64,000 nucleotides of DNA from Deltaproteobacteria bacterium (GCA_034522175.1 JAXHLQ010000001.1:4529685-4593684); one strand, 5' to 3'. Positions 1 to 64,000 are shown, counted from the first letter of the stretch. Made by a program: numbers and translations. Notes: generated by a model not told the origin, from the sequence alone.

Positions 1-298
1 TGATCTTGGCTTCGATATCATCCCAGGCGGCTGATTGGGTTTTTTTGATCCAGACCTCCCGGGGCTTGATATGGATCTCCTCGATGCCGGGGAGGGCCAT
101 GAGGTCACGGACCGCGCGCTCCCCGATACGCCCGAGAGATTCAAGGGATGCTTCTGACTGTTCAAAGAAATCGCGCTTGAAATATTCCACGCGATAGCTC
201 GATATGGCCTTCGGGGTGAGGAAGGAGCGGATTTCGAGATTCGGATGACGGTAGACCAGCACCCGGGGGGGATTGGCGCGACGATTTTCTGATGTCAT
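1..298 (-). CDS. Hypothetical protein, N-terminal part only (continues past the window start). Weak resemblance to a NifU/Nfu N-terminal-type domain.
   Basis: Minus-strand frame is open from the ATG (complement of 296-298) to the window edge: MTSENRRANPPRVLVYRHPNLEIRSF...LPGIEEIHIKPREVWIKKTQSAAWDDIEAKI. It is absent from the ORF track because it has no stop inside the window. Confidence 0.45.
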   Translation of the reverse strand, partial: MTSENRRANPPRVLVYRHPNLEIRSFLTPKAISSYRVEYFKRDFFEQSEASLESLGRIGERAVRDLMALPGIEEIHIKPREVWIKKTQSAAWDDIEAKI

Positions 299-373
299 AT
301 GTTCACCTCTCCGTTTTAATAAACCAGTGACGAACGCTGAGTCCGTGTGATCGATGATAGTGTTTCGGGTATC

Positions 374-1595
374 TCAACAGACGAAAACATCGGAAGGCAC
401 CCTGCTGATGAGTTCATAACCCGTCTCGGTGACCGTAAACATGGTTTCTACCCCGGCGGAAAAATGATCCTGAAAGACCAGTTTGGGCTCAATGGAAAAT
501 GTCATGCCGGGTTTCATGGGCATTTCATTTTTATCGCTGATGATGGGGGGTTCCACCAGTTCGAGGCCGATGCCGTGACCGATGAAACGGACTTTATAGC
601 CGGGTGGACCCAGAAAGGATTCAGCATAACCCAATTGACGTGCGCTTTTCAGGGCAATCTGAAACAACCTGTTCAGGGGAATGCCCGGACGTATCGCCTC
701 AAGGATGGTGTTCTGAATGTCGATGGCCGTGAGGGAGGCGTTCATGGCCGTTTTCGGCATGCTTTCAATGGCGAACATGCGCGTTTCATCGGTGTGATAC
801 CCATTCAACATGAGGGCGAGGTCGATCATGATGGGTTCGTTTATGGCGAGCTGCTTGTTCCCTGCGCCTACTGGGAACGCAGGAGACGTGCCCTCGCCGC
901 TGGCCGGCGAATCCAGTAGTCCCACCATCCCGCCGCTGACGCCGCTGAGCACATGCCAGGGATACCCCTCGGCCTGGTAATCCCGAAGTCTTCAGCTTAC
1001 CGCTGTGGCCATGCTTTTTTGCAAAGGCCTCAAACATGCCGGCAAATTCCATTTCCGTCAGACCCGGGGCAATACGTTTTTTCATGTACTGAAACGTTTC
1101 AGCGGACAGGTAAGCCGTTCGAACCATCTGTTCGATTTCCCATTTGGATTTGATCATCCGTGTTTCAAGAATGATCAATGATCCGTCCACACACATGGTA
1201 TCTGGAAACAGCGTTTGATAGAAATGGAAATCGCGCGCAGGGATGACATCCAGCTCAAAGGCCAGTGTCTTTGGCATTCGGCCATAGACGTCACGAATTC
1301 GTGAAGGAATCTCCGTTACGGACGTGATTTCAATGAGGGTGGAAATGGGGGATTCTTTCCTTGCCCGCGGAAAATAGCGCTTGATGGAGAGAAGCGGGTC
1401 CCCTTGTGCCGGGATGAACAAGACACCATCTTGTGCGGTGCCGGTAAAATAAAAGAGGTCAGCTCTTTGAATAATGAGGAGGGCTTCCACCTCATTTTTC
1501 TTCAATCGGTTTTGGACCGCATGGATTCGGTTATCTATTTCACTGGGCGGGACACATAGTTGTCGCGACATTTGTTGTGGGCTTTCCGGTTTCAT
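374..1595 (-). CDS. M24-family Xaa-Pro aminopeptidase/creatinase-like peptidase, interrupted by one frameshift near 989-995.
   Basis: ORF 786..1595 gives the creatinase/prolidase-type N-domain up to ...FAKKHGHSGKL. ORF 374..952 gives the pita-bread catalytic domain (...RLRDYQAEGYPWHVLSGVSGG...HGIGLELVEPP...). The two join when the frame is shifted by one base in CTGAAGA. Confidence 0.8.
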
Positions 1596-1697
1596 TCCTG
1601 CCGTTATGGTGTTATATTCAGTGCAGCCGATTCACGAACCCGGATTTTGTGAAGTCACGGGCTCATCTTTCCAATAAAGCAGGTTCAGGGAGACGCC

Positions 1698-2144
1698 ATG
1701 GTCAGGGAGCAGGGTGTTGTGGAATGGGTAAAAGGAGGCAAGGCCCTCCTCCGAATAGAGCGGACCTCGGCGTGTGCCACCTGCGAGTCGAGAGGGTCCT
1801 GCGAAATGGGGCCCGACAAGAAGATGATGGTAGAGGTGACCAATGACCTGGGTGCCGGCACAGGGGATCGTGTGGAGGTAAGCGTGCCAACCGGTTCAAT
1901 TCTCAAGTTGAGTCTGCTGGTGTACCTGTTTCCCATACTCTTCCTTATTGCGGGTGCATATACAGGGGGTGAATGTGCGCAACGATTCGCCTTTGACACC
2001 ACGCTGGGCTCCATTTTCGGCGGGGGGATGATGGCGGCGATTGCGTTCATTGTGCTCCGGCATTTGGATCGCCGACTTCAACTCAGGGGCCGATCAATTC
2101 CCCAAATGACACGGATTTTGGCCCATTCGAAGCCGTCTCCGTAA
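1698..2144 (+). CDS. rseC: RseC/MucC-family (SoxR-reducing-system) membrane protein.
   Basis: 148 aa. N-terminal CxxCxxxGxC-type motif (ACATCESRGSC) followed by two hydrophobic helices, which is the typical RseC architecture. Confidence 0.8.
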   Translation: MVREQGVVEWVKGGKALLRIERTSACATCESRGSCEMGPDKKMMVEVTNDLGAGTGDRVEVSVPTGSILKLSLLVYLFPILFLIAGAYTGGECAQRFAFDTTLGSIFGGGMMAAIAFIVLRHLDRRLQLRGRSIPQMTRILAHSKPSP

Positions 2145-2164
2145 AAAACGATTGTCCGGAGGTG

Positions 2165-3469
2165 TCAAATTGCGGATTTCAGCTGCTTCAGTTTTTCCGG
2201 GCGGTTTTTAAGGAACATGCAATGATTAAGGGTTGTTTTTCCGTCGATGGTATCTTCGGCAAAGGTCTGGCAATCGGGGCACCCGCACATGCCGCACTCC
2301 TTTCTGGGAAGGGCCTCCATAATTTGTTTCACCTTGTTCAACCGCTCGATGTTTTCTGTAATGGACCGGCCGGAGTCGGCGGGAATGAGCTGGGATCTGT
2401 CTTTTTCCGTGAAGAACCATCCCTTCTTGTATAAATCAATGACGTATTTATATTTGATGCGTTTTTCCGAGCCAAACATGCGGATAAACTTCTGGAGGAG
2501 ATGTTTGGCCCGGTACTTGTCCTCAACCGTAAAGGGCCCGCCGATACACCCTTCACGACAGACCCGGCATTCGACATAGTCCAGATCATCGAGGATTCCC
2601 ATCTCGATCTTTTCAAGATACAAAATGGTTTCATCGAGACCCGAGACGGCAAGACAGTTTCTGTCCAATCCCGCCACTTCACCCCCCGACACGCCCCATC
2701 CCAGTCCGATCCCACTGGAGTGGTGCAACACACGGTCGTCATCGATTTCCTTTAGATTTCTTTTAACCGCTTCATAAACGCGGTTAATTCCCACTGCCTT
2801 ATCCATCCCGGCATATTTCCGATTCACGGATTCCTTGACAAAATCGGTCATGGCCGGGCAGGGGGTAATGTTCAAGATTCGAACATCTTCAGGTTTATAC
2901 CCGTACTTGGTGGAGATTCGTTTCTTGCCCTCCCTGGAGACGATCTCACGCGGTGTGGCGAGCGGGGGGATGTGCTTTAGAAGCGTGGGAAACCGGCAGG
3001 CGATGAGGCTGACCACCACCGGGCATACCGGAGAGATGAGTGGAAAGTGAGAATCCCCTTTCTTGCGTTGTTCCCGGATGTACAACTCGATGGCAAAATT
3101 GAACAATTCAGTGGTGTACGATTGATCGTGCACATACCCGAATCCCATTTTCTTGAGGGCCAGCAGGATGTCGTTGGGCAGATAATCGGATCCGAACTGA
3201 GAATAGATCACCGTGGAGGGACTGATGACGAACCGATCGTCCCCGTTTAACTCATCTTCCTTAAACCCCGACAGGCTGATGGCATTTTTCGGGCAGACAC
3301 GGATGCATTCACCGCAGTTGATGCAAACCCCTTCTATTCTCGCTGCTTCCTTCCTGACACGGATCGCCTTGGTCGGGCATGCCTTCATGCAGAGGACGCA
3401 TCCAGTGCATTTATCCACATCCACCTGGACATGAGGTCTTCTTCTTTCGGCTTCAGATGAGCTGCTCAC
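2165..3469 (-). CDS. [FeFe]-hydrogenase large-subunit-like protein, putative sensory/non-catalytic type (2x[4Fe-4S] ferredoxin N-terminus plus an H-domain-like core and a C-terminal Cys cluster).
   Basis: Ferredoxin motifs CTGCVLCMKACP and CINCGECIRVCP. H-cluster-like motifs are degenerate: SPVCPVV (vs TSCCPxW), TPCPAMTDF (vs MPCxxKxxE) and VECRVCREGCIGGP. A C-terminal CGMCGCPDC cluster is present. Confidence 0.75.
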   Translation of the reverse strand: MSSSSEAERRRPHVQVDVDKCTGCVLCMKACPTKAIRVRKEAARIEGVCINCGECIRVCPKNAISLSGFKEDELNGDDRFVISPSTVIYSQFGSDYLPNDILLALKKMGFGYVHDQSYTTELFNFAIELYIREQRKKGDSHFPLISPVCPVVVSLIACRFPTLLKHIPPLATPREIVSREGKKRISTKYGYKPEDVRILNITPCPAMTDFVKESVNRKYAGMDKAVGINRVYEAVKRNLKEIDDDRVLHHSSGIGLGWGVSGGEVAGLDRNCLAVSGLDETILYLEKIEMGILDDLDYVECRVCREGCIGGPFTVEDKYRAKHLLQKFIRMFGSEKRIKYKYVIDLYKKGWFFTEKDRSQLIPADSGRSITENIERLNKVKQIMEALPRKECGMCGCPDCQTFAEDTIDGKTTLNHCMFLKNRPEKLKQLKSAI

Positions 3470-3896
3470 GCCCCGTCCTTGACGTTAAAGATGATTTTCA
3501 GACAGGTCCCGTTTCCCATTTTTGAATCGATGCTCAGTTCATCGGCATTTTTTTTGATATTCGGGAGGCCCATTCCGGCACCAAATCCCATCTCCTGGAA
3601 TTCTTTGGTGGCCGTGGAATAGCCCTCCTGAAGGGCGAGTTCGATGTCTTCAATACCTGGGCCGTCGTCCCGCATTTCAAGGCGGATATGCTTCGGATCG
3701 ACAATCAGTTCACAGGTGCCGTCACCGCCGTGCATGACAATATTCATTTCCGACTCATAGGCGCATATGGCGACCCGGCGGATGAGGTCAGGGGGAAACC
3801 GACGGCTTTGAGAAGTTCCTGCACCTCGATGGATACCTCGCCGGCCTTTACAAAATCCCTGGCTTTCACCTCAAAACGTTTGATAAGGTCGGTCAT
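3466..3896 (-). CDS. Anti-sigma-factor-type Ser/Thr kinase (RsbW-like GHKL ATPase), with a frameshift in the G5 run at 3791-3795.
   Basis: ORF 3466..3747 gives ...EMNIVMHGGDG...DDGPGIEDIELALQEGYST...GFGAGMGLPNIKKNADE. The upstream frame from the ATG (complement of 3894-3896) reads MTDLIKRFEVKARDFVKAGEVSIEVQELLKAVGFP. One extra base in the run restores ...GFPPDLIRRVAICAYESEMNIVMH. Confidence 0.8.
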
Positions 3897-3969
3897 CGCG
3901 ATGCCGGAGCGGAATGAGGCTTCTCATCCGTCGCTCGTCTATAAGGGTAGTATTCGGGGGAGTCTTTCG

Positions 3970-4326
3970 CTAAGCGGTCCTTCCTTCTACTCCCCTGAGG
4001 CCTTTGGCGAAAAGCCTCCCACAGGATGAAAACATGGTGAACGGCGTCGATAGCAGCGGCAGATGGTGTTTGACCGCCAGTTGAATCACCTCGGGTGCGG
4101 GCCGCTTCTTTCTGACGAAGACAATGGCCTTGACACCGGCAATAACAGAAGTCCGGATGGCCTGGGCGTTGCACAAACCCGTCAGCAATACCGTGTCCGT
4201 GTTTTGCCCGGTGAGCATGTCGCTCATGAGATCGCTCCCGGCGCCGGCCTCAATGGTGATGTCGAGTTGATCTTCTCCCGTCAGTACGTCTGCACGTAAA
4301 GTATCTTTAATATCGCTTAGTTTCAT
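3970..4326 (-). CDS. DRTGG domain protein.
   Basis: 118 aa: ...GSDLMSDMLTGQNTDTVLLTGLCNAQAIRTSVIAGVKAIVFVR... This is the typical small DRTGG ORF found in NuoEF-type operons. Confidence 0.8.
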   Translation of the reverse strand: MKLSDIKDTLRADVLTGEDQLDITIEAGAGSDLMSDMLTGQNTDTVLLTGLCNAQAIRTSVIAGVKAIVFVRKKRPAPEVIQLAVKHHLPLLSTPFTMFSSCGRLFAKGLRGVEGRTA

Positions 4327-4453
4327 AAATTGTCTTTTTTGGGACCATGGAAATGCCCCTTTTGTCGTAGGAGGCCTGGGCGCTGCCCTCCGGCCTGTAA
4401 GCCGCTCACACAGAGCGGGTATTATAAACTGAGAATTGCCGGGTATCTATTCC

Positions 4454-7400
4454 TTAAAGATCGCATCGAAGACAGCGACGTGCCTCGAGACACGCTGCCT
4501 TTTCATCAATGCCCAATTCAACTTCATCGAAGTTATCCACCCGATCCGCCGCTGGCAGTTCATTCATCTCGGGTCGAACCAGTTTTTCATCTTCTTCTGT
4601 GGCCTCGAGGCGCGGCAGGGTGAGATGCGGCTTGGGGTGCCAGTAACCGCCGTAGGGCCGGTCCCTGAGATAACAATCGATGGATACGGCCGCACGATGC
4701 CCGGCGCCGATGGCCTCTACCACGGTCGCCGGACCGGTAACCGCATCCCCGCCGGAGAAGAATCCGGGTACATTGGTCGCCAGGGTGCGCTCATCCACCT
4801 CAAAACTGTTCCAGCGGCTGATATTGAATTGGAGATCGTCATTCAAAAACGAGAGATCCGGAGATTGACTGATGGCCGGGATGATGACATCGGTCTCAAT
4901 AATGAATTCCGAACCTTCAACAGGGACAGGCCGTCGCCGCCCGCTGGCATCGGGTTTTCCCAGTTCGTTGAAAAGGCACTCCATACCCACGACCTTGCCG
5001 TTTTCACCGAGGATTCGAATGGGGGACGTCAACAGATCGATCTGGATCCCTTCCTCTTCCGCCGCATCGACCTCGGCCGGGTTGGCCGGCATCTGCTCGC
5101 GCTGGCGGCGATAGACGATGTGGACCTCTTCGGCCCCGAGGCGCAGGGACGTTCGTGCCGCGTCGATGGCTGAATTCCCGGCGCCGATGACACATACCTT
5201 TTTACCGGGCGCCTTCTTTTCTCCCAGGTTGACATTTCTGAGGAATTTGGTGGCGTCGATGAATCCCTCGAACTCATCTTCCCCGGGTATTCTGAGTTTC
5301 AGGCCCTTATGTGCGCCAATACCGAAGAAAAACGCCTTGTACCCTGATGCTTTCATTTCATCGATGCTGATGTCCCTTCCCACACGAACGCCCAGTCGAA
5401 TCTCCACGCCAAGCCGTTTGATGGCATTGATCTCGTCGTTGAGTACATCTCGCGGGAGCCGATATTCGGGGATGCCCACATGGAGCATTCCCCCGGCCAC
5501 GGGGAGTTCTTCAAATACGGTCACCGGATATCCCTTGAGGGTGAGATCGTGGGCCACGGTCAATCCCGCGGGACCGGCCCCGATGACGGCCACCTTGTCC
5601 TCCGGAAAAAGGGCCTTTGCAGGTTCGATATCCTTAAGGCATTCTCGATTTTTATCTGCTGCAAACCGCTTCAACGCACAGATGGAAATGGGTTTGTCCA
5701 CATCCCCCCGGGTGCATTGGGTTTCACAAGGGTGCGGGCAGATACGGCCCAGGCACATGGGGAGGGGGTTTTCCATCCGGATAATGTCCCATGCCTTTCT
5801 GAATTCACCCTGGGCGATAAGCGCCGTATAGGTGGATACATCCTGTCCCGTGGGACAGGTGGACTGGCACGGCGGCGCACTGAGCCGTTTGCAGGTTCCC
5901 GTGGGGCAGTGTTTATCGAAGATGTGGGCCTCGTATTCGTGGCGAAAATATCTCAGCGTGCTCAAAACCGGGTTGGGCGCGGTCTGACCCAAACCACAGA
6001 GCGATGCGGATTGAATGACCTTGCTCAGGGTTTCCAGCCGTTCGATATCATCGGGCCTTCCGTCTCCCTGGGTAATACGCTCCAGTATGTTCAAGAGCTG
6101 TTGGGTGCCTTCCCGACACGGTGTGCATTTGCCGCAGGACTCCTCTGCCGTAAAACCGAGGAAAAACTTGGCAAGGTCCACCATGCAGGTGGTCTCATCC
6201 ATGACCACCATTCCCCCAGAGCCCACGATAGCGCCGGTCTTGGCGATATTTTCATAATCCACCGGTGTTTCAAGTAGGCTTTCCGGAATACACCCCCCGG
6301 AAGGGCCGCCGAGTTGCACCGCCTTGAATCGCTTGTTGTCCGGGATGCCGCCGCCGATATCGTAAATAATGGATCTGAGCGGCGTTCCCATGGGCACTTC
6401 TATCAATCCGATGTTGCGTACCCGTCCGCTCAGGGCAAACACCTTGGTCCCGGTACTCTTCTCCGTCCCGAGACTACTGAACCATTCTGCCCCGCGATAG
6501 ATGATCTGGGGAACATTCGCAAGACTCTCTACGTTGTTGAGAACCGAAGGACGGTCCCACAGTCCCTTATGGGCAGGGAAGGGGGGCCTCGGCCTCGGCA
6601 TGCCCCGTTTGCCTTCAATGGACCGCATCAGGGCCGTCTCCTCACCGCATACGAAGGCGCCGGCGCCGAAATAGAGTTCGATGTCCATGTCAAACCCGGA
6701 GCCGAGAATATCCTCGCCCAAAAGCCCGTAGTCCTTGGCCTGCCCGATGGCGGTCTGCAGTCTTTGGATGGCCAGGGGATACTCCGCCCTTACATAGATA
6801 AATCCGTGGTGGGAGCCGATGGCTTTCCCACCGATGATCATCCCCTCCAGTACCGCATGGGGATCACTTTCCAGTATGGATCGATCCATGAATGCGCCTG
6901 GATCGCCTTCATCGGCATTGCACAACATGTATTTGGGACTCCCTTCGGAACCCGCGCAGAACTGCCATTTGAGGCCGGTGGGGAATCCTGCGCCGCCGCG
7001 CCCCCGCAGCCCGGATGCCTTCATCTCCTCAACGATCTGTTCCGGCGTCATCTCCAAAAGGGCCTTGGCCGTTCCCATGTACCCATCCCGGGCGATATAT
7101 TCGTCGATGCTGTCGGGATCGATCAGGCCTCTGTTCCTGAGGGCCACCAGGACCTGGCGGCTGAAGAACCCGATATCCTTGATAGCGGGTACCAGTTGCT
7201 CCCCCTCCGGGCTCTCGAAGAGGAATTTCTCGGCGATACGACCCTTGACAAGATATTCCTCAACAAAATAAGGGACGTCTTTTGTTGTGAGTTTTTGATA
7301 GAAGACCCCCTCGGGATAGGCGATCATCAATGGGCCGGCGGCGCAGAAGCCGTTACATCCGGTGGTGGCCACATAGACTTCGTCCTGGAGCTCCCGTTTG

Positions 7401-7501
7401 TTGATCTCCTCGACAAGGGCGTCTCTCACATCCAGTGATCCACTGGATACGCAACTGGTTCCTGCACAGATGAGGAGATGAACGCGGTATTTCTTTTCCA
7501 T
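4454..7501 (-). CDS. NuoF/HydB-like NADH-binding FMN flavoprotein fused to a C-terminal GltD/NfnB-like NADPH:FAD oxidoreductase domain (StnB-like architecture).
   Basis: 1015 aa. Contains an N-terminal thioredoxin-like 2Fe-2S domain, the NuoF motif GRGGAGFPTGLKW, the ESCGKCTPCREG cluster site, ferredoxin Cys motifs, then GltD-like VAVIGAGPAGL (FAD) and VCVIGAGNSAIDAART (NADPH) Rossmann motifs. Confidence 0.9.
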   Translation of the reverse strand: MEKKYRVHLLICAGTSCVSSGSLDVRDALVEEINKRELQDEVYVATTGCNGFCAAGPLMIAYPEGVFYQKLTTKDVPYFVEEYLVKGRIAEKFLFESPEGEQLVPAIKDIGFFSRQVLVALRNRGLIDPDSIDEYIARDGYMGTAKALLEMTPEQIVEEMKASGLRGRGGAGFPTGLKWQFCAGSEGSPKYMLCNADEGDPGAFMDRSILESDPHAVLEGMIIGGKAIGSHHGFIYVRAEYPLAIQRLQTAIGQAKDYGLLGEDILGSGFDMDIELYFGAGAFVCGEETALMRSIEGKRGMPRPRPPFPAHKGLWDRPSVLNNVESLANVPQIIYRGAEWFSSLGTEKSTGTKVFALSGRVRNIGLIEVPMGTPLRSIIYDIGGGIPDNKRFKAVQLGGPSGGCIPESLLETPVDYENIAKTGAIVGSGGMVVMDETTCMVDLAKFFLGFTAEESCGKCTPCREGTQQLLNILERITQGDGRPDDIERLETLSKVIQSASLCGLGQTAPNPVLSTLRYFRHEYEAHIFDKHCPTGTCKRLSAPPCQSTCPTGQDVSTYTALIAQGEFRKAWDIIRMENPLPMCLGRICPHPCETQCTRGDVDKPISICALKRFAADKNRECLKDIEPAKALFPEDKVAVIGAGPAGLTVAHDLTLKGYPVTVFEELPVAGGMLHVGIPEYRLPRDVLNDEINAIKRLGVEIRLGVRVGRDISIDEMKASGYKAFFFGIGAHKGLKLRIPGEDEFEGFIDATKFLRNVNLGEKKAPGKKVCVIGAGNSAIDAARTSLRLGAEEVHIVYRRQREQMPANPAEVDAAEEEGIQIDLLTSPIRILGENGKVVGMECLFNELGKPDASGRRRPVPVEGSEFIIETDVIIPAISQSPDLSFLNDDLQFNISRWNSFEVDERTLATNVPGFFSGGDAVTGPATVVEAIGAGHRAAVSIDCYLRDRPYGGYWHPKPHLTLPRLEATEEDEKLVRPEMNELPAADRVDNFDEVELGIDEKAACLEARRCLRCDL

Positions 7502-7547
7502 GAATCGTGCCTCTTTTACCTACAGATGGACCTTCGTGTTATTCTGC

Positions 7548-7931
7548 TTAGTAAGTGGTTTCGCTTCCGACAGAAAGCGCGTATTTGGATACGGGATGCC
7601 CGTTCATCACATGTTCGTCAAATATTTTTGTGGCTTTCTCCTCATCCAGCAATACATATTTGACCGGTGCGGAATCTTTCACCTCAACGGTCATCATCGG
7701 TTCGTGATTACAGAGTCCCGCGCAGCCGGAAGAAGTCAGGATGATGTCGGCGGCCCCTGTTTTTTGTATCTTTTCGAGTAGAAAGTTCATAATCTTTCGG
7801 GCGCCCGCAGCGATGCCACAGGTGCCGAGATGAACGGTGATCTTGACGCGGTATTCACCGGCGCGCAGGTTCACGGTTCCCTTTGCCGCTTCCTTGATGC
7901 GTTTAAGGTCTTCCACACGAAGCTTGGCCAT
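7548..7931 (-). CDS. Thioredoxin-like [2Fe-2S] ferredoxin (HydD/NuoE-fold small subunit).
   Basis: 127 aa: ...HLGTCGIAAGARK...SSGCAGLCNHEPMMTV..., the characteristic Cys pattern. Confidence 0.8.
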   Translation of the reverse strand: MAKLRVEDLKRIKEAAKGTVNLRAGEYRVKITVHLGTCGIAAGARKIMNFLLEKIQKTGAADIILTSSGCAGLCNHEPMMTVEVKDSAPVKYVLLDEEKATKIFDEHVMNGHPVSKYALSVGSETTY

Positions 7932-7965
7932 TTTTTTTCCTCCATGAAGCCCTGTTGGCGTACGG

Positions 7966-8499
7966 CTATGATTCCGGGTTATTCACCATTTCTTGAATCA
8001 GTTGCAATATTTTTGGGTCTGAAATGGTGCTGAAACCTTCGATTTCATCCTTGATGGAGCGGGTATCCAGGGATGTCCGCTTTCCATCCCGCTTGTATTC
8101 ATACACAAAGTCCACATCCGGATTCCCGGCAATGAGCGACACCAGCGTGGCACCCATGTCGCCCATGGGTTTCCGGTCAATATGTCCGGCCTGAAATGTC
8201 GCCGTTAGCTCGGTTCCAAGGCCCGCCTCGGAGGCAACAGAGAGTCGGCCGCCTGCCTCCCGGGCGGCCTGCTCAAAGAGGGGGATGCCGAGTCCCACCC
8301 GGCGGGTGGTTCGGGAGGTCACAAATGGATCCGTTACCCCCTTGAGTGTTTGACTGTCCATACCGTGCCCATCGTCTTTGATGGTAATTTGCAACAGATC
8401 GCTTTTTGTATCTTCGATGATGCGAATCTCCACGCGCGTGGCGCCGGCGGTTGTGGCGTTTTCAACAATGTCCAGTATATGAAGCGATAGATCCTCCAT
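7966..8499 (-). CDS. GHKL-superfamily ATP-binding protein (histidine-kinase-like ATPase domain only).
   Basis: 177 aa: HILDIVENATTAGATRVEIRI...DDGHGMD...RRVGLGIPLFEQAAREAGG...GLGTELT (N, G1 and G2 boxes). Confidence 0.8.
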   Translation of the reverse strand: MEDLSLHILDIVENATTAGATRVEIRIIEDTKSDLLQITIKDDGHGMDSQTLKGVTDPFVTSRTTRRVGLGIPLFEQAAREAGGRLSVASEAGLGTELTATFQAGHIDRKPMGDMGATLVSLIAGNPDVDFVYEYKRDGKRTSLDTRSIKDEIEGFSTISDPKILQLIQEMVNNPES

Positions 8500-8512
8500 G
8501 AGCGTTGATGGC

Positions 8513-9308
8513 CTAATTGAGGATTTTTCGTCCGTCCATGCCTTTCAAGGCCAGCTTCAACTCCGCCAACCGGGGCGCGGCAACCCGGACACGCGTCGGG
8601 CTTGTGCCCAATTCATCCAGGTCATGGGCATCAGAGGCGGATATGAACGGGACCTTCGCATATTCAGAGTAATCCGCCTGCGCCTGGGACAGCGTGAGTC
8701 TTCGCGAAATCTCCAGGGCGTCAAAATTCAGGTCATCCGGAATGAATCCCAGTTGGCTGATCACACTGAAACTCCGTCGATCGATGTGTGCCGCAACAGC
8801 CAGACCACCGTGTTCGTGAATGCCGTTGACCACTTCATGAGCGTCAGGACGGTTCCACCGATCAAAAGCCGCGTATTGATGGCCTCGGCTTCGTCATATT
8901 CGTTCGCCACCACCTGCAGTCCAAAGAGATCCGGGTCGTTTTCGCCCGAAAAAAGATGACGGTAGACAATCGCCTGCATGGACAGGGCTTCTTCAACATC
9001 TTCAAACAGGCCGATAATGTGTGCTTCCTCGGCGGTGGTGATTTCCATGCCTGGGATCACGACCAGCTCGGTCCCCGCTGCCGAAGCCATCACAGCAGCC
9101 GCATTTCGGCGCTGTTGTGATCCGTAATGGCGATCATCGCCAGTTTACGCTTTAGGGCTTCCCGGACAATCTTTACCGGCGTCATATCCAGGGTGGCACA
9201 AGGGGAAAGGCAGGAGTGAACATGGGTATCGATGGTGATCCACTTCAACGGCGCTTCTGTTCCAACTGCCACCCGCACCCCTTGTTGAAAATCGTCTGAG
9301 AAACTCAA
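8513..9308 (-). CDS. PHP (polymerase/histidinol phosphatase) domain metal-dependent phosphoesterase, interrupted by two frameshifts (about 8847-8848 and TTT 9104-9106).
   Basis: The three ORF fragments 9090..9308 (IDTHVHSCLSPC...ITDHNSAE), 8761..9093 (AAVMASAAGTELVVIPGMEITTAEEAHIIGLF...) and 8513..8833 (VVNGIHEHGGLAVAAHIDRR...SASDAHDLDELG) join into one PHP protein after single-base corrections. Confidence 0.8.
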
Positions 9309-9646
9309 CTACCGGCCACACCCATTTCAAAGAGCTTGCCGACCAACTCAAACGTAGGCATTTTACTGACCAGTATGGGGATCTGCTCTTCAACGGCCTT
9401 TTTGAGGGTCATGGGATCAGGTTCTCTGCTGTTGACCAGGATAATGCCCGAAAGCGATTTCATGACTGCGATGGCGACGATGTTCTGATGCGCCTGCAGC
9501 GTGACCCATAAATCGCCCTCCGCGGCATTTCCCATGACATCACTCAACAAATCGCTGGCATAACCGCGGGTGACCTCCCTGTCCAACTGCGTTTCTCCGC
9601 TTTTGATTTCAAGGTCGAGTTTTTCGATGATCTTCTGAAGCTTCAT
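9305..9646 (-). CDS. DRTGG domain protein (second copy).
   Basis: 113 aa: ...YASDLLSDVMGNAAEGDLWVTLQAHQNIVAIAVMKSLSGIILVN... It is a paralogue of 3970..4326. Confidence 0.8.
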   Translation of the reverse strand: MKLQKIIEKLDLEIKSGETQLDREVTRGYASDLLSDVMGNAAEGDLWVTLQAHQNIVAIAVMKSLSGIILVNSREPDPMTLKKAVEEQIPILVSKMPTFELVGKLFEMGVAGS

Positions 9647-9687
9647 TTTTTTGGTTTCCTCAAGGGGTACGGTGTTTTCCGCGGCTT

Positions 9688-12600
9688 TTATATCGTGCCC
9701 CGGTAGCTCTCCACAATGTCGACAATTTGTTTCGGGTCCACCTCTCCATGGGTGGTGTCATCCACCACCATGACCGGGGCGAGTCCGCAGGCCCCGATAC
9801 ATCGGACCACTTCCAGGGAATATTCCCTATCTTCGGTGGTTTCGCCGATTCCCACGTGGAGGTGCTGCTCAAGCTTTTCCAACAGTCTTCCCGAGCCCTT
9901 GACAAAACAGGCCGTACCCAAACATACCCGGATGGTGTGTTGTCCCCTGGGGACCATGGTAAAAAACGAATAAAAGGTGACCACACCGAATACATAGGAT
10001 GGTGCAACACCGAGTCCCAGCGCAATATAGTTCTGGACGGGAACCGGCAGGAAGCCCAGGATCCCCTGGACCTGCTGCAGCACCGGAATCAGCCCACCGC
10101 GTTTGGTTTTATAGGTGGAGAGTATCTCGTCAATTTTCTCTTTCGCGTCTGTCTTTTCTTCCTCCTGAAGGAGCGCGATAAAGGCCTCTTTGACTTCTTC
10201 CGGATTGCTGGGCGGGACCTGTGTGCCGATGCCTCCGCTCTTGGGAAGGGATTCCAGGAGTCCGCCGCAATGTTCCAGCAGCGTGCGATGGTGGTAATTG
10301 AAGGATGTCCAGCCGGGACGTCTGAGGGGGGATCGTGCATCCCTGGGTCCTGGAACCCCCAGTTTCTGCGGGTCGGTCAAAGGCCGCTGCACCCCCTGTT
10401 TCTCCATGCGTTCATAGGTCATCCCCTCGAGTTGAGGGATCAGGTCGATGATTTCCTTTTCCCAAATGTCACGGGGGGTGGATTCCGGCCATGAAAGGCC
10501 CAGTCGATTGGCCAACTGGGTGAAAATCCATGTTTCCGGTTGGGCATCTCCGGGAGCAGGCACCGCATATCGAACGCGACTCACGCGTCTTTCGCAATTG
10601 GTGTACGTGCCTTCTTCTTCAGCCCAGGCGGCGGCGGGAAGCACCACATCTGCGTAGGGGATGGTTTCATTGTTCAGGATATCCTGCACCACGAGAAATT
10701 CGACTGCCTCCAGGGCAGCGGTCACGTTGGGCATGACCGGTGTGGTGAGTGCCAGATTTTCGCCCACGCAATAAAGGACGCGGATGGGCGTGCCTGCCTC
10801 CTGCTTTCCATTGCTCAGGTTTTGAATCATCTCGGAAAACCGCAAGCCGGGTTTGCTGTTCAGCGAAGTTCCCCAGGCCGTTTCAAAGGCGTTACGCGAC
10901 GCGTCATCCTCCACCCGGGCGAATCCGGGAAGAAAGTTCGGCAGCAATCCCATGTCACAGGCCCCTTGGGAATTGTTCAGATCGCCGAGGTAGTTCACCC
11001 CCCCGTAAGGGACGCCGAGATTTCCGAGGACATCCTGTAGGGCCACAAAGGTCCTGGCAAAGGAAGCAACCTTGGACCCATACACCAGCATGGCCGGTTC
11101 TTCCCTGTCGAGAATGTCCACGGCGGACAGGATATCATCGGCTGTAAGCCCCGTGATCTGTGTCACCTTAGCCATGTCATAGCTTTGCGTGCTCTTTTCG
11201 ATATCCTCAGCACATGTTCGTCCTCTTTGGATGAGTTGATGCATGATACCGTTGATGAGAACGGACTCGGTGCCCTCTTTCAAAAGAAGATGGGTATTGG
11301 CAAAGGTGCCGATCTTCGTGGGTATGGAGTTTACAACAATGAGTTGCGCACCGGCTTCGGATGCCCGCTTGACGAATGTGCCGGCGACCGGGTTTTCTTC
11401 GGTGATGTCGCTTCCGATGAGCAAAATGCGCTTCGCCTTTTCCAGTTCAGAGAGCGGGTTATTCAGCCCGCCTGCGGCGAAGGGGGAGGCCAGGTTGTTG
11501 GTGCCGATGCCCACCCTGAAGAGCTTCTGCATGGTATAAAGGGCTTCGTTTGTGGATTTGGCCGAACAGATGCCTGCAACGGAATCAGGGCCTTCTTTTT
11601 CCACGGTTTCTTTGATCTTTTTGGCGATAAGATCCAGGGCCTCTTCCCAGGAGGCACCCCTCAACTCGCCGTCCTTTCGAATCATGGGTCGGGTGAGACG
11701 TTCCGGACTCTGAACAAAATCGTATCCGAAGCGGCCCTTTACGCAAAGCCGCCCATGGTTGGGTTGGACCCCTTCGACCGCCGTGACCTTCATGATGGTG
11801 TCATTCTTGATGTGAAGATCCAGCTGGCACCCTACGCCGCAATAGTAACAGGTGGTCCGGACGTGCCGGGCCTCCCACGGTCTGATCTTGTAGCGGCTCT
11901 TTTTCTCCACCAGGGCACCGACCGGGCAGGCCTGGATGCACTGACCACAGAATACGCATTCCGACCGATCCAGGGATCCATCCCCCATGGCGATAATCCT
12001 GGCTTCGGCACCTCTGAAGCCGTGGGAAATGGCGTTATTGACCTGGATGCTGTTGCAGGCCTCTACACACCGGCCGCAGAGAATGCAGCGTGAGGCATCC
12101 CTTACAATGAGGGGACTTGCCGTCTCCATGGGATATTCGGCTGGGGCCCGGACCAGTCCACCGGTATCCACCTGATAACGGTAGGCATAGGCCTGCAGTT
12201 TACAGGCGCTGTGGGCCGGGCAGAGCTCCGTGGTTTGGTCATATTGTTCCACCTGTCGCTGAAAGTCGGTCCAGTCGTCTGAGGCCTTTTTGGCCACTGC
12301 GCAGTTGTGATTGCCGGATTGGAGCAACAGGGCCAGAACCGTTTGACGGGCTTCTTTGACCGCAGGCGAGTTGGTATGAACCACCATCTTATCGCCGGCC
12401 GGGGCGGAACAGGAGGGGGCAAGGGCGCGGGCCCCTTCGATCTCCACGAGACAGACCCGGCAGGCACCGGTCGGTGTGGTGCCTTCAAGGTGACACAGGG
12501 TGGGAATGAAAATCCCGTTGCGTCTGGCCACTTCGAGGATCGTCTCTCCAGGGGTAAACGCCAATTGGCGACCGTCTATGGTAATCTTCTGTTCGGACAT
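9688..12600 (-). CDS. FdhA/NuoG-like molybdopterin-oxidoreductase-family iron-sulfur protein that lacks the formate dehydrogenase catalytic residues, fused at its C-terminus to a NuoE-like [2Fe-2S] domain.
   Basis: The start is preferred at ATG 12598-12600 (MSEQKITIDG...), with GGAGAG upstream. The N-terminus has a 2Fe-2S fold and 2x[4Fe-4S] motifs (CILCGRCVEAC, CVFCGQCIQACP), followed by the MopB 4Fe-4S site CYYCGVGC...GRLCVKGRFG. Where FdhF has NNVDCCARVUHGPS, this protein reads IGTNNLASPFAAGGLNN. The C-terminal ~150 aa are NuoE-like (...RGGLIPVLQQVQ...CLGTACFVKG...CIGACGLAPVMVV). Confidence 0.85.
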   Translation of the reverse strand: MSEQKITIDGRQLAFTPGETILEVARRNGIFIPTLCHLEGTTPTGACRVCLVEIEGARALAPSCSAPAGDKMVVHTNSPAVKEARQTVLALLLQSGNHNCAVAKKASDDWTDFQRQVEQYDQTTELCPAHSACKLQAYAYRYQVDTGGLVRAPAEYPMETASPLIVRDASRCILCGRCVEACNSIQVNNAISHGFRGAEARIIAMGDGSLDRSECVFCGQCIQACPVGALVEKKSRYKIRPWEARHVRTTCYYCGVGCQLDLHIKNDTIMKVTAVEGVQPNHGRLCVKGRFGYDFVQSPERLTRPMIRKDGELRGASWEEALDLIAKKIKETVEKEGPDSVAGICSAKSTNEALYTMQKLFRVGIGTNNLASPFAAGGLNNPLSELEKAKRILLIGSDITEENPVAGTFVKRASEAGAQLIVVNSIPTKIGTFANTHLLLKEGTESVLINGIMHQLIQRGRTCAEDIEKSTQSYDMAKVTQITGLTADDILSAVDILDREEPAMLVYGSKVASFARTFVALQDVLGNLGVPYGGVNYLGDLNNSQGACDMGLLPNFLPGFARVEDDASRNAFETAWGTSLNSKPGLRFSEMIQNLSNGKQEAGTPIRVLYCVGENLALTTPVMPNVTAALEAVEFLVVQDILNNETIPYADVVLPAAAWAEEEGTYTNCERRVSRVRYAVPAPGDAQPETWIFTQLANRLGLSWPESTPRDIWEKEIIDLIPQLEGMTYERMEKQGVQRPLTDPQKLGVPGPRDARSPLRRPGWTSFNYHHRTLLEHCGGLLESLPKSGGIGTQVPPSNPEEVKEAFIALLQEEEKTDAKEKIDEILSTYKTKRGGLIPVLQQVQGILGFLPVPVQNYIALGLGVAPSYVFGVVTFYSFFTMVPRGQHTIRVCLGTACFVKGSGRLLEKLEQHLHVGIGETTEDREYSLEVVRCIGACGLAPVMVVDDTTHGEVDPKQIVDIVESYRGTI

Positions 12601-12777
12601 GTTCACTCTCCGACGGATGTTTTTCGCGCAGAGACGCAGCGGCGCAGAGAAAGAATAAATTCCTGCGGGTGATTTCTGTTGGCGCAAAATGGCATATGTG
12701 CTTATCGCCTTTCGTAATTCAGATTACTGGGTTGAACCTCAGGACATCTGTTCGCATGCCGTGAGGAGGCTAAACGT

Positions 12778-14861
12778 CTACTGACCCGTTTTCCATGTCT
12801 GCGATTTCGGATTTTTGTAACAAATCAGACCGCAGTTGAGACATCTGCGGGCCTCGTTTCTCGCAGCAGCTTCATCGAGCCCCGGCCAGGGTTTGGGGAA
12901 AATCCAGGCACTCTCACTATCCCCCTCCACATCGAGTGAAGGCGGTCGCTCTCTTTCCAGTGTCTCGACGTGGTGGACTTCTGATACATCCAGCACGGAT
13001 GCGGCTTCACACACCAATTCATCCATCGATCCAACCTGTCCGTCCGTAAGGTAGGTATGGATGGCACGGCAGAGCCGACGTCCTGAGAGGATCGACTTGA
13101 CCACCGCCGAAGAATCGCTGAGCCTGCCGGGTTCCGGTGCAGTGAACACGCCATTCCGGCCCGTTTTTGGAAACGTGTGGAAGGTTTCAACGGTTCGCCA
13201 CTGTGAGGCGGCCGCGTCCGTGGTGTCATCCGAGTCATCGGGGACAAACACCAACTCCGGGAGCCGGGCGCCTGGGAAAACAACACTGTCCACATGACGT
13301 GTGGTTGTTTCCACGAAATCCGCGCGCCGGGAATCTCGCGTTTCCAGTCCGATATCCGTCAGGCGATCATCGGTTCCTTTGAGGAAGGTCACATGGGTGG
13401 AAGCGTGAATCTCAATCCCCTCGGCAGCCAATGCGCGGGTATCTTTGAATGCCGCAGGGAGTTCGGCGGGATCAAGGTTTGAAATGATGTGTACCGTTTT
13501 TGCCCCCTGCTTTTTCAGCGTGCGTGCCAGGTCGAGTCCTTCAGCCATGTTGTGGACGATGGCGACCTCTTTGCCGATGTTGACCGTTTCGTTCGCAGCG
13601 AGGGCGGTCCAGAGATCCAGCAATATGAAAAGACCCTGAAAGGGGAGGTCAAACTGATTGACTTCAGGACGGAGGATCTTTTGGCTGTCGATCCCGCCTG
13701 TTGTCAGCACCACCGCATCATACCCTTCGTGCAGAAGCCCCCCCGGCGTGAAATCCCGACCCATGACCCTATTGGTTTTTGCCTCCACACCCATTTTCAG
13801 AATCCCATCAATTTCATGATCCAGGATGTCCCGGGGAAGCCGGTCTTCGGCAATGACATACCGTAAAATGCCTCCCAGTTCTGGTTTAGCCTCGAAGAGG
13901 GTAGGTCGGTAACCGAGCCGGGCCAGATAATAGCCGGTGGTTAACCCTTCGACACCGCCGCCGATAACAGCGATTTTGCGATGGTTGTCGTCGGCCTTGT
14001 AGGGATTGATATGGGCGTCGTTGGCCATCTCATATTCGGCGACAAATCGTTTGAGGGAATTGATGGCCACGGGTTCATCCACCATGTTTCGTCTGCAGGC
14101 CATTTCGCAGGGAGCCGGACAGATATGCCCGCAGATGAGCGGAAGGGCGCATTTCTCCTTTATGGTGAGGAGGGCCCCCGGGTAATCCCCGTTGTGGATC
14201 TGGCTGATATAGCGGGGGATGTTGATGCCGGTGGGGCAGGTCCGCTGCAAGGGGCCGTGCATTCGTCGGTCTGATATTCGTCGATGATTCGAAGTGAGTT
14301 GGAACTGAGGGTAATGATGTGTTTCGGGCAGATTCGCTCGCAGGTGCCGCAGCCTGTGCATCGCTCTGTGTTGACGATGGGCAGGTTGTCGGGCCCGATG
14401 GTGAGCGCATCAAAGGGGCACGCGCGAACACAGGTGCCGAGTCCCAGACATCCGATGGGGCATTCTTTGGACCCTCCTCCCAGCAGCATGGCGGCGCGAC
14501 AATCATGAATGCCCTGATAGATGTATTTCAGGTCTGCTTCCTGGGTTCCATAGCGGCATCCCGGGAATGCAAATTCGGGCTCCCTGAGCTCCAATTCCAC
14601 GCCCATGATGGCCGCAATTTCAACAGCGATCTCAGCTCCGCCTGCGACGCAGGAGGACGGTGAGGATTGACCGGCTACAATAGCGGCGGCGTTGGAACTG
14701 CATCCGGGTAATCCGCATCCGCCGCAGTTCGCCCCGGGGAGCGCATCGTCCACCGCTTCGATCTTGGGATCCACATACACGTAGAACACCTTCGAAGCCA
14801 GTGCCAGGCAAATGCCGATGGCAACACCCAATCCCCCCATTACCAGAAACCCACCTAACAT
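12778..14861 (-). CDS. rnfB: RnfB (Rnf complex subunit B) fused to a GltD/NfnB-like FAD flavoprotein domain, interrupted by one frameshift near 14245-14250.
   Basis: ORF 14160..14861 has an N-terminal TM helix, the CGGCGLPGC motif and 2x[4Fe-4S] motifs (CLGLGTCVRACP, CTGCGTCERICP). ORF 12778..14361 continues in another frame as ...CPTGINIPRYISQIHNGDY...ICPAPCEMACRR...KIAVIGGGVEGL. One added base gives ...DECTAPCQRTCPTGINIP. Confidence 0.8.
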
Positions 14862-14955
14862 GTCGTTCCTCCAACGTCAGTCGACTTGACCCGCTTCATC
14901 TGTCCGACTCGATTCGCTATTCACTGTTCAATCGCCAATCGTCAATCGCCAATCC

Positions 14956-15530
14956 CTACACCATCCCTTTAAAAGCGAAAAAAGCGAGGGAGATCATGCC
15001 TGCGGTCACGAGCCCGATGGACGTATCCTGCAAGGGTTTTGGAACCCTGGCGAGGAGGAGACGTTCTCGAATCCCCGCAAAGAGAATCAGGGCCAGTCCG
15101 AAGCCCACCGCATAGCTGAGAGAGGCCACCAGTGCCTGAACAAAACCGTATTCTTCGTTGATATTGATGAGGCATACCCCCATGACCGCACAATTGGTGG
15201 TGATGAGGGCAGGAATATTCCGAGCCCCGCATAGAGCGTCGGAATACTCTTTCTCAAAAACATCTCCACCAGTTGGACCAGGGATGCGATGACCAGGATG
15301 AAGGCCAGTGTCCTCAAATATTCAAGCTCAAACGGTCGGAGAAGAAATGTGTTGACGATCCAGGTGATGGCGCCTGCCATGACCAGCACGAATACGACCG
15401 CCATGGCCATTCCGGTGGCCGTCTCCATCCGTTTGGAAACCCCGAGAAAGGGACAGTTCCCGAGGTATTGCATCAGCAGGATGTTGTTGACAAAGATGCA
15501 GCTGACGATCAGTAAGATGTAGTCACCCAT
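14956..15530 (-). CDS. rnfA: Rnf complex subunit A, with a frameshift in the G3 run at 15207-15209.
   Basis: ORF 15087..15530 reads MGDYILLIVSCIFVNNILLMQYLGNCPFLGVSK...LYAGLGIFLP. ORF 14956..15183 reads ...CAVMGVCLININEEYGFVQALVASLSYAVGFGLALILFAGIRERL. One added base restores GIFLPLITTNCAVMG. Confidence 0.85.
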
Positions 15531-15548
15531 TCTGCTGCCTCCGATCGA

Positions 15549-16145
15549 TTATCTCATTTTCCCCAGCATATTCATTACACACAGCATCAACCCCAGACAG
15601 ACGAACGCCCCCGGGGCCTGCACCATGAAACCGAATGGCTCAAAGCTCGGCCCAAACACCGGAATATCGTAGAAGGTCCCATTACCGAGGACCTCACGAA
15701 CGATGGAGAGGGCGGTCAGTGACAGGGTGAAGCCCACGCCGATGCCGAGTCCGTCGGCAAAGGAATGAACAACCCCGTTCTTGGCGGCGAAGGCCTCTGC
15801 CCGGCCCAATACGATGCAGTTGACCACAATGAGGGGGATAAAGATGCCCAGTTTCAGAAAGAGGGATAGGCGAATGCCTGCATCACCAATTCGACTACGG
15901 TGACAAAGGTGGCGATCACCACGATGTAGCAGGCGATTCCGAACCCGCTTGGGGATGACGTTTCTGAGCAGCGATATCAGGACATTGGAACACACCAGCA
16001 CGAATGTGGTCGCGATGCCCATGCCGATCCCGTTTTCCACCCCCTTGGTCACGGCCAGCGTCGGACACAGGCCCAGAACCAGGCGAAAAGGTGGAATCTT
16101 GGCCCAAAGCCCTTTGGTGAATTCTTGAACTGCCGTCTTTGCCAT
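15549..16145 (-). CDS. rnfE: Rnf complex subunit E. The ORF stays open, but about 25-30 internal codons (about 15862-15937) are out of frame because of two compensating indels.
   Basis: The in-frame text ...IPKRVRNRLLHRGDRHLCHRSRIGDAGIRLSLFLKLGIFIPLIVVNCIVLGRAEAFA is unlike RnfE. The +1 frame of the same DNA reads IACYIVVIATFVTVVELVMQAFAYP, which matches the RsxE/RnfE consensus ([24 protein letters not shown]). Confidence 0.85.
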   Translation of the reverse strand: MAKTAVQEFTKGLWAKIPPFRLVLGLCPTLAVTKGVENGIGMGIATTFVLVCSNVLISLLRNVIPKRVRNRLLHRGDRHLCHRSRIGDAGIRLSLFLKLGIFIPLIVVNCIVLGRAEAFAAKNGVVHSFADGLGIGVGFTLSLTALSIVREVLGNGTFYDIPVFGPSFEPFGFMVQAPGAFVCLGLMLCVMNMLGKMR

Positions 16146-16160
16146 TTCCGCACTCCCTCA

Positions 16161-16760
16161 CTATTGTGTAAGCGCCTTTACCCCCTTGGCGATATCTGTT
16201 TTTATCCGCTGGTAGCGCGCGCTCGTTTTTCCGACCGCACCGCACACCCCCCGGGATGAAATGGTCGCGCCGCTGAGTGCATCAATCTGCCCGCCGTCGG
16301 CCTTTACCTTGAATGGGTCCTGAACGGGAAGCCCTTCAAATTGTTCGGTAAATGAGGCGTCGGTCTTTGCGCGCGACCCCACGCCCGGGGTTTCGCTGTG
16401 GGTGGTGACCTCCACGCCGACGATTTCGTCTGTGTCGATATTCACACCGACAACAACACCGATATCCCCGCCGAAGCCTTTGCCGAAAGATTCCAATGCC
16501 ACCACATTGGGCTTGCCGTCAAACACACCCACAAAAACCGTTGTTTCCTCCCCATTATCCGTCACCTTGAATCGATCGGTAATGGGATTGTTGGTACTGC
16601 CCTTTAGAATTTCATTGATGGCCGGTCCCTTGACGAACTTGAGCTGCTGGTATTCGATCCGATCCTTGGTGGCATTTTGAATGGCCGCCAGCACACCGCC
16701 GGAGAGCGAACTGAAAATGACAATCACTATGAACAGTTTCATCATCTCACGCATCTTCAT
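16161..16760 (-). CDS. rnfG: Rnf complex subunit G (FMN-binding).
   Basis: 199 aa with an N-terminal TM anchor and the covalent-FMN motif SGATISSRG. Confidence 0.85.
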   Translation of the reverse strand: MKMREMMKLFIVIVIFSSLSGGVLAAIQNATKDRIEYQQLKFVKGPAINEILKGSTNNPITDRFKVTDNGEETTVFVGVFDGKPNVVALESFGKGFGGDIGVVVGVNIDTDEIVGVEVTTHSETPGVGSRAKTDASFTEQFEGLPVQDPFKVKADGGQIDALSGATISSRGVCGAVGKTSARYQRIKTDIAKGVKALTQ

Positions 16761-17715
16761 GCCTCTTTCCCAGGGCCCTCGGCCTGATTTTGTCGAAAAG
16801 CGGATTGGCCACGTTGACCATCAGAATGGCGAACACGACGCCGTCCACAAAAGCACCGATGTTGCGGATAAGAACGGTCAGAAATCCGGCGCATGCCCCG
16901 TATATCAGCATGGGCAGGAAGTTGACCGGAGATGAGGAATCCTCTGTGGCGAGGAAAAAGGCTCCGATGAGGGTGTATCCCGTCAGGAGGTGAAACAGGG
17001 GGGGGGCATAGGCCGCTGAGTCGGCCACGTAAAACAAAAGGGCGGTCATAAAGACCCCCGTCAGAAAAGAGAGGGATATCTCCCACCGAATGAACCCTCT
17101 GAGCATCAGATAGACGCCACCGATGATGAGCCCCAGGCCGAAGGTGGAGCCGATGGCGCCGGGCTCCTGGCCCATCAACAGATCGCCCAGGGGGTAATTG
17201 TACAGGACATCGGTCCCGAAATATTTCAGGGCGCTCAACGGATAGACCATGGTCACCCCAAGATCGTAATGGACCAGGGCCTCGTTAAAATCGAGCATGG
17301 CCTCCCATGACAGCATGATCATGGCGATGGCCACCAAAGAGGGATTGAGGGGATTCCCGCCGACCCCGCCAAAAATCTGTTTTCCGATGACGATGGCGAT
17401 AAATGTGCCCACCAGGACCACCCACCACGGCGTGGATGCGGGGAGTAGCATGGCAAAGAGCAGACCGATGACCGCCGCATTCCCGTCTCCGATACTGATG
17501 GGTCTTTTCATTACCAGATTCATGAGGAGTTCCCAGCCAATGGCAAAGGAAACGGCGAAGGCCACCACACCGAGGGCGGGCGCCCCGTATTGATAGATTC
17601 CCATAATGACCGCTGGAAGCGCGGCCAGCATGGTATGGTAACTCTTGGCGCAGAGACCGCTTCCATTGTGCCAGTAGGGGGCGTATGACCCAATAAAAAG
17701 CTTTTTATTCTCCAT
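16747..17715 (-). CDS. rnfD: Rnf complex subunit D (polytopic membrane subunit).
   Basis: The start is preferred at ATG 17713-17715 (MENKKLFIGSYAPYWHNG...), with GGAGGA upstream. The tracked ORF 16747..17928 begins inside rnfC. The sequence is typical of RnfD/NqrB. The expected [S/T]GAT site reads VTMVY by eye. Confidence 0.8.
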   Translation of the reverse strand: MENKKLFIGSYAPYWHNGSGLCAKSYHTMLAALPAVIMGIYQYGAPALGVVAFAVSFAIGWELLMNLVMKRPISIGDGNAAVIGLLFAMLLPASTPWWVVLVGTFIAIVIGKQIFGGVGGNPLNPSLVAIAMIMLSWEAMLDFNEALVHYDLGVTMVYPLSALKYFGTDVLYNYPLGDLLMGQEPGAIGSTFGLGLIIGGVYLMLRGFIRWEISLSFLTGVFMTALLFYVADSAAYAPPLFHLLTGYTLIGAFFLATEDSSSPVNFLPMLIYGACAGFLTVLIRNIGAFVDGVVFAILMVNVANPLFDKIRPRALGKRHEDA

Positions 17716-18992
17716 CGGATTCCTCCGCGGCCCGCTGTAGAGCGAGTTCATGTTTCCCGAGCATAATGTAGTGAAATACGGGAATGTGAAGCATGCAGAC
17801 GTAACTGCAGAGACCGCATTCAACACATGACAGGAGGTCATAACGCTGAGCGGCTTCTTCATAGAGCCGGTTTTCAAGCAGGCGCACGAGCATGTTGACC
17901 GGTAGCCTTGCAGGGCAGGCCCGCACACATTCTCCGCAATTCACGCATGGGCTGTCCGAGGCCGCGACGATCTGATGCTTATCCTGAATAAAGATGGCAT
18001 CGGTGGTGTGCATCACCGGCATCTTTTCTGAATAGACGCTGTGGCCGGTCATGGGTCCGCCGAAGACGATCCGGTCTCCCTGATCGGTTGATATGTCGAG
18101 GTCGGTCAGGATGTCCTCTACGGGCGTCCCGATTCTTGCCCGTACAAGGCTGACGCGGGCGTCTTTGTGGATAACGGAGACGACCTTTTCCACCGGCGGC
18201 CGTCTGTCGACGAAGGCTGTTTTAAGGGCCAGTACGGCTTCGACATTAAGGACCCCCACGCCCAAATCGGAGGGGGTATGGTCACGGGGATATCCTGGTT
18301 CAGGAGGTCTCGAACCGTAAACCAGGGGAGGGCCTTTGGATAAGTGGGATCGATAACCTTGACTTCCGCACCGGTCTTCTCGGCCGCTGATTGCAGGCTG
18401 GGTGGAATAACCAGGATGACGCGAGCGGCCCCCGTTATGTCCTTGAGACAGCTTACGCCCTCCCTGATTCCCGTGGCTTCGGTGTTGAGGATAAATTGTT
18501 GGGTGGACACCAGAAGATCCTGATCGATGCCGTTTATAATAAGGGTATGGACAGGGTTCTCAATGTCGAGTATCGCGTGAACATCCGCCATGCCGGGGAG
18601 GCGGGGAGAAATTCCCGGGCGACCTGGGCACTCGGCGATTCGGCTGCATCCGTGAATCCGGTGTCCCATCTGTCCGGTTCATCCACATCGATGGTCACGC
18701 AGATGGAGCGATGATCGGTATAGGTGCTGTCTTCAAAAACGGCGTCAACCGTCCCGGTAGCTGTGGTCGTGAGATTTCCTTTCTTGCCTCCTGAAAAGGG
18801 AACTGCCGCTCCTGTCTTGACCTCTGTGTCCTGCCTGAGGCCAAGATCTCCCGGATGTATACGATTGTCATGCAGAAGGAGGGTTACTTTTTTTGGAAGC
18901 GGTATATCCCTGACTTCCGTCTGAGCGAAAAGCGCAATGTCCGCATATGTCAGTTTCGGTCTGGTAAAACCGAAAAATGGCCTTTTAATCAT
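17705..18992 (-). CDS. rnfC: Rnf complex subunit C-like protein, interrupted by two frameshifts (G5 18272-18276 and G4 18603-18606). The NADH/FMN-binding glycine motif is not recognisable.
   Basis: The fragments 18534..18992 (N-terminal barrel-like part), 18118..18669 (...HTLIINGIDQDLLVSTQQFIL...) and 17705..18265 (...CVNCGECVRACP...CVECGLCSYVC) join after single-base corrections. The consensus GMGGAGFPTHVK/NGAECEPYLT region reads LPGMADVHAILDI/NGIDQDLLVS. Confidence 0.75.
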
Positions 18993-19081
18993 CGCTTGCC
19001 TCCTGACTCATGAGAAAGGGACCCGTCTTTCCCATAAGAAAAGGGTTTGAACCTGATGCACATGGCGCTTTGGCGAGGATC

Positions 19082-19456
19082 TTACCTCATGTGGCAGGAA
19101 TAACATTCGACCGGACCGCTCCCACTGTCTTTGTGGCACCCAATACATTGCTTGTGAAGGGCGTCGGATCGCTTGGGGGCATCCTCGCCATCCGATAAAT
19201 GACATTCTCCACAAGACGTCGGTCTTTCGCCTTCGTCTTCGAGCATGTGATGGCATGTGTTGCATTCGAATGCGTAACCGGCCTCGGAAAAATGCATGTT
19301 ATGATCAAACAGGACCTTTCCGCCTGTGGTTTTGTACATAATTCTTAAGGGATTTTCGGGTGTCTTTTTTGCGAAGGCCGTGTAGCAGAGGAGCCCTGCA
19401 ATGAACAGGACAACTGCCATGACGTAGCCAATCGTTTTTTGAGTGTTTGCGGCCAT
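19082..19456 (-). CDS. Membrane-anchored tetraheme c-type cytochrome (cytochrome c3-like); first gene of the rnf array.
   Basis: Four CxxCH motifs (CNTCH, CGECH, CIGCH, CYSCH) follow one N-terminal hydrophobic helix. The start is preferred at ATG 19454-19456 (MAANTQKTIGYVMAVVLFIAG...), with GAGGAG upstream. Confidence 0.8.
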   Translation of the reverse strand: MAANTQKTIGYVMAVVLFIAGLLCYTAFAKKTPENPLRIMYKTTGGKVLFDHNMHFSEAGYAFECNTCHHMLEDEGERPTSCGECHLSDGEDAPKRSDALHKQCIGCHKDSGSGPVECYSCHMR

Positions 19457-19790
19457 CCCGGCTGTCTCCTCAGATCTGTTGAATGGGCTGGAAATGTCCC
19501 AGGTTATGCGTACCCACATGCGAGTTGGGGTACGAAAGCCTTTTACAGACAAGCGTCCTTCTTTGTCAAGGGGGATTTGGGGTTATATTCAGTGAATCGT
19601 TATCGTCAGCCAATTCCTTTGCCGGGAGTGCGCCTTGACCACGGATGCGGACGACGGTTTTGCGGGTTGAAAATGACCTGGGGTTTTGATACATTCCCAC
19701 AACATCGATGTACGGCAGTCAGGGGAAGGGCAGGTAACTTGGCTTCCTCTAATGTGGGCGGAATCTTGTAACGGTTGAATGAACCTGTGA

Positions 19791-21266
<1,476 letters not shown>

Positions 21267-21274
21267 GGAGCCAA

Positions 21275-22831
21275 ATGAGAAACGATATCCACGTGGAACG
21301 TATCCTGATTCTGGATTTCGGTTCCCAGTACACCCAGCTCATTGCCCGGCGGGTTCGGGAGGCCAGCGTCTATTGTGAAATCCACCCCTTCAATATGCCT
21401 GTGGAGGAGATTGCCGAATTTTCCCCTAAGGGCATCATCCTTTCCGGGGGTCCCGCAAGTGTGTATGGGGAGGCGGCACCGCTCGCAGACCGGCGTATCT
21501 TCGATCTCGGCATGCCCATCCTCGGCATCTGCTATGGCATGCAGTTTATCACCCATATGCTGAGCGGAGAGGTTGCCCTCACGGGGGACCGGGAATACGG
21601 CAATGCGGTCATCTCTATTTTAAGGGAGAGCGACCTTTTTCGGGGCCTGGGAGATGATGGGGAGCGAATCGTGTGGATGAGCCACGGGGATCGCATCGAT
21701 CGGATGCCGGAGGGCTTTGAAGTTCTGGCCGAGAGTAAGAACAGCCCGGTTGCGGCCATGGGGAATCCGTCCAAGAAGTGGTTTGGTCTGCAGTTCCACC
21801 CCGAGGTGGCCCATACGCCGGATGGGTTCAGGATTCTGAAGAATTTTCTCTTCACCATCTGTGGATGCGAGGGGTCCTGGACCATGGCCTCTTTTGTTCA
21901 GAGCACCACGAAGGCCTTGAGAGATCAGATTGGAAATGATCGTGTGATCTGCGGTCTTTCAGGGGGTGTGGACTCATCGGTTACAGCGGTATTGCTGCAC
22001 AATGCCGTTGGAGACAATCTCTCCTGTATCCTGGTGGATAACGGCCTTTTGAGAAGAGGGGAGGCCAGGGAGGTCATGGACCTCTTCCAGGGGCACTATG
22101 GCATCGATCTGCATCTCGTGGACGCCTCAGAGCGGTTTTTAAGCTGTCTCAAAGGGGTTACGGATCCGGAGGAAAAACGAAAAATTATCGGACGCGAGTT
22201 CATTCATGTTTTCGAGGCAAAGGCTAAGGAACTGGGAAGCGCCCGGTACCTGGCCCAGGGCACCCTTTATCCGGATGTGATTGAAAGTGTGTCATTCAAG
22301 GGGCCGTCCGCCACCATCAAGAGCCACCACAACGTCGGGGGGCTCCCCGACATCATGAACCTGAAACTGATTGAACCCCTTCGGGAGCTGTTCAAGGATG
22401 AAGTTCGGGAGGTGGGCGCGGAATTGGGCCTGCCGAGAGATCTGGTCATGCGGCAGCCGTTTCCCGGGCCGGGCCTCGCTGTCAGAATTCTGGGCGAAAT
22501 CACAGAGGAGCGTTTGGAAATTCTGGGTCTGGCCGACGTCATTGTCACGGAAGAGATCCGCATGGCCGGTCTGTATGAGAAGGTCTGGCAGTCGTTTGCC
22601 GTCCTTTTGCCGGTCCGGACCGTCGGTGTGATGGGCGATGAACGAACCTATGAACATGTCATCGCCGTGAGGGTGGTGGACAGTCTCGATGCCATGACAG
22701 CGGACTGGTCAAAGATTCCTTATGAGGTATTGGGAAGGATCTCCAACCGGATCATCAATCACGTGAAAGGGGTCAATCGCGTGGTGTATGACATCTCTTC
22801 CAAACCGCCCAGTACCATCGAGTGGGAGTAG
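21275..22831 (+). CDS. guaA: GMP synthase (glutamine-hydrolysing).
   Basis: 518 aa with a GATase domain (GICYGMQ), the ATP-PPase motif SGGVDSSV and the C-terminal ...[11 protein letters not shown]. Confidence 0.95.
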
Positions 22832-22868
22832 GGCCTTAGATTACGGATTCTGCTACCTTTTACTTACG

Positions 22869-22887
22869 CTGAGAGATAAACTCTCAG
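22869..22887. terminator. Perfect 7-bp hairpin between the convergent guaA and ABC ATPase genes; a possible bidirectional terminator with no clear U-tract.
   Basis: CTGAGAG-ataaa-CTCTCAG, read directly from the sequence. Confidence 0.3.
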
Positions 22888-22902
22888 ACTGAACGGGTAA
22901 GA

Positions 22903-23721
22903 CTAATGTCCGCGAGGGATCTCTCCCCCAGGAATGAATTTACGGGGAACCTGGGTGACCCGCTTAAATCTGCCCAAGGGGCTTTGATCCACCAGCAAGG
23001 GACAGTCGTAGGCCTTTTCCAGGGTCTGATAGGTGAGCACGTCATCCGGCACACCCTGACTGACCACCCCCCCCGCCTTCAACAGGAGTAACCGGCTGGC
23101 GTACATGGCTGCCAGGTTGACATCATGAGAGACCATGATGATGGTCAACTGGTCCTTTTCCTTCAATTTTTCCATAAGATCCATAACCCGGATCTGATGC
23201 CCGAGATCGAGAGCGGCGGTGGGTTCGTCGAGAAGTAGAATCCGAGGTTGTTGGCAGATGGCCCGGGCAATGGAGACCCGCTGAAGTTCTCCCCCGCTGA
23301 GGGTGTCTGCCCTCCGGTCCGCGAGATGCGCCACGTCGGTATAGGCCATGGCCGCTTCGGCAATGTCGCGATCGCTCTTTCGTTCGAGTCCCAGCACCCC
23401 GAGATGGGGCGACCGCCCCATGAGCACCACTTCAGCGACTGTAAATGGGAAATCCACGGTGGTGATTTGAGGAACAAAGGCGATGGTTTTTGCCAGACGG
23501 CGGCGTGACAGGCTTTCGGGCGATTTTCCCAGGATGTCTAACTCCCCCCGCTGCCGGGGGAGAATACCGGCGAGTATTTTGAGCAGCGTGGTTTTTCCCG
23601 ATCCGTTGGGTCCGATGATAATGAAAAAATCCTCCCTTTCCACGTAAAAGGTGATCTGTTTCAGGACGGGGTATTCTCCGTAGGCATGGTGAATATCTCT
23701 GACGTCAACGATTCGGGTCAT
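22903..23721 (-). CDS. ABC transporter ATP-binding protein, FecE/BtuD/HmuV family (iron-chelate or cobalamin type).
   Basis: Walker A GPNGSGKTT, signature LSGGELQR and Walker B ILLLDEP. Confidence 0.9.
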   Translation of the reverse strand: MTRIVDVRDIHHAYGEYPVLKQITFYVEREDFFIIIGPNGSGKTTLLKILAGILPRQRGELDILGKSPESLSRRRLAKTIAFVPQITTVDFPFTVAEVVLMGRSPHLGVLGLERKSDRDIAEAAMAYTDVAHLADRRADTLSGGELQRVSIARAICQQPRILLLDEPTAALDLGHQIRVMDLMEKLKEKDQLTIIMVSHDVNLAAMYASRLLLLKAGGVVSQGVPDDVLTYQTLEKAYDCPLLVDQSPLGRFKRVTQVPRKFIPGGEIPRGH

Positions 23722-24728
23722 CGTCCACTTCGCTTCAGAAGGATAATGAACAGAGGTGCGCCGATCATGGCGGTAATGACGCCGGCGGGCATCTCTCCCT
23801 GGTCCGGGAGGGTTCTCGCGAGCACGTCACAGAGAATCATGTAGGTCCCGCCGCTTAGAATGCAGGACGGTACGAGAATTCGGTGGTCCGGTCCGAGAAT
23901 GAGCCGCATGAGGTGCGGTATCACCAGCCCCACAAATCCGATGGGCCCACACTGGGAAACCGTGATACTGACCATGAGCGAGGTTACCACAAGAAGTTCC
24001 CCTGTCACCCATCGGATGTGGATGCCCATGGTGTGCGCGACTTCTTTTCCCATGAGAAGAACATTCATGGCATTCGAACGGAGAAAAATAAGGGCGCATG
24101 ACGGGAGGAGTATGCCCCCCAGGACCCATACATTTTTCATGGAACTCGTGGAAAGATCCCCCATGAGCCAGAAAATGATATTGTGAAGTCGGGCGTCGTG
24201 GGTGATGGAGATGAGGAACATGATCAATGCACCGCAAAAGGCATTGATCATGACCCCGGACAAAAGAAGCGTATTTCGCCTGACCATTCCCTGTCCCGAG
24301 GCCATGAGAAGAAGTAACAGAAGGGTTGCGACGCTCCCGGCAAATGCGGTGATGCCCACTCCCGGAAAACGGGATAGCCCGGCAAGTATCCCGAGAATGG
24401 CGCCGATGCCTGATCCGCTCGAAATACCCAGGATGTAGGGCTCCGCCAGGGGGTTTCGGAGCAAGGCCTGAAAAACCAGTCCGCCCACGGAAAGGGCGGC
24501 ACCCACCAGGGCGGCGACAAGGACCCGGGGCACGCGGATCTGCCAGATAATGGTTTGGATGGTTGCGCCTGCGTCGGCGGTTCCTGTGAGGGATTCAAAC
24601 ACATCTTTGAAACCAATGTGCGTGGATCCCAGGGATATCCCGAGAAAAACGGCTACCATCAAAACCCCCAGGAACAGTACCGATACCCTCAACAGACGGT
24701 GCAGTATGTAGGGACGGTTTTGGATCAC
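23718..24728 (-). CDS. FecCD/BtuC-family ABC permease.
   Basis: 336 aa polytopic protein with the typical FecCD sequence (...LLSGVMINAF...GPIGFVGLVIPHLMRL...). Confidence 0.9.
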   Translation of the reverse strand: MIQNRPYILHRLLRVSVLFLGVLMVAVFLGISLGSTHIGFKDVFESLTGTADAGATIQTIIWQIRVPRVLVAALVGAALSVGGLVFQALLRNPLAEPYILGISSGSGIGAILGILAGLSRFPGVGITAFAGSVATLLLLLLMASGQGMVRRNTLLLSGVMINAFCGALIMFLISITHDARLHNIIFWLMGDLSTSSMKNVWVLGGILLPSCALIFLRSNAMNVLLMGKEVAHTMGIHIRWVTGELLVVTSLMVSITVSQCGPIGFVGLVIPHLMRLILGPDHRILVPSCILSGGTYMILCDVLARTLPDQGEMPAGVITAMIGAPLFIILLKRSGR

Positions 24729-25681
24729 GGCGACCCCTCAAATCGTTCAGGATGAATTTTCATGGCAAGGGTTTCAAGAGCGTCCACAATGCGGGGGCTG
24801 GCCCGGTCAAAGAGATTGGAATCCACCACCAGGATTCGATGGTTTTTTACGGCGGGTAGATCAGACCATTTTTCCCAGCTTTTCTTAACCTCCTCAAAAT
24901 GCCCCCCCCTTGCCATGGAGGTGATGATGAGCACCTCGGGTGCCAGGGCCACGACCTGCTCCTGACTGAAACGGGGATAGGCTGTTGGGCCCCGGGCGAC
25001 ATTTTCACCGCCGGCCAGAACGATGAGTTCATGGATAAATGTGGGCGAACCCACTGAAATGATGGGGGTGATGCCGATCTGAAAAAAACAGTGGACGGTG
25101 TGATGCACCGGAAACGCGCGAGGAAATATGCCGGATTCGCCTGCGCATCTCCTTGACGATATCCACGGCCTTTTGCCGCGCATTTAGAATCTCCCCGATT
25201 TTGATGAGACTGTCCATCACCCCGTCCAGATTTCTCGGGTCCACCACATAGACCGGTATATTCAAGGCCTCGAGACGCGAAACAACCGCCTTCGGATTGC
25301 CGTCCTTGGTGGCGAAACAGAGATCCGGGTTCAATGCCACGATTCTTTCCAGGTCCAGATTAACGTAGGACCCCACTGATGGGAGACGCTTGGCTTCAGG
25401 CGGGAAGTCACTGAATCGGGTGACGCCCACGAGGCGTCTTCGCGGTTTAATGCGAAGACAATCTCCGTAATACTCGGCGCCAGCGATACAATCCGCCTCG
25501 GCCCATCCGGGAGGGTCACAATCCGTCCCACTTCATCGGAAATCTCCCGGGCATGTGTCTGAGAGCCGAATGGCAGTAACACCGTAAAGAGAAGAGTCAT
25601 CAGGAGATGAGTGGGGGTTATCGCGTATCTTGCTATAAATGGTATCGACATTTTGGGTACCTGTTGGGCGTTTGATGGCAA
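24725..25681 (-). CDS. BtuF/FhuD-like periplasmic substrate-binding protein, interrupted by two frameshifts (A7 run 25082-25088 and about 25434-25437).
   Basis: The fragments 25331..25681 (signal peptide plus RIVSLAPSITEIVFAL), 25029..25430 (LVGVTRFSDFPPEAKRLPSVGSY...) and 24725..25183 (VFFQIGITPIISVGSPTFIHELIVLAGGENV...) join after single-base corrections. An alternative start is M at 25651. Confidence 0.8.
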
Positions 25682-25752
25682 ACCTTAGACGGTTTCATGT
25701 CGTTTTTCAATTCCTTAGTGGGAGTACGCCGATCCCGGCGGCGGTTGAAGCA

Positions 25753-25795
25753 AAGGCGGATGAGCGGGTCTTGACCGGAAACCGCCTTATTTTTT
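25753..25795 (+). terminator. Intrinsic-terminator-like hairpin plus T6 tract on the plus strand, with no plus-strand gene upstream.
   Basis: AAGGCGG-(22 nt, with inner CGG/CCG pairing)-CCGCCTT followed by ATTTTTTG. Confidence 0.4.
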
Positions 25796-25797
25796 GC

Positions 25798-25826
25798 TTG
25801 CATTTCATAATGTTATTGATTATAAA
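25798..25826 (+). promoter_or_regulatory. Candidate sigma70-type promoter for the thrS leader.
   Basis: TTGCAT, a 17-nt spacer, then TATAAA, located about 250 nt upstream of the thrS ATG. Confidence 0.35.
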
Positions 25827-26013
25827 GAATACTTTACAGTGAAATTATTCGTCTGCCGTATCAGAAAGCGTGTGGCGTTATTATGGTGAGTGGAGAGGCC
25901 CTGGATGTAAACTCAGCGGATACCCGTTAAAAAAACCCGATTTTCGAGAGGGGCCTTTATCTTTTTTGTTGATCCGGAAACAATTGCGTATCTAAATTTT
26001 CGAAACAATCGAT

Positions 26014-26062
26014 AAGGCATCCTGAGGCGGAAGGTCGTGACTTTGGATGCCTTGTTTTCTTT
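26014..26062 (+). terminator. Terminator/attenuator-like hairpin plus U-rich tract, 15 nt upstream of the thrS start codon.
   Basis: AAGGCATCC-(22 nt)-GGATGCCTT followed by GTTTTCTTT. Confidence 0.45.
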
Positions 26063-26076
26063 AAAAGAATGGGACG

Positions 26077-27989
26077 ATGAAGACGTTTTCTGTTGGTTTA
26101 AAAGATAAACCCTCTATAGAAATCGAGGCGGATCGACTGTCGGCCGCAGACGCCCTCAAACGCTTAGAGGTGGGCGGTCTCGATCGTATCGTTACCGTAG
26201 GTGTAAATGGTGTGCTCCGTGATCTCTTTTATGAACTGGATGTCGATAGCGAGCTGGAGCCGGTATACTTACATTCTGATGAAGGCATGGAGATTCTCCG
26301 TCACAGTACCGCGCATGTGATGGCCATGGCCGCAAAAGCGCTCTTTCCCGGCATCAAGGTGACGATTGGGCCAGCCATAGCGAATGGTTTTTATTACGAT
26401 TTTGATTACGAAAGGCCCTTAAAGGAAGAAGACCTCCCGCGCATAGAAGAGAAGATGGAAGAGATCATCAAGGCGGATCTGCCGTTTACCCGCAAAGTGC
26501 TTTCCAGCGAGGCAGCCATTGATTTTTTCAGCGCCGAGGATGAGACCTACAAGGTTGAATTAATCGAAGATCTCGGGAGTGAGACGGTATCGCTGTACAG
26601 CCAGGGGGTTTTACCGACCTGTGTCGCGGGCCCCACATACCGTCTACGGGATTGATCAAGGCCTTTCGATTGACCCATGTGGCCGGCGCCTATTGGCGGG
26701 GGGATGAAAAGCGTCCCATGTTGAGCCGCGTTTACGGGGTGGCCTTCTCCGATCAGAAGCGCCTGAAGAAGCATCTTCATCAGCTTGAGGAAGCGAAAAA
26801 GCGAAACCATGTGAAACTGGGACCGAAACTGGGGCTGTTCAATACTTACGATGAGATCGGCGCGGGTATGATCGTCTGGCATCCCAAGGGGGCCATGCTG
26901 CGTCACATTTTGGAGAGCTTCGAAGTGGAGGAGCATCTCAAGCGGGGTTACGAACTGGCCAGGGGGCCGCAGATCCTGAAAACGGAATTGTGGAAAAAAT
27001 CGGGCCATTTTGAAAATTACCGGGAAAACATGTATTTTACCGAGATCGATGAGCAGTCCTATGGCATCAAGCCGATGAACTGCCTGGCCCACATGCTCAT
27101 CTACCGTTCGGAAATCCGGAGTTATCGGGACCTCCCTAAACGCTATTTTGAATTGGGAACGGTTCACCGTCACGAACGGTCCGGGGTGTTGAACGGCCTT
27201 TTTCGGGTCAGGGAGTTTACACAGGACGATGCCCATATCATCTGCACACCGGGTCAACTCGACGATGAGATTACCGGCGTGCTTGATTTCGTGAAAGATG
27301 TCATGGGTATTTTTGACTTTGATTACCAACTTGAAGTCAGCACACGCCCTGAAAAATCCATCGGATCAGATGAAGACTGGGAACTAGCCACCGACGCGCT
27401 CATCAAGGCCGTAAATGACAACCGTTTGAACTATGACATCAATGAGGGGGACGGCGCGTTTTATGGGCCCAAGATCGATGTCAAGCTCAGAGATGCGCTG
27501 GGGCGAAGCTGGCAATGTGCGACCATTCAGTGTGATTTTACGCTACCGGACAAGTTTGATCTGACCTACGTGGACAAAGACGGGGAACGGCACAGGCCGG
27601 TTATGATTCACCGGGTGATTCTCGGTGCCGTTGAACGGTTCATTGGTGTCCTCATCGAGCATTACGCCGGTGCGTTTCCGACCTGGTTGGCACCCGTACA
27701 GGCCGTTGTGCTCACCGTAACCGATCGAAATACGCCCTACGCCGAGAGCGTCAGGAGGCGTCTCGCGACGGCCGGAATTCGTGCAGAGGCGGATGTGAGA
27801 AACGAAAAGCTCGGGTTTAAGGTGAGAGAGGCCCAGGTACAAAAAATTCCCTATATGTTGATTATCGGGGATAAAGAGTGTGATAATCAGGAGGTAACCC
27901 CGCGATTGAGGAATGGTCAGAATCTATCCAGCATGTCGGTGGAGGCATTCATTGATCGCATCAAGGATGAATCGGAACAGAGGAGGTAG
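26077..27989 (+). CDS. thrS: Threonine--tRNA ligase, with a frameshift in the G5 run at 26604-26608.
   Basis: ORF 26077..26655 carries the TGS and editing-domain N-terminus (...[10 protein letters not shown]...LYSQG). ORF 26652..27989 carries the class II core and anticodon-binding domain. A sixth G gives [38 protein letters not shown]. Confidence 0.9.
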
Positions 27990-27994
27990 CAGCC

Positions 27995-28513
27995 ATAGCA
28001 AAGAAAACTGATGATGTCCGGATAAATGAACGAATTCAGTCCAAAACGATACGACTTATTTCCGCGGATGGAAATCAGGTCGGCATCGTTCCCCTGCACG
28101 AGGCGCTCAATGTGTCAAGGGAAGTGGGGTTGGATCTGGTGGAGGTGGCGCCCAATTCGGACCCACCGGTTTGCCGGGTGATGGACTACGGGAAGTTCCG
28201 TTATCAGGCACAGAAAAAGGCGCAGGAAGCGCGAAAGAAAAGCAAAGGCGGGCAACTCAAGGAGATCAAACTCCGGCCCCACACCGAGGAGCATGACCTG
28301 GGCTTCAAACTCAAGAATTTGAAGAAATTTCTGGAGAAGAAGAACAAGGTCAAGGTAACGGTTTTTTTCAGGGGCCGGGAGATGGCTTTCACGGAAGCAG
28401 GGGTTGAAATGCTGAATCACGTGGCCGAATCCATTGAGGATGTAGGCAGCGTGGAACAGCCGCCGACCCGGGAAGCCAAAAATCGAATGACCATGGTCAT
28501 CGTTCCTAAGTAA
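27995..28513 (+). CDS. infC: Translation initiation factor IF-3, apparently starting at a non-canonical ATA codon.
   Basis: The frame is open from 27971. The conserved N-terminus (..VRINERIQSKTIRLISADGNQVGIVPLHEAL..) lies upstream of the first canonical start (GTG 28112). AGGAGG at 27981-27986 sits 8 nt before ATA 27995. Confidence 0.75.
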   Translation: MAKKTDDVRINERIQSKTIRLISADGNQVGIVPLHEALNVSREVGLDLVEVAPNSDPPVCRVMDYGKFRYQAQKKAQEARKKSKGGQLKEIKLRPHTEEHDLGFKLKNLKKFLEKKNKVKVTVFFRGREMAFTEAGVEMLNHVAESIEDVGSVEQPPTREAKNRMTMVIVPK

Positions 28514-28762
28514 ACATTTTTCAGTATTTTGGCATCGCGCTCTGTTTGAATTCCCCCGCATCCATGCGCCTGAACGGGAGGTCTTCCATCATATTTTGTG
28601 TCTTAGCACCCTAACGGGGTTTCATGGAACGTATGGGTTTCTTTGCCGAGTGGTTTGACATTTTCAGGATACATTTTCATCAGGTGTAAGATTTAGACGA
28701 CGAAACCGTTTCTGTCATGTTGAATTGCAGACAGTTAGCGGAACCAATAAGGAGGGGTCATC

Positions 28763-28960
28763 ATGCCGAAGATAAAGACAAACCGTGGTGCGGCAAAGCG
28801 ATTTAAAACCACGGGATCAGGTAAAATCGTAAGGAATAAGGCCTTTGCCAACCATATCCTTACCAAGAAAAGCACAAAACGGAAACGGAATCTCAGAAAA
28901 TCGGGCCTGGTGGACGCCACCAATCAAAAACAGGTCAGCAGGCTGATTCCCTATTGCTAA
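28763..28960 (+). CDS. rpmI: 50S ribosomal protein L35.
   Basis: [24 protein letters not shown]..., with an AGGAGG RBS. Confidence 0.95.
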
Positions 28961-28995
28961 TCTTATTAAAACAAAGCGTATGTTGAGGGTTTAAA

Positions 28996-29343
28996 ATGTC
29001 AAGGGTTAAAAGAGGCTCCAAGGCGAGGAAAAGACGAAACAAGGTACTGAAGGCGGCCAAGGGTTACCGCGGCGGGCTCAGTAAACAATTCAGAACGGCC
29101 GAAACGGCTGTCAGACGGGCCGGCAGGTATGCCTACCGGGACCGAAGAACGCGGAAGCGCGAGTTCCGTAAACTCTGGATCGTCAGGATCAACGCGGCGG
29201 CGAGGGAGAATGGACTTTCCTACAGCCGTTTGATTGGCGGGTTAAATAAAGCGGGCATTGTATTGGATAGAAAAGTGCTGGCCGATATGGCCGTCTACGA
29301 TCCTGCAGCGTTTTCACGGTTGGCGGAAATGGCGCAGGCCTGA
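28996..29343 (+). CDS. rplT: 50S ribosomal protein L20.
   Basis: [26 protein letters not shown]... Confidence 0.95.
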
Positions 29344-29364
29344 TCAAACCGGTTACTGGCGTGA

Positions 29365-30375
29365 ATGATGAAAGCGCGACTCCTTGCACTTGAAAAGGCT
29401 GCGTCTGCACGAATTGAAGAGATCGACGACCTTTCGGAACTCGAGAACTTCAGGATCAAATACCTGGGCAAGAAAGGCGAACTCACCGCCTTAATGAAAG
29501 ACGTGGGAAAACTCCCGCCGGAAGAACGTCCCGAGATTGGAAAACTGGCCAATCTCGTCAAGGGAAATTTAACCTCCCGTTTCAAACAAGCCGAGCAAAT
29601 CCTGAAATCAGAAGGGGATCAGAAAAGGGTCTTTCTCGATGTGACGCTGCCGGGAAGGAAGCCGCCCCTGGGGCATTTGCATCCGATTACGGCCATCGTG
29701 AAAGAAGTCTGTCGCATTTTTTCCAAGATGGGCTTCAGGATTGTTAAAGGTCCCAATGTGGAGTTGGATTATTACAATTTCGAGGCCTTGAACATTCCCA
29801 AAGATCATCCCGCCAGGGATATGCAGGACACCTTCTACATCTCGGAAAATGTGGTCCTGCGGACCCATACGTCGCCCATTCAGGTCCGTGTCATGGAAAA
29901 AGCGTCCCCGCCGGTGAGCGTTATCGCCCCCGGAAAAGTCTACAGGCGGGATTCGGATGTCTCCCATACGCCCATGTTCCATCAGGTGGAAGGTCTTCTC
30001 GTGGACAAGGGCGTTACGTTTGGTGATTTGAAAGGGACGCTTACCGGCTTTGTGCATCAGATGTTCGGAAAACAAACCCCGCTTCGATTCAGACCCAGTT
30101 TTTTTCCTTTCACAGAGCCCAGTGCCGAGGTGGATATCGGTTGCGTATTGTGCGGTGGGGAAGGCTGCCGTACGTGCGCTCACACGGGGTGGCTCGAAAT
30201 TCTGGGTTCGGGCATGGTCGATCCGGCGGTATACCGCTTTGTCGATTATGATGCAGACACCTATTCGGGCTTCGCCTTTGGCATGGGCATTGAGCGGATC
30301 GCCATGCTGAAGTACGGCATCGATGACATTCAGCTTTTTTTTAAAAACGAAATGCGCTTTTTGAGGCAGTTTTAG
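29365..30375 (+). CDS. pheS: Phenylalanine--tRNA ligase alpha subunit.
   Basis: 336 aa with class II motifs (...HPARDMQDTFY..., ...FRPSFFPFTEPSAEVD..., GFAFGMGIERIAM). Confidence 0.95.
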   Translation: MMKARLLALEKAASARIEEIDDLSELENFRIKYLGKKGELTALMKDVGKLPPEERPEIGKLANLVKGNLTSRFKQAEQILKSEGDQKRVFLDVTLPGRKPPLGHLHPITAIVKEVCRIFSKMGFRIVKGPNVELDYYNFEALNIPKDHPARDMQDTFYISENVVLRTHTSPIQVRVMEKASPPVSVIAPGKVYRRDSDVSHTPMFHQVEGLLVDKGVTFGDLKGTLTGFVHQMFGKQTPLRFRPSFFPFTEPSAEVDIGCVLCGGEGCRTCAHTGWLEILGSGMVDPAVYRFVDYDADTYSGFAFGMGIERIAMLKYGIDDIQLFFKNEMRFLRQF

Positions 30376-30411
30376 GGTCGTTGGTTTCCAAAGACGATTG
30401 AAGGATCATCA

Positions 30412-32825
30412 GTGAAAGTCAGTCTCAACTGGTTAAAAGAATACGTCCGGATCGCGATGCCGCCCCCGGAACTCGCCCATCTGTTGACCATGTTGGGGCT
30501 GGAAGTGGAGGGAATGGAGCCGGTCTGCGAGTCTCTGGACCATGTGGTTGTCGCCAGGATCCTGTCGGTCAGTCCCCACCCCAATGCGGATCGTCTTTCC
30601 GTTTGTCGCGTGGACACGGGGGAGGATCATGTGGATGTGGTGTGCGGCGCACCCAATGTGGCGGACGGGATGCTGGCCCCCCTGGCCCTGGTCGGATCCC
30701 GGCTCCCGAATGGTCAGGTCATGAAGGAGACCCGCATCAGGGGGGTCGTTTCGTGCGGGATGCTCCTGGCCGAAGATGAACTGGGATTGACCAACGACCA
30801 CAGCGGCATCATGCCGCTTTCGCCTGCGTTGCAGGTGGGGGCTCCATTGTCGTCTGCACTGGCTTTACCCGATTGGGTTCTGGATTTGAGTATTACGCCA
30901 AACCGCCCGGATTGCGCAAACGTGATGGGTGTTGCAAGGGAAATCGCGGCGGCGACAGGAGAATTTCTCATACGGCCGGAGGTAAAGCTTGAGACATCCG
31001 GCCCGCCCGTGGAAAAACTGACCCGTGTAACGATCCTGGATCCTGAGGGGTGCCCCCGCTACGTGGCCGGTGCCATACAGGGTGTCGAGCTGAAACCCGC
31101 CCCCTTCTGGCTGAGATATCGTCTGTATCAGTCTGGTATTCGGAGTATCAATAACCTGGTGGACATCACCAATTATGTCATGCTGGAAATGGGGCAACCG
31201 CTTCATGCCTTTGACTACCATCGTCTGAGAGAAAACCGAATAGAGGTAAGGAAAGCGGGGGATGGCGAGCGGTTTACCACCCTTGATGGGGAGTCGAGAC
31301 GTCTGACGTCGGAGACACTCCTGATCTGTGATGGAAAGCGACCGGTGGCCCTGGCAGGCATTATGGGCGGGCTTAATTCTGAAATTTTTGAGGGGACAAC
31401 CGATGTCCTGCTCGAGAGCGCTTTTTTTGATCCGGTGACCATTCGAAGGGCTTCAAAGCAGCTTGGCTTGTCCACTGAGGCCTCCTATCGCTTTGAAAGG
31501 GGAGGGGATGTTGAGGGCGTTGTTCATGCGCTTAAGCGGGCCTTGTCCCTCATGTCTATTCTCGGGGGCGGCACCATTGCGCAGGGTATGGTGGACAATT
31601 ACCCCAAGCCCCATTCACCCGAGACCATCCGGTTCAGGTCTGATCAGGCCAATCGACTTCTTGGTACCAGCCTGCCAACAGGTGTTATGAAGGGCTATTT
31701 AAAGGCGCTGGAGATGGATGTGAAAGACGCGGGGACGAATTCGCTGGATGTGACGCCCCCCTCATTCAGGGTGGACATTACCCGGGAGGTAGACCTCATC
31801 GAAGAAGTGGCCCGGATGGATGGGTTTGACAAAATCCCTGTGACCTACCCCAGAATCCGTCCCGGCGAAGAGGGGATGCTCCGGAGCTTGCGATCAGAGA
31901 CCAGATCAGATCCATATTGACGGGAATCGGTTTCAGCGAAATCATTACCTACAGCTTTATATCGCCCGAGTCCGCCGACACACTAAACGCAGACGAGACA
32001 AGTGATCTCAGAAGGTTTACCGGATTGATGAACCCGCTCAGCAAGGATCAGTCGGTCCTCAGGACATCTTTACTCCCAGGGGTGATGGCCACGGTCGCAC
32101 ACAACCGGCTCAACGGTGAAAAAGACCTTAGGCTTTTTGAATGGGGAAAGGTATTCAAAAACCGAAAGGGCGACCCCCAGCCGTTGGAACAAAACATGCT
32201 GGTGGGCGCCATAACCGGGCGTGCACAGCAGAGGACATGGTACAGCAATAGACGGGATGTGGATTTTTATGATATCAAAGGATGTTTCGAGGCGCTCTTA
32301 ACGGGATTGGGCGTCGATTCTGCGCGCTTTGAGCGCAAAAACGGTTTTCCCGGTTACGATGCGGAGTCGTCGTGTGGGGTCTACGCCTCAAAAACCTGTA
32401 TCGGACAGATGGGCAAGGCATCTTCAAGCATGAAAGCGGCCTATGATATTGAAGAAGATGATGTCTTCATTTTTGAAATGAATGTCGCGGAACTGCTGCC
32501 CTTCATACCCACAGAAAAGCGGTTTCGTCCGTTCCCCAGGTTTCCAGCCGTCTACCGTGATATCTCACTGGTGGTGGATCAGCGTGTGGAGAGCGGCAGG
32601 ATTGTGGAATTCATCCAGGAAACAGGGAAAGACCTATTGGAGTCCGTTCACATTTTTGACATCTATGAGGGAGATCAAATCGGCGAGTGCGAAAAGGCCA
32701 TAGCTTTCAGGATAAGCTACCGGTCGGATAAAGGGACCCTCGACGGTGACACGGTGAACCGGCTATATGAGCGTATGATCCGTAAGGTATGCAATGAAAC
32801 GGGTGGCAGGCTGAGAGAGGGGTAA
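30412..32825 (+). CDS. pheT: Phenylalanine--tRNA ligase beta subunit, with a frameshift in the G4 run at 31872-31875.
   Basis: ORFs 30412..31920 and 31917..32825 join when one G is added: ...RIRPGEEGDAPELAIRDQIRSILTGIGFSEIITYSF... Confidence 0.9.
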
Positions 32826-32829
32826 TGTC

Positions 32830-33156
32830 ATGGTGGAGATCCCTGAAAACAGGCGGTATTTCCGGATAGGGGAGACCAGCAGGATCGTGGGTGTCGCCCC
32901 CTATGTACTGCGCTACTGGGAGAGCGAATTTCCCCAGGTAAAGCCAAAGCGTGCGGATTCGAATCAGCGGACGTATCAGCGGAAGGAGATCGAAACGCTT
33001 CTAAATATCAAGCGATTGCTCTATGAGGAGGGCATGACCATCGAGGGCGCCAGACGGGTTTTGCGTAAGGGTCGGACACAGCAGACAGAAATACCGGTTC
33101 CTTCCCTCAAGGAAATCAAGACCGAGCTATACGGTATTCTGGATATTCTGAGATAG
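32830..33156 (+). CDS. MerR-family transcriptional regulator.
   Basis: 108 aa with an N-terminal HTH (FRIGETSRIVGVAPYVLRYWESEF). Confidence 0.8.
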   Translation: MVEIPENRRYFRIGETSRIVGVAPYVLRYWESEFPQVKPKRADSNQRTYQRKEIETLLNIKRLLYEEGMTIEGARRVLRKGRTQQTEIPVPSLKEIKTELYGILDILR

Positions 33157-33208
33157 TGCGCAGTTGGGGGAAACTCAATAATGGCCTATGATCCGTGCGA
33201 GGCGTTTT

Positions 33209-33496
33209 TCATCTCTTGGCATTTATTTTGTCGCGGAGAACGCCTGATGTCTTAAAGACGATCACCCGTCTTTCCCTCAGTTGAAGGTCCTGAGTGGTCT
33301 GGGGATTGCGCCCGCGCCTCGCCGATTTTTCCTTTACCACAAACTTGCCAAAACCGCTGATGAGGAGGTCCTCACCGTTTTCCAGGTTTTTCTTGATTAG
33401 TTCAAGAAGTGCCTCAGTGACAGTTCGGGACTGGATTTTGCTGAGTCCCACCTGATGATAAATCGTGTCGATGATTTTTTCTTTGGTCAGGGCCAC
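33209..33496 (-). CDS. Integration host factor/HU-family DNA-binding protein (IHF-alpha-like).
   Basis: ...GFGKFVVKEKSARRGRNPQTTQDLQLRERRVIVFKTSGVLRDKI. The start is preferred at GTG 33494-33496, preceded by AGGAGGA. Confidence 0.8.
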   Translation of the reverse strand: MALTKEKIIDTIYHQVGLSKIQSRTVTEALLELIKKNLENGEDLLISGFGKFVVKEKSARRGRNPQTTQDLQLRERRVIVFKTSGVLRDKINAKR

Positions 33497-33623
33497 CTTT
33501 GATCCTCCTATCACGTAACTGAATGGCAAACCAAGCTCTTCCTACCCTATCCCCACACTTCAAAACGGCAGCGTGTTGTATGAATTTATCAAGCAATAAA
33601 TATGGCTTAAGGTCAAATGGGTG

Positions 33624-34121
33624 TCAAGCTTTTTTTGCGTCCGAAAATTTTGCCTTGAGTTTTTTATTGACCTCATCAGGGACAAGACCGCTGATATCTC
33701 CCCCGAAACTGGCAGCCTCCTTAATGATGGTGGAACTGGTGTAGAACCACTTGTAATCGGTCATGAGAAACACCGATTGGATATTCCGGTCCATTTTTCG
33801 GTTCATCAGCGCCATTTGAAATTCATATTCGAAATCAGAAAGGGCCCTCAGCCCTCTGAGAATGACATTGGCCCCGCGTCTCGCCACGTAATCGACCAGC
33901 AGGCCGTCGAAGGTGTCGATCTCCGCATTGGGTTCGTTTTTGACAGCCGATTTAATCATACGGATTCTCTCTTTAACGGTGAAGAGGGGATCTTTCTGGG
34001 GATTATTGAGTATGGCAATGACCACCTTATCGAATATGGTCAACGCCCGGTTGATGATGCTGAGATGTCCATTGGTAATCGGGTCAAAAAAGCCGGGGTA
34101 AATTGCCGTTCTTGAACTCAT
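33624..34121 (-). CDS. coaD: Pantetheine-phosphate adenylyltransferase.
   Basis: MSSRTAIYPGFFDPITNGHLSIINRA...; the start is taken at the internal Met of tracked ORF 33624..34166. Confidence 0.9.
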   Translation of the reverse strand: MSSRTAIYPGFFDPITNGHLSIINRALTIFDKVVIAILNNPQKDPLFTVKERIRMIKSAVKNEPNAEIDTFDGLLVDYVARRGANVILRGLRALSDFEYEFQMALMNRKMDRNIQSVFLMTDYKWFYTSSTIIKEAASFGGDISGLVPDEVNKKLKAKFSDAKKA

Positions 34122-34710
34122 GATGCCTCCTTGTGGATTTGGCTGATTCATGCGGTTTGTGTACATAGAATGTTATTCGCGTATCACCATATGACCGGGT
34201 ATCGACGGCCCTCAAATACCCAATCTGTGGGGGTAACCGGTTATGGGTCGAGGTTTCGGCCACCGCCCATGCCCCGGGTGACAACCGTTTGTCCTTTGTC
34301 AGGTACGCCATCACGAACGGAATGCCGGTAAAGCGGTACGGCGGGTCAAGGAATACCAGATCAAACGGTTGTTGGGTGCTGGATAATGCCTTTGGAAGCC
34401 CTTTTCTCAGGTCTTTTCTCAGAACGCGTGCCGATTCACCATGGCCGCATAATGCGATGTTTTTACGGATGAGTCGAATGGCCTCGCGGGAATGGTCGAT
34501 GAACACAGCAGACCCGGCGCCGCGACTCAGGGCCTCCAGCCCCAGACTGCCGGTGCCTGAAAAGAGGTCGAGCACGGCTATTCCATCAAGGTCTTGTCCC
34601 AGGATGCTGAATATGGCCTCTCGCACCTTGTCCGAGGTGGGACGAATGAGCGCGCTTCTGGGGATCTTTGACAGGATTCGGCCGCTGTCACTGCCGCCGG
34701 TAATTCTCAT
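34084..34710 (-). CDS. rsmD: 16S rRNA (guanine966-N2)-methyltransferase RsmD.
   Basis: ...RPTSDKVREAIFSIL...LDLFSGTGSLGLEALSRGA...VFLDPPY... Its 3' end overlaps coaD by 38 nt. Confidence 0.85.
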   Translation of the reverse strand: MRITGGSDSGRILSKIPRSALIRPTSDKVREAIFSILGQDLDGIAVLDLFSGTGSLGLEALSRGAGSAVFIDHSREAIRLIRKNIALCGHGESARVLRKDLRKGLPKALSSTQQPFDLVFLDPPYRFTGIPFVMAYLTKDKRLSPGAWAVAETSTHNRLPPQIGYLRAVDTRSYGDTRITFYVHKPHESAKSTRRHHEFKNGNLPRLF

Positions 34711-34731
34711 GTTGTGTCTGCTGCGACAAAA

Positions 34732-35508
34732 TCACTTTTCATCAACGAGGGACACTTCTTCCCTTGGCGCCTTTTCCGCCGTTCTCTTCTTTTTGTACCG
34801 ATACCATGTAATCACCGGACCCGAAAAAACGTACACAATCAATATGAAAAAGAGCATGATTTTGGGTTTATACGCCACCACAATCAGTACGAGGATGGTG
34901 GCCACCAGCACATTAAAGGGCTTTTGCTTTTTCGGTTCAAATTCTTTGAAGCTAAAATAATCGACCGTGCTGACCATGAGAAATGACAGGGTGTACACGA
35001 TAATGAGAATAATGAATGGCCCGGACAGAGGCAACCCACCGAGAAGCATGGTAAATAGGATGAGGGAAGCGATGAAGCTCGCTGCGGCGGGTATGGGCAA
35101 TCCCTTGAAATAGTTGGCTTCCACGGTTGCTTTCTGGACGTTGAACCTCGCGAGCCTGAGTGCGCCGCATATAACGTACATAAAACAGGCCAGCCACCCC
35201 AATCGGCCAAACGGTTCCAGTGCCCATTGAAATGCCAGGATGGCGGGTGCGACGCCGAAGGCAACAAGATCGGAGAGGGAATCATACTCGGTGCCAAAAG
35301 GGCTTGTGGAATGGGTGAAACGGGCGATTTTTCCGTCGAGGGCATCAAAAACGCACGATATCAGGATCGCCACAGCGGCTGTTTCATACCGGCCCTGAAT
35401 AGCCGCTATAATGGCGAAAAAGCCACTGAAAAGGCTCGCAGAGGTAAAGAGATTGGGGAGGACGTAAATGCCACGCTTTTTGGCCTTCTTTCTTCGTTTG
35501 GATGTCAT
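34732..35508 (-). CDS. pssA: CDP-diacylglycerol--serine O-phosphatidyltransferase.
   Basis: CDP-alcohol phosphatidyltransferase motif DALDGKIARFTHSTSPFGTEYDSLSDLVAFG. Confidence 0.85.
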   Translation of the reverse strand: MTSKRRKKAKKRGIYVLPNLFTSASLFSGFFAIIAAIQGRYETAAVAILISCVFDALDGKIARFTHSTSPFGTEYDSLSDLVAFGVAPAILAFQWALEPFGRLGWLACFMYVICGALRLARFNVQKATVEANYFKGLPIPAAASFIASLILFTMLLGGLPLSGPFIILIIVYTLSFLMVSTVDYFSFKEFEPKKQKPFNVLVATILVLIVVAYKPKIMLFFILIVYVFSGPVITWYRYKKKRTAEKAPREEVSLVDEK

Positions 35509-36164
35509 GATAAATATCCTATAACCGTTTGACCGGCTTTGACCTTATCCCCCTTTTGGACCACCATTCGGCTGTCCGCCGGGAGAAATACCTCTAACCG
35601 GGAACCGAACCTGATGAGACCAAAGCGCTGCCCTGAGGAGACCTTGTCCCCTTCTTCAACCCAACAGGCGATCCGCCTGGCGACGAGTCCTGCGATTTGA
35701 ATGACAGCCAGTTTTTGTGAATCCACCGTCTCCATCAACACCCGGTTATTCTCATTGTATCGGGAAGCCTTATCAAGATCTGCTGAAAAGAATTTGCCCG
35801 GTGTATAGTCGATTTTTCTGATGGTGCCCTGAACCGGTATCCTGTTGACGTGAACATCGAAGAGGGACATAAAGATAGAGACCTTCAGCGCAGCATGGCC
35901 TAAAGGGTTGTCATCACTCGGCACTTTCCGAACCTCCAAAACCTTTCCGTCTGCCGGTGTCAGCACCGATTTTTCAGCCGGATTATGCGGCCGTTCCGGG
36001 TCCCTGAAAAAGTAAAGGATAAAGAGGGTGATCAGGGAGAAAAAAATAGCGGGAATCAGCCATCCCAGAAAAAAGAATAAAAGAGTGATACCGCATCCGG
36101 CCAATACAAAAGGAAACCCCTCTTTTGCAATGGGCCATCGGTTTTTAATTCGTGAATCGTTCAA
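35505..36164 (-). CDS. psd: Phosphatidylserine decarboxylase proenzyme (short, Asd-type).
   Basis: 219 aa, with the self-cleavage-type motif ...GLIRFGSRLEVFLP near the C-terminus. It is adjacent to pssA. Confidence 0.85.
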   Translation of the reverse strand: MNDSRIKNRWPIAKEGFPFVLAGCGITLLFFFLGWLIPAIFFSLITLFILYFFRDPERPHNPAEKSVLTPADGKVLEVRKVPSDDNPLGHAALKVSIFMSLFDVHVNRIPVQGTIRKIDYTPGKFFSADLDKASRYNENNRVLMETVDSQKLAVIQIAGLVARRIACWVEEGDKVSSGQRFGLIRFGSRLEVFLPADSRMVVQKGDKVKAGQTVIGYLS

Positions 36165-36347
36165 ATCAAGCGCTGCCTGGTACGGGGGTGGTAAATGGTT
36201 ATACGCATACTAGTGTCGTGTCATACATCAGATGTGACGGAACACTAGAGCAAGAACCAAAGTTTGTCATCATGTAAATAATTTTGCGTCCCCCTTCGTA
36301 TCATTTCCTTGGGGGCGATTCCGTTAGACTGCCCGGAGCATTCTCCT

Positions 36348-37106
36348 TTATCTCTTTTCAAGGGAATTGTCAACGGGGTAGCCGCGCGGGTCGGAAAGTG
36401 CTGCCATTGATTTGGTGAGAAGCGGAAACGGGTTCGGCCGGATATCCGGCGGGCGCATATACACAGGTGTAAGGGTCGCCGGATCATCGGGGTCTCCGTC
36501 ATTGAGGCGTTTGAGGGCCAGGAGGCCGATCTGGACGGGATTCAGCTGCCAGTTTTGAGGCGGTGCGAAAACCGCCCGGTCGCCAAGGACCTCCTTAATA
36601 AGCGGCCGCTGCCCTTCAAAATCATCGCCCACAAAGTGGGTGGGGCTCCTGAACACCTCGTGGAGATCCGTGAATTTCAGACAGATGTCTTTACTCTCCC
36701 TGACGAGCTCCCCACCTTTGTCCCGGGTGAAAAGGGCCGTGAACACCTCATTTTTTCTGGCGTAAAGAACGGGGGCAACAGGGAGGTTGGCGGGTGAAAC
36801 CCCGCTGGCCATGGCCGCCATTGTGGAGATACCCACCAGGGGAAGGCCGAGCGCGTGGCACACCCCTTTTGCCAGGGACAGGCTCACTCGGAGTCCCGTA
36901 AAACTGCCCGGGCCCGATGCCACTGCAACCGCGGTGATATCGGCCGTTGTGCGTACGGATTCCCTTAAGAGGAAATCGAATGCAGGCATCAAGGTACCAA
37001 AATGACCCTTTTGCCGGGGGAGCATGATCTTCGAGTGAACCGTGCCGTTCGCTGCCATCAGGGCGATGCCGAACTGAGGCGTGGCCGTGTTAAGGGCGAG
37101 GATCAT
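36348..37106 (-). CDS. tsaB: tRNA threonylcarbamoyladenosine biosynthesis protein TsaB.
   Basis: MILALNTATPQFGIALMAANG...VAVASGPGSFTGLRVSLSLAKG... Confidence 0.8.
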   Translation of the reverse strand: MILALNTATPQFGIALMAANGTVHSKIMLPRQKGHFGTLMPAFDFLLRESVRTTADITAVAVASGPGSFTGLRVSLSLAKGVCHALGLPLVGISTMAAMASGVSPANLPVAPVLYARKNEVFTALFTRDKGGELVRESKDICLKFTDLHEVFRSPTHFVGDDFEGQRPLIKEVLGDRAVFAPPQNWQLNPVQIGLLALKRLNDGDPDDPATLTPVYMRPPDIRPNPFPLLTKSMAALSDPRGYPVDNSLEKR

Positions 37107-37166
37107 GAGGGTTTTGGGGATTGAAGGTGAGAAGGTCGATGCGGTGTATTCTGCCCGGGACCATTT

Positions 37167-38249
37167 TTATTCCAGGAGTCTGGCAATATCATTGTAGATC
37201 ACCACCGCCATGAGCATGATCAACAGAACGAGGCCGGTTTTTTGTGCGATTTCGCGTTTTCTCAGGTTGAGCGGTCTTCCCGTGATGAGCTCAATAAAAA
37301 GGAAAATGATAAAGCCTCCATCAAGGATGGGCACCGGTAAGAGATTCAATATACCCAGGTTAATACTGATCACTGCAGTAAAAGGGATCAGGTAAATCCA
37401 GTTTTCCTGGGCCAGCTGGCCGGTCATCTGGCCGATCAGGATGGGCCCGCCCAGCGTCTTGATGGGTACCACCTGCTGAAAAAGCTTTACGATGGTCAAA
37501 CAGGTCAGTTCAATGATCTCCCATGTTTTTCTGAAGCCCTCACCAATGGCTTCGAGCGGCCCGAGGGAAACTTTTTTGAAATGGCCTGCAGCCACAATCC
37601 CAACCAGCGGCGTCTTTATCTCTTCCCCGAAAAGATTTTTGACCACGCTGACTTGAGGGGTCACAGACACGGATATAACCCCATCCCCTCGTTTGGCCTT
37701 TATTCGTAGGGCCTCGCCTTGATTCTTTTCGACGTGGGATTTGATGTCATCCCATGCGTGAATCGGCTGGTCATCGATGGCCACAATCATATCTCCTTTT
37801 TGGAGACCCGCCCGGGCCGCGGGGGAGCCCTCGCGGATTTGTCCGATTTCGGGCGTCATGACCTGAATACCGGAGAACAGAAAAGATGCACAAAAGATGA
37901 ATAGGGCGAGGATTAGATTGAAGATGGGTCCGGCGGCGACAATGGCGATCCGTTTGCCCACGTGTTTATTGCTGAACGATTTCTCCTCGTCTTCAGGGGA
38001 AAGGGGCTCTTCCTCGTCCTCCTCGCTTTCCCCCAGCATTTTGACATATCCCCCGAGGGGAACGGCTGAAATGAGATATTCGGTTTCCCCCACCTTTTTT
38101 CCCACGAGCTTGGGTCCAAACCCTAAAGAGAACTTGAGCACCTTTACCCCGAAATATTTCGCGGTGAGAAAGTGTCCCAGTTCATGAAAAAAAATCAGAA
38201 CCCCCAACACAATGGCAAAAGGGAGTATGTAGTAGAAAAAAAACGGCAT
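37167..38249 (-). CDS. rseP: RIP (site-2) zinc metalloprotease RseP.
   Basis: HELGH motif, a PDZ segment and the C-terminal NLLPVPILDGG motif. Confidence 0.9.
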   Translation of the reverse strand: MPFFFYYILPFAIVLGVLIFFHELGHFLTAKYFGVKVLKFSLGFGPKLVGKKVGETEYLISAVPLGGYVKMLGESEEDEEEPLSPEDEEKSFSNKHVGKRIAIVAAGPIFNLILALFIFCASFLFSGIQVMTPEIGQIREGSPAARAGLQKGDMIVAIDDQPIHAWDDIKSHVEKNQGEALRIKAKRGDGVISVSVTPQVSVVKNLFGEEIKTPLVGIVAAGHFKKVSLGPLEAIGEGFRKTWEIIELTCLTIVKLFQQVVPIKTLGGPILIGQMTGQLAQENWIYLIPFTAVISINLGILNLLPVPILDGGFIIFLFIELITGRPLNLRKREIAQKTGLVLLIMLMAVVIYNDIARLLE

Positions 38250-38327
38250 TGGCTTCCTATTGTGGCATCAGTGTATACATCTCGATAAGATAAGGAAAAT
38301 GGCGGTTTTTCATTTTCCAATCATCAA

Positions 38328-39485
38328 TCAACCATCGTCAATCAACAATCCGGTGGTCTCTCTGGCCCACCGGTCCGTTTCTATGATCCGTTCGATATGG
38401 TCTAAGGAATGGGTGGTGTGAGCCATCATGGATTTCTCGATGAATGAAGGGATATCCAGAAAACCGATTCTTCCCTTTAAAAACGCCTCGACCGCCACCT
38501 CATTGGCCGCGTTAAGTACTGCGGGCATGCTCCCCCCTTCTTCCGCCGCCTGGAGCGCCAGATCCAGGCATTTGAATCGTTTTAAATCCGGTTCCTGAAA
38601 TGTCAAGTTCCCGACCTTTGCCAGGTCCAGCGGGGTCAGCCCGTTTTCCAGGTGTCTGGGATAGGAAAGTGCATAAGCAATGGGGATCTTCATGTCCGGA
38701 ATACCCAATTGAGCGATGACCGATCCGTCACGGTATTCCACCATGGAATGCAGGATGCTTTCCGGGTGAATCAGGATACCGATTTGATCGATGCTGAGAT
38801 CAAAGAGCCATTTGGCTTCAATGACCTCGAGCCCCTTGTTCATCATGGATGCAGAATCGATGGTGATTTTGGGACCCATATCCCAATTGGGGTGCTTCAG
38901 GGCCTCGGTTGCCGTGACGGTTTTCATTCGTTCCAAGGTGGACTCTCTGAAAGGTCCTCCGGAAGCGGTGAGGATGATACGGTTGACATCTTCCTTCGAG
39001 TGACCCCTCAATGACTGGAAAATGGCGCTGTGTTCGCTGTCGACAGGGTATATGGGTACGCCCTTTTCCTTGGCCGCATTCATGATGAGCGGGCCGGCCA
39101 TCACGAGCGTTTCCTTGTTGGCCAGTGCAATCGCTTTGCCGCTTTGAATGGCTTCATGGGTGGGAATGAGGCCTGCTGCACCGGTCATGGCGGAGATGAC
39201 GGTATCCACCTCCTCCATGGAGGCGATCTGTTTGTAGCCGTCCTGGCCATAGAGGATTGTTAATGCCGTATGTCCGTTGAGGCGCTTTTTGAGCTCGGCG
39301 GCGATGGGGGCCTCCAGCACGGATACGGCCCGGGGGGTAAACCGTTTGATCTGCTCAAGAAGCAGATCGACGTTCTTCGCAGCGGTGAGGGCGGTCACCT
39401 CGTAATGATCTGGATTGGCGCCGATGACCTCGAGGGCGCTGACGCCGATGGACCCGGTGGATCCCAATATGGCAATCTTTTTCAT
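38328..39485 (-). CDS. dxr: 1-deoxy-D-xylulose-5-phosphate reductoisomerase.
   Basis: MKKIAILGSTGSIGVSALEVI...LANKETLV...PVDSEHSAIFQ... Confidence 0.95.
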   Translation of the reverse strand: MKKIAILGSTGSIGVSALEVIGANPDHYEVTALTAAKNVDLLLEQIKRFTPRAVSVLEAPIAAELKKRLNGHTALTILYGQDGYKQIASMEEVDTVISAMTGAAGLIPTHEAIQSGKAIALANKETLVMAGPLIMNAAKEKGVPIYPVDSEHSAIFQSLRGHSKEDVNRIILTASGGPFRESTLERMKTVTATEALKHPNWDMGPKITIDSASMMNKGLEVIEAKWLFDLSIDQIGILIHPESILHSMVEYRDGSVIAQLGIPDMKIPIAYALSYPRHLENGLTPLDLAKVGNLTFQEPDLKRFKCLDLALQAAEEGGSMPAVLNAANEVAVEAFLKGRIGFLDIPSFIEKSMMAHTTHSLDHIERIIETDRWARETTGLLIDDG

Positions 39486-39573
39486 CTATTCGTCACTGTT
39501 CAACGTAAATTAAGGTCACATTCGGGTGAATTAGCAGGTTTCAATCAACAACCGGCGTTGATCCATCTTAATC

Positions 39574-40368
39574 CTACCAGAGAAGATACACGAAAAGGAT
39601 GGGGATTGCAAAGAGCAGCCCGTCGATCCGATCCAGAATGCCCCCATGTCCAGGGAGAATATGCCCGGAATCCTTTATGCCGTGGTTTCGTTTTAACAAG
39701 GACTCCGCCAAATCCCCGATTTGGGCGGCTGCGGACAAAAGCGTCACGAGGGCCAGCACCTGAAGGTTTAACGGGCGCAGGGGAATGAAAATGAGAAACA
39801 CGAGGGCCACTATTAAACTGCCCAGCCAGCCGCCGACGGCCCCCTCCCAGGTCTTGCCCGGGCTGACCCTTGGATGTAATTTGTGTTTTCCCAGGGCCTT
39901 CCCCGCGTAAAAGGCCCCGGTGTCTCCGGCGAATACCACCAAAAGCAGAAAAAACACCCAGGCACGGCCCAAGGGGCGAAAGTAGATGAGCGACAGGAGG
40001 ACCAGCGGCAGCGAAACATAAATGCTTCCGAAGACCCCTTTCGCCGTTCGAACGGTGATGGTTTCTCCGGGCGGTGTGTGTTCAAAGACCGAGAGGGCCA
40101 TGGGAAAAAGGGCGTAGAACCAAATGAGGACAGGGATAAAAAAAAACTGGCGCAGGGCAAGGGCGGAAAAAAGCGCAATCGTCAAGAGCATATTCCATAC
40201 AAGAAACGACCTCGGCGGCTTGGTGTCTGTCAGGCTGTAACACTCAAACATGCCCACGATGGCGGCCGCGCAGAGGAGGGCAAGAAACCCCCATTTGGGG
40301 CCGTAGCCCACAATAAAGACCAGGGCAGGGACGGCAATGATAGCGGTCAGCCATCTTTTCAGATGCAT
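39574..40368 (-). CDS. cdsA: Phosphatidate cytidylyltransferase.
   Basis: Signature SLLKRNHGIKDSGHILPGHGGILDRIDG. Confidence 0.9.
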   Translation of the reverse strand: MHLKRWLTAIIAVPALVFIVGYGPKWGFLALLCAAAIVGMFECYSLTDTKPPRSFLVWNMLLTIALFSALALRQFFFIPVLIWFYALFPMALSVFEHTPPGETITVRTAKGVFGSIYVSLPLVLLSLIYFRPLGRAWVFFLLLVVFAGDTGAFYAGKALGKHKLHPRVSPGKTWEGAVGGWLGSLIVALVFLIFIPLRPLNLQVLALVTLLSAAAQIGDLAESLLKRNHGIKDSGHILPGHGGILDRIDGLLFAIPILFVYLLW

Positions 40369-40389
40369 CTGTTTTGCTGCTCCCTGGCG

Positions 40390-41124
40390 TCAGCGTGTGG
40401 TTTTCGTGTCGCCAAATCGGCGGTCCCGTTGCTGGAATTCTTCGAGGGCCTTCAGGTATTCAGCCTTGTTAAAATCGGGCCACAGGGTAGAGGTGATGTA
40501 CAATTCGGTGTATGAAAGTTGCCAGAGGAGAAAATTGCTGATCCGATACTCGCCGCTGGTCCGGATGAGAAGGTCGGGGTCGGGCATCCCCCTGGTGTAA
40601 AGGGCATTTGAAATGAGCTCCTCGGAAACGTCCCCGCTATTGAGCTTGCCGGCCTCGATCCTCCTGCCGATGCGTTGAATTGCATCGATAATCTCCTGTC
40701 TTCCGCCATAGCTCAGGGCCAGCGTCAGGACCATATCCGTGTTGGTTTTTGTCTTTGCCATGGTATCCCGCAGGGTATTTCGCGTGTCGGATGGGAGCTT
40801 TTCCGTCCGGCCGATGGTATTGAGCCGAATACCATTTTTCTGCATCGTTGGCAATTCGCTCTTCAGAAAACGCTTAAGGAGGCTCATGAGCGCCCTGATC
40901 TCATGCTTCGGACGCTGCCAGTTCTCCTCTGAAAAGGCATACAGGGTCAACCATGGAATGTTGAGTTCGCGATTGGCCGTGACGATCTTCCTCACGGCGC
41001 TTGCGCCCTTTTCATGACCCAGAACGCGTTTCAGGCCTTTTTGTTTGGCCCATCGGCCGTTACCGTCCATAATGACGGCCACGTGTCGGGGTAAGGTATG
41101 GGGAGGGGTTGAGTTCATGGGCAT
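40390..41124 (-). CDS. uppS: Isoprenyl transferase (undecaprenyl-diphosphate synthase).
   Basis: HVAVIMDGNGRWA...LTLYAFSEENWQRP...RTSGEYRISNFLLWQLSYTEL. Confidence 0.95.
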   Translation of the reverse strand: MPMNSTPPHTLPRHVAVIMDGNGRWAKQKGLKRVLGHEKGASAVRKIVTANRELNIPWLTLYAFSEENWQRPKHEIRALMSLLKRFLKSELPTMQKNGIRLNTIGRTEKLPSDTRNTLRDTMAKTKTNTDMVLTLALSYGGRQEIIDAIQRIGRRIEAGKLNSGDVSEELISNALYTRGMPDPDLLIRTSGEYRISNFLLWQLSYTELYITSTLWPDFNKAEYLKALEEFQQRDRRFGDTKTTR

Positions 41125-41220
41125 ATGGGGATTTTTGGGTTAAGGCAAGTGCTCGGAAATGTGTATGGATAGCAGATCGCAGCTTCTATAAAAAAGCGAA
41201 GATATCCGGTCGCGTTCAAT

Positions 41221-41778
41221 CTAAAATTCGGTGATCTCTTTTTCCTTCTGAGCAGTGATGTCATCGATTTTTTTGATAAAATCGTCGGTGATTTTTTGGA
41301 CCTCTTCCTGGCCTTTGAATGCCTCGTCTTCGGATATCTCCTTTTCATTCTTGAGATCTTTCAGCATCTCATTGGCGTCCCGCCTGATATTGCGGATGCT
41401 GATTCGACTGTCTTCAGCCATCCGTTTTGCCAGTTTCGCCAGTTCCTGGCGCCGCTCCTCGGTCAGCGGTGGGATCGATATTCGAATGATATTTCCGTCG
41501 TTCATGGGCGTAAGACCCAATTCGGATTTCAGGATTGCCTTTTCGATATCGCCGATAATGGATTGATCCCATGGTTGGATGGTGATCAAACGGCTTTCCG
41601 GGGCGGACAGGGTGGCCACTTGCTCAAGGGGCATTCGGGTTTCATAACAATCCACTTTGATGCCCTCCAGGAGGGCCGTGGACGCCCTGCCTGTCCGGAT
41701 CTTTTTAAACTCTCTTTCAAGGGCCTCAGCCGTCTTGCTCATTTTTTGGCGCTGCTCAGAAAGGATCTCATCAATCAT
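41221..41778 (-). CDS. frr: Ribosome recycling factor.
   Basis: 185 aa: ...FKKIRTGRASTALLEGIKVDCY...PPLTEERRQELAK... Confidence 0.95.
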   Translation of the reverse strand: MIDEILSEQRQKMSKTAEALEREFKKIRTGRASTALLEGIKVDCYETRMPLEQVATLSAPESRLITIQPWDQSIIGDIEKAILKSELGLTPMNDGNIIRISIPPLTEERRQELAKLAKRMAEDSRISIRNIRRDANEMLKDLKNEKEISEDEAFKGQEEVQKITDDFIKKIDDITAQKEKEITEF

Positions 41779-41816
41779 GGTGTTACCTCTCGTTTCAGAA
41801 TATTTCCCAAGTCAAA

Positions 41817-42419
41817 TCAGCCTTCGGATTCCCCCAGCTGAAATCTGACGAATCGATTGATAACGATGTTCTCACCCGTTTTTGCCATCATCTCGTTGAG
41901 TAAATCCTGAATGGTGATGTCAGGATCCTTTACAAAGGGCTGTTCCAGGAGACAGGCCTCGGAAAAAAACTTCTTGAGTTTTCCCTCCACGATTTTTTCG
42001 ATGACCTTTTCGGGTTTACCGGATTCCTTGGCCTGTGTGGCGTAGATATCTTTTTCATTGTTGAGAATGGATTCAGGAATCCTTTCCCGGTCAATGGCCA
42101 GAGGACTGGTGGCTGCAATCTGCAGGCAGAGATCCCGGACGAATTCGGAGAAGTCATCGTTCTTGCCGGTAAAGTCCGTCTCACAGTTGACTTCCAAAAG
42201 GACGCCGATTTTGCCCCCTGCATGAATATAGGCCTGAATCTGGCCTTGAGAGGTAGTGCGGCCGCCACGCTTTTTTGCGGTTGCGATTCCCTTTTTCCGT
42301 AAATAGTCGACCGCTTTTTCAATATCGCCGTCGGTTTCCTTGAGGGCTGCTTTGCAGTCCATGATACCGACGCCGGTTTTTTCCCTGAGTTCCTTTATGA
42401 GTGATGTCGATAGGGTCAA
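41817..42419 (-). CDS. tsf: Elongation factor Ts (short ~200-aa form).
   Basis: ...LIKELREKTGVGIMDCKAALKETDGDIEKAVDYLRKKG... Apparent TTG start. Confidence 0.9.
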   Translation of the reverse strand: MTLSTSLIKELREKTGVGIMDCKAALKETDGDIEKAVDYLRKKGIATAKKRGGRTTSQGQIQAYIHAGGKIGVLLEVNCETDFTGKNDDFSEFVRDLCLQIAATSPLAIDRERIPESILNNEKDIYATQAKESGKPEKVIEKIVEGKLKKFFSEACLLEQPFVKDPDITIQDLLNEMMAKTGENIVINRFVRFQLGESEG

Positions 42420-42420
42420 T

Positions 42421-43293
42421 TTAACTCTCCTCTTTCACTGAAGTATCTGTTGTTGTCTCATTGGTTTCGGGCGCAGTTGGGGTTTCCCCGCTCCTCGGAA
42501 TAATGATCACTTCCGGACCCCCTTCGTCCTTCTCAACCGGTTCAGGAGGTTCTTCTGCCGCAGCCTCTTTTTCCTTCCGCTGTTGATCTTCCTCCCTCAA
42601 CCGCTGCTCCGCCAGGGTATGGCCTTCAATACAGGCATCCGCCATCTTGGAGGTGATGAGCCGTATGGCGCGTATGGCGTCGTCATTTCCGGGAATAATG
42701 AAATCAATTTCGTCGGGGTCGCAATTTGAATCGGCGATGGCAATCACAGGAATTTGGAGCCTTCTGGCCTCCCGTACCGCAATTTTTTCCCGTTTGGGAT
42801 CAATGACAAAAACCGCACCGGGAAGTTCATCCATATTCTTGATCCCGCCGAGGTTCTTTTCCAGCTTGACCAACTCCCTGTCCATTTCAAGGGCTTCTTT
42901 TTTGGTGTACCGTTGGATGGAGCCGTCTTCTTTCATCCGCTCAAGATCTTTGAGTCGAGCGATGCTCTTTTTGATGGTCTGAAAGTTGGTGAGGGTCCCG
43001 CCAAGCCATCGATTGACCACGAAAAACATCCCGCATCGCTCCGTCTCTTCGATGACGGAATCGCGGGCTTGTTTTTTGGTTCCAACGAAAAGAACGGGGT
43101 ATCCGTCAGCCACCGTTTTGACCACGAAATCGTAGGCGGTCTTGATGAGCCTTACGGTTTTTTGAAGGTCGATGATGTGAATACCGTTTCGTGCCCCGAA
43201 GATAAAGGGCTTCATCTTCGGATTCCAGCGGCGGGTTTGGTGTCCAAAATGAACGCCCGCCTCCAAAAGCTGTTTCATGGTAATAATTGCCAT
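42421..43293 (-). CDS. rpsB: 30S ribosomal protein S2 (with an acidic C-terminal tail).
   Basis: [27 protein letters not shown]... Confidence 0.95.
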
Positions 43294-43311
43294 AAATGCC
43301 TCCCTGTTTTG

Positions 43312-43332
43312 GGGAGATCCTGATGATCTCCC
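43312..43332 (-). promoter_or_regulatory. Perfect 8-bp hairpin in the rpsB 5' leader, 7 nt upstream of the Shine-Dalgarno sequence.
   Basis: GGGAGATC-ctgat-GATCTCCC. The SD (complement of CCTCCC) is at 43299-43304. Confidence 0.35.
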
Positions 43333-43757
43333 TACCGGTTTTTCCTCGGTTCAGGGTATTTCACACCCCGGGGCAAAAGGGCACTGGCAAACGCCTGAAC
43401 CTGTGAAGTGAGTTGGTGATCGTCCGTTTAGATCCTTGAGCTGAAACGCATTGTTTGATACGATGATGCCCGATCGCGTTTAGAGCGCCTCATGCTGGAT
43501 GAGGAGTTGCCCCACCATGGCCAAAATTCGATAAACTGTTATAAATATCAGATTCGACATGCTTTGCAAGAAAAAAATGAGCGTGGAGCCGGTTTGATGT
43601 AAAAAGACCTTGAACGTCCGGCAAGGTGTGAGAAAATGAAATGAGGCCCGGCAATGGTCTCTTCTCAGTAAATCGGGGCCTGCCCCTGATTATTGAGATG
43701 TTACCGGCAATGCGTTCTTATCGTATGTGAGGTTCGCCGGAGGGGAGATAGATAAGG

Positions 43758-44930
43758 TTGAAACACGAAGCACTGCTTTTTGAATTAAGGAGTGGATTGG
43801 ACCTCAAGGAACGGGAGGGATTTTCCCCACAGGCATGTCTCAGCAGTGAAGCCATTCGGGATAAGGCAGAGCCCGACATCGACAGGGGGCATCGGCAGAA
43901 TTTCTCGGTGGACGCAGACAGGATACTCCACTCGCTTGCCTATTCCCGCTATATCGATAAGACCCAGGTGTTTTATCTCATCAAACATGATCATATCACC
44001 CACCGGGTCCTCCATGTACAGCTTGTATCCAAGATCGCCCGGAATGTCGGCCGCTTGTTAAGGCTCAACGAAGACCTGGTCGAAGCCATCGCTCTGGGTC
44101 ACGATATCGGCCATGCGCCTTTTGGGCACGACGGGGAGACATTTCTCTCTGAGCTCTGTAAAGCCCACGGCATCGGTGCCTTCCTACACAATGTTCAAAG
44201 TGTCCGGTTCCTTCAGGAGATCGAGCGAAAGGGGAGGGGATGGAATCTGACGCTTCAGGTCTTGGACGGCATTTTTTGTCACGATGGTGAGATTCATACC
44301 CAATCTCTGACACCGGTCAGGGAAAAAAGCTTCAGCGATTTGTACGCGGAGATGGAGCAAAAGCGCCGGGACATCTCAAAAGACGTTCGACCCATGACCC
44401 TGGAGGGGTGTGTGGTGAGGATGGCCGATACCATCAGTTACGTGGGGCGGGATATTGAGGACGCCATCCGGCTCGGCATCATCACCCGAAAAGACCTTCC
44501 ATTGGCATGTACGCGCGTCCTCGGGGATACCAATGGGACCATTGTCTACACGCTGGTTCAAGATCTCATCTATAACAGTCTAAAGCGGCCCTTTGTCCGG
44601 TTCAGTGAAGAAGTCGGAACAGCGCTCCGTGATCTGAAGGGGTTCAGCAGGAACCGCATCTATAATGACCCCCGCGTAAAGGCCCAGACGGGAAAAATTA
44701 AACTCATGTTTGAACTCCTTTTTGAACGATATCTTGAGGACCTGCGCTCGGAAAATGATTCTTCAGACATTTACAAGGGTTTCTTGGATGGGATGTCAGG
44801 GACGTATGTTGAGAAGAACCGGGACGCTGAAATCGTCAGAGATTTCATCGCCGGGATGACGGACGACTATTTCTTGAAACAATGCCACAAGTATTTAATT
44901 CCCATAATAAAATCAGAGATCTTATCATAA
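43758..44930 (+). CDS. dGTPase-like HD-domain deoxynucleoside triphosphate triphosphohydrolase family protein.
   Basis: ...FSVDADRILHSLAYSRYIDKTQVF...ITHRVLHVQLVSKIAR...ALGHDIGHAPFGHDGE... Apparent TTG start after GGAGGGGAG. Confidence 0.8.
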   Translation: MKHEALLFELRSGLDLKEREGFSPQACLSSEAIRDKAEPDIDRGHRQNFSVDADRILHSLAYSRYIDKTQVFYLIKHDHITHRVLHVQLVSKIARNVGRLLRLNEDLVEAIALGHDIGHAPFGHDGETFLSELCKAHGIGAFLHNVQSVRFLQEIERKGRGWNLTLQVLDGIFCHDGEIHTQSLTPVREKSFSDLYAEMEQKRRDISKDVRPMTLEGCVVRMADTISYVGRDIEDAIRLGIITRKDLPLACTRVLGDTNGTIVYTLVQDLIYNSLKRPFVRFSEEVGTALRDLKGFSRNRIYNDPRVKAQTGKIKLMFELLFERYLEDLRSENDSSDIYKGFLDGMSGTYVEKNRDAEIVRDFIAGMTDDYFLKQCHKYLIPIIKSEILS

Positions 44931-45275
44931 ACCGCCGATTCCCCCCAAATGATGTCCCTTGGGCGCCGCGGCCGTGGTCTTCATGAGACCGGCGTTTGGT
45001 TGACCGATCCGTGTTCGCCTGTTGGGCGACGGTCCCTTTGAGTGTGGATACCCCTTTTTTCAATATTTTTCACCAAAATGTGTTGACAAAAAAAGTGACA
45101 GCGAGTAATGGTAGAGCCGCATAATGGGACGGCGTCCCGCAATCATAATTTCTTTTCCAATCTCTCAAAACGACATCATCAGACAAAAGCGCACGTGCTG
45201 ATGAAGACCATAGAAAGCACATTAAATATCCTCATCAAAACAACATTATCATTCATCAATGGAGGCCTGTAGATT

Positions 45276-46097
45276 ATGGTCCAGGTTGGAGAGCTTAAAG
45301 AAGGCGACACCATCTTGAGGCTCGAGGACGTGCATATGTCCTTTGGCAAGGTTGCGGCGTTGGCAGGGATTAATTTAGATGTAAAAAAGGGACATATCCA
45401 CTCCATTATCGGTCCGAACGGGGCGGGAAAGACCGTTATGATGAACTGCATCAACGGTCTCTACAGACCCCAGAAGGGGAACATCTTCCTGAAGGGACAG
45501 AAAGTGAACCATCTGCGCCCTCACAAACGAGCCGAATTGGGCCTTTCCAGGACATTTCAGAAACTGGAGCTTTTCGGGGGCATGACGGTGCTCGACAACA
45601 TCCGTCTCGGGAGGCATGTTCATCTCAAGAGCGGTATATTCAGTGGTTCCGTCTATGTGGGAAAAACAAAAGCCGAAGAAATCGAGTCCAGAAAGTTTAT
45701 CGAGGAGGAGATTATTGACCTTCTGGAAATAGAGAGCATCCGGGACAAGCCGGCCCATATGCTCCCCTATGGTCTCCAGAAACGTGTTGAACTGGGACGG
45801 GCGCTGGCACTCAATCCAGAGCTCATTCTGCTGGATGAACCGCTGGCCGGATTGAACCTGGAAGAGGTGGAAGACATGGCCCGGTTTATTCTGGACATCA
45901 ATGAGGAGAAGCGCTGGCAGGTGACCTGTGTGTTGGTGGAGCATGACATGGGCGTGGTCATGGACATTTCCCATCGGGTCAATGTGTTGAATTTCGGTAT
46001 TCAGATCATGGACGGGACCCCCGAAGATGTTCAGGCAAATCCCGAGGTGGTCAAGGCATACTTGGGCGAAGAGGACTTGTATTCCACAAGGAGGTAG
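45276..46097 (+). CDS. ABC transporter ATP-binding protein, LivG-like.
   Basis: Walker A GPNGAGKT, the signature-equivalent LPYGLQKRVELGRAL and Walker B LILLDEP. Confidence 0.85.
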   Translation: MVQVGELKEGDTILRLEDVHMSFGKVAALAGINLDVKKGHIHSIIGPNGAGKTVMMNCINGLYRPQKGNIFLKGQKVNHLRPHKRAELGLSRTFQKLELFGGMTVLDNIRLGRHVHLKSGIFSGSVYVGKTKAEEIESRKFIEEEIIDLLEIESIRDKPAHMLPYGLQKRVELGRALALNPELILLDEPLAGLNLEEVEDMARFILDINEEKRWQVTCVLVEHDMGVVMDISHRVNVLNFGIQIMDGTPEDVQANPEVVKAYLGEEDLYSTRR

Positions 46098-46105
46098 AGG
46101 AAACG

Positions 46106-48034
46106 ATGAGTGGATCCGGGATAGAGATCACAAAAGAACTCACCATCCCCAAGCTTTTTCTTAGGCAGTGCAAGAAGTACGGCAAGGATAAGGTGGCCAT
46201 GCGGGAAAAGGAGTTCGGCATTTGGATCCCGTTTACATGGCAGGACTATTATGAAAACGTCAAATATCTTACCTTGGGCATGGTCAGCTTAGGCTTAAAG
46301 CCCGGAGACAAGGTGGCCATGATCGGGGACAACCGACCGGAAGGACTGTGGGCGGAAATGGCCGCACTGTGTGCCGGGGGCATCGGGGTCTGGTTGTTTC
46401 AGGATTGTATGATGGAGGAGGTCAAGTACATCATCGATCATTCCGATGCGAAGATCTTTGTGGGTGAAACCCAGGAAGAAGTGGACAAGGCCATCCTCAT
46501 CAAAGATGATTGCCCCAAGCTGGAAACCGTCATATGGGACGATCCCAAGGGGATGCGGAATTACCACCAGGAGTACCTCATCAGCATAAGAAAGGTTCAG
46601 GACCTGGGCAGGGAATTTGAGAAAAAGGAACCGGATTTTTTTGAAAAGCGGATCAACGAGGGTCACGGCGATGATGTCTGCCTCCTCTTTTATACCTCCG
46701 GTACCACCGCGCTCCCCAAAGGGGCCCTCTTGAGTCACTGGAACATGCTGACCATGGGAAAGAACCTGATGGCCGTGGATCCCTGTTATGACACCGATGA
46801 CTTTGTCTCCTATCTCCCCTTTGCATGGATCGGGGAACAGATGATGTCCATTTCCTGCGGGCTTCAAATGGGCTATACCCTGAATTTTCCGGAAGAGCCT
46901 GAGACCGCCCAGGAAAATATCCGGGAAATCGGTCCCCACGTCATGTTTGCGCCGCCGAGGATGTATGAGGGAATGACCCGTCAGGTCCAGGTCAAGTATA
47001 TCGATTCAACCTGGATCAAGCGAAAGGCCTATGAGCTTTCCACCAAGGTGGGCTATCACGTGGCCGATCTGCAGTTCGATAAAAGGCCGGTCCCGGTGGG
47101 GTGGCGGATCTTGCACTGGATCGGTTACGCGCTGGTTCAGAAAAAATTAAAGGATCACCTGGGCATGTCCCGGCTTCGCAATTCCTACACGGGCGGGGCC
47201 GCCATGGGACCGGATCACTTCCGCTTTTTTCACGCCCTCGGGGTCAATCTCAAGCAGATTTACGGGCAGACCGAGGTGGCGGGCATCTCCATCGTGCACC
47301 GGGACGGGGATATCAAGTTCGATACGGTGGGCACCCCCATTCCGGAAACAGAGGTTAAGATCACCGAGGACGGCGAGATTATCACCAAGAGCCCTTCTGT
47401 ATTTTTAGGCTACTACAAGAACGACGAGGCCACACAAAAAACCCTGGTGGACGGCTGGCTCTATTCCGGGGACAGGGGATTCATAGATGAAGACGGGCAT
47501 CTCGTGGTTTTTGACCGGTCCAAGGATGTCATGACCCTGAGTGACGGCAGACCGTTCTCACCGCAATACTTGGAAACCCGGTTGAAATTCAGTCCGTTTA
47601 TCCAGGAGGCATGGGCCATCGGAGACAAACGGGATTACATCACCGCCGTCATGTGCATTGATTATTCAGTGGTGGGGAAATGGGCCGACGACAAGAAACT
47701 CAACTACACCAGCTATCATGAACTGTCTCAGAAACCCGAAGTATACCAACTGGTGAAAGAACAGATCGAGGAGGCCAACAAAGATCTTCCCGCACCGGCC
47801 CGGATCGCCAGATTTGTGAACCTTTACAAGGTGTTTGATGCGGATGATGAAGAGCTGACCCGGACGTCCAAGTTGCGGCGGGCCTTTGTGGGCGAAAGAT
47901 ACAAGGACATTGTGGATGCCCTGTATTCGGATAGAGATGTGGTGCATATGGATACCAAGATAACCTATGAGGACGGCAGGGAGCAGCGCATCAGGACCGA
48001 CCTGCATGTCGAAAAAATCAACGTGGGGGATTAA
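46106..48034 (+). CDS. AMP-forming acyl-CoA ligase (long-chain-fatty-acid--CoA ligase-like), embedded in the ABC operon.
   Basis: 642 aa with the AMP-binding motif LFYTSGTTALPKGA, followed by ...YGQTE... and GWLYSGDRGFIDEDGHLVVFDRSKD. Confidence 0.85.
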   Translation: MSGSGIEITKELTIPKLFLRQCKKYGKDKVAMREKEFGIWIPFTWQDYYENVKYLTLGMVSLGLKPGDKVAMIGDNRPEGLWAEMAALCAGGIGVWLFQDCMMEEVKYIIDHSDAKIFVGETQEEVDKAILIKDDCPKLETVIWDDPKGMRNYHQEYLISIRKVQDLGREFEKKEPDFFEKRINEGHGDDVCLLFYTSGTTALPKGALLSHWNMLTMGKNLMAVDPCYDTDDFVSYLPFAWIGEQMMSISCGLQMGYTLNFPEEPETAQENIREIGPHVMFAPPRMYEGMTRQVQVKYIDSTWIKRKAYELSTKVGYHVADLQFDKRPVPVGWRILHWIGYALVQKKLKDHLGMSRLRNSYTGGAAMGPDHFRFFHALGVNLKQIYGQTEVAGISIVHRDGDIKFDTVGTPIPETEVKITEDGEIITKSPSVFLGYYKNDEATQKTLVDGWLYSGDRGFIDEDGHLVVFDRSKDVMTLSDGRPFSPQYLETRLKFSPFIQEAWAIGDKRDYITAVMCIDYSVVGKWADDKKLNYTSYHELSQKPEVYQLVKEQIEEANKDLPAPARIARFVNLYKVFDADDEELTRTSKLRRAFVGERYKDIVDALYSDRDVVHMDTKITYEDGREQRIRTDLHVEKINVGD

Positions 48035-48052
48035 GGAGGGGAGTTTTAAGAT

Positions 48053-48937
48053 ATGGAACTGTTTTTGATGACCGCGACCACGGGTATTTTGGTGGGTGGG
48101 ATCTATGCACTGGTTGCATTGGGTTGGGTGCTCATCTACAAGTGCTCCGGTGTGTTGAATCTGGCCATGGGTGAGCTGACCCTTATCGGGGCCTATGTAA
48201 CCTACTCTTTTCATTCAGTGGGCATCCCCTTTATTCCATCGGTACTCCTGACATTGCTGGTGGGGATTGTTCTGGGGGTCCTGACCGAGCGGATATTCCT
48301 GGACAAACTCATCGGCGAGCCCGTTCTGGCGGTCATCATGGTCACCGTGGGGCTCTCCTTCTTTTTAAAAGGGCTCATCGGATATACCTGGGGATCGGAC
48401 ACCCGGGTCTTCACCCCGCCGGTTTTTGAAATCAAACCCATTGCCGTAGGGATGCTCAGAATATCGCCCGTATACCTGTGGTCGTTTATCCTGGCCATTG
48501 TCCTTCTGGTGGCCTTTGTCTGTTTTTTTAAATACACCCGCTGGGGCCTTTCCATGCAGGCCACGGCCGATGATGAAACCGCGGCCCTCTCCCTCGGGGT
48601 GAGCGCCCGCTTTGTGTACGCGTCCGCCTGGGCCATTGCATTTATGAGTGCGGGGGTGGGCGGTGCGCTTCTTGGAAATATCAACGGGATCAATATTTCC
48701 GTGGGATACCTGGGGTTGCTGGTGTTGCCGGCCGTGGTCCTCGGGGGCCTCAACTCGGTGCCCGGCGCCATTGTGGGCGGTATTCTCATCGGGTTGCTCC
48801 AGAATTTTTCAGGGACCTATCTGGACCAATATTTTCCCGGCGGCGTAAAGACGATTGTCCCCTTTGCCTTTATGGCGGTATTCCTCCTGTTCAAGCCTTA
48901 CGGTCTGTGGGGATGGGAGCGGATTGAGAGAGTGTAG
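48053..48937 (+). CDS. Branched-chain-amino-acid-type ABC permease, LivH-like.
   Basis: 294 aa polytopic protein with typical LivH-family sequence. Confidence 0.85.
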   Translation: MELFLMTATTGILVGGIYALVALGWVLIYKCSGVLNLAMGELTLIGAYVTYSFHSVGIPFIPSVLLTLLVGIVLGVLTERIFLDKLIGEPVLAVIMVTVGLSFFLKGLIGYTWGSDTRVFTPPVFEIKPIAVGMLRISPVYLWSFILAIVLLVAFVCFFKYTRWGLSMQATADDETAALSLGVSARFVYASAWAIAFMSAGVGGALLGNINGINISVGYLGLLVLPAVVLGGLNSVPGAIVGGILIGLLQNFSGTYLDQYFPGGVKTIVPFAFMAVFLLFKPYGLWGWERIERV

Positions 48938-49007
48938 GCTGCTAGTACGAAGATGAAACCGAATGGGGCTTTTAGAACCTTTACTGTAACCATGAAGAGG
49001 TAATGAT

Positions 49008-50107
49008 ATGTCCAGTGTGTGGCTACCTTGCGGTGATTATCATTGGAATTATGCACAGGATCAGGGGTGGTGGCAGACCCGATTTTTAAAGGGGAAGATG
49101 CTCCTCCTTCTCGCGGTGGTTTTCATCGGGATCCCCCTGTTTCTGGATGACTACTGGATCGGTGTGAGCACCATGGTGGGGTATACGGCCATGGGGGCCT
49201 TGGGCGTTCAGCTCCTCATCGGGTATGCGGGGCTGCTCACCCTGGGTCATGCCGCCTTTATTGCGGTGGGGGCCTATACCAGCGTGATGTTGATTCTGCA
49301 GTTTCCGTGGCCCCAGTTTATGATAGAGTGGGGGATCGCCTATCCGGTGAGCATTGTCATGGCCGGGATCGTGGCCGGGTTATGGAGTGTGCTCTTTGGT
49401 CTGCCGTCCGTCAAGGTGAAAGGGTTTTATCTGATCCTGACCACCATGGCGGCCCAATTCATCACCGTGGATTTCATTCTCACCCAGTATATCAGTCAGA
49501 TCGGCGGCCGAGGCCAGGCCTTTTCCCTCCCCCCGGGACCATCAAGATGGGTCCCTGGGTTATTGATACGGAGAAAACTACATATTACGTGATGGCGGTC
49601 TTGCTCTCGTTGATGATTATTGTGCTGGCCAACCTGCTCAGGTCCCGGGCCGGCCGGGCCTGGGTGGCCATCCGGGACAACGATATCGCTGCCGAGGCCC
49701 TGGGAATCAATATTGTCTGGTACAAGCTTCTGGCCTTTTTCGTGGCCGGGTTTATGGCCGGTGTGGCCGGGGCCTTTTGGGTCTGTAACACGGCCGCCCT
49801 GAGCCCGGAGCACTTTCAGTGGTTCCTCTCCCTGTGGCTGGTCGGCGTTATCCTGATCGGTGGCGTGGGGTCCATTCAGGGGGCGGTTTTCGGATCCATC
49901 TTTATGGTGGTGGTCATGGAGTTGCTGCAAATGGCTGTGCTGCCCCTGGCGGACTTTTATCCCAAAGTGCTCATGAATTTCGCTTATGTAAAGGACATGG
50001 CCTTTGGGCTGGCCATCTGCGCCTTTCTGATCTATGAACCCAACGGACTTGCCTATCGCTGGTGGCAGGCCAAGAACTACTTTAATTTATGGCCGTTTTC
50101 CTATTAA
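49008..50107 (+). CDS. Branched-chain-amino-acid-type ABC permease, LivM-like, with a frameshift in the C6G3 run at 49529-49537.
   Basis: ORFs 49008..49592 and 49307..50107 join when one base is added: ...QIGGRGQAFSLPPGTIKMGPWVIDTEKTTYYVMAVLL... Confidence 0.8.
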
Positions 50108-50219
50108 TTTTCCATTAGCAGAATGAAAGGAGGTGAAGACATCTTCAGCACAGAAGCTTCGATTGGCCAATGAAATGGAACAGGTAAAGCCTTTTTAACT
50201 GCAACAAGGGGGTAAATCG

Positions 50220-51480
50220 ATGAAAAAAGGGATTTTTTTGAGACTTTTGGTACCATGTTTGGCTGTGGTTTTCCTGAACGGCGTTTTCAACCACTGCGCT
50301 GGCAAAGGAAATCAAGATCGGCGGCATCATGGATACTACCGGTGCGACGTCTGATGTGGGCAAGGATTATGCCATCGGGATGGATGACGCCTACAAGTAT
50401 ATCAATTCTCAAGGAGGGGTGGACGGGTTAAAGATAAAATACAGGTGGTTTGACTACGGCTACCGGATTCCGGAGGCCATCACCAAGTATAAACTCGTAA
50501 AAAGGCTGGGGAGTGTGGTCATCATGGGATGGGGAACCGGCGACACCGAGGCTTTGTCCCCTACGGTGAACAAAGACAAGATTCCTTATGTGTCCGCATC
50601 TTATTCGGCGCATCTGACCGATCCCAAGAAGTCACGCTACAACCTCTTTTTCTCTTCCGACTATTCCACCAATGCCAGGTCAGCCATTACCGCCTGGCAT
50701 GATAAGGTATGGAAGAACCATCCGGATAACGGCAAGAGAAAGCCCAGGTTCGCGTGCTGTTATATGTTTGCATCCCCCTATTGCTCTGCACCCATCAAGG
50801 CCATCAAGGACCAGGCCAAGCTTCTGGGATTTGAGGTCGGTCCGGACCAGGACGTTTCCCTGTTTGCCCTGGATACCAAGAGCCAGATCATGGCATTGAA
50901 GGAATTCAAGCCCGATTTGGTGTGGCACGGCAATACCACCATGTCGGTGGCCGCCACCATCAGGGACGCCTATGGTCTGGAGCTGGGGGCGGACTGGATT
51001 GTGGACAACTGGGGGTTTGACGAAAACCTGCCCCGCCTGGCCGGCGAGGCGGCCGAAGGGGTCATGGGAGCCACGCCCTGTGCGTTCTTTGGGCAGGATG
51101 TGAAGAACATGGACAAGGTGGTCTCCGCGGCCGAGACCTACAGCCCGGGAATCCCCTTAGGCAAGCGTTTAAATCGGACGGTCCAGGCCTGGGGCGATGC
51201 CCTGATCACCTGGGAGGCCTTGAAAAGGGCCAAAAAGGCGGGCGTGGATGTGACAGACCAGAAAGCCGGCCCTGAAATCATGGTGAAAGGCTATGAGACC
51301 ATGCGCAACTATGACATTGGTCTGGGGGCCGCGCCCATCAGCTTTACGGCGACCGATCACAGACCCGCCACCGGATGCCGCATCCAGGTATGGAAAGACG
51401 GTAAATTCCAGGTGGTGGAGGATGTCAATCTCAAAAAGCGGTGGCCCGAAAAGTGGGAAAAGGAATGGTTAGGATGGTAA
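50220..51480 (+). CDS. ABC substrate-binding protein (LivK/type-I PBP-like). The signal-peptide region is out of frame with the mature domain (indel near 50277).
   Basis: ATG 50220 reads MKKGIFLRLLVPCLAVVFL. The next frame continues TAFSTTALAKEIKIGGIMDTTGATSDVGKDY..., which is tracked ORF 50329..51480. Confidence 0.75.
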
Positions 51481-51513
51481 TGAAGCGTACATATCACCCT
51501 TGGAGGTAGGGTC

Positions 51514-52323
51514 TTGGAGACATCAGAGGCGATATTAGAGATCAAGAATATTGAGGTGAAGTACCACGAGGTCATTTTGGTCCTCAAGGGCGTCTCCATT
51601 GAGCTGGACCGCGGGGGGATCGTGGCCCTTCTCGGCGCCAACGGCGCCGGGAAGAGCACCACCCTCAAGGCCATCTCCGGATTGCTGAAAACCGAAGACG
51701 GGGAGGTCACGGACGGCAGCATCGAATATGAGGGACGCCGGATCGACCACGACAAGGCAGCCAATATTGCCAAGGCGGGAATTGTCCAGGTCATCGAAGG
51801 CCGGAGGATTTTCGAACATCTCACCGTGGAGGAAAATCTCAAGGTGGGGGCTCACTTACGAAAGACCGGCTCGGTAAAGGACGGCCTGGAAACGGTATAC
51901 CACTATTTTCCCAGACTGATGGAAAAACGCAATGAGGTTGCCGGGTTTGTCAGTGGTGGAGAACAACAGATGACGGTTGTGGGAAGGGCCCTGATGACCG
52001 AGCCTAAACTGGTCTTGCTGGACGAGCCTTCAATGGGCCTGGCGCCCATGCTGATTCGTGAAATCTTTAATATCATCACCAAACTCAATAAGGAGCAGAA
52101 GATATCCATTCTCCTGGTGGAACAGAACGTGAAGCTGGCCTTGAATGTGGCGCCCTACGCCTATGTCATGGAGACCGGGCGGATTGTGATGGACGATACT
52201 TCTGAAACCTTGAGCCAAAATGAGGATATTAAGGATTTCTACCTCGGCATGGGCGGAAAGGGTGAGAAAAAGAACTTTCGCGATGTAAAGCATTACAAGA
52301 GAAGAAAACGGTGGTTGTCCTGA
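51514..52323 (+). CDS. ABC transporter ATP-binding protein, LivF-like.
   Basis: Walker A GANGAGKST, signature-like VSGGEQQM and Walker B LVLLDEPS. Confidence 0.85.
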   Translation: METSEAILEIKNIEVKYHEVILVLKGVSIELDRGGIVALLGANGAGKSTTLKAISGLLKTEDGEVTDGSIEYEGRRIDHDKAANIAKAGIVQVIEGRRIFEHLTVEENLKVGAHLRKTGSVKDGLETVYHYFPRLMEKRNEVAGFVSGGEQQMTVVGRALMTEPKLVLLDEPSMGLAPMLIREIFNIITKLNKEQKISILLVEQNVKLALNVAPYAYVMETGRIVMDDTSETLSQNEDIKDFYLGMGGKGEKKNFRDVKHYKRRKRWLS

Positions 52324-52406
52324 CAAGCATGGGGTAACCCACGGCGGATGATCTTAGACATAAATGGTTTCACGTCACGGAGCATCCGTAATCAAAAGGG
52401 AGGTCA

Positions 52407-53006
52407 ATGATGCAGAAGAAGCTGATTTTTTTGACTATATTGATATTCGGTTTGAGTATTGCGCTGGCATCTTGTGGCACGACGCAGGTCAAGCCCACTG
52501 AAAAGAATTTCGTGGCGCCGAAGATTGCGCTGGATGGTTATGAGATTCCGCAATATGATGGCTACTGGTATTTTGCAAAGAGTGTGAACCCCACCAAAGG
52601 CGAAGCGGGTGACAGAGGTGCACCGCTTCCCATGAGTTTTCTGTTTACCATCATGAACCCGAATCCGTATCCCGTTCAGTTGAATGGGGTCCGATTCAGT
52701 GTGGTATTTGATAAGCACTTCAACGTGGTGACGTACAACAATCAGGATACCATATGGATTCCTGCTGGCAAAACCAGCGATGTAAGGGCGACGACACTGA
52801 TCACCGCGCGTTCGGCCCTGTTAAGCCTGCTGGTGACCGGTGGCTTTAAACTGAAAGAAAAGGGCTGGAGCCCATGGGATGCCCTGGAACGATGGTGGAA
52901 GGGTGTTCCGGATTACTCCGTGCCGGTGGATGTGGCTGAAGCGACCTTCACCTTTTCCGCCAATGGCGTAACCAAGGTGTATCCTTTTGAAGTGACATCC
53001 AAATAA
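52407..53006 (+). CDS. Hypothetical lipoprotein.
   Basis: Signal peptide with lipobox LASC (MMQKKLIFLTILIFGLSIALASCG). I recognise no family with confidence. Confidence 0.6.
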   Translation: MMQKKLIFLTILIFGLSIALASCGTTQVKPTEKNFVAPKIALDGYEIPQYDGYWYFAKSVNPTKGEAGDRGAPLPMSFLFTIMNPNPYPVQLNGVRFSVVFDKHFNVVTYNNQDTIWIPAGKTSDVRATTLITARSALLSLLVTGGFKLKEKGWSPWDALERWWKGVPDYSVPVDVAEATFTFSANGVTKVYPFEVTSK

Positions 53007-53076
53007 ACGCCTTTGAACCGCATGACCCTTTGCCGCCATTGTGTGGCAAAGGGTCTATTCTTTGAAAGGGACGGCT

Positions 53077-54600
53077 ATGGGACTTTATGACTTTACTTTC
53101 TATGACCTTATCAACCGCAATGCATCCACCTACGGCAATAAGACCGCATGGGTGGAGGTCGATGATGATCGCCGTCTGACCTTTACTGCGTACAAGGAGA
53201 AAGCGGATCGCCTCGCTTGCGGGTTGCAGAAATCGGGCGTTCAGAAGGGGGACCGGATCGGTGTGGTGGGGAAAAACAGTCTCGAATTTTTTCTCCTTTA
53301 CGGCGCGGCCGCAGCCCTCGGCGCCATCGTATTACCCATCAACTGGCGGCTCTCTGTCGAGGAGATGGTCTATAATCTGAATGACGGCATGCCCAAAATC
53401 CTTTTTGCGGATAAGGAGTTTCAAGAGGGTATTCAGGGGGCCAGAAAAGAACTCTCCACAGTGGAGGCATATTTTGACCTGGGACCTGCGGGCGGCGATT
53501 TCTCGGACTTTTCCTCACTGTTGGAGAAGGGCGAAACCCCTGACCTAGTCGATGTGGCCACCGATGAGGGATTTGTGATCATTCACACGGCTGCAGTGGC
53601 CGGCAGGCCCAGAGGAGCACTACTAAGTCACGGAAACGTGCTTTGCGCGGATATGCACCTGGATTATCACTGTCAGGTCACATCGGATGATGTTCACCTC
53701 AATATTCTTCCCCTGTTTCATGTGGGCGGGCTGTTTATGGCCACCGCAACCTTTCATGTGGGCGCCACCAACCTGAATGTGAGGAAATTCGATGCGGAAA
53801 AGGCCGTATCGCTCATCGCAGAAAAAGGAGCTTCAATCCTGATTGAATTCCCGCCCATCCTCTCGTCCATTCTGGAAGCACACGAAAAGACCGGTACTGA
53901 CATCAGTGGTCTCAGGGCCGTGGCAGGACTGGAATCATCCGAGACCATTGAAAAATATCAAGAACTCACCGGCGGGACCTTTTATGTCCTTTACGGCCAG
54001 ACCGAGACCTCTTGCCTGGCCACATTCGGGGCCTACAATGACCAACCCGGTTCAGCCGGCAGACCCCTCCCCCTGGCGGATGTCCGGCTCGTGGATGCCT
54101 ACGATCGCGAGGTGCCTGTGGGGCAGGTGGGCGAAATCATCGTGAAGGGGCCCATGGTCTTCAAGGGATACTGGAATCTCCCCGAAGACAACGCCTATGC
54201 CTTTCGAGAGGGATGGCATCACACGGGTGATCAGGGCCGGTTTGATGAGGAAGGATTTTTATGGTACGCGGGCCGAATGGCGGAAAAGGAACTCATCAAG
54301 CCGGGGGGAGAAAACGTCTATCCGGCAGAGGTTGAAAAGGTCATCCTTGAGCATCCGAAGATCGAGGCTACCGTGGTGATTGGGGTTCCGGACCCCAAAT
54401 GGAAAGAGGGTATCAAGGCGGTTTGTAAGCTTATGGAAGGCGAAACGCTGTCGCCCCGGGAACTGATTGACTTTGTGGGGGAACGGATTGCCCGTTACAA
54501 AAAGCCGCAGTATGTCGAATTCGTGGCGGATCTTCCCTTTCTCGAAGACGGCTCACCCGATCGTGTCAAAGTGAAGGAATTGTATGGGGATGAGCAGTAA
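53077..54600 (+). CDS. AMP-binding acyl-CoA synthetase (class I adenylate-forming enzyme).
   Basis: The start is preferred at the internal Met of tracked ORF 53041..54600 (MGLYDFTFYDLINRN). Motifs: IIHTAAVAGRPRGA, YGQTE, GWHHTGDQGRFDEEGFLWYAGR and KPGGENVYPAEVE. Confidence 0.85.
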   Translation: MGLYDFTFYDLINRNASTYGNKTAWVEVDDDRRLTFTAYKEKADRLACGLQKSGVQKGDRIGVVGKNSLEFFLLYGAAAALGAIVLPINWRLSVEEMVYNLNDGMPKILFADKEFQEGIQGARKELSTVEAYFDLGPAGGDFSDFSSLLEKGETPDLVDVATDEGFVIIHTAAVAGRPRGALLSHGNVLCADMHLDYHCQVTSDDVHLNILPLFHVGGLFMATATFHVGATNLNVRKFDAEKAVSLIAEKGASILIEFPPILSSILEAHEKTGTDISGLRAVAGLESSETIEKYQELTGGTFYVLYGQTETSCLATFGAYNDQPGSAGRPLPLADVRLVDAYDREVPVGQVGEIIVKGPMVFKGYWNLPEDNAYAFREGWHHTGDQGRFDEEGFLWYAGRMAEKELIKPGGENVYPAEVEKVILEHPKIEATVVIGVPDPKWKEGIKAVCKLMEGETLSPRELIDFVGERIARYKKPQYVEFVADLPFLEDGSPDRVKVKELYGDEQ

Positions 54601-54630
54601 GCAAAAACCGTTATTTTCATATGCGGTATC

Positions 54631-54665
54631 AAAGCCCTGCTTGAAAAGGCAGGGCTTTTTCTTTA
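54631..54665 (+). terminator. Rho-independent terminator after the acyl-CoA synthetase gene.
   Basis: AAAGCCCTGC-ttgaaaag-GCAGGGCTTT followed by TTCTTT. Confidence 0.7.
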
Positions 54666-54699
54666 CAATGATTCCATGGGGCGGTAATTTGGAGTTCAT

Positions 54700-55089
54700 G
54701 TGCGTATGGAATGGGGGCGTATTCGTTTTCTGAAGATACCGCTGATGATGGTGTGCGCGATCATCGGCGTCGGTGCGTGGTTATGGTTTGGGGACGGTGG
54801 TTTTGTCCGCCTTTACCGAACCGAGTCGGAGCGGCAGGCCTGTATCGAACGTATTAAGGCCCTAGCCCAGGAAAACCAGGCGCTTATGGATGAGATCCAT
54901 CGCCTGCGGACCGACATGGCCTATGTGGAGTCCGTGGCACGCAGGCAACTCGACCTGATCAAAAAAAATGAGGTGATTTATCGGTTTGATGCGCCAGTCG
55001 GTGAGGGCGCCGTTGAGGAAACCCGATCCGAGCCCGGGGGCATGGGAAATGGCAGCCCTTCATCAAACGCCGGAGGACCCACCCGATGA
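54700..55089 (+). CDS. ftsB: Septum formation initiator FtsB/DivIC-family protein.
   Basis: One TM helix followed by a coiled coil (...ERIKALAQENQALMDEIHRLRTDMAYVESVARRQLDLIKKNEVIYRF). Confidence 0.75.
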   Translation: MRMEWGRIRFLKIPLMMVCAIIGVGAWLWFGDGGFVRLYRTESERQACIERIKALAQENQALMDEIHRLRTDMAYVESVARRQLDLIKKNEVIYRFDAPVGEGAVEETRSEPGGMGNGSPSSNAGGPTR

Positions 55090-55789
55090 AGAACACAAAC
55101 GATATCTATTCTGCGATCCTGGAGTGCGAACCCTCAGGTAACACCGTTGTTTTCGTGCTTGGCAAAATGAGGGCCCAAGGCCGTTCAAACGAGGCCATGA
55201 GGCAATGCACGCGGTTTCTTAGGCAGTATCCCCATAATGCGCCCCTGGGGCGTCTGATGGTGGAATTGTATCTTGAGAATGGATTTATCGGGCTCGCCGA
55301 GGATGAATTAAAGAAGCTGACCGTATCCATAGATGAACTTGTTTTACCCTATAAGGCGATGGCTGAGCACCTCGCCGCAAGAGGCAACTGGGCGGAAGCC
55401 GAACAGCATCTTAGATATTACCTGGCACATCAGTCCGGGACACTGAGGCTTCGGCGCTCTTGGAAAAAGCAGAGGGATATACCAAACCCTCCCCGGAAAC
55501 GGAAGGTCCAGCGCCCGTGGACTTTGCAACACCGACCATCGCCGAACTCTATTATGAACAGGGAGAGATTGATGCGGCCATTGCCACATATGAACGGGTG
55601 CTGGCGGACAATCCCGAGCACCCGGACGCTGCACGTCGCCTGGCGGAATTGAGGGGGACTTCTCAGGAAGAAAAAACAGCGATTGACACGGAAAGCCCTC
55701 CGGATGATATGAACAAGATCTTGATGGATATCTTGAAAAGATGGCTCCCGAAAATTCGAGACATAAACCATGCCCACCCAACCCCCTGA
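55086..55789 (+). CDS. TPR-repeat protein, with a frameshift in the G3 run at 55437-55439.
   Basis: ORFs 55086..55652 and 55460..55789 join when one G is added: ...RYYLAHQSGDTEASALLEKAEGYTKP...IAELYYEQGEIDAAIATYERVLADNPEH... Confidence 0.65.
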
Positions 55790-56819
55790 TTTTCATTTCT
55801 TGGCGACGGGCATCGGCAGTGTGCCGTTTACCGACATCGACGATACCTGCCGGCAGATAATCGATCTTTTCCCCCTCAGTCCTTTCTGGCCACAGTTCGT
55901 CAAGCGCAGTCTGCTTGAGGACATGAGCATCCAGTTCAGCGAGGGGTTACCGCTTATCGAGATCGATGAAAACGCACGGTCGCTAACGATATCTCATACC
56001 CGGGAGCGGGAAGCCGCCCTCGCGGATTTCTACGAGCGATTTCTTTCCCAGGACACGGATCACTTTAAGATGACGCCCCGATTTGCCGCCGGCCTGTTCG
56101 CTTTGATTGCACACGTCAAGGAGAGCGGCAAGGTTATCGGTCCCTATATCAAAGGGCATATTGTCGGCCCTGTGACCTTTACAGCGGGGATACGGGGGCT
56201 GGACGGTAAACCGATTCTTCATGATACGGAATTGTCAGAGGCCATGGCCAACGGACTGGCCATCAAAGCCCTCTGGCAGGCCGAGACCCTGGGAGCATCC
56301 GGTTTACAGCCGATTATCTTTTTTGATGAACCTTATCTGTCCGGTTTCGGCTCGGCTTTTTCCCCGGTTGGTCGCAGCGAGGTGGTGGATTTATTAAGGA
56401 TTCCGATGGATTATGTGCGGATGCATTCGAATGCGCTGATCGGTATTCACTGTTGCGGCAACACCGACTGGTCTATGATCCTTGAGGCCGGACCCGATAT
56501 TGTGAATTTCGATGCTTTTGATTTTATGGATCACTTTCTCCTCTACCCTGATGATATTAAGGCCTTTGTCACAAAGGGCGGAAGTATTGCCTGGGGCATT
56601 GCACCCACGGCCGGTTTCCGTGGCGATGAAACGGTGACGCAACTCTGTGAGATACTGGAACGTGGGCTCGACATCCTTGAGGAAACAGGACTCCCAGGGC
56701 GGCTTCTATCGGAACGATCGATCCTCACCCCGTCGTGCGGCATGGGGACGATGTCATGCGAATCAGCCAAATCCGTGATGAATCTGCTCGCCTCTACATC
56801 GAGTAAACTTGATACGTAA
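55770..56819 (+). CDS. Cobalamin-independent methionine synthase II (MetE C-terminal-like)/URO-D-like family protein.
   Basis: 349 aa. IFFDEPYL, IHCCGNTDW and LTPSCGMG resemble the MetE-family substrate and Zn-site motifs. The assignment is by eye only. Confidence 0.5.
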   Translation: MPTQPPDFHFLATGIGSVPFTDIDDTCRQIIDLFPLSPFWPQFVKRSLLEDMSIQFSEGLPLIEIDENARSLTISHTREREAALADFYERFLSQDTDHFKMTPRFAAGLFALIAHVKESGKVIGPYIKGHIVGPVTFTAGIRGLDGKPILHDTELSEAMANGLAIKALWQAETLGASGLQPIIFFDEPYLSGFGSAFSPVGRSEVVDLLRIPMDYVRMHSNALIGIHCCGNTDWSMILEAGPDIVNFDAFDFMDHFLLYPDDIKAFVTKGGSIAWGIAPTAGFRGDETVTQLCEILERGLDILEETGLPGRLLSERSILTPSCGMGTMSCESAKSVMNLLASTSSKLDT

Positions 56820-57139
56820 AAGACATCATATAAAGTTCTGCTTTATACCCAATGGGGTGCCCCTCAATGGCTTGCAGTGAAGAAGTCCTTGACAACGCCC
56901 TCCATATCATATATGCCATTTCATGTTTGTTTAAACGAAAACACTTTCCTCCTTCTCCCAATACCAGGTTCGCCTCACTTTGGGTTGGAGGCGATAGGAT
57001 AATTGAATAAGCGTCAGGCGAGTTCACACCACGAGAGAGACGATCCATGAAGCGGTTCACAGTTTTTATAAACATATCGGGTTGATCAACGAGGGGCACG
57101 CATTTTAAATCAATATTTTGCAATGAGGGAGGAAAGCGT

Positions 57140-57406
57140 ATGAACAAGGGAGAATTGGTCAATGAGGTGGCAAAGGTCGTGAGTTCAAAAAAGGAAGCCC
57201 AGGCCGCAGTCGATTGCGTGTTGGACACCATTACAGACGCCTTAAAAAAGGATGAAAAAGTCACCCTGGTCGGATTTGGTACCTTTAAAGTGGATCAGAG
57301 AAGCGCAAGGACAGGGATCAATCCGCAGACCCGGGAAACCATGCACATAGCGGCCAAAAAGGTGCCCAAATTCGTGCCGGGCCAGGCCCTGAAGGATGCG
57401 GTCTAA
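57140..57406 (+). CDS. hup: HU-family nucleoid-associated DNA-binding protein.
   Basis: MNKGELVNEVAK...VTLVGFGTFKVDQRSARTGINPQTRETMHIAAKKVPKFVPGQALKDAV. Confidence 0.9.
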   Translation: MNKGELVNEVAKVVSSKKEAQAAVDCVLDTITDALKKDEKVTLVGFGTFKVDQRSARTGINPQTRETMHIAAKKVPKFVPGQALKDAV

Positions 57407-57434
57407 GGCTCGTACTGAATGATTTGATTTTGAC

Positions 57435-57476
57435 GCCCTCACCATGACGCTGTACCGATTCGGTGGGGGCTTTTTT
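57435..57476 (+). terminator. Rho-independent terminator after the HU gene.
   Basis: GCCCTCACC-(18 nt)-GGTGGGGGC followed by TTTTTT. Confidence 0.65.
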
Positions 57477-57584
57477 ATCGCCATTTCAACAGCCTTAATT
57501 TGCAGTTTATCCTTGGATCGTCACTCGTGATTGACTGATTTTGCACGTCTTTTGAGACCGATCTCTGCATAAAGGAGCAAATCC

Positions 57585-58346
57585 ATGAAACTTGCTGTCA
57601 GTGGCAAAGGCGGGGTGGGCAAGACGACGTTTTCTTCTTTTCTGATTCGTGCGCTCGCGGATGAAGGCGTGAAAGTGCTGGCCATCGATGCGGACCCGGA
57701 TGCCAATCTGGCCCAGGCTCTTGGCGTGAAAGATGCGGATGATATTGTTCCCATCTCCAACATGAAGGAACTCATTGAGGAGCGTACCGAGGCAAAGGTG
57801 GGCACCATGGGCTCGTTTTTCAAGTTAAATCCCAAGGTGAGCGATCTCCCGGAAAAACTCTCTGTCGAGGTGGACGGAATCAGGGTAATGGTCATGGGGG
57901 GGGTCAAGAAGGGCGGGGCCGGCTGCATATGCCCTGAGAGCACCTTGTTGAAACGCCTCGTGGGGCATATCGTCCTTGCCAGGGACGAGGCCGTGATTCT
58001 GGACATGGAGGCAGGCCTCGAACATCTCGGCAGAGGAACAGCCATGAATGTGGATCGGCTGATCGTGGTGGTCGAACCTGGAAGGCGGAGTATCGAAACC
58101 GCCCACCAGATCCGCCGCCTGGCGGGTGACATGGGACTCAAGAACATCAGTCTCGTGGGAAATAAGATCAGGGCCGACACGGACAGGGAATTTCTCTTGA
58201 ATCACATGGGGGATTTCGACTTTCTCGGATTTCTTCCCTACCGGGACGAAATCATCGAGGCCGATCTAAACGGCCGTCCGCCCTTTGAAAAAGATAAGAC
58301 CGGCCTTTCGGCCGTGAAGGAAATGCTCAAAAAATTGAAAGCATAA
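57585..58346 (+). CDS. cooC: CooC-type (MinD/ParA-fold) nickel-insertion accessory ATPase.
   Basis: Deviant Walker A GKGGVGKTT and the CooC-type metal motif GAGCICPES. Confidence 0.75.
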   Translation: MKLAVSGKGGVGKTTFSSFLIRALADEGVKVLAIDADPDANLAQALGVKDADDIVPISNMKELIEERTEAKVGTMGSFFKLNPKVSDLPEKLSVEVDGIRVMVMGGVKKGGAGCICPESTLLKRLVGHIVLARDEAVILDMEAGLEHLGRGTAMNVDRLIVVVEPGRRSIETAHQIRRLAGDMGLKNISLVGNKIRADTDREFLLNHMGDFDFLGFLPYRDEIIEADLNGRPPFEKDKTGLSAVKEMLKKLKA

Positions 58347-58359
58347 AGGAGACACCCCA

Positions 58360-59445
58360 ATGGCAAAACGCATATACAATTTTAATGCCGGTCCGGCTGC
58401 CTTACCCATCGAGGTACTGGAGGAAATTCAATCCGAACTGCTCGATTTCAAAGGGTCGGGAATGTCCATTCTGGAAGTGAGCCATCGATCCAAGTGGTTC
58501 GATGACGTGATCAACAGCGCGGCCGAAAGGACGAAAAGACTTCTGAAACTAAGCGATGATTTCGAGGTGCTCTTCATCCAGGGCGGGGCCAGCCTTCAGT
58601 TCTGCATGATTCCCATGAACCTCGGTGGGGAGGGAAAACCCGTCGATTACATTAACACTGGAACGTGGTCCACCAAGGCCATTAAAGAGGCGGAGATTCA
58701 GGGCAAAGCGGTTCACGTTATTGCATCCTCCGAAGACCAGGGCTTTTCCTATATCCCGGATGGATTTACCGTTGACGCCGATGCGGCTTATCTTCATTTC
58801 ACTTCCAACAACACCATCAAGGGGACCCAGTGGGCCCGGTTCCCGGATACACAAGGGGTCCCCCTGGTATGTGATATGTCATCCGATATCATGAGCCGGC
58901 CCTTTGATGCGCAACCCTTCGGTCTCATTTACGCCGGCGCGCAGAAAAACATCGGTCCATCGGGAACGGCAATGGTGATCATTCGTAAGGACATGCTGGA
59001 GCGGACCCCGGATCATCTGCCCACCATGCTCAAATATACCACCTTCGCCGGCAAGAACTCCATGTTCAACACACCGGCCTGTATGGTTATCTATACCATC
59101 GAGCTCGTCCTCAAATGGCTCGAAGAGACGATCGGCGGCCTGGATGAAATGGCGGCCATCAACAGGGAAAAAGGGACCATCCTTTACGATTTCATTGATC
59201 AGTCTTCATTTTACAAGGGAACCACGGCACCCGACAGCCGGTCCCTCATGAATGTGACCTTCAGGCTCCCCGAAGAGGCATTGGAAAAAGCATTCGTGTC
59301 CGAGGCGCTGGAAGCGGGGTTCGGGGGTCTGAAAGGCCATCGCTCCGTGGGTGGCTGCAGGGCGTCCATTTACAATGCCACAGGAGTTGAGGCGGTGAAG
59401 GCGCTGGTGGCATTCATGACTGAATTTGAAAAGAAAAACGGGTGA
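58360..59445 (+). CDS. serC: Phosphoserine aminotransferase.
   Basis: MAKRIYNFNAGPAALPIEVLEE...MSILEVSHRSK...GAQKNIGPSG... Confidence 0.9.
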   Translation: MAKRIYNFNAGPAALPIEVLEEIQSELLDFKGSGMSILEVSHRSKWFDDVINSAAERTKRLLKLSDDFEVLFIQGGASLQFCMIPMNLGGEGKPVDYINTGTWSTKAIKEAEIQGKAVHVIASSEDQGFSYIPDGFTVDADAAYLHFTSNNTIKGTQWARFPDTQGVPLVCDMSSDIMSRPFDAQPFGLIYAGAQKNIGPSGTAMVIIRKDMLERTPDHLPTMLKYTTFAGKNSMFNTPACMVIYTIELVLKWLEETIGGLDEMAAINREKGTILYDFIDQSSFYKGTTAPDSRSLMNVTFRLPEEALEKAFVSEALEAGFGGLKGHRSVGGCRASIYNATGVEAVKALVAFMTEFEKKNG

Positions 59446-59472
59446 TCCCATGGGACACTGCGAGGCGTCCAC

Positions 59473-60867
59473 ATGCTGAACAGGACACGAATATCGGAAG
59501 TGCTCACCTCAGAGAAGATGGGGTCCCGATTTGAAGTGGCCGGATGGGTAAGGACGCGCAGGGACTCCAAGGGTGGATTTTCCTTTATTGAAATCAATGA
59601 CGGATCGTGTCTCTCCGGGCTGCAAATCATCGCGGATACATCGTTGGATAACTATCAGAGCGAGGTGATGAAATTGCAGACGGGTTGCGCCGTCATGGCT
59701 GCCGGCGTCCTGGCCACTTCTCCGGGTAAGGGTCAGCGGGTGGAGCTGCAGGCCGACGAGATAAACGTCGTCGGCTGGAGCGATCCGGAAACCTACCCCC
59801 TTCAAAAGAAACGTCATTCCTTCGAATTCCTCAGAACCATCGCCCACCTGAGGCCCAGGACCAATACCTTCGGTGCGATGGCGCGTGTGCGAAATGCGAT
59901 GTCGTGGGCCATCCACAACTTCTTTCAGAAGAGAGGCTTTCTCTATCTTCACACGCCCATTATTTCCGGAAGCGACTGTGAAGGTGCCGGGGAGATGTTT
60001 AGGGTGACCGCATTTGACCTGAACCATGTGCCTCAAAAAGAGGGCCGGGTGGATTTCTCTCAGGATTTTTTTGCAGCTCCCGCGAACCTCACGGTGAGTG
60101 GGCAATTGGAGGCGGAAATTTACGCCCTTTCCATGGGAGATGTTTATACGTTCGGTCCCACCTTCAGAGCCGAAAATTCCAATACATCGCGGCATCTCGC
60201 CGAGTTCTGGATGATTGAGCCCGAAATGGCCTTTTGTGATCTGAACGGGGATGTGGCCCTGGCGGTGGCATTTTTAAAGGAGATTTTCACGCACGTCCTG
60301 GATCATTGTCAGGAGGACATGGCCTTTTTTGAGCGGTTTATTGACAAGTCGGTCATCAAAACCCTTGAAGCCCTCGTCGTTCAGGATTTTGAGACCCTCA
60401 GTTATACCGAGGCAATCGGACACCTTCAAAAGGCCGACCAGGCATTTGAGTTTCCGGTGTCCTGGGGAGTGGACCTCCAGTCGGAACACGAGCGGTATCT
60501 TTGCGAAACCGTCTTCAAACGGCCCGTGGTTCTCGTGGATTATCCAAAAGACATCAAGGCCTTTTACATGAAAATGAATGCGGATGAAAAGACGGTTCGG
60601 GCCATGGATGTGCTGGTGCCCAAAGTCGGTGAAATCATCGGTGGGAGCCAGCGCGAGGACGATTATGATGTGCTTTATGAGCGGATCACCGAGATGGGCC
60701 TGAACCCCGAAGATTACTGGTGGTATCTGGATTTGAGGAAATTCGGCTCCGTGCCCCATTCCGGATTTGGTCTTGGCTTTGAACGGCTTGTGCAGTTTGT
60801 GACCGGTCTTTCCAACATCAGGGATGTCATCCCTTTTCCCAGGACGCCCGGTAATTTGGCATTCTGA
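59473..60867 (+). CDS. asnS: Asparagine--tRNA ligase.
   Basis: 464 aa, class IIb: ...[21 protein letters not shown]...[34 protein letters not shown]. Confidence 0.95.
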
Positions 60868-63040
60868 TGTCCCTGAGCCGCGCCTTCAAATGGGTGTAGC
60901 GCTGCCGTGTCCGGTCATTTTTGATGGCCATGGCAAGCGCCTTTTGGGTCCCCACCAGAATCACCAGCCGTTTCCCCCGGGTCACCGCCGTATAGATGAG
61001 ATTTCGCTGCAAGAGGACATAGTGCTGCGTGACCACCGGCACAATGACGGCCGGATACTCCGACCCCTGGGATTTATGGACGGAAACCGCGTAGGCTAGG
61101 ACGATTTCGTCCAGTTCGGTGAAGTCGTAGATGATTTCCTTCCCATCAAATAAAAGCGTGGCCTCATGCATTTCAGCATCGATGCGGTTGATGCGCCCCA
61201 TGTCCCCGTTGAAAACCCCCTTGTCGTAATTGTTTTTGATCTGCATGATCTTGTCGTTGATCCTGAAACGGGTGCTGCCGCGTACCAGGGACATCCCTTC
61301 GGGGTTCAACAGGTTCTGTAATTCATTGTTGAGGTTTCCTGCGCCCGCAATGCCCTTGTGCATGGGGGTGAGCACCTGGATGTCTTCTATGGGATCGAAT
61401 CCGAAGCGATCCGGTATGCGGGTTCCGGCGAGAGTCAATACGGTCTGAACGGTTGTGTCCGGATCGTTCCGTTCAATGAAATAAAAGTCGCTTTTTTCTG
61501 AAGCGGCGGGGAAGATCGGCATCTCCCCTTGATTGATCCGGTGTGCGTTGGTGATGATCAGGCTCTTCCGGGCTTGCCGGAATATCTCATCTAATCTCAC
61601 CACGGGGATCACCGTGGACTGAATCAGATCTTTGAGCACGCTTCCGGAACCCACTGAGGGGAGTTGGTTGATATCCCCCACCAGGATGACGGTTGCCTCA
61701 GGGGGTACGGCCTTTAAAAGATGATACATGAGGATGGCATCGATCATGGAGGCCTCGTCCACGATCAACAGATCGCACTTCAAGGGCTTATCACTGTTTT
61801 TTTGAAACCCACCCTTCTGCATGCTGTATTCCAAGAGCCGGTGAATGGTCCTGGCCGGAAATCCGCTGGTCTCGCTCATCCGTTTTGCGGCCCGCCCGGT
61901 GGGCGCCGCCAGCAGGATCCTTGTGCTGATCTTGGAAAAGATCTTCAATATGGCGCTGACGAGAGTGGTTTTGCCGGTTCCCGGACCCCCGGTAATGATC
62001 AACACCTTGTTCTCGGTGGCATACCGCACCGCCTTCACCTGATTTCTGGCGAGCGTGATGCGCAACTTCTGCTGGACCCAGGACACGGCCTTATCCGTAT
62101 CGATGCGTCGGATGGACCTGGCTGCGGTTAAAAGGGTATGCATTCGATCCGCAACACCGGTCTCGGAAATATAAAACGGGGTCAGATACACCCGCCTTGC
62201 GTCGGCGTCCGATGGGGCCGTCCCTTGCGGGTTATCCTCGATAACAATCCGTTTGGCCGAAGCGAGAGCTGCCAATGCCTTTTGTACCCGCTCGCGATTC
62301 ACTTCCAGCAGGGTCTCACACCTCTCCAGAAGGGCGTCATAGGGAAAGTAGACGTGGCCTTCATCGGCCGATTGATCAAGGGCATACAAGACACCGGCCT
62401 CGGCTCTCGACGCTGAATCCTTCTCAAAGCCCAGTTTCATGGCAATGTGATCCGCCGTCACAAATCCGATACCGAAGATGTCGGTTGCCAGCCGGTACGG
62501 ATTCTGCTTCACCACCGATATGGATCGGTTGCCGTAGGCCTTGAATATCTTTGTGGCATAACCGGAACTGACGCCATGACCTTGAAGAAACAACATGACT
62601 TCCCGGATTTCCTGTTGTGCTTCCCAGGCCTTTGTAATCATGTCGATTCGTTTCTTGCCGATCCCGGGTATGGTCTTTAGTCGATGAATATCCGTTTCAA
62701 TGATATCAAGCGTCTCTGTACCGAACCGCTTGACAATCCGTTTGGCCATCTTCGGACCGATCCCCTTTATCAGGCCTGATCCCAGGTATTTTTCAATCCC
62801 GTATACCGAAGCGGGGACCTCCGTACGGCAATGCGTGATTTTGAACTGCTCCCCGTATTTGGGATGACGGGTCCATTCTCCCTCAAGCGAGACCACCTCT
62901 CCGGGGCTGAGGGCGACGACATTCCCGACGGCCGTCACCAGTTCAGGCGTGCCGGGAACTCTCAGTCGGGCGATGGTAAAGCCGTTTTCTGAATTGGTGT
63001 AGGTAATACGTTCGATCTGGCCCTTTATCTCGGCGGGCAT
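60827..63040 (-). CDS. recD2: RecD2-like SF1B ATP-dependent DNA helicase.
   Basis: 737 aa with an N-terminal HhH region, Walker [19 protein letters not shown] and the C-terminal ...[17 protein letters not shown]... Its 3' end overlaps the asnS 3' end by 41 nt. Confidence 0.85.
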
Positions 63041-63361
63041 GGATGCTCTCTATCTTGGCGTGCTGTTTTTAAGAAGGTCGATTCTGGTCCGAGGAATGCG
63101 TTAAAATGTTCTCGATCGTTTTTGATAATTTCATTTGAACGTCTGACCCTCAGGTTCGGCCATTGCCGGTCCACCCCCTCTTTTTGAAGGAATGGCGGGG
63201 AGATAAATGCTAAAGGCGGAGAGGGCCACGGTCAGGGCCGCCGGCAGGATAATCTGAAATGAAGCGACCCAGGGACGCTTGTCCTCGGATACAGGTGTTT
63301 TTCGTAAGTGGACACGTAGGATCTCGGGTATTGATGGATGAGCGGGAAAGGGTATATGACT

Positions 63362-63378
63362 GTTGACAAAATGTCAAC
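63362..63378. promoter_or_regulatory. Perfect 17-bp palindrome containing a consensus TTGACA; a candidate operator overlapping a -35 element.
   Basis: GTTGACA-aaa-TGTCAAC, in the 610-bp gap between recD2 and the M24 peptidase gene. Confidence 0.35.
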
Positions 63379-63462
63379 TCCGTGACAATACACGAGCGTG
63401 GCCGATGACTGGAGTCAATGCCACTAACGCTGAAGATTTTTCTTTTTGGCGCTTCAATCGAA

Positions 63463-63486
63463 ATCGCTATCGGGATCGGTATCGAA
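63463..63486. repeat. Tandem hexamer array (ATCGNN)x4; the left arm of an imperfect 24-nt inverted repeat.
   Basis: ATCGCT ATCGGG ATCGGT ATCGAA. It matches the reverse complement of 63605-63628 at about 20 of 24 positions. Confidence 0.6.
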
Positions 63487-63604
63487 AGGGGTCGTTCCCT
63501 GAGGTCTGGTGTCCTCTCGGAGGCGATACGTGTTTTGATCTATGCGGCGCAATCTGTCCATGAACCATAACCGTCCGGCCGTTCTTGCCCGGGCCTGATG
63601 GTGT

Positions 63605-63628
63605 TCCGATCCCGATCCCGATCCCGAT
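63605..63628. repeat. Tandem hexamer array (CCCGAT)x4; the right arm of the inverted repeat.
   Basis: TCCGAT CCCGAT CCCGAT CCCGAT, ending 22 nt before the peptidase ATG. Confidence 0.6.
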
Positions 63629-63650
63629 TTGGAAGGGGACTGTTACATGT

Positions 63651-64000
63651 ATGGAACCTCCTGAACGAAAGAACGAAATCCTTCATCGCATAGAGAGGCT
63701 CCAGGGATTGCTCCGAGAGCAGGACATTGACGGCGCCCTGTTGACCGAGCGTATCGATAGGGTTTATTTCACCGCTACGGATCAGGATGCCCATCTTTAT
63801 GTGCCCGCGGGCGGAAGGCCGTTACTCATGGTCCGGAAGAGCATGGACCGGGCGGTTCAAGATGCCGCGATAGACGACGTCGTTCCACTCAGAAGCTTTT
63901 CCGAGATTCTCCGCCTCATTCAGCGCCACAGTGGATACCTGCCCAGGCGAATGGGACTTGAACTGGATGTTCTTCCCATGCGGTTTTACCGGACGTACGA
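63651..64000 (+). CDS. M24-family Xaa-Pro peptidase/creatinase-like protein, N-terminal part (runs off the window end); a paralogue of 374..1595.
   Basis: The frame is open from ATG 63651: MEPPERKNEILHRIERLQGLLREQDIDGALLTERIDRVYFTATDQDAHLYVPAGGRPLLMVRKS...LELDVLPMRFY. It parallels the N-domain of the first peptidase (...ALLIIQRADLFYFTGTAQDGVLFIPAQGDPLL...ELDVIPARDFHFY). Confidence 0.7.
   Translation, partial: MEPPERKNEILHRIERLQGLLREQDIDGALLTERIDRVYFTATDQDAHLYVPAGGRPLLMVRKSMDRAVQDAAIDDVVPLRSFSEILRLIQRHSGYLPRRMGLELDVLPMRFYRTY

Follow-up and report, generated by a model that had tools for sequence, protein, structure and literature searches.

The question raised by this locus is whether an rnf operon that opens with a cytochrome c gene still encodes a ferredoxin:NAD+ oxidoreductase, when two of its subunits seem to have lost their flavin sites and several of its genes carry frameshifts. 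The operon lies in a stretch of 64,000 nucleotides (the window) from a member of the Desulfatiglandales. We think it probable, though by no means certain, that it is a functional cytochrome-c3-associated Rnf of the type called Rnf2, or Tol2-type, in Desulfobacterota; this reading includes the electron route proposed below and treats the frameshifts as assembly errors.

Organization and identity of the operon

All of the elements that a first-pass annotation had assigned to the operon were found where it had placed them, on the minus strand, which also carries the two further genes described after rnfB. Their order is cytochrome c, rnfC, rnfD, rnfG, rnfE, rnfA, and an rnfB fused to a GltD/NfnB-like flavoprotein. 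The assignment to the Rnf2/Tol2 type was based on intact syntenic relatives, on an RnfG that scored above the NF045876 cut-off, and on the match to the published architecture and RnfC defect. The same genome has a second, classical rnf operon, and apbE adjoins that operon, 2.1 Mb from the rnf2 operon.

The first gene (19082..19456) encodes a c3-type cytochrome of 124 aa with the heme motifs CNTCH, CGECH, CIGCH, and CYSCH. It matched Pfam Cytochrom_CIII (PF02085) with 49.8 bits and was 91% identical to the orthologue at locus L007. The hydrophobic stretch at its N-terminus ends in AFA followed by KK and could be either a signal peptide cleaved at that possible site or a signal anchor. The earlier description of a membrane-anchored tetraheme cytochrome leading the operon was thus correct as to heme number and position, but the anchor is doubtful because the N-terminus may be cleaved.

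Flavin sites of RnfC, RnfD, and RnfG

The rnfC gene (17705..18992) is distributed over three frames because one nucleotide is missing at each of two places (~18607 and ~18273); its orthologues encode 428 aa. Because LPGMADVHAILDIENPVHTLIINGIDQDLLVS lies entirely within one frame, between the two indels, the motif reading does not depend on indel correction. In comparisons with solved RnfC chains, the position of GLGGAxFPxxVK was occupied by sLPGa, with a three-residue deletion, and that of NGxECEPYLT by NGIDQDLLVS. Pfam Complex1_51K gave only 20–28 bits (cut-off 31.2), with a match that began at profile position 27 and left the glycine-loop portion unmatched; the canonical control RnfC from locus L140 gave 179 bits over positions 1–149. 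The TIGR01945 score (185 bits; cut-off 246) was likewise too low. The glycine-loop and NGAECEPY motifs were replaced in 81 of 81 relatives. All eight Cys for two [4Fe-4S] clusters are present, as had been reported for the C-terminal motifs. An AF2 model of the L007 RnfC orthologue (pLDDT 79) had RnfC chains as its best PDB matches (TM 0.70–0.72), followed by NqrA (0.60–0.63). HMM, profile, and fold comparisons therefore indicate that the protein retains the RnfC fold without the NuoF-type glycine loop or NGAECEP, and they agree with the first-pass annotation that the NuoF-like FMN/nucleotide pocket has been lost. These results support the prediction that RnfC would be unable to bind FMN or NADH in the manner of NuoF.

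The rnfD gene (16747..17715) is intact and encodes 322 aa. Its GVTMVYPL aligned with the GVTTATPL of Clostridium tetanomorphum (C. tetanomorphum) and A. woodii RnfD, placing Tyr at the FMN-bearing Thr153, so that the threonine of [S/T]GAT is indeed missing. In the RnfD of C. tetanomorphum, FMN is contacted by N90, R130, Thr153, E185, G237, and S284 (PMC9588780); all six are replaced here. They differed at every one of 19 variant loci and were kept at all three canonical loci. The remodeled pocket is occupied by hydrophobic and aromatic residues. Asn124 and Asp248 (Glu here), the riboflavin/Na+ residues, are kept. No Thr or Ser was found at the FMN site in 76 relatives, and in a tree the Thr-less RnfD proteins formed a clade apart from canonical RnfD (support 96/88). 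The orthologue from L004 scored 229.7 bits with TIGR01946 (cut-off 207). The Thr153-to-Tyr replacement is the same change as the engineered T236Y in Vibrio cholerae NqrB, which lost FMN and had disrupted electron flow (PMC12901251). The evidence supports the view that this RnfD would not be able to carry covalent FMN. Proper alignment recovered neither GGAGFP nor SGAT in RnfC and RnfD.

The intact rnfG gene (16161..16760) has kept its SGAT, as originally noted, in the flavinylation motif D-A-L-S-G-A-T (within IDALSGATISS), and this motif was kept in 72 of 72 relatives. The protein matched Pfam FMN_bind with 64.9 bits and NCBIfam NF045876 (RnfG_DVU2794, cut-off 205) with 250 bits; its L004 orthologue scored 248. 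RnfG is thus predicted, with good support, to be capable of flavinylation.

Both conserved Cys motifs are present in RnfE (GLCPTLAV and VVNCIVLG) and in RnfA (GNCPFLG and TTNCAVMG). The rnfE ORF (15549..16145) is open, with ~26 codons out of frame between ~15943 and ~15865, where the alternative frame restores IACYIVVIATFVTVVELVMQAFAYP. In rnfA (14956..15530) there is one 1-nt deletion at ~15204, and identity to L004 RnfA was 94–98% on either side of it.

Conservation in related genomes

A phylogenomic survey, which had been proposed for this variant, found the RnfC and RnfD flavin-site losses in intact operons of ~76–81 Desulfatiglandales species. The same traits occurred at 19 diverse Desulfobacterota loci, including dhcA-rnfCDGEAB-apbE loci of the Desulfovibrio type. 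Judged from the sequences, the losses are fixed, conserved traits. A cytochrome gene was located upstream of rnfC in nearly all of 80 related loci, and four heme motifs were present in 66 of the 75 cytochromes scored. Because five of the 19 variant loci had no rnf-adjacent cytochrome gene and showed the flavin-site losses nonetheless, the cytochrome is not an obligatory co-trait of these losses.

The RnfB fusion and downstream genes

The rnfB fusion (12778..14861; 692 aa in orthologues) contains a 1-nt deletion at ~14247. The RnfB N-terminus, followed by Fer4_20 and Pyr_redox_2 domains, is joined over this one indel, which bears out the fusion to a flavoprotein. The FAD Rossmann motif of the extension is intact (GGGVEG); however, the second, NAD(P)H-type motif is degenerate in this lineage, reading IVHNMAEG in place of GGGNTAID, and IVHNLSEG in the closest relative, L004.

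Two further genes follow. One (9688..12600) encodes a fusion of NuoE to an Fe-S protein of the FdhA/NuoG-like kind; it was found after rnfB in the closest relatives only, and every NCBIfam match to it was below cut-off. The other (4454..7501) encodes a NuoF-like protein of 1015 aa fused to a GltD-like domain (Complex1_51K, 155 bits; NADH_4Fe-4S, 123; Pyr_redox_2, 97). Its FMN/NADH domain and its NADPH motif (VIGAGNSAID) are intact, and these are the only recognizable pyridine-nucleotide sites in the gene array.

These features bear on an alternative that we consider unlikely, namely that the complex pumps ions with NAD(P)H as donor and cytochrome c or ferredoxin as acceptor. By analogy with NqrF in Na+-NQR, the nucleotide would then be taken up not at RnfC but at the GltD-like extension of RnfB. 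RnfB does occupy the place of NqrF in NQR (PMC9588780), the published discussion of Rnf2 proposes RnfB as the site of NAD interaction, and both Rossmann motifs survive in the majority of Rnf2-type RnfB fusions of the phylum (GGGNTAID is intact at 9 of 11 diverse loci). However, the degenerate motifs in the window and in L004 make it improbable that RnfB binds NAD(P)H directly in this lineage, and RnfB has kept its N-terminal domains of the ferredoxin type, so that ferredoxin is still a possible substrate.

Frameshifts

There are six single-base indels in the operon, two each in rnfC and rnfE and one each in rnfA and rnfB. They could be real mutations in an operon that is being lost, so that the rnf2 genes would be pseudogenes here, as the first-pass annotation had allowed. 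Six frameshifts in 6.7 kb is a density ~5 times the genome average of 0.18 shifts per kb, and the flanking guaA, guaB, ABC transporter gene, and 2.9-kb FdhA-like gene are unbroken. Against this, 20 of 94 tested orthologues genome-wide (21%) were frame-split, a rate far above that of normal pseudogenization; regional clusters occur elsewhere, and the classical rnf operon of this genome is likewise frame-split. All six events are at G/C runs of 3–5 and five are deletions; the sixth, a 1-nt insertion at ~15943 in rnfE, is compensated by a 1-nt deletion 78 nt away at ~15865. The only premature stops are those made by the shifts, the proteins match intact orthologues as closely before each shift as after it, and the rnf genes were intact in every relative examined. 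Because the indels are single-base events at G/C runs in a genome with 21% of tested genes frame-split, they are likely to be assembly errors, which would have arisen in the consensus of a long-read assembly; erosion of the operon is distinctly unlikely.

The remaining possibility, an ordinary Fd:NAD+ Rnf whose motifs were missed through indels or by-eye misalignment, is suggested by public records that annotate RnfABCDGE-type subunits and by RnfD, RnfE, RnfA, and RnfG scores above the NCBIfam Rnf cut-offs, but it is so improbable that we regard it as refuted by the alignments: none of the motif regions is touched by a frameshift, the same variant sequences occur in intact orthologues, phmmer, a 72-sequence profile, Pfam, and fold comparison all put variant residues at the cofactor positions, and the same procedure revealed all motifs in the canonical same-phylum control L140.

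Proposed electron route

In the reading that we favor, a functional Rnf2-type complex would probably transfer electrons between donors in the cytoplasm and cytochrome c in the periplasm, coupled to ion movement. The input half is complete: the Fe-S domains of RnfB, the Cys pairs by which RnfA and RnfE bind the Fe-S center in the membrane, and the flavinylation site of RnfG are all present. The return half is without its flavins, both the RnfD FMN pocket and the RnfC FMN/NADH pocket being gone.

Electrons would enter at RnfB from reduced ferredoxin. In this lineage, NAD(P)H may provide an additional entry through the NuoF::GltD protein and the FdhA-like/NuoE module, which would dock onto RnfB at its flavoprotein extension. 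They would cross the membrane via RnfA/E, where Na+ or H+ translocation would be coupled, to the FMN of RnfG. From there they would leave for the operon's periplasmic tetraheme cytochrome c, the acceptor that we infer for Rnf2-type complexes, and pass on to the cytochrome c3, Qrc, and menaquinone network with no return to NAD+. The reaction may also run in reverse. This ferredoxin/flavoprotein-to-cytochrome c route is plausible, and RnfC would either be a scaffold in it, in the manner of NqrA, or provide a second Fe-S port.

The model leaves one feature unexplained: the [4Fe-4S] motifs of RnfC are strictly conserved and RnfD has kept its riboflavin-site residues, which argues for continued electron flow through the return branch.

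Comparison with known systems

The operon does not represent a new variant; it has been published as Rnf2, or Tol2-type Rnf after Desulfobacula toluolica Tol2 (PMC5109826; PMC11887813 and its supplement), a type traced to Woehlbrand et al. 2013 as cited in PMC5109826. In these accounts, Rnf2 has a large RnfB, an RnfC without the NADH/FMN domain, and a cytochrome c3; it was abundant and constitutively formed in cultured strains, and its proteomic detection is described for cultured Desulfobacteraceae only (PMC5109826; PMC11887813). The operon studied here shares the order cytochrome c3, rnfCDGEA, large rnfB; an RnfB of ~700 aa with a C-terminal extension of the pyridine-nucleotide-disulfide-oxidoreductase type; an RnfC lacking the NuoF-type FMN/NADH domain; and a second, classical rnf operon in the genome. 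It differs in its host order (Desulfatiglandales, not Desulfobacteraceae), in the degenerate NAD(P)H glycine motif of RnfB, where the published description assumes a binding motif, and in running on into the FdhA-like/NuoE and NuoF::GltD proteins. According to these papers, the other Rnf2 subunits are 'very similar' to those of classical Rnf; that RnfD has lost its flavin pocket appears to go unmentioned in them (PMC5109826; PMC11887813).

Na+-NQR resembles this complex in having the core NqrEBDC, equivalent to RnfADEG, a flavin-free RnfC homologue in NqrA, and an NAD(P)H-type flavoprotein on the RnfB/NqrF side. In contrast, NqrB has a covalent FMN where RnfD has Tyr, and NqrA lacks the Fe-S clusters for which RnfC has two [4Fe-4S] sites. 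No NqrF homologue was found in the operon, the quinone-site helices are absent, and all NCBIfam Nqr models scored below cut-off.

The analogy with mmcA of Methanosarcina acetivorans, drawn in the first-pass annotation, is partial: it holds for gene order, since a multiheme cytochrome c gene is followed there by rnfCDGEAB, but it does not extend to the cofactor sites, which that Rnf reportedly keeps (bioRxiv 10.1101/2022.07.20.500911). MmcA-Rnf is a Na+-translocating ferredoxin:methanophenazine system in which the acceptor is not NAD and a cytochrome on the periplasmic side takes the electrons; we infer the same here. The cytochrome types are unlike, and the NCBIfam 'Methano' Rnf models scored far below cut-off.

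The parallel with the cytochrome-led rnf of Desulfovibrio (dhcA-rnfCDGEAB-apbE; DVU2791-2797, Dde_0580-0587) proved apt. Both have an RnfG of family NF045876 and a cytochrome c gene in first position, and the flavin-site losses are shared: at the Desulfovibrio-type loci L121 and L122, the glycine loop and ECEP are missing from RnfC, and RnfD has Asp for Thr. The Desulfovibrio cytochrome (DhcA) is, however, decaheme rather than tetraheme, its RnfB is short (~300 aa), and its apbE (rnfF) is inside the operon rather than outside. Genetic work showed Desulfovibrio rnf to be essential for growth with sulfate on H2, formate, or ethanol (PMC4215793, PMC4841214). Under conditions that made rnf essential, D. 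alaskensis could do without the co-transcribed dhcA (PMC4215793), an observation that counts against a cytochrome exit.

Desulfovibrio Rnf is regarded in the literature as an Fd:NAD+ oxidoreductase. It is possible, and we propose it tentatively, that the whole cytochrome-associated Rnf clade of Desulfobacterota, comprising Rnf2 of Desulfobacteraceae and Desulfatiglandales together with Desulfovibrio dhcA-rnf, is not a ferredoxin:NAD+ oxidoreductase. With both the RnfD and the RnfC pocket missing, the Rnf loop would be opened, and electrons would run one way, coupled to ions, from ferredoxin or flavoprotein donors in the cytoplasm to cytochromes c in the periplasm; if so, models of energy conservation in sulfate reducers in which Rnf makes NADH would need revision.

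Organization of the operon

The operon is a co-directional array on the minus strand with the order cytochrome c, rnfC, rnfD, rnfG, rnfE, rnfA and rnfB, bordered on one side by guaB (19803–21266, plus strand) and on the other by a flavoprotein module. The first gene (19456–19082) encodes a c3-type cytochrome c of 124 aa, which carries four CxxCH motifs and has a Pfam Cytochrom_CIII score of 49.8 bits. It is followed by rnfC (18992–17705), an intact rnfD (17715–16747), rnfG (16760–16161), rnfE (16145–15549), rnfA (15530–14956), and rnfB (14861–12778), which is fused to a GltD/NfnB-like flavoprotein domain. The first-pass annotation had described the cytochrome as a membrane-anchored tetraheme protein. 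The four haem motifs are present, but the anchor is doubtful; the hydrophobic N-terminal segment ends in AFA followed by KK, and therefore may be a cleaved signal peptide instead. RnfA and RnfE have the conserved Cys pairs, and RnfG retains the D-A-x-S-G-A-T flavinylation motif, as had been noted. ApbE is encoded in the same genome on contig C1 (C1:2447256–2448080).

Single-base indels

Intact orthologous operons, reached via RnfD homologues (RnfD identity 81% for loci L004–L006 and 93% for L007), served as the reference for indel calls. This comparison showed six single-base indels, matching the number that had been reported. Five are deletions: ~18607 and ~18273 in rnfC, ~15865 in rnfE, ~15204 in rnfA and ~14247 in rnfB. 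The sixth, also in rnfE, is an insertion at ~15943. The two changes in rnfE compensate each other, leaving the ORF open with about 26 codons out of frame. All six lie at or adjoin G/C runs of 3–5 bases.

The indels had raised the alternative that the operon is eroding, and their density, six in 6.7 kb or about five times the genome mean, counts against reading them as errors. To estimate that mean, twenty 20-kb samples (400 kb) were taken from a complete genome of the same family, G015, and their 186 ORFs of 250 aa or more were searched against the genome of the window (two contigs, 5.24 Mb). Of 94 clear orthologues, 20 (21%) were frame-split, which puts the coding sequence at 0.18 shifts per kb; the assembly thus looks indel-rich. 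Frame-split genes in this sample were often neighbors, as at C1:4265313–4279891 and C1:666271–668156. The rnf genes were uninterrupted in every relative examined, and amino-acid identity to the orthologues was as high after each shift as before it (98% and 94% for the two parts of RnfA). Because of these three results, we regard the six indels as likely consensus errors of a long-read assembly, and erosion as unlikely. The frameshifts are then a matter of assembly quality and not of biology, and pseudogene or frameshift calls anywhere in this genome need read support. Apparent internal stops in rnfC of two other loci, L055 and L098, were natural stops, with the BLAST alignment ending two codons further on.

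RnfC

The RnfC segment cited in the first-pass annotation lies wholly in one frame between the two rnfC indels and is identical in the intact orthologues. In a phmmer search of the PDB, the L007 orthologue aligned to RnfC from A. vinelandii, A. woodii and C. tetanomorphum, and a profile of 72 sequences aligned with RnfC chains from end to end. Both sets of alignments to solved RnfC placed sLPGa, with a three-residue deletion, opposite G(L/M)GGAxFPxxVK, and NGxDxDLLvT opposite NG(A/S)ECEPYLT. The Pfam Complex1_51K score was 20–28 bits (cut-off 31.2), with the match beginning at profile position 27, and the NCBIfam TIGR01945 score, 185 bits, fell short of the cut-off of 246. The canonical control locus, L140, gave 179 bits for Complex1_51K over positions 1–149, 111 bits for RnfC_N and 46 bits for SLBB. 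The eight Cys of the two [4Fe-4S] motifs were invariant across the 72 sequences, in line with the earlier report that both C-terminal motifs are kept.

Misalignment to distant references does not explain the motif losses, because RnfC and RnfD of L140, from the same phylum, show every motif by the same procedure. A closer relationship to NqrA was also rejected: profile E-values were 1e-42 to 1e-50 for RnfC and 2e-7 for NqrA, and an AlphaFold2 model (pLDDT 79, pTM 0.75) gave TM scores of 0.70–0.72 with RnfC, 0.60–0.63 with NqrA and about 0.45 with NuoF-type proteins. The motifs, family scores, retained Cys residues and fold comparison together lead us to conclude that this protein is predicted to be an RnfC-fold Fe-S protein without a NuoF-type flavin/nicotinamide pocket. 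The claim that RnfC lacks the NADH/FMN motifs is therefore borne out; alignment with solved RnfC chains did not recover them.

RnfD

HMMER aligned GVTMVYPL of RnfD with GVTTATPL in RnfD from C. tetanomorphum and A. woodii, placing Tyr at Thr153, the FMN-bearing residue of C. tetanomorphum RnfD (PMC9588780), in agreement with the reported lack of the FMN Thr. The matches of the same PDB search included an engineered V. cholerae NqrB-T236Y chain (9UD3); in NqrB-T236Y, FMN is absent and electron flow is disrupted (PMC12901251).

The residues named around FMN(RnfD) in C. tetanomorphum are Asn90, Arg130, Glu185, Gly237 and Ser284 (PMC9588780). They are conserved in all three canonical RnfDs; in the clade of the window they are replaced by Leu, Ile, Ser/Ala, Tyr and Val, respectively, and all 19 variant loci have other, mostly hydrophobic or aromatic, residues at these positions. 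Because every named residue is replaced, the FMN pocket appears to be remodelled, beyond mere loss of the linkage. Two residues of the riboflavin/Na+ site, Asn124 and Asp248 (Asp or Glu), are retained. All 20 variant sequences aligned (L004 and L121–L139) have one or more aromatic residues in the former pocket: Tyr153 and Tyr237 in the clade of the window, whereas in the others position 130 is Trp, Tyr or Phe. These aromatics could fill the cavity, or could let electrons hop toward the riboflavin site.

Distribution across Desulfobacterota

A survey with one genome per species found this RnfC type in 452 species. The best 80 of these are Desulfatiglandales and allied MAGs, including the cultured strain NaphS2, and their loci usually have the order cytochrome, rnfCDGEA, rnfB::GltD. 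Within these best 80, the cytochrome has four haem motifs in 66 of 75 cases, both RnfC motifs are absent from 81 of 81 relatives' RnfCs, and the RnfG flavinylation motif is kept in 72 of 72. None of 76 RnfDs has Thr or Ser at the FMN site; Tyr predominates, with Phe, His, Ala or Asp in a few. RnfG scored above the NCBIfam RnfG_DVU2794 cut-off in 40 of 301 genomes of the phylum.

Among 20 diverse loci compared, 19 were of the variant kind and only L140 was canonical with every motif. Two of the 19, L121 and L122, have a decahaeme cytochrome, rnfCDGEAB and apbE, the published Desulfovibrio arrangement (cf. PMC4841214). Their RnfCs lack the motifs (Complex1_51K 28–29 bits, TIGR01945 150 bits), and the RnfD FMN site is Asp. 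In the RnfD tree, the Thr-less clade stands apart from canonical RnfDs and NqrB with support of 96/88. These comparisons show an Rnf clade predicted to have neither an NAD+ site nor an RnfD flavin, and indicate that the Desulfovibrio-type complex would likewise have neither. Because five Thr-less operons (L131, L133, L135, L136 and L137) have no adjoining cytochrome c gene, loss of the flavin sites is not strictly tied to such a gene. Three of these five have the RnfB::GltD fusion.

RnfB extension and downstream module

GGGNTAID, the second Rossmann motif in the extension of RnfB, is intact in 9 of 11 other Rnf2 fusions across the phylum. In the window (13000–13900) and the close relative L004 it reads IVHN(M/L)xEG (IVHNMAEG in the window), and the FAD motif is kept. 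In this sub-lineage only, the operon is extended by two further proteins: an FdhA/NuoG-like Fe-S protein fused to NuoE (9688–12600), and a NuoF-like protein of 1015 aa fused to a GltD-like domain (4454–7501). The degenerate NAD(P)H motif of RnfB coincides with the presence of these genes. Because the second of these proteins has an intact FMN/NADH domain in its NuoF-like part (Complex1_51K 155 bits) and an intact NADPH motif in its GltD-like domain, the pyridine-nucleotide sites absent from RnfC and RnfB are present on a separate soluble module encoded in this array. Among the flavoprotein genes, at 2165–4326 and 7548–9646, are genes for an [FeFe]-hydrogenase-like protein (Fe_hyd_lg_C, 74 bits), an HATPase_c protein and two proteins with DRTGG domains. 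This set may be sensory or regulatory for the redox module.

Proposed electron path

Judged from their residues, the RnfB, RnfA/E and RnfG-FMN parts are intact, the RnfD FMN and RnfC FMN/NADH sites are absent, and a predicted periplasmic tetrahaem cytochrome is co-encoded. Electrons from ferredoxin would enter via RnfB, with NAD(P)H perhaps a further source in this lineage via the downstream module, and would pass through RnfA/E to RnfG and from there to the cytochrome c pool. Our confidence in this specific route is only moderate, because two [4Fe-4S] sites are invariant in RnfC and the riboflavin-site residues persist in RnfD, because dhcA was dispensable in D. alaskensis under conditions in which rnf was essential (PMC4215793), and because of the five variant loci without an adjoining cytochrome gene. 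Ion translocation would occur at RnfA/E, and the reaction may be reversible. The original interpretation as a whole is partly supported.

Relation to known Rnf complexes

Desulfobacteraceae oxidize a large share of the organic carbon in marine sediments, and in metabolic models the Rnf of Desulfobacteraceae and Desulfatiglans relatives figures as a pump that couples ferredoxin to NAD+. The predicted loss of the NAD+ site and the RnfD flavin is at odds with such a pump. For the Desulfovibrio-type complex, fitness data have been interpreted via NADH production.

The cofactor-site losses support a non-canonical Rnf, as first proposed, but the variant is not new: the operon appears to be a new Desulfatiglandales member of the known Rnf2, or Tol2-type, kind (PMC5109826; PMC11887813). 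Doerries et al. (2016), citing Woehlbrand et al. (2013), describe a "D. toluolica Tol2-type" Rnf with an RnfB of ~700 aa containing an NAD-binding domain and an RnfC without the NADH-ubiquinone oxidoreductase domain, for which the authors propose that a partner other than NAD is required (PMC5109826). According to a 2025 study, Desulfobacteraceae share Rnf2 as part of their core genome, with abundant, constitutive formation in the strains studied; the supplement restates how RnfB and RnfC differ and considers cytochrome c3 a possible extra site of electron entry or exit (PMC11887813). These texts term the remaining subunits "very similar" and assign "Rnf1" to Desulfovibrionaceae (PMC5109826; PMC11887813), and sulfate reducers do not figure in a 2025 Rnf/Nqr review (PMC12174285). 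The cited Rnf2 papers and review therefore seem not to describe that RnfD has lost its flavin pocket, or that this loss extends to the Desulfovibrio type.

A second rnf operon, rnfCDGEAB followed directly by apbE, lies outside the window (C1:2447256–2454000; loci L002, L003 and L008), with rnfD and rnfC frame-split (C1:2448339–2454000). From the apbE neighbor and the weak similarity to Rnf2 subunits, we take it to be a classical Rnf1, and on that assignment two Rnf types would coexist in this genome. In D. multivorans, the 2016 account reports Rnf2 alongside a classical Rnf1, with five Rnf2 subunits detected under all substrate conditions and a small acidic cytochrome in the cluster (PMC5109826). 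The presumed coexistence of two types in the present genome has published parallels in D. multivorans and D. autotrophicum.
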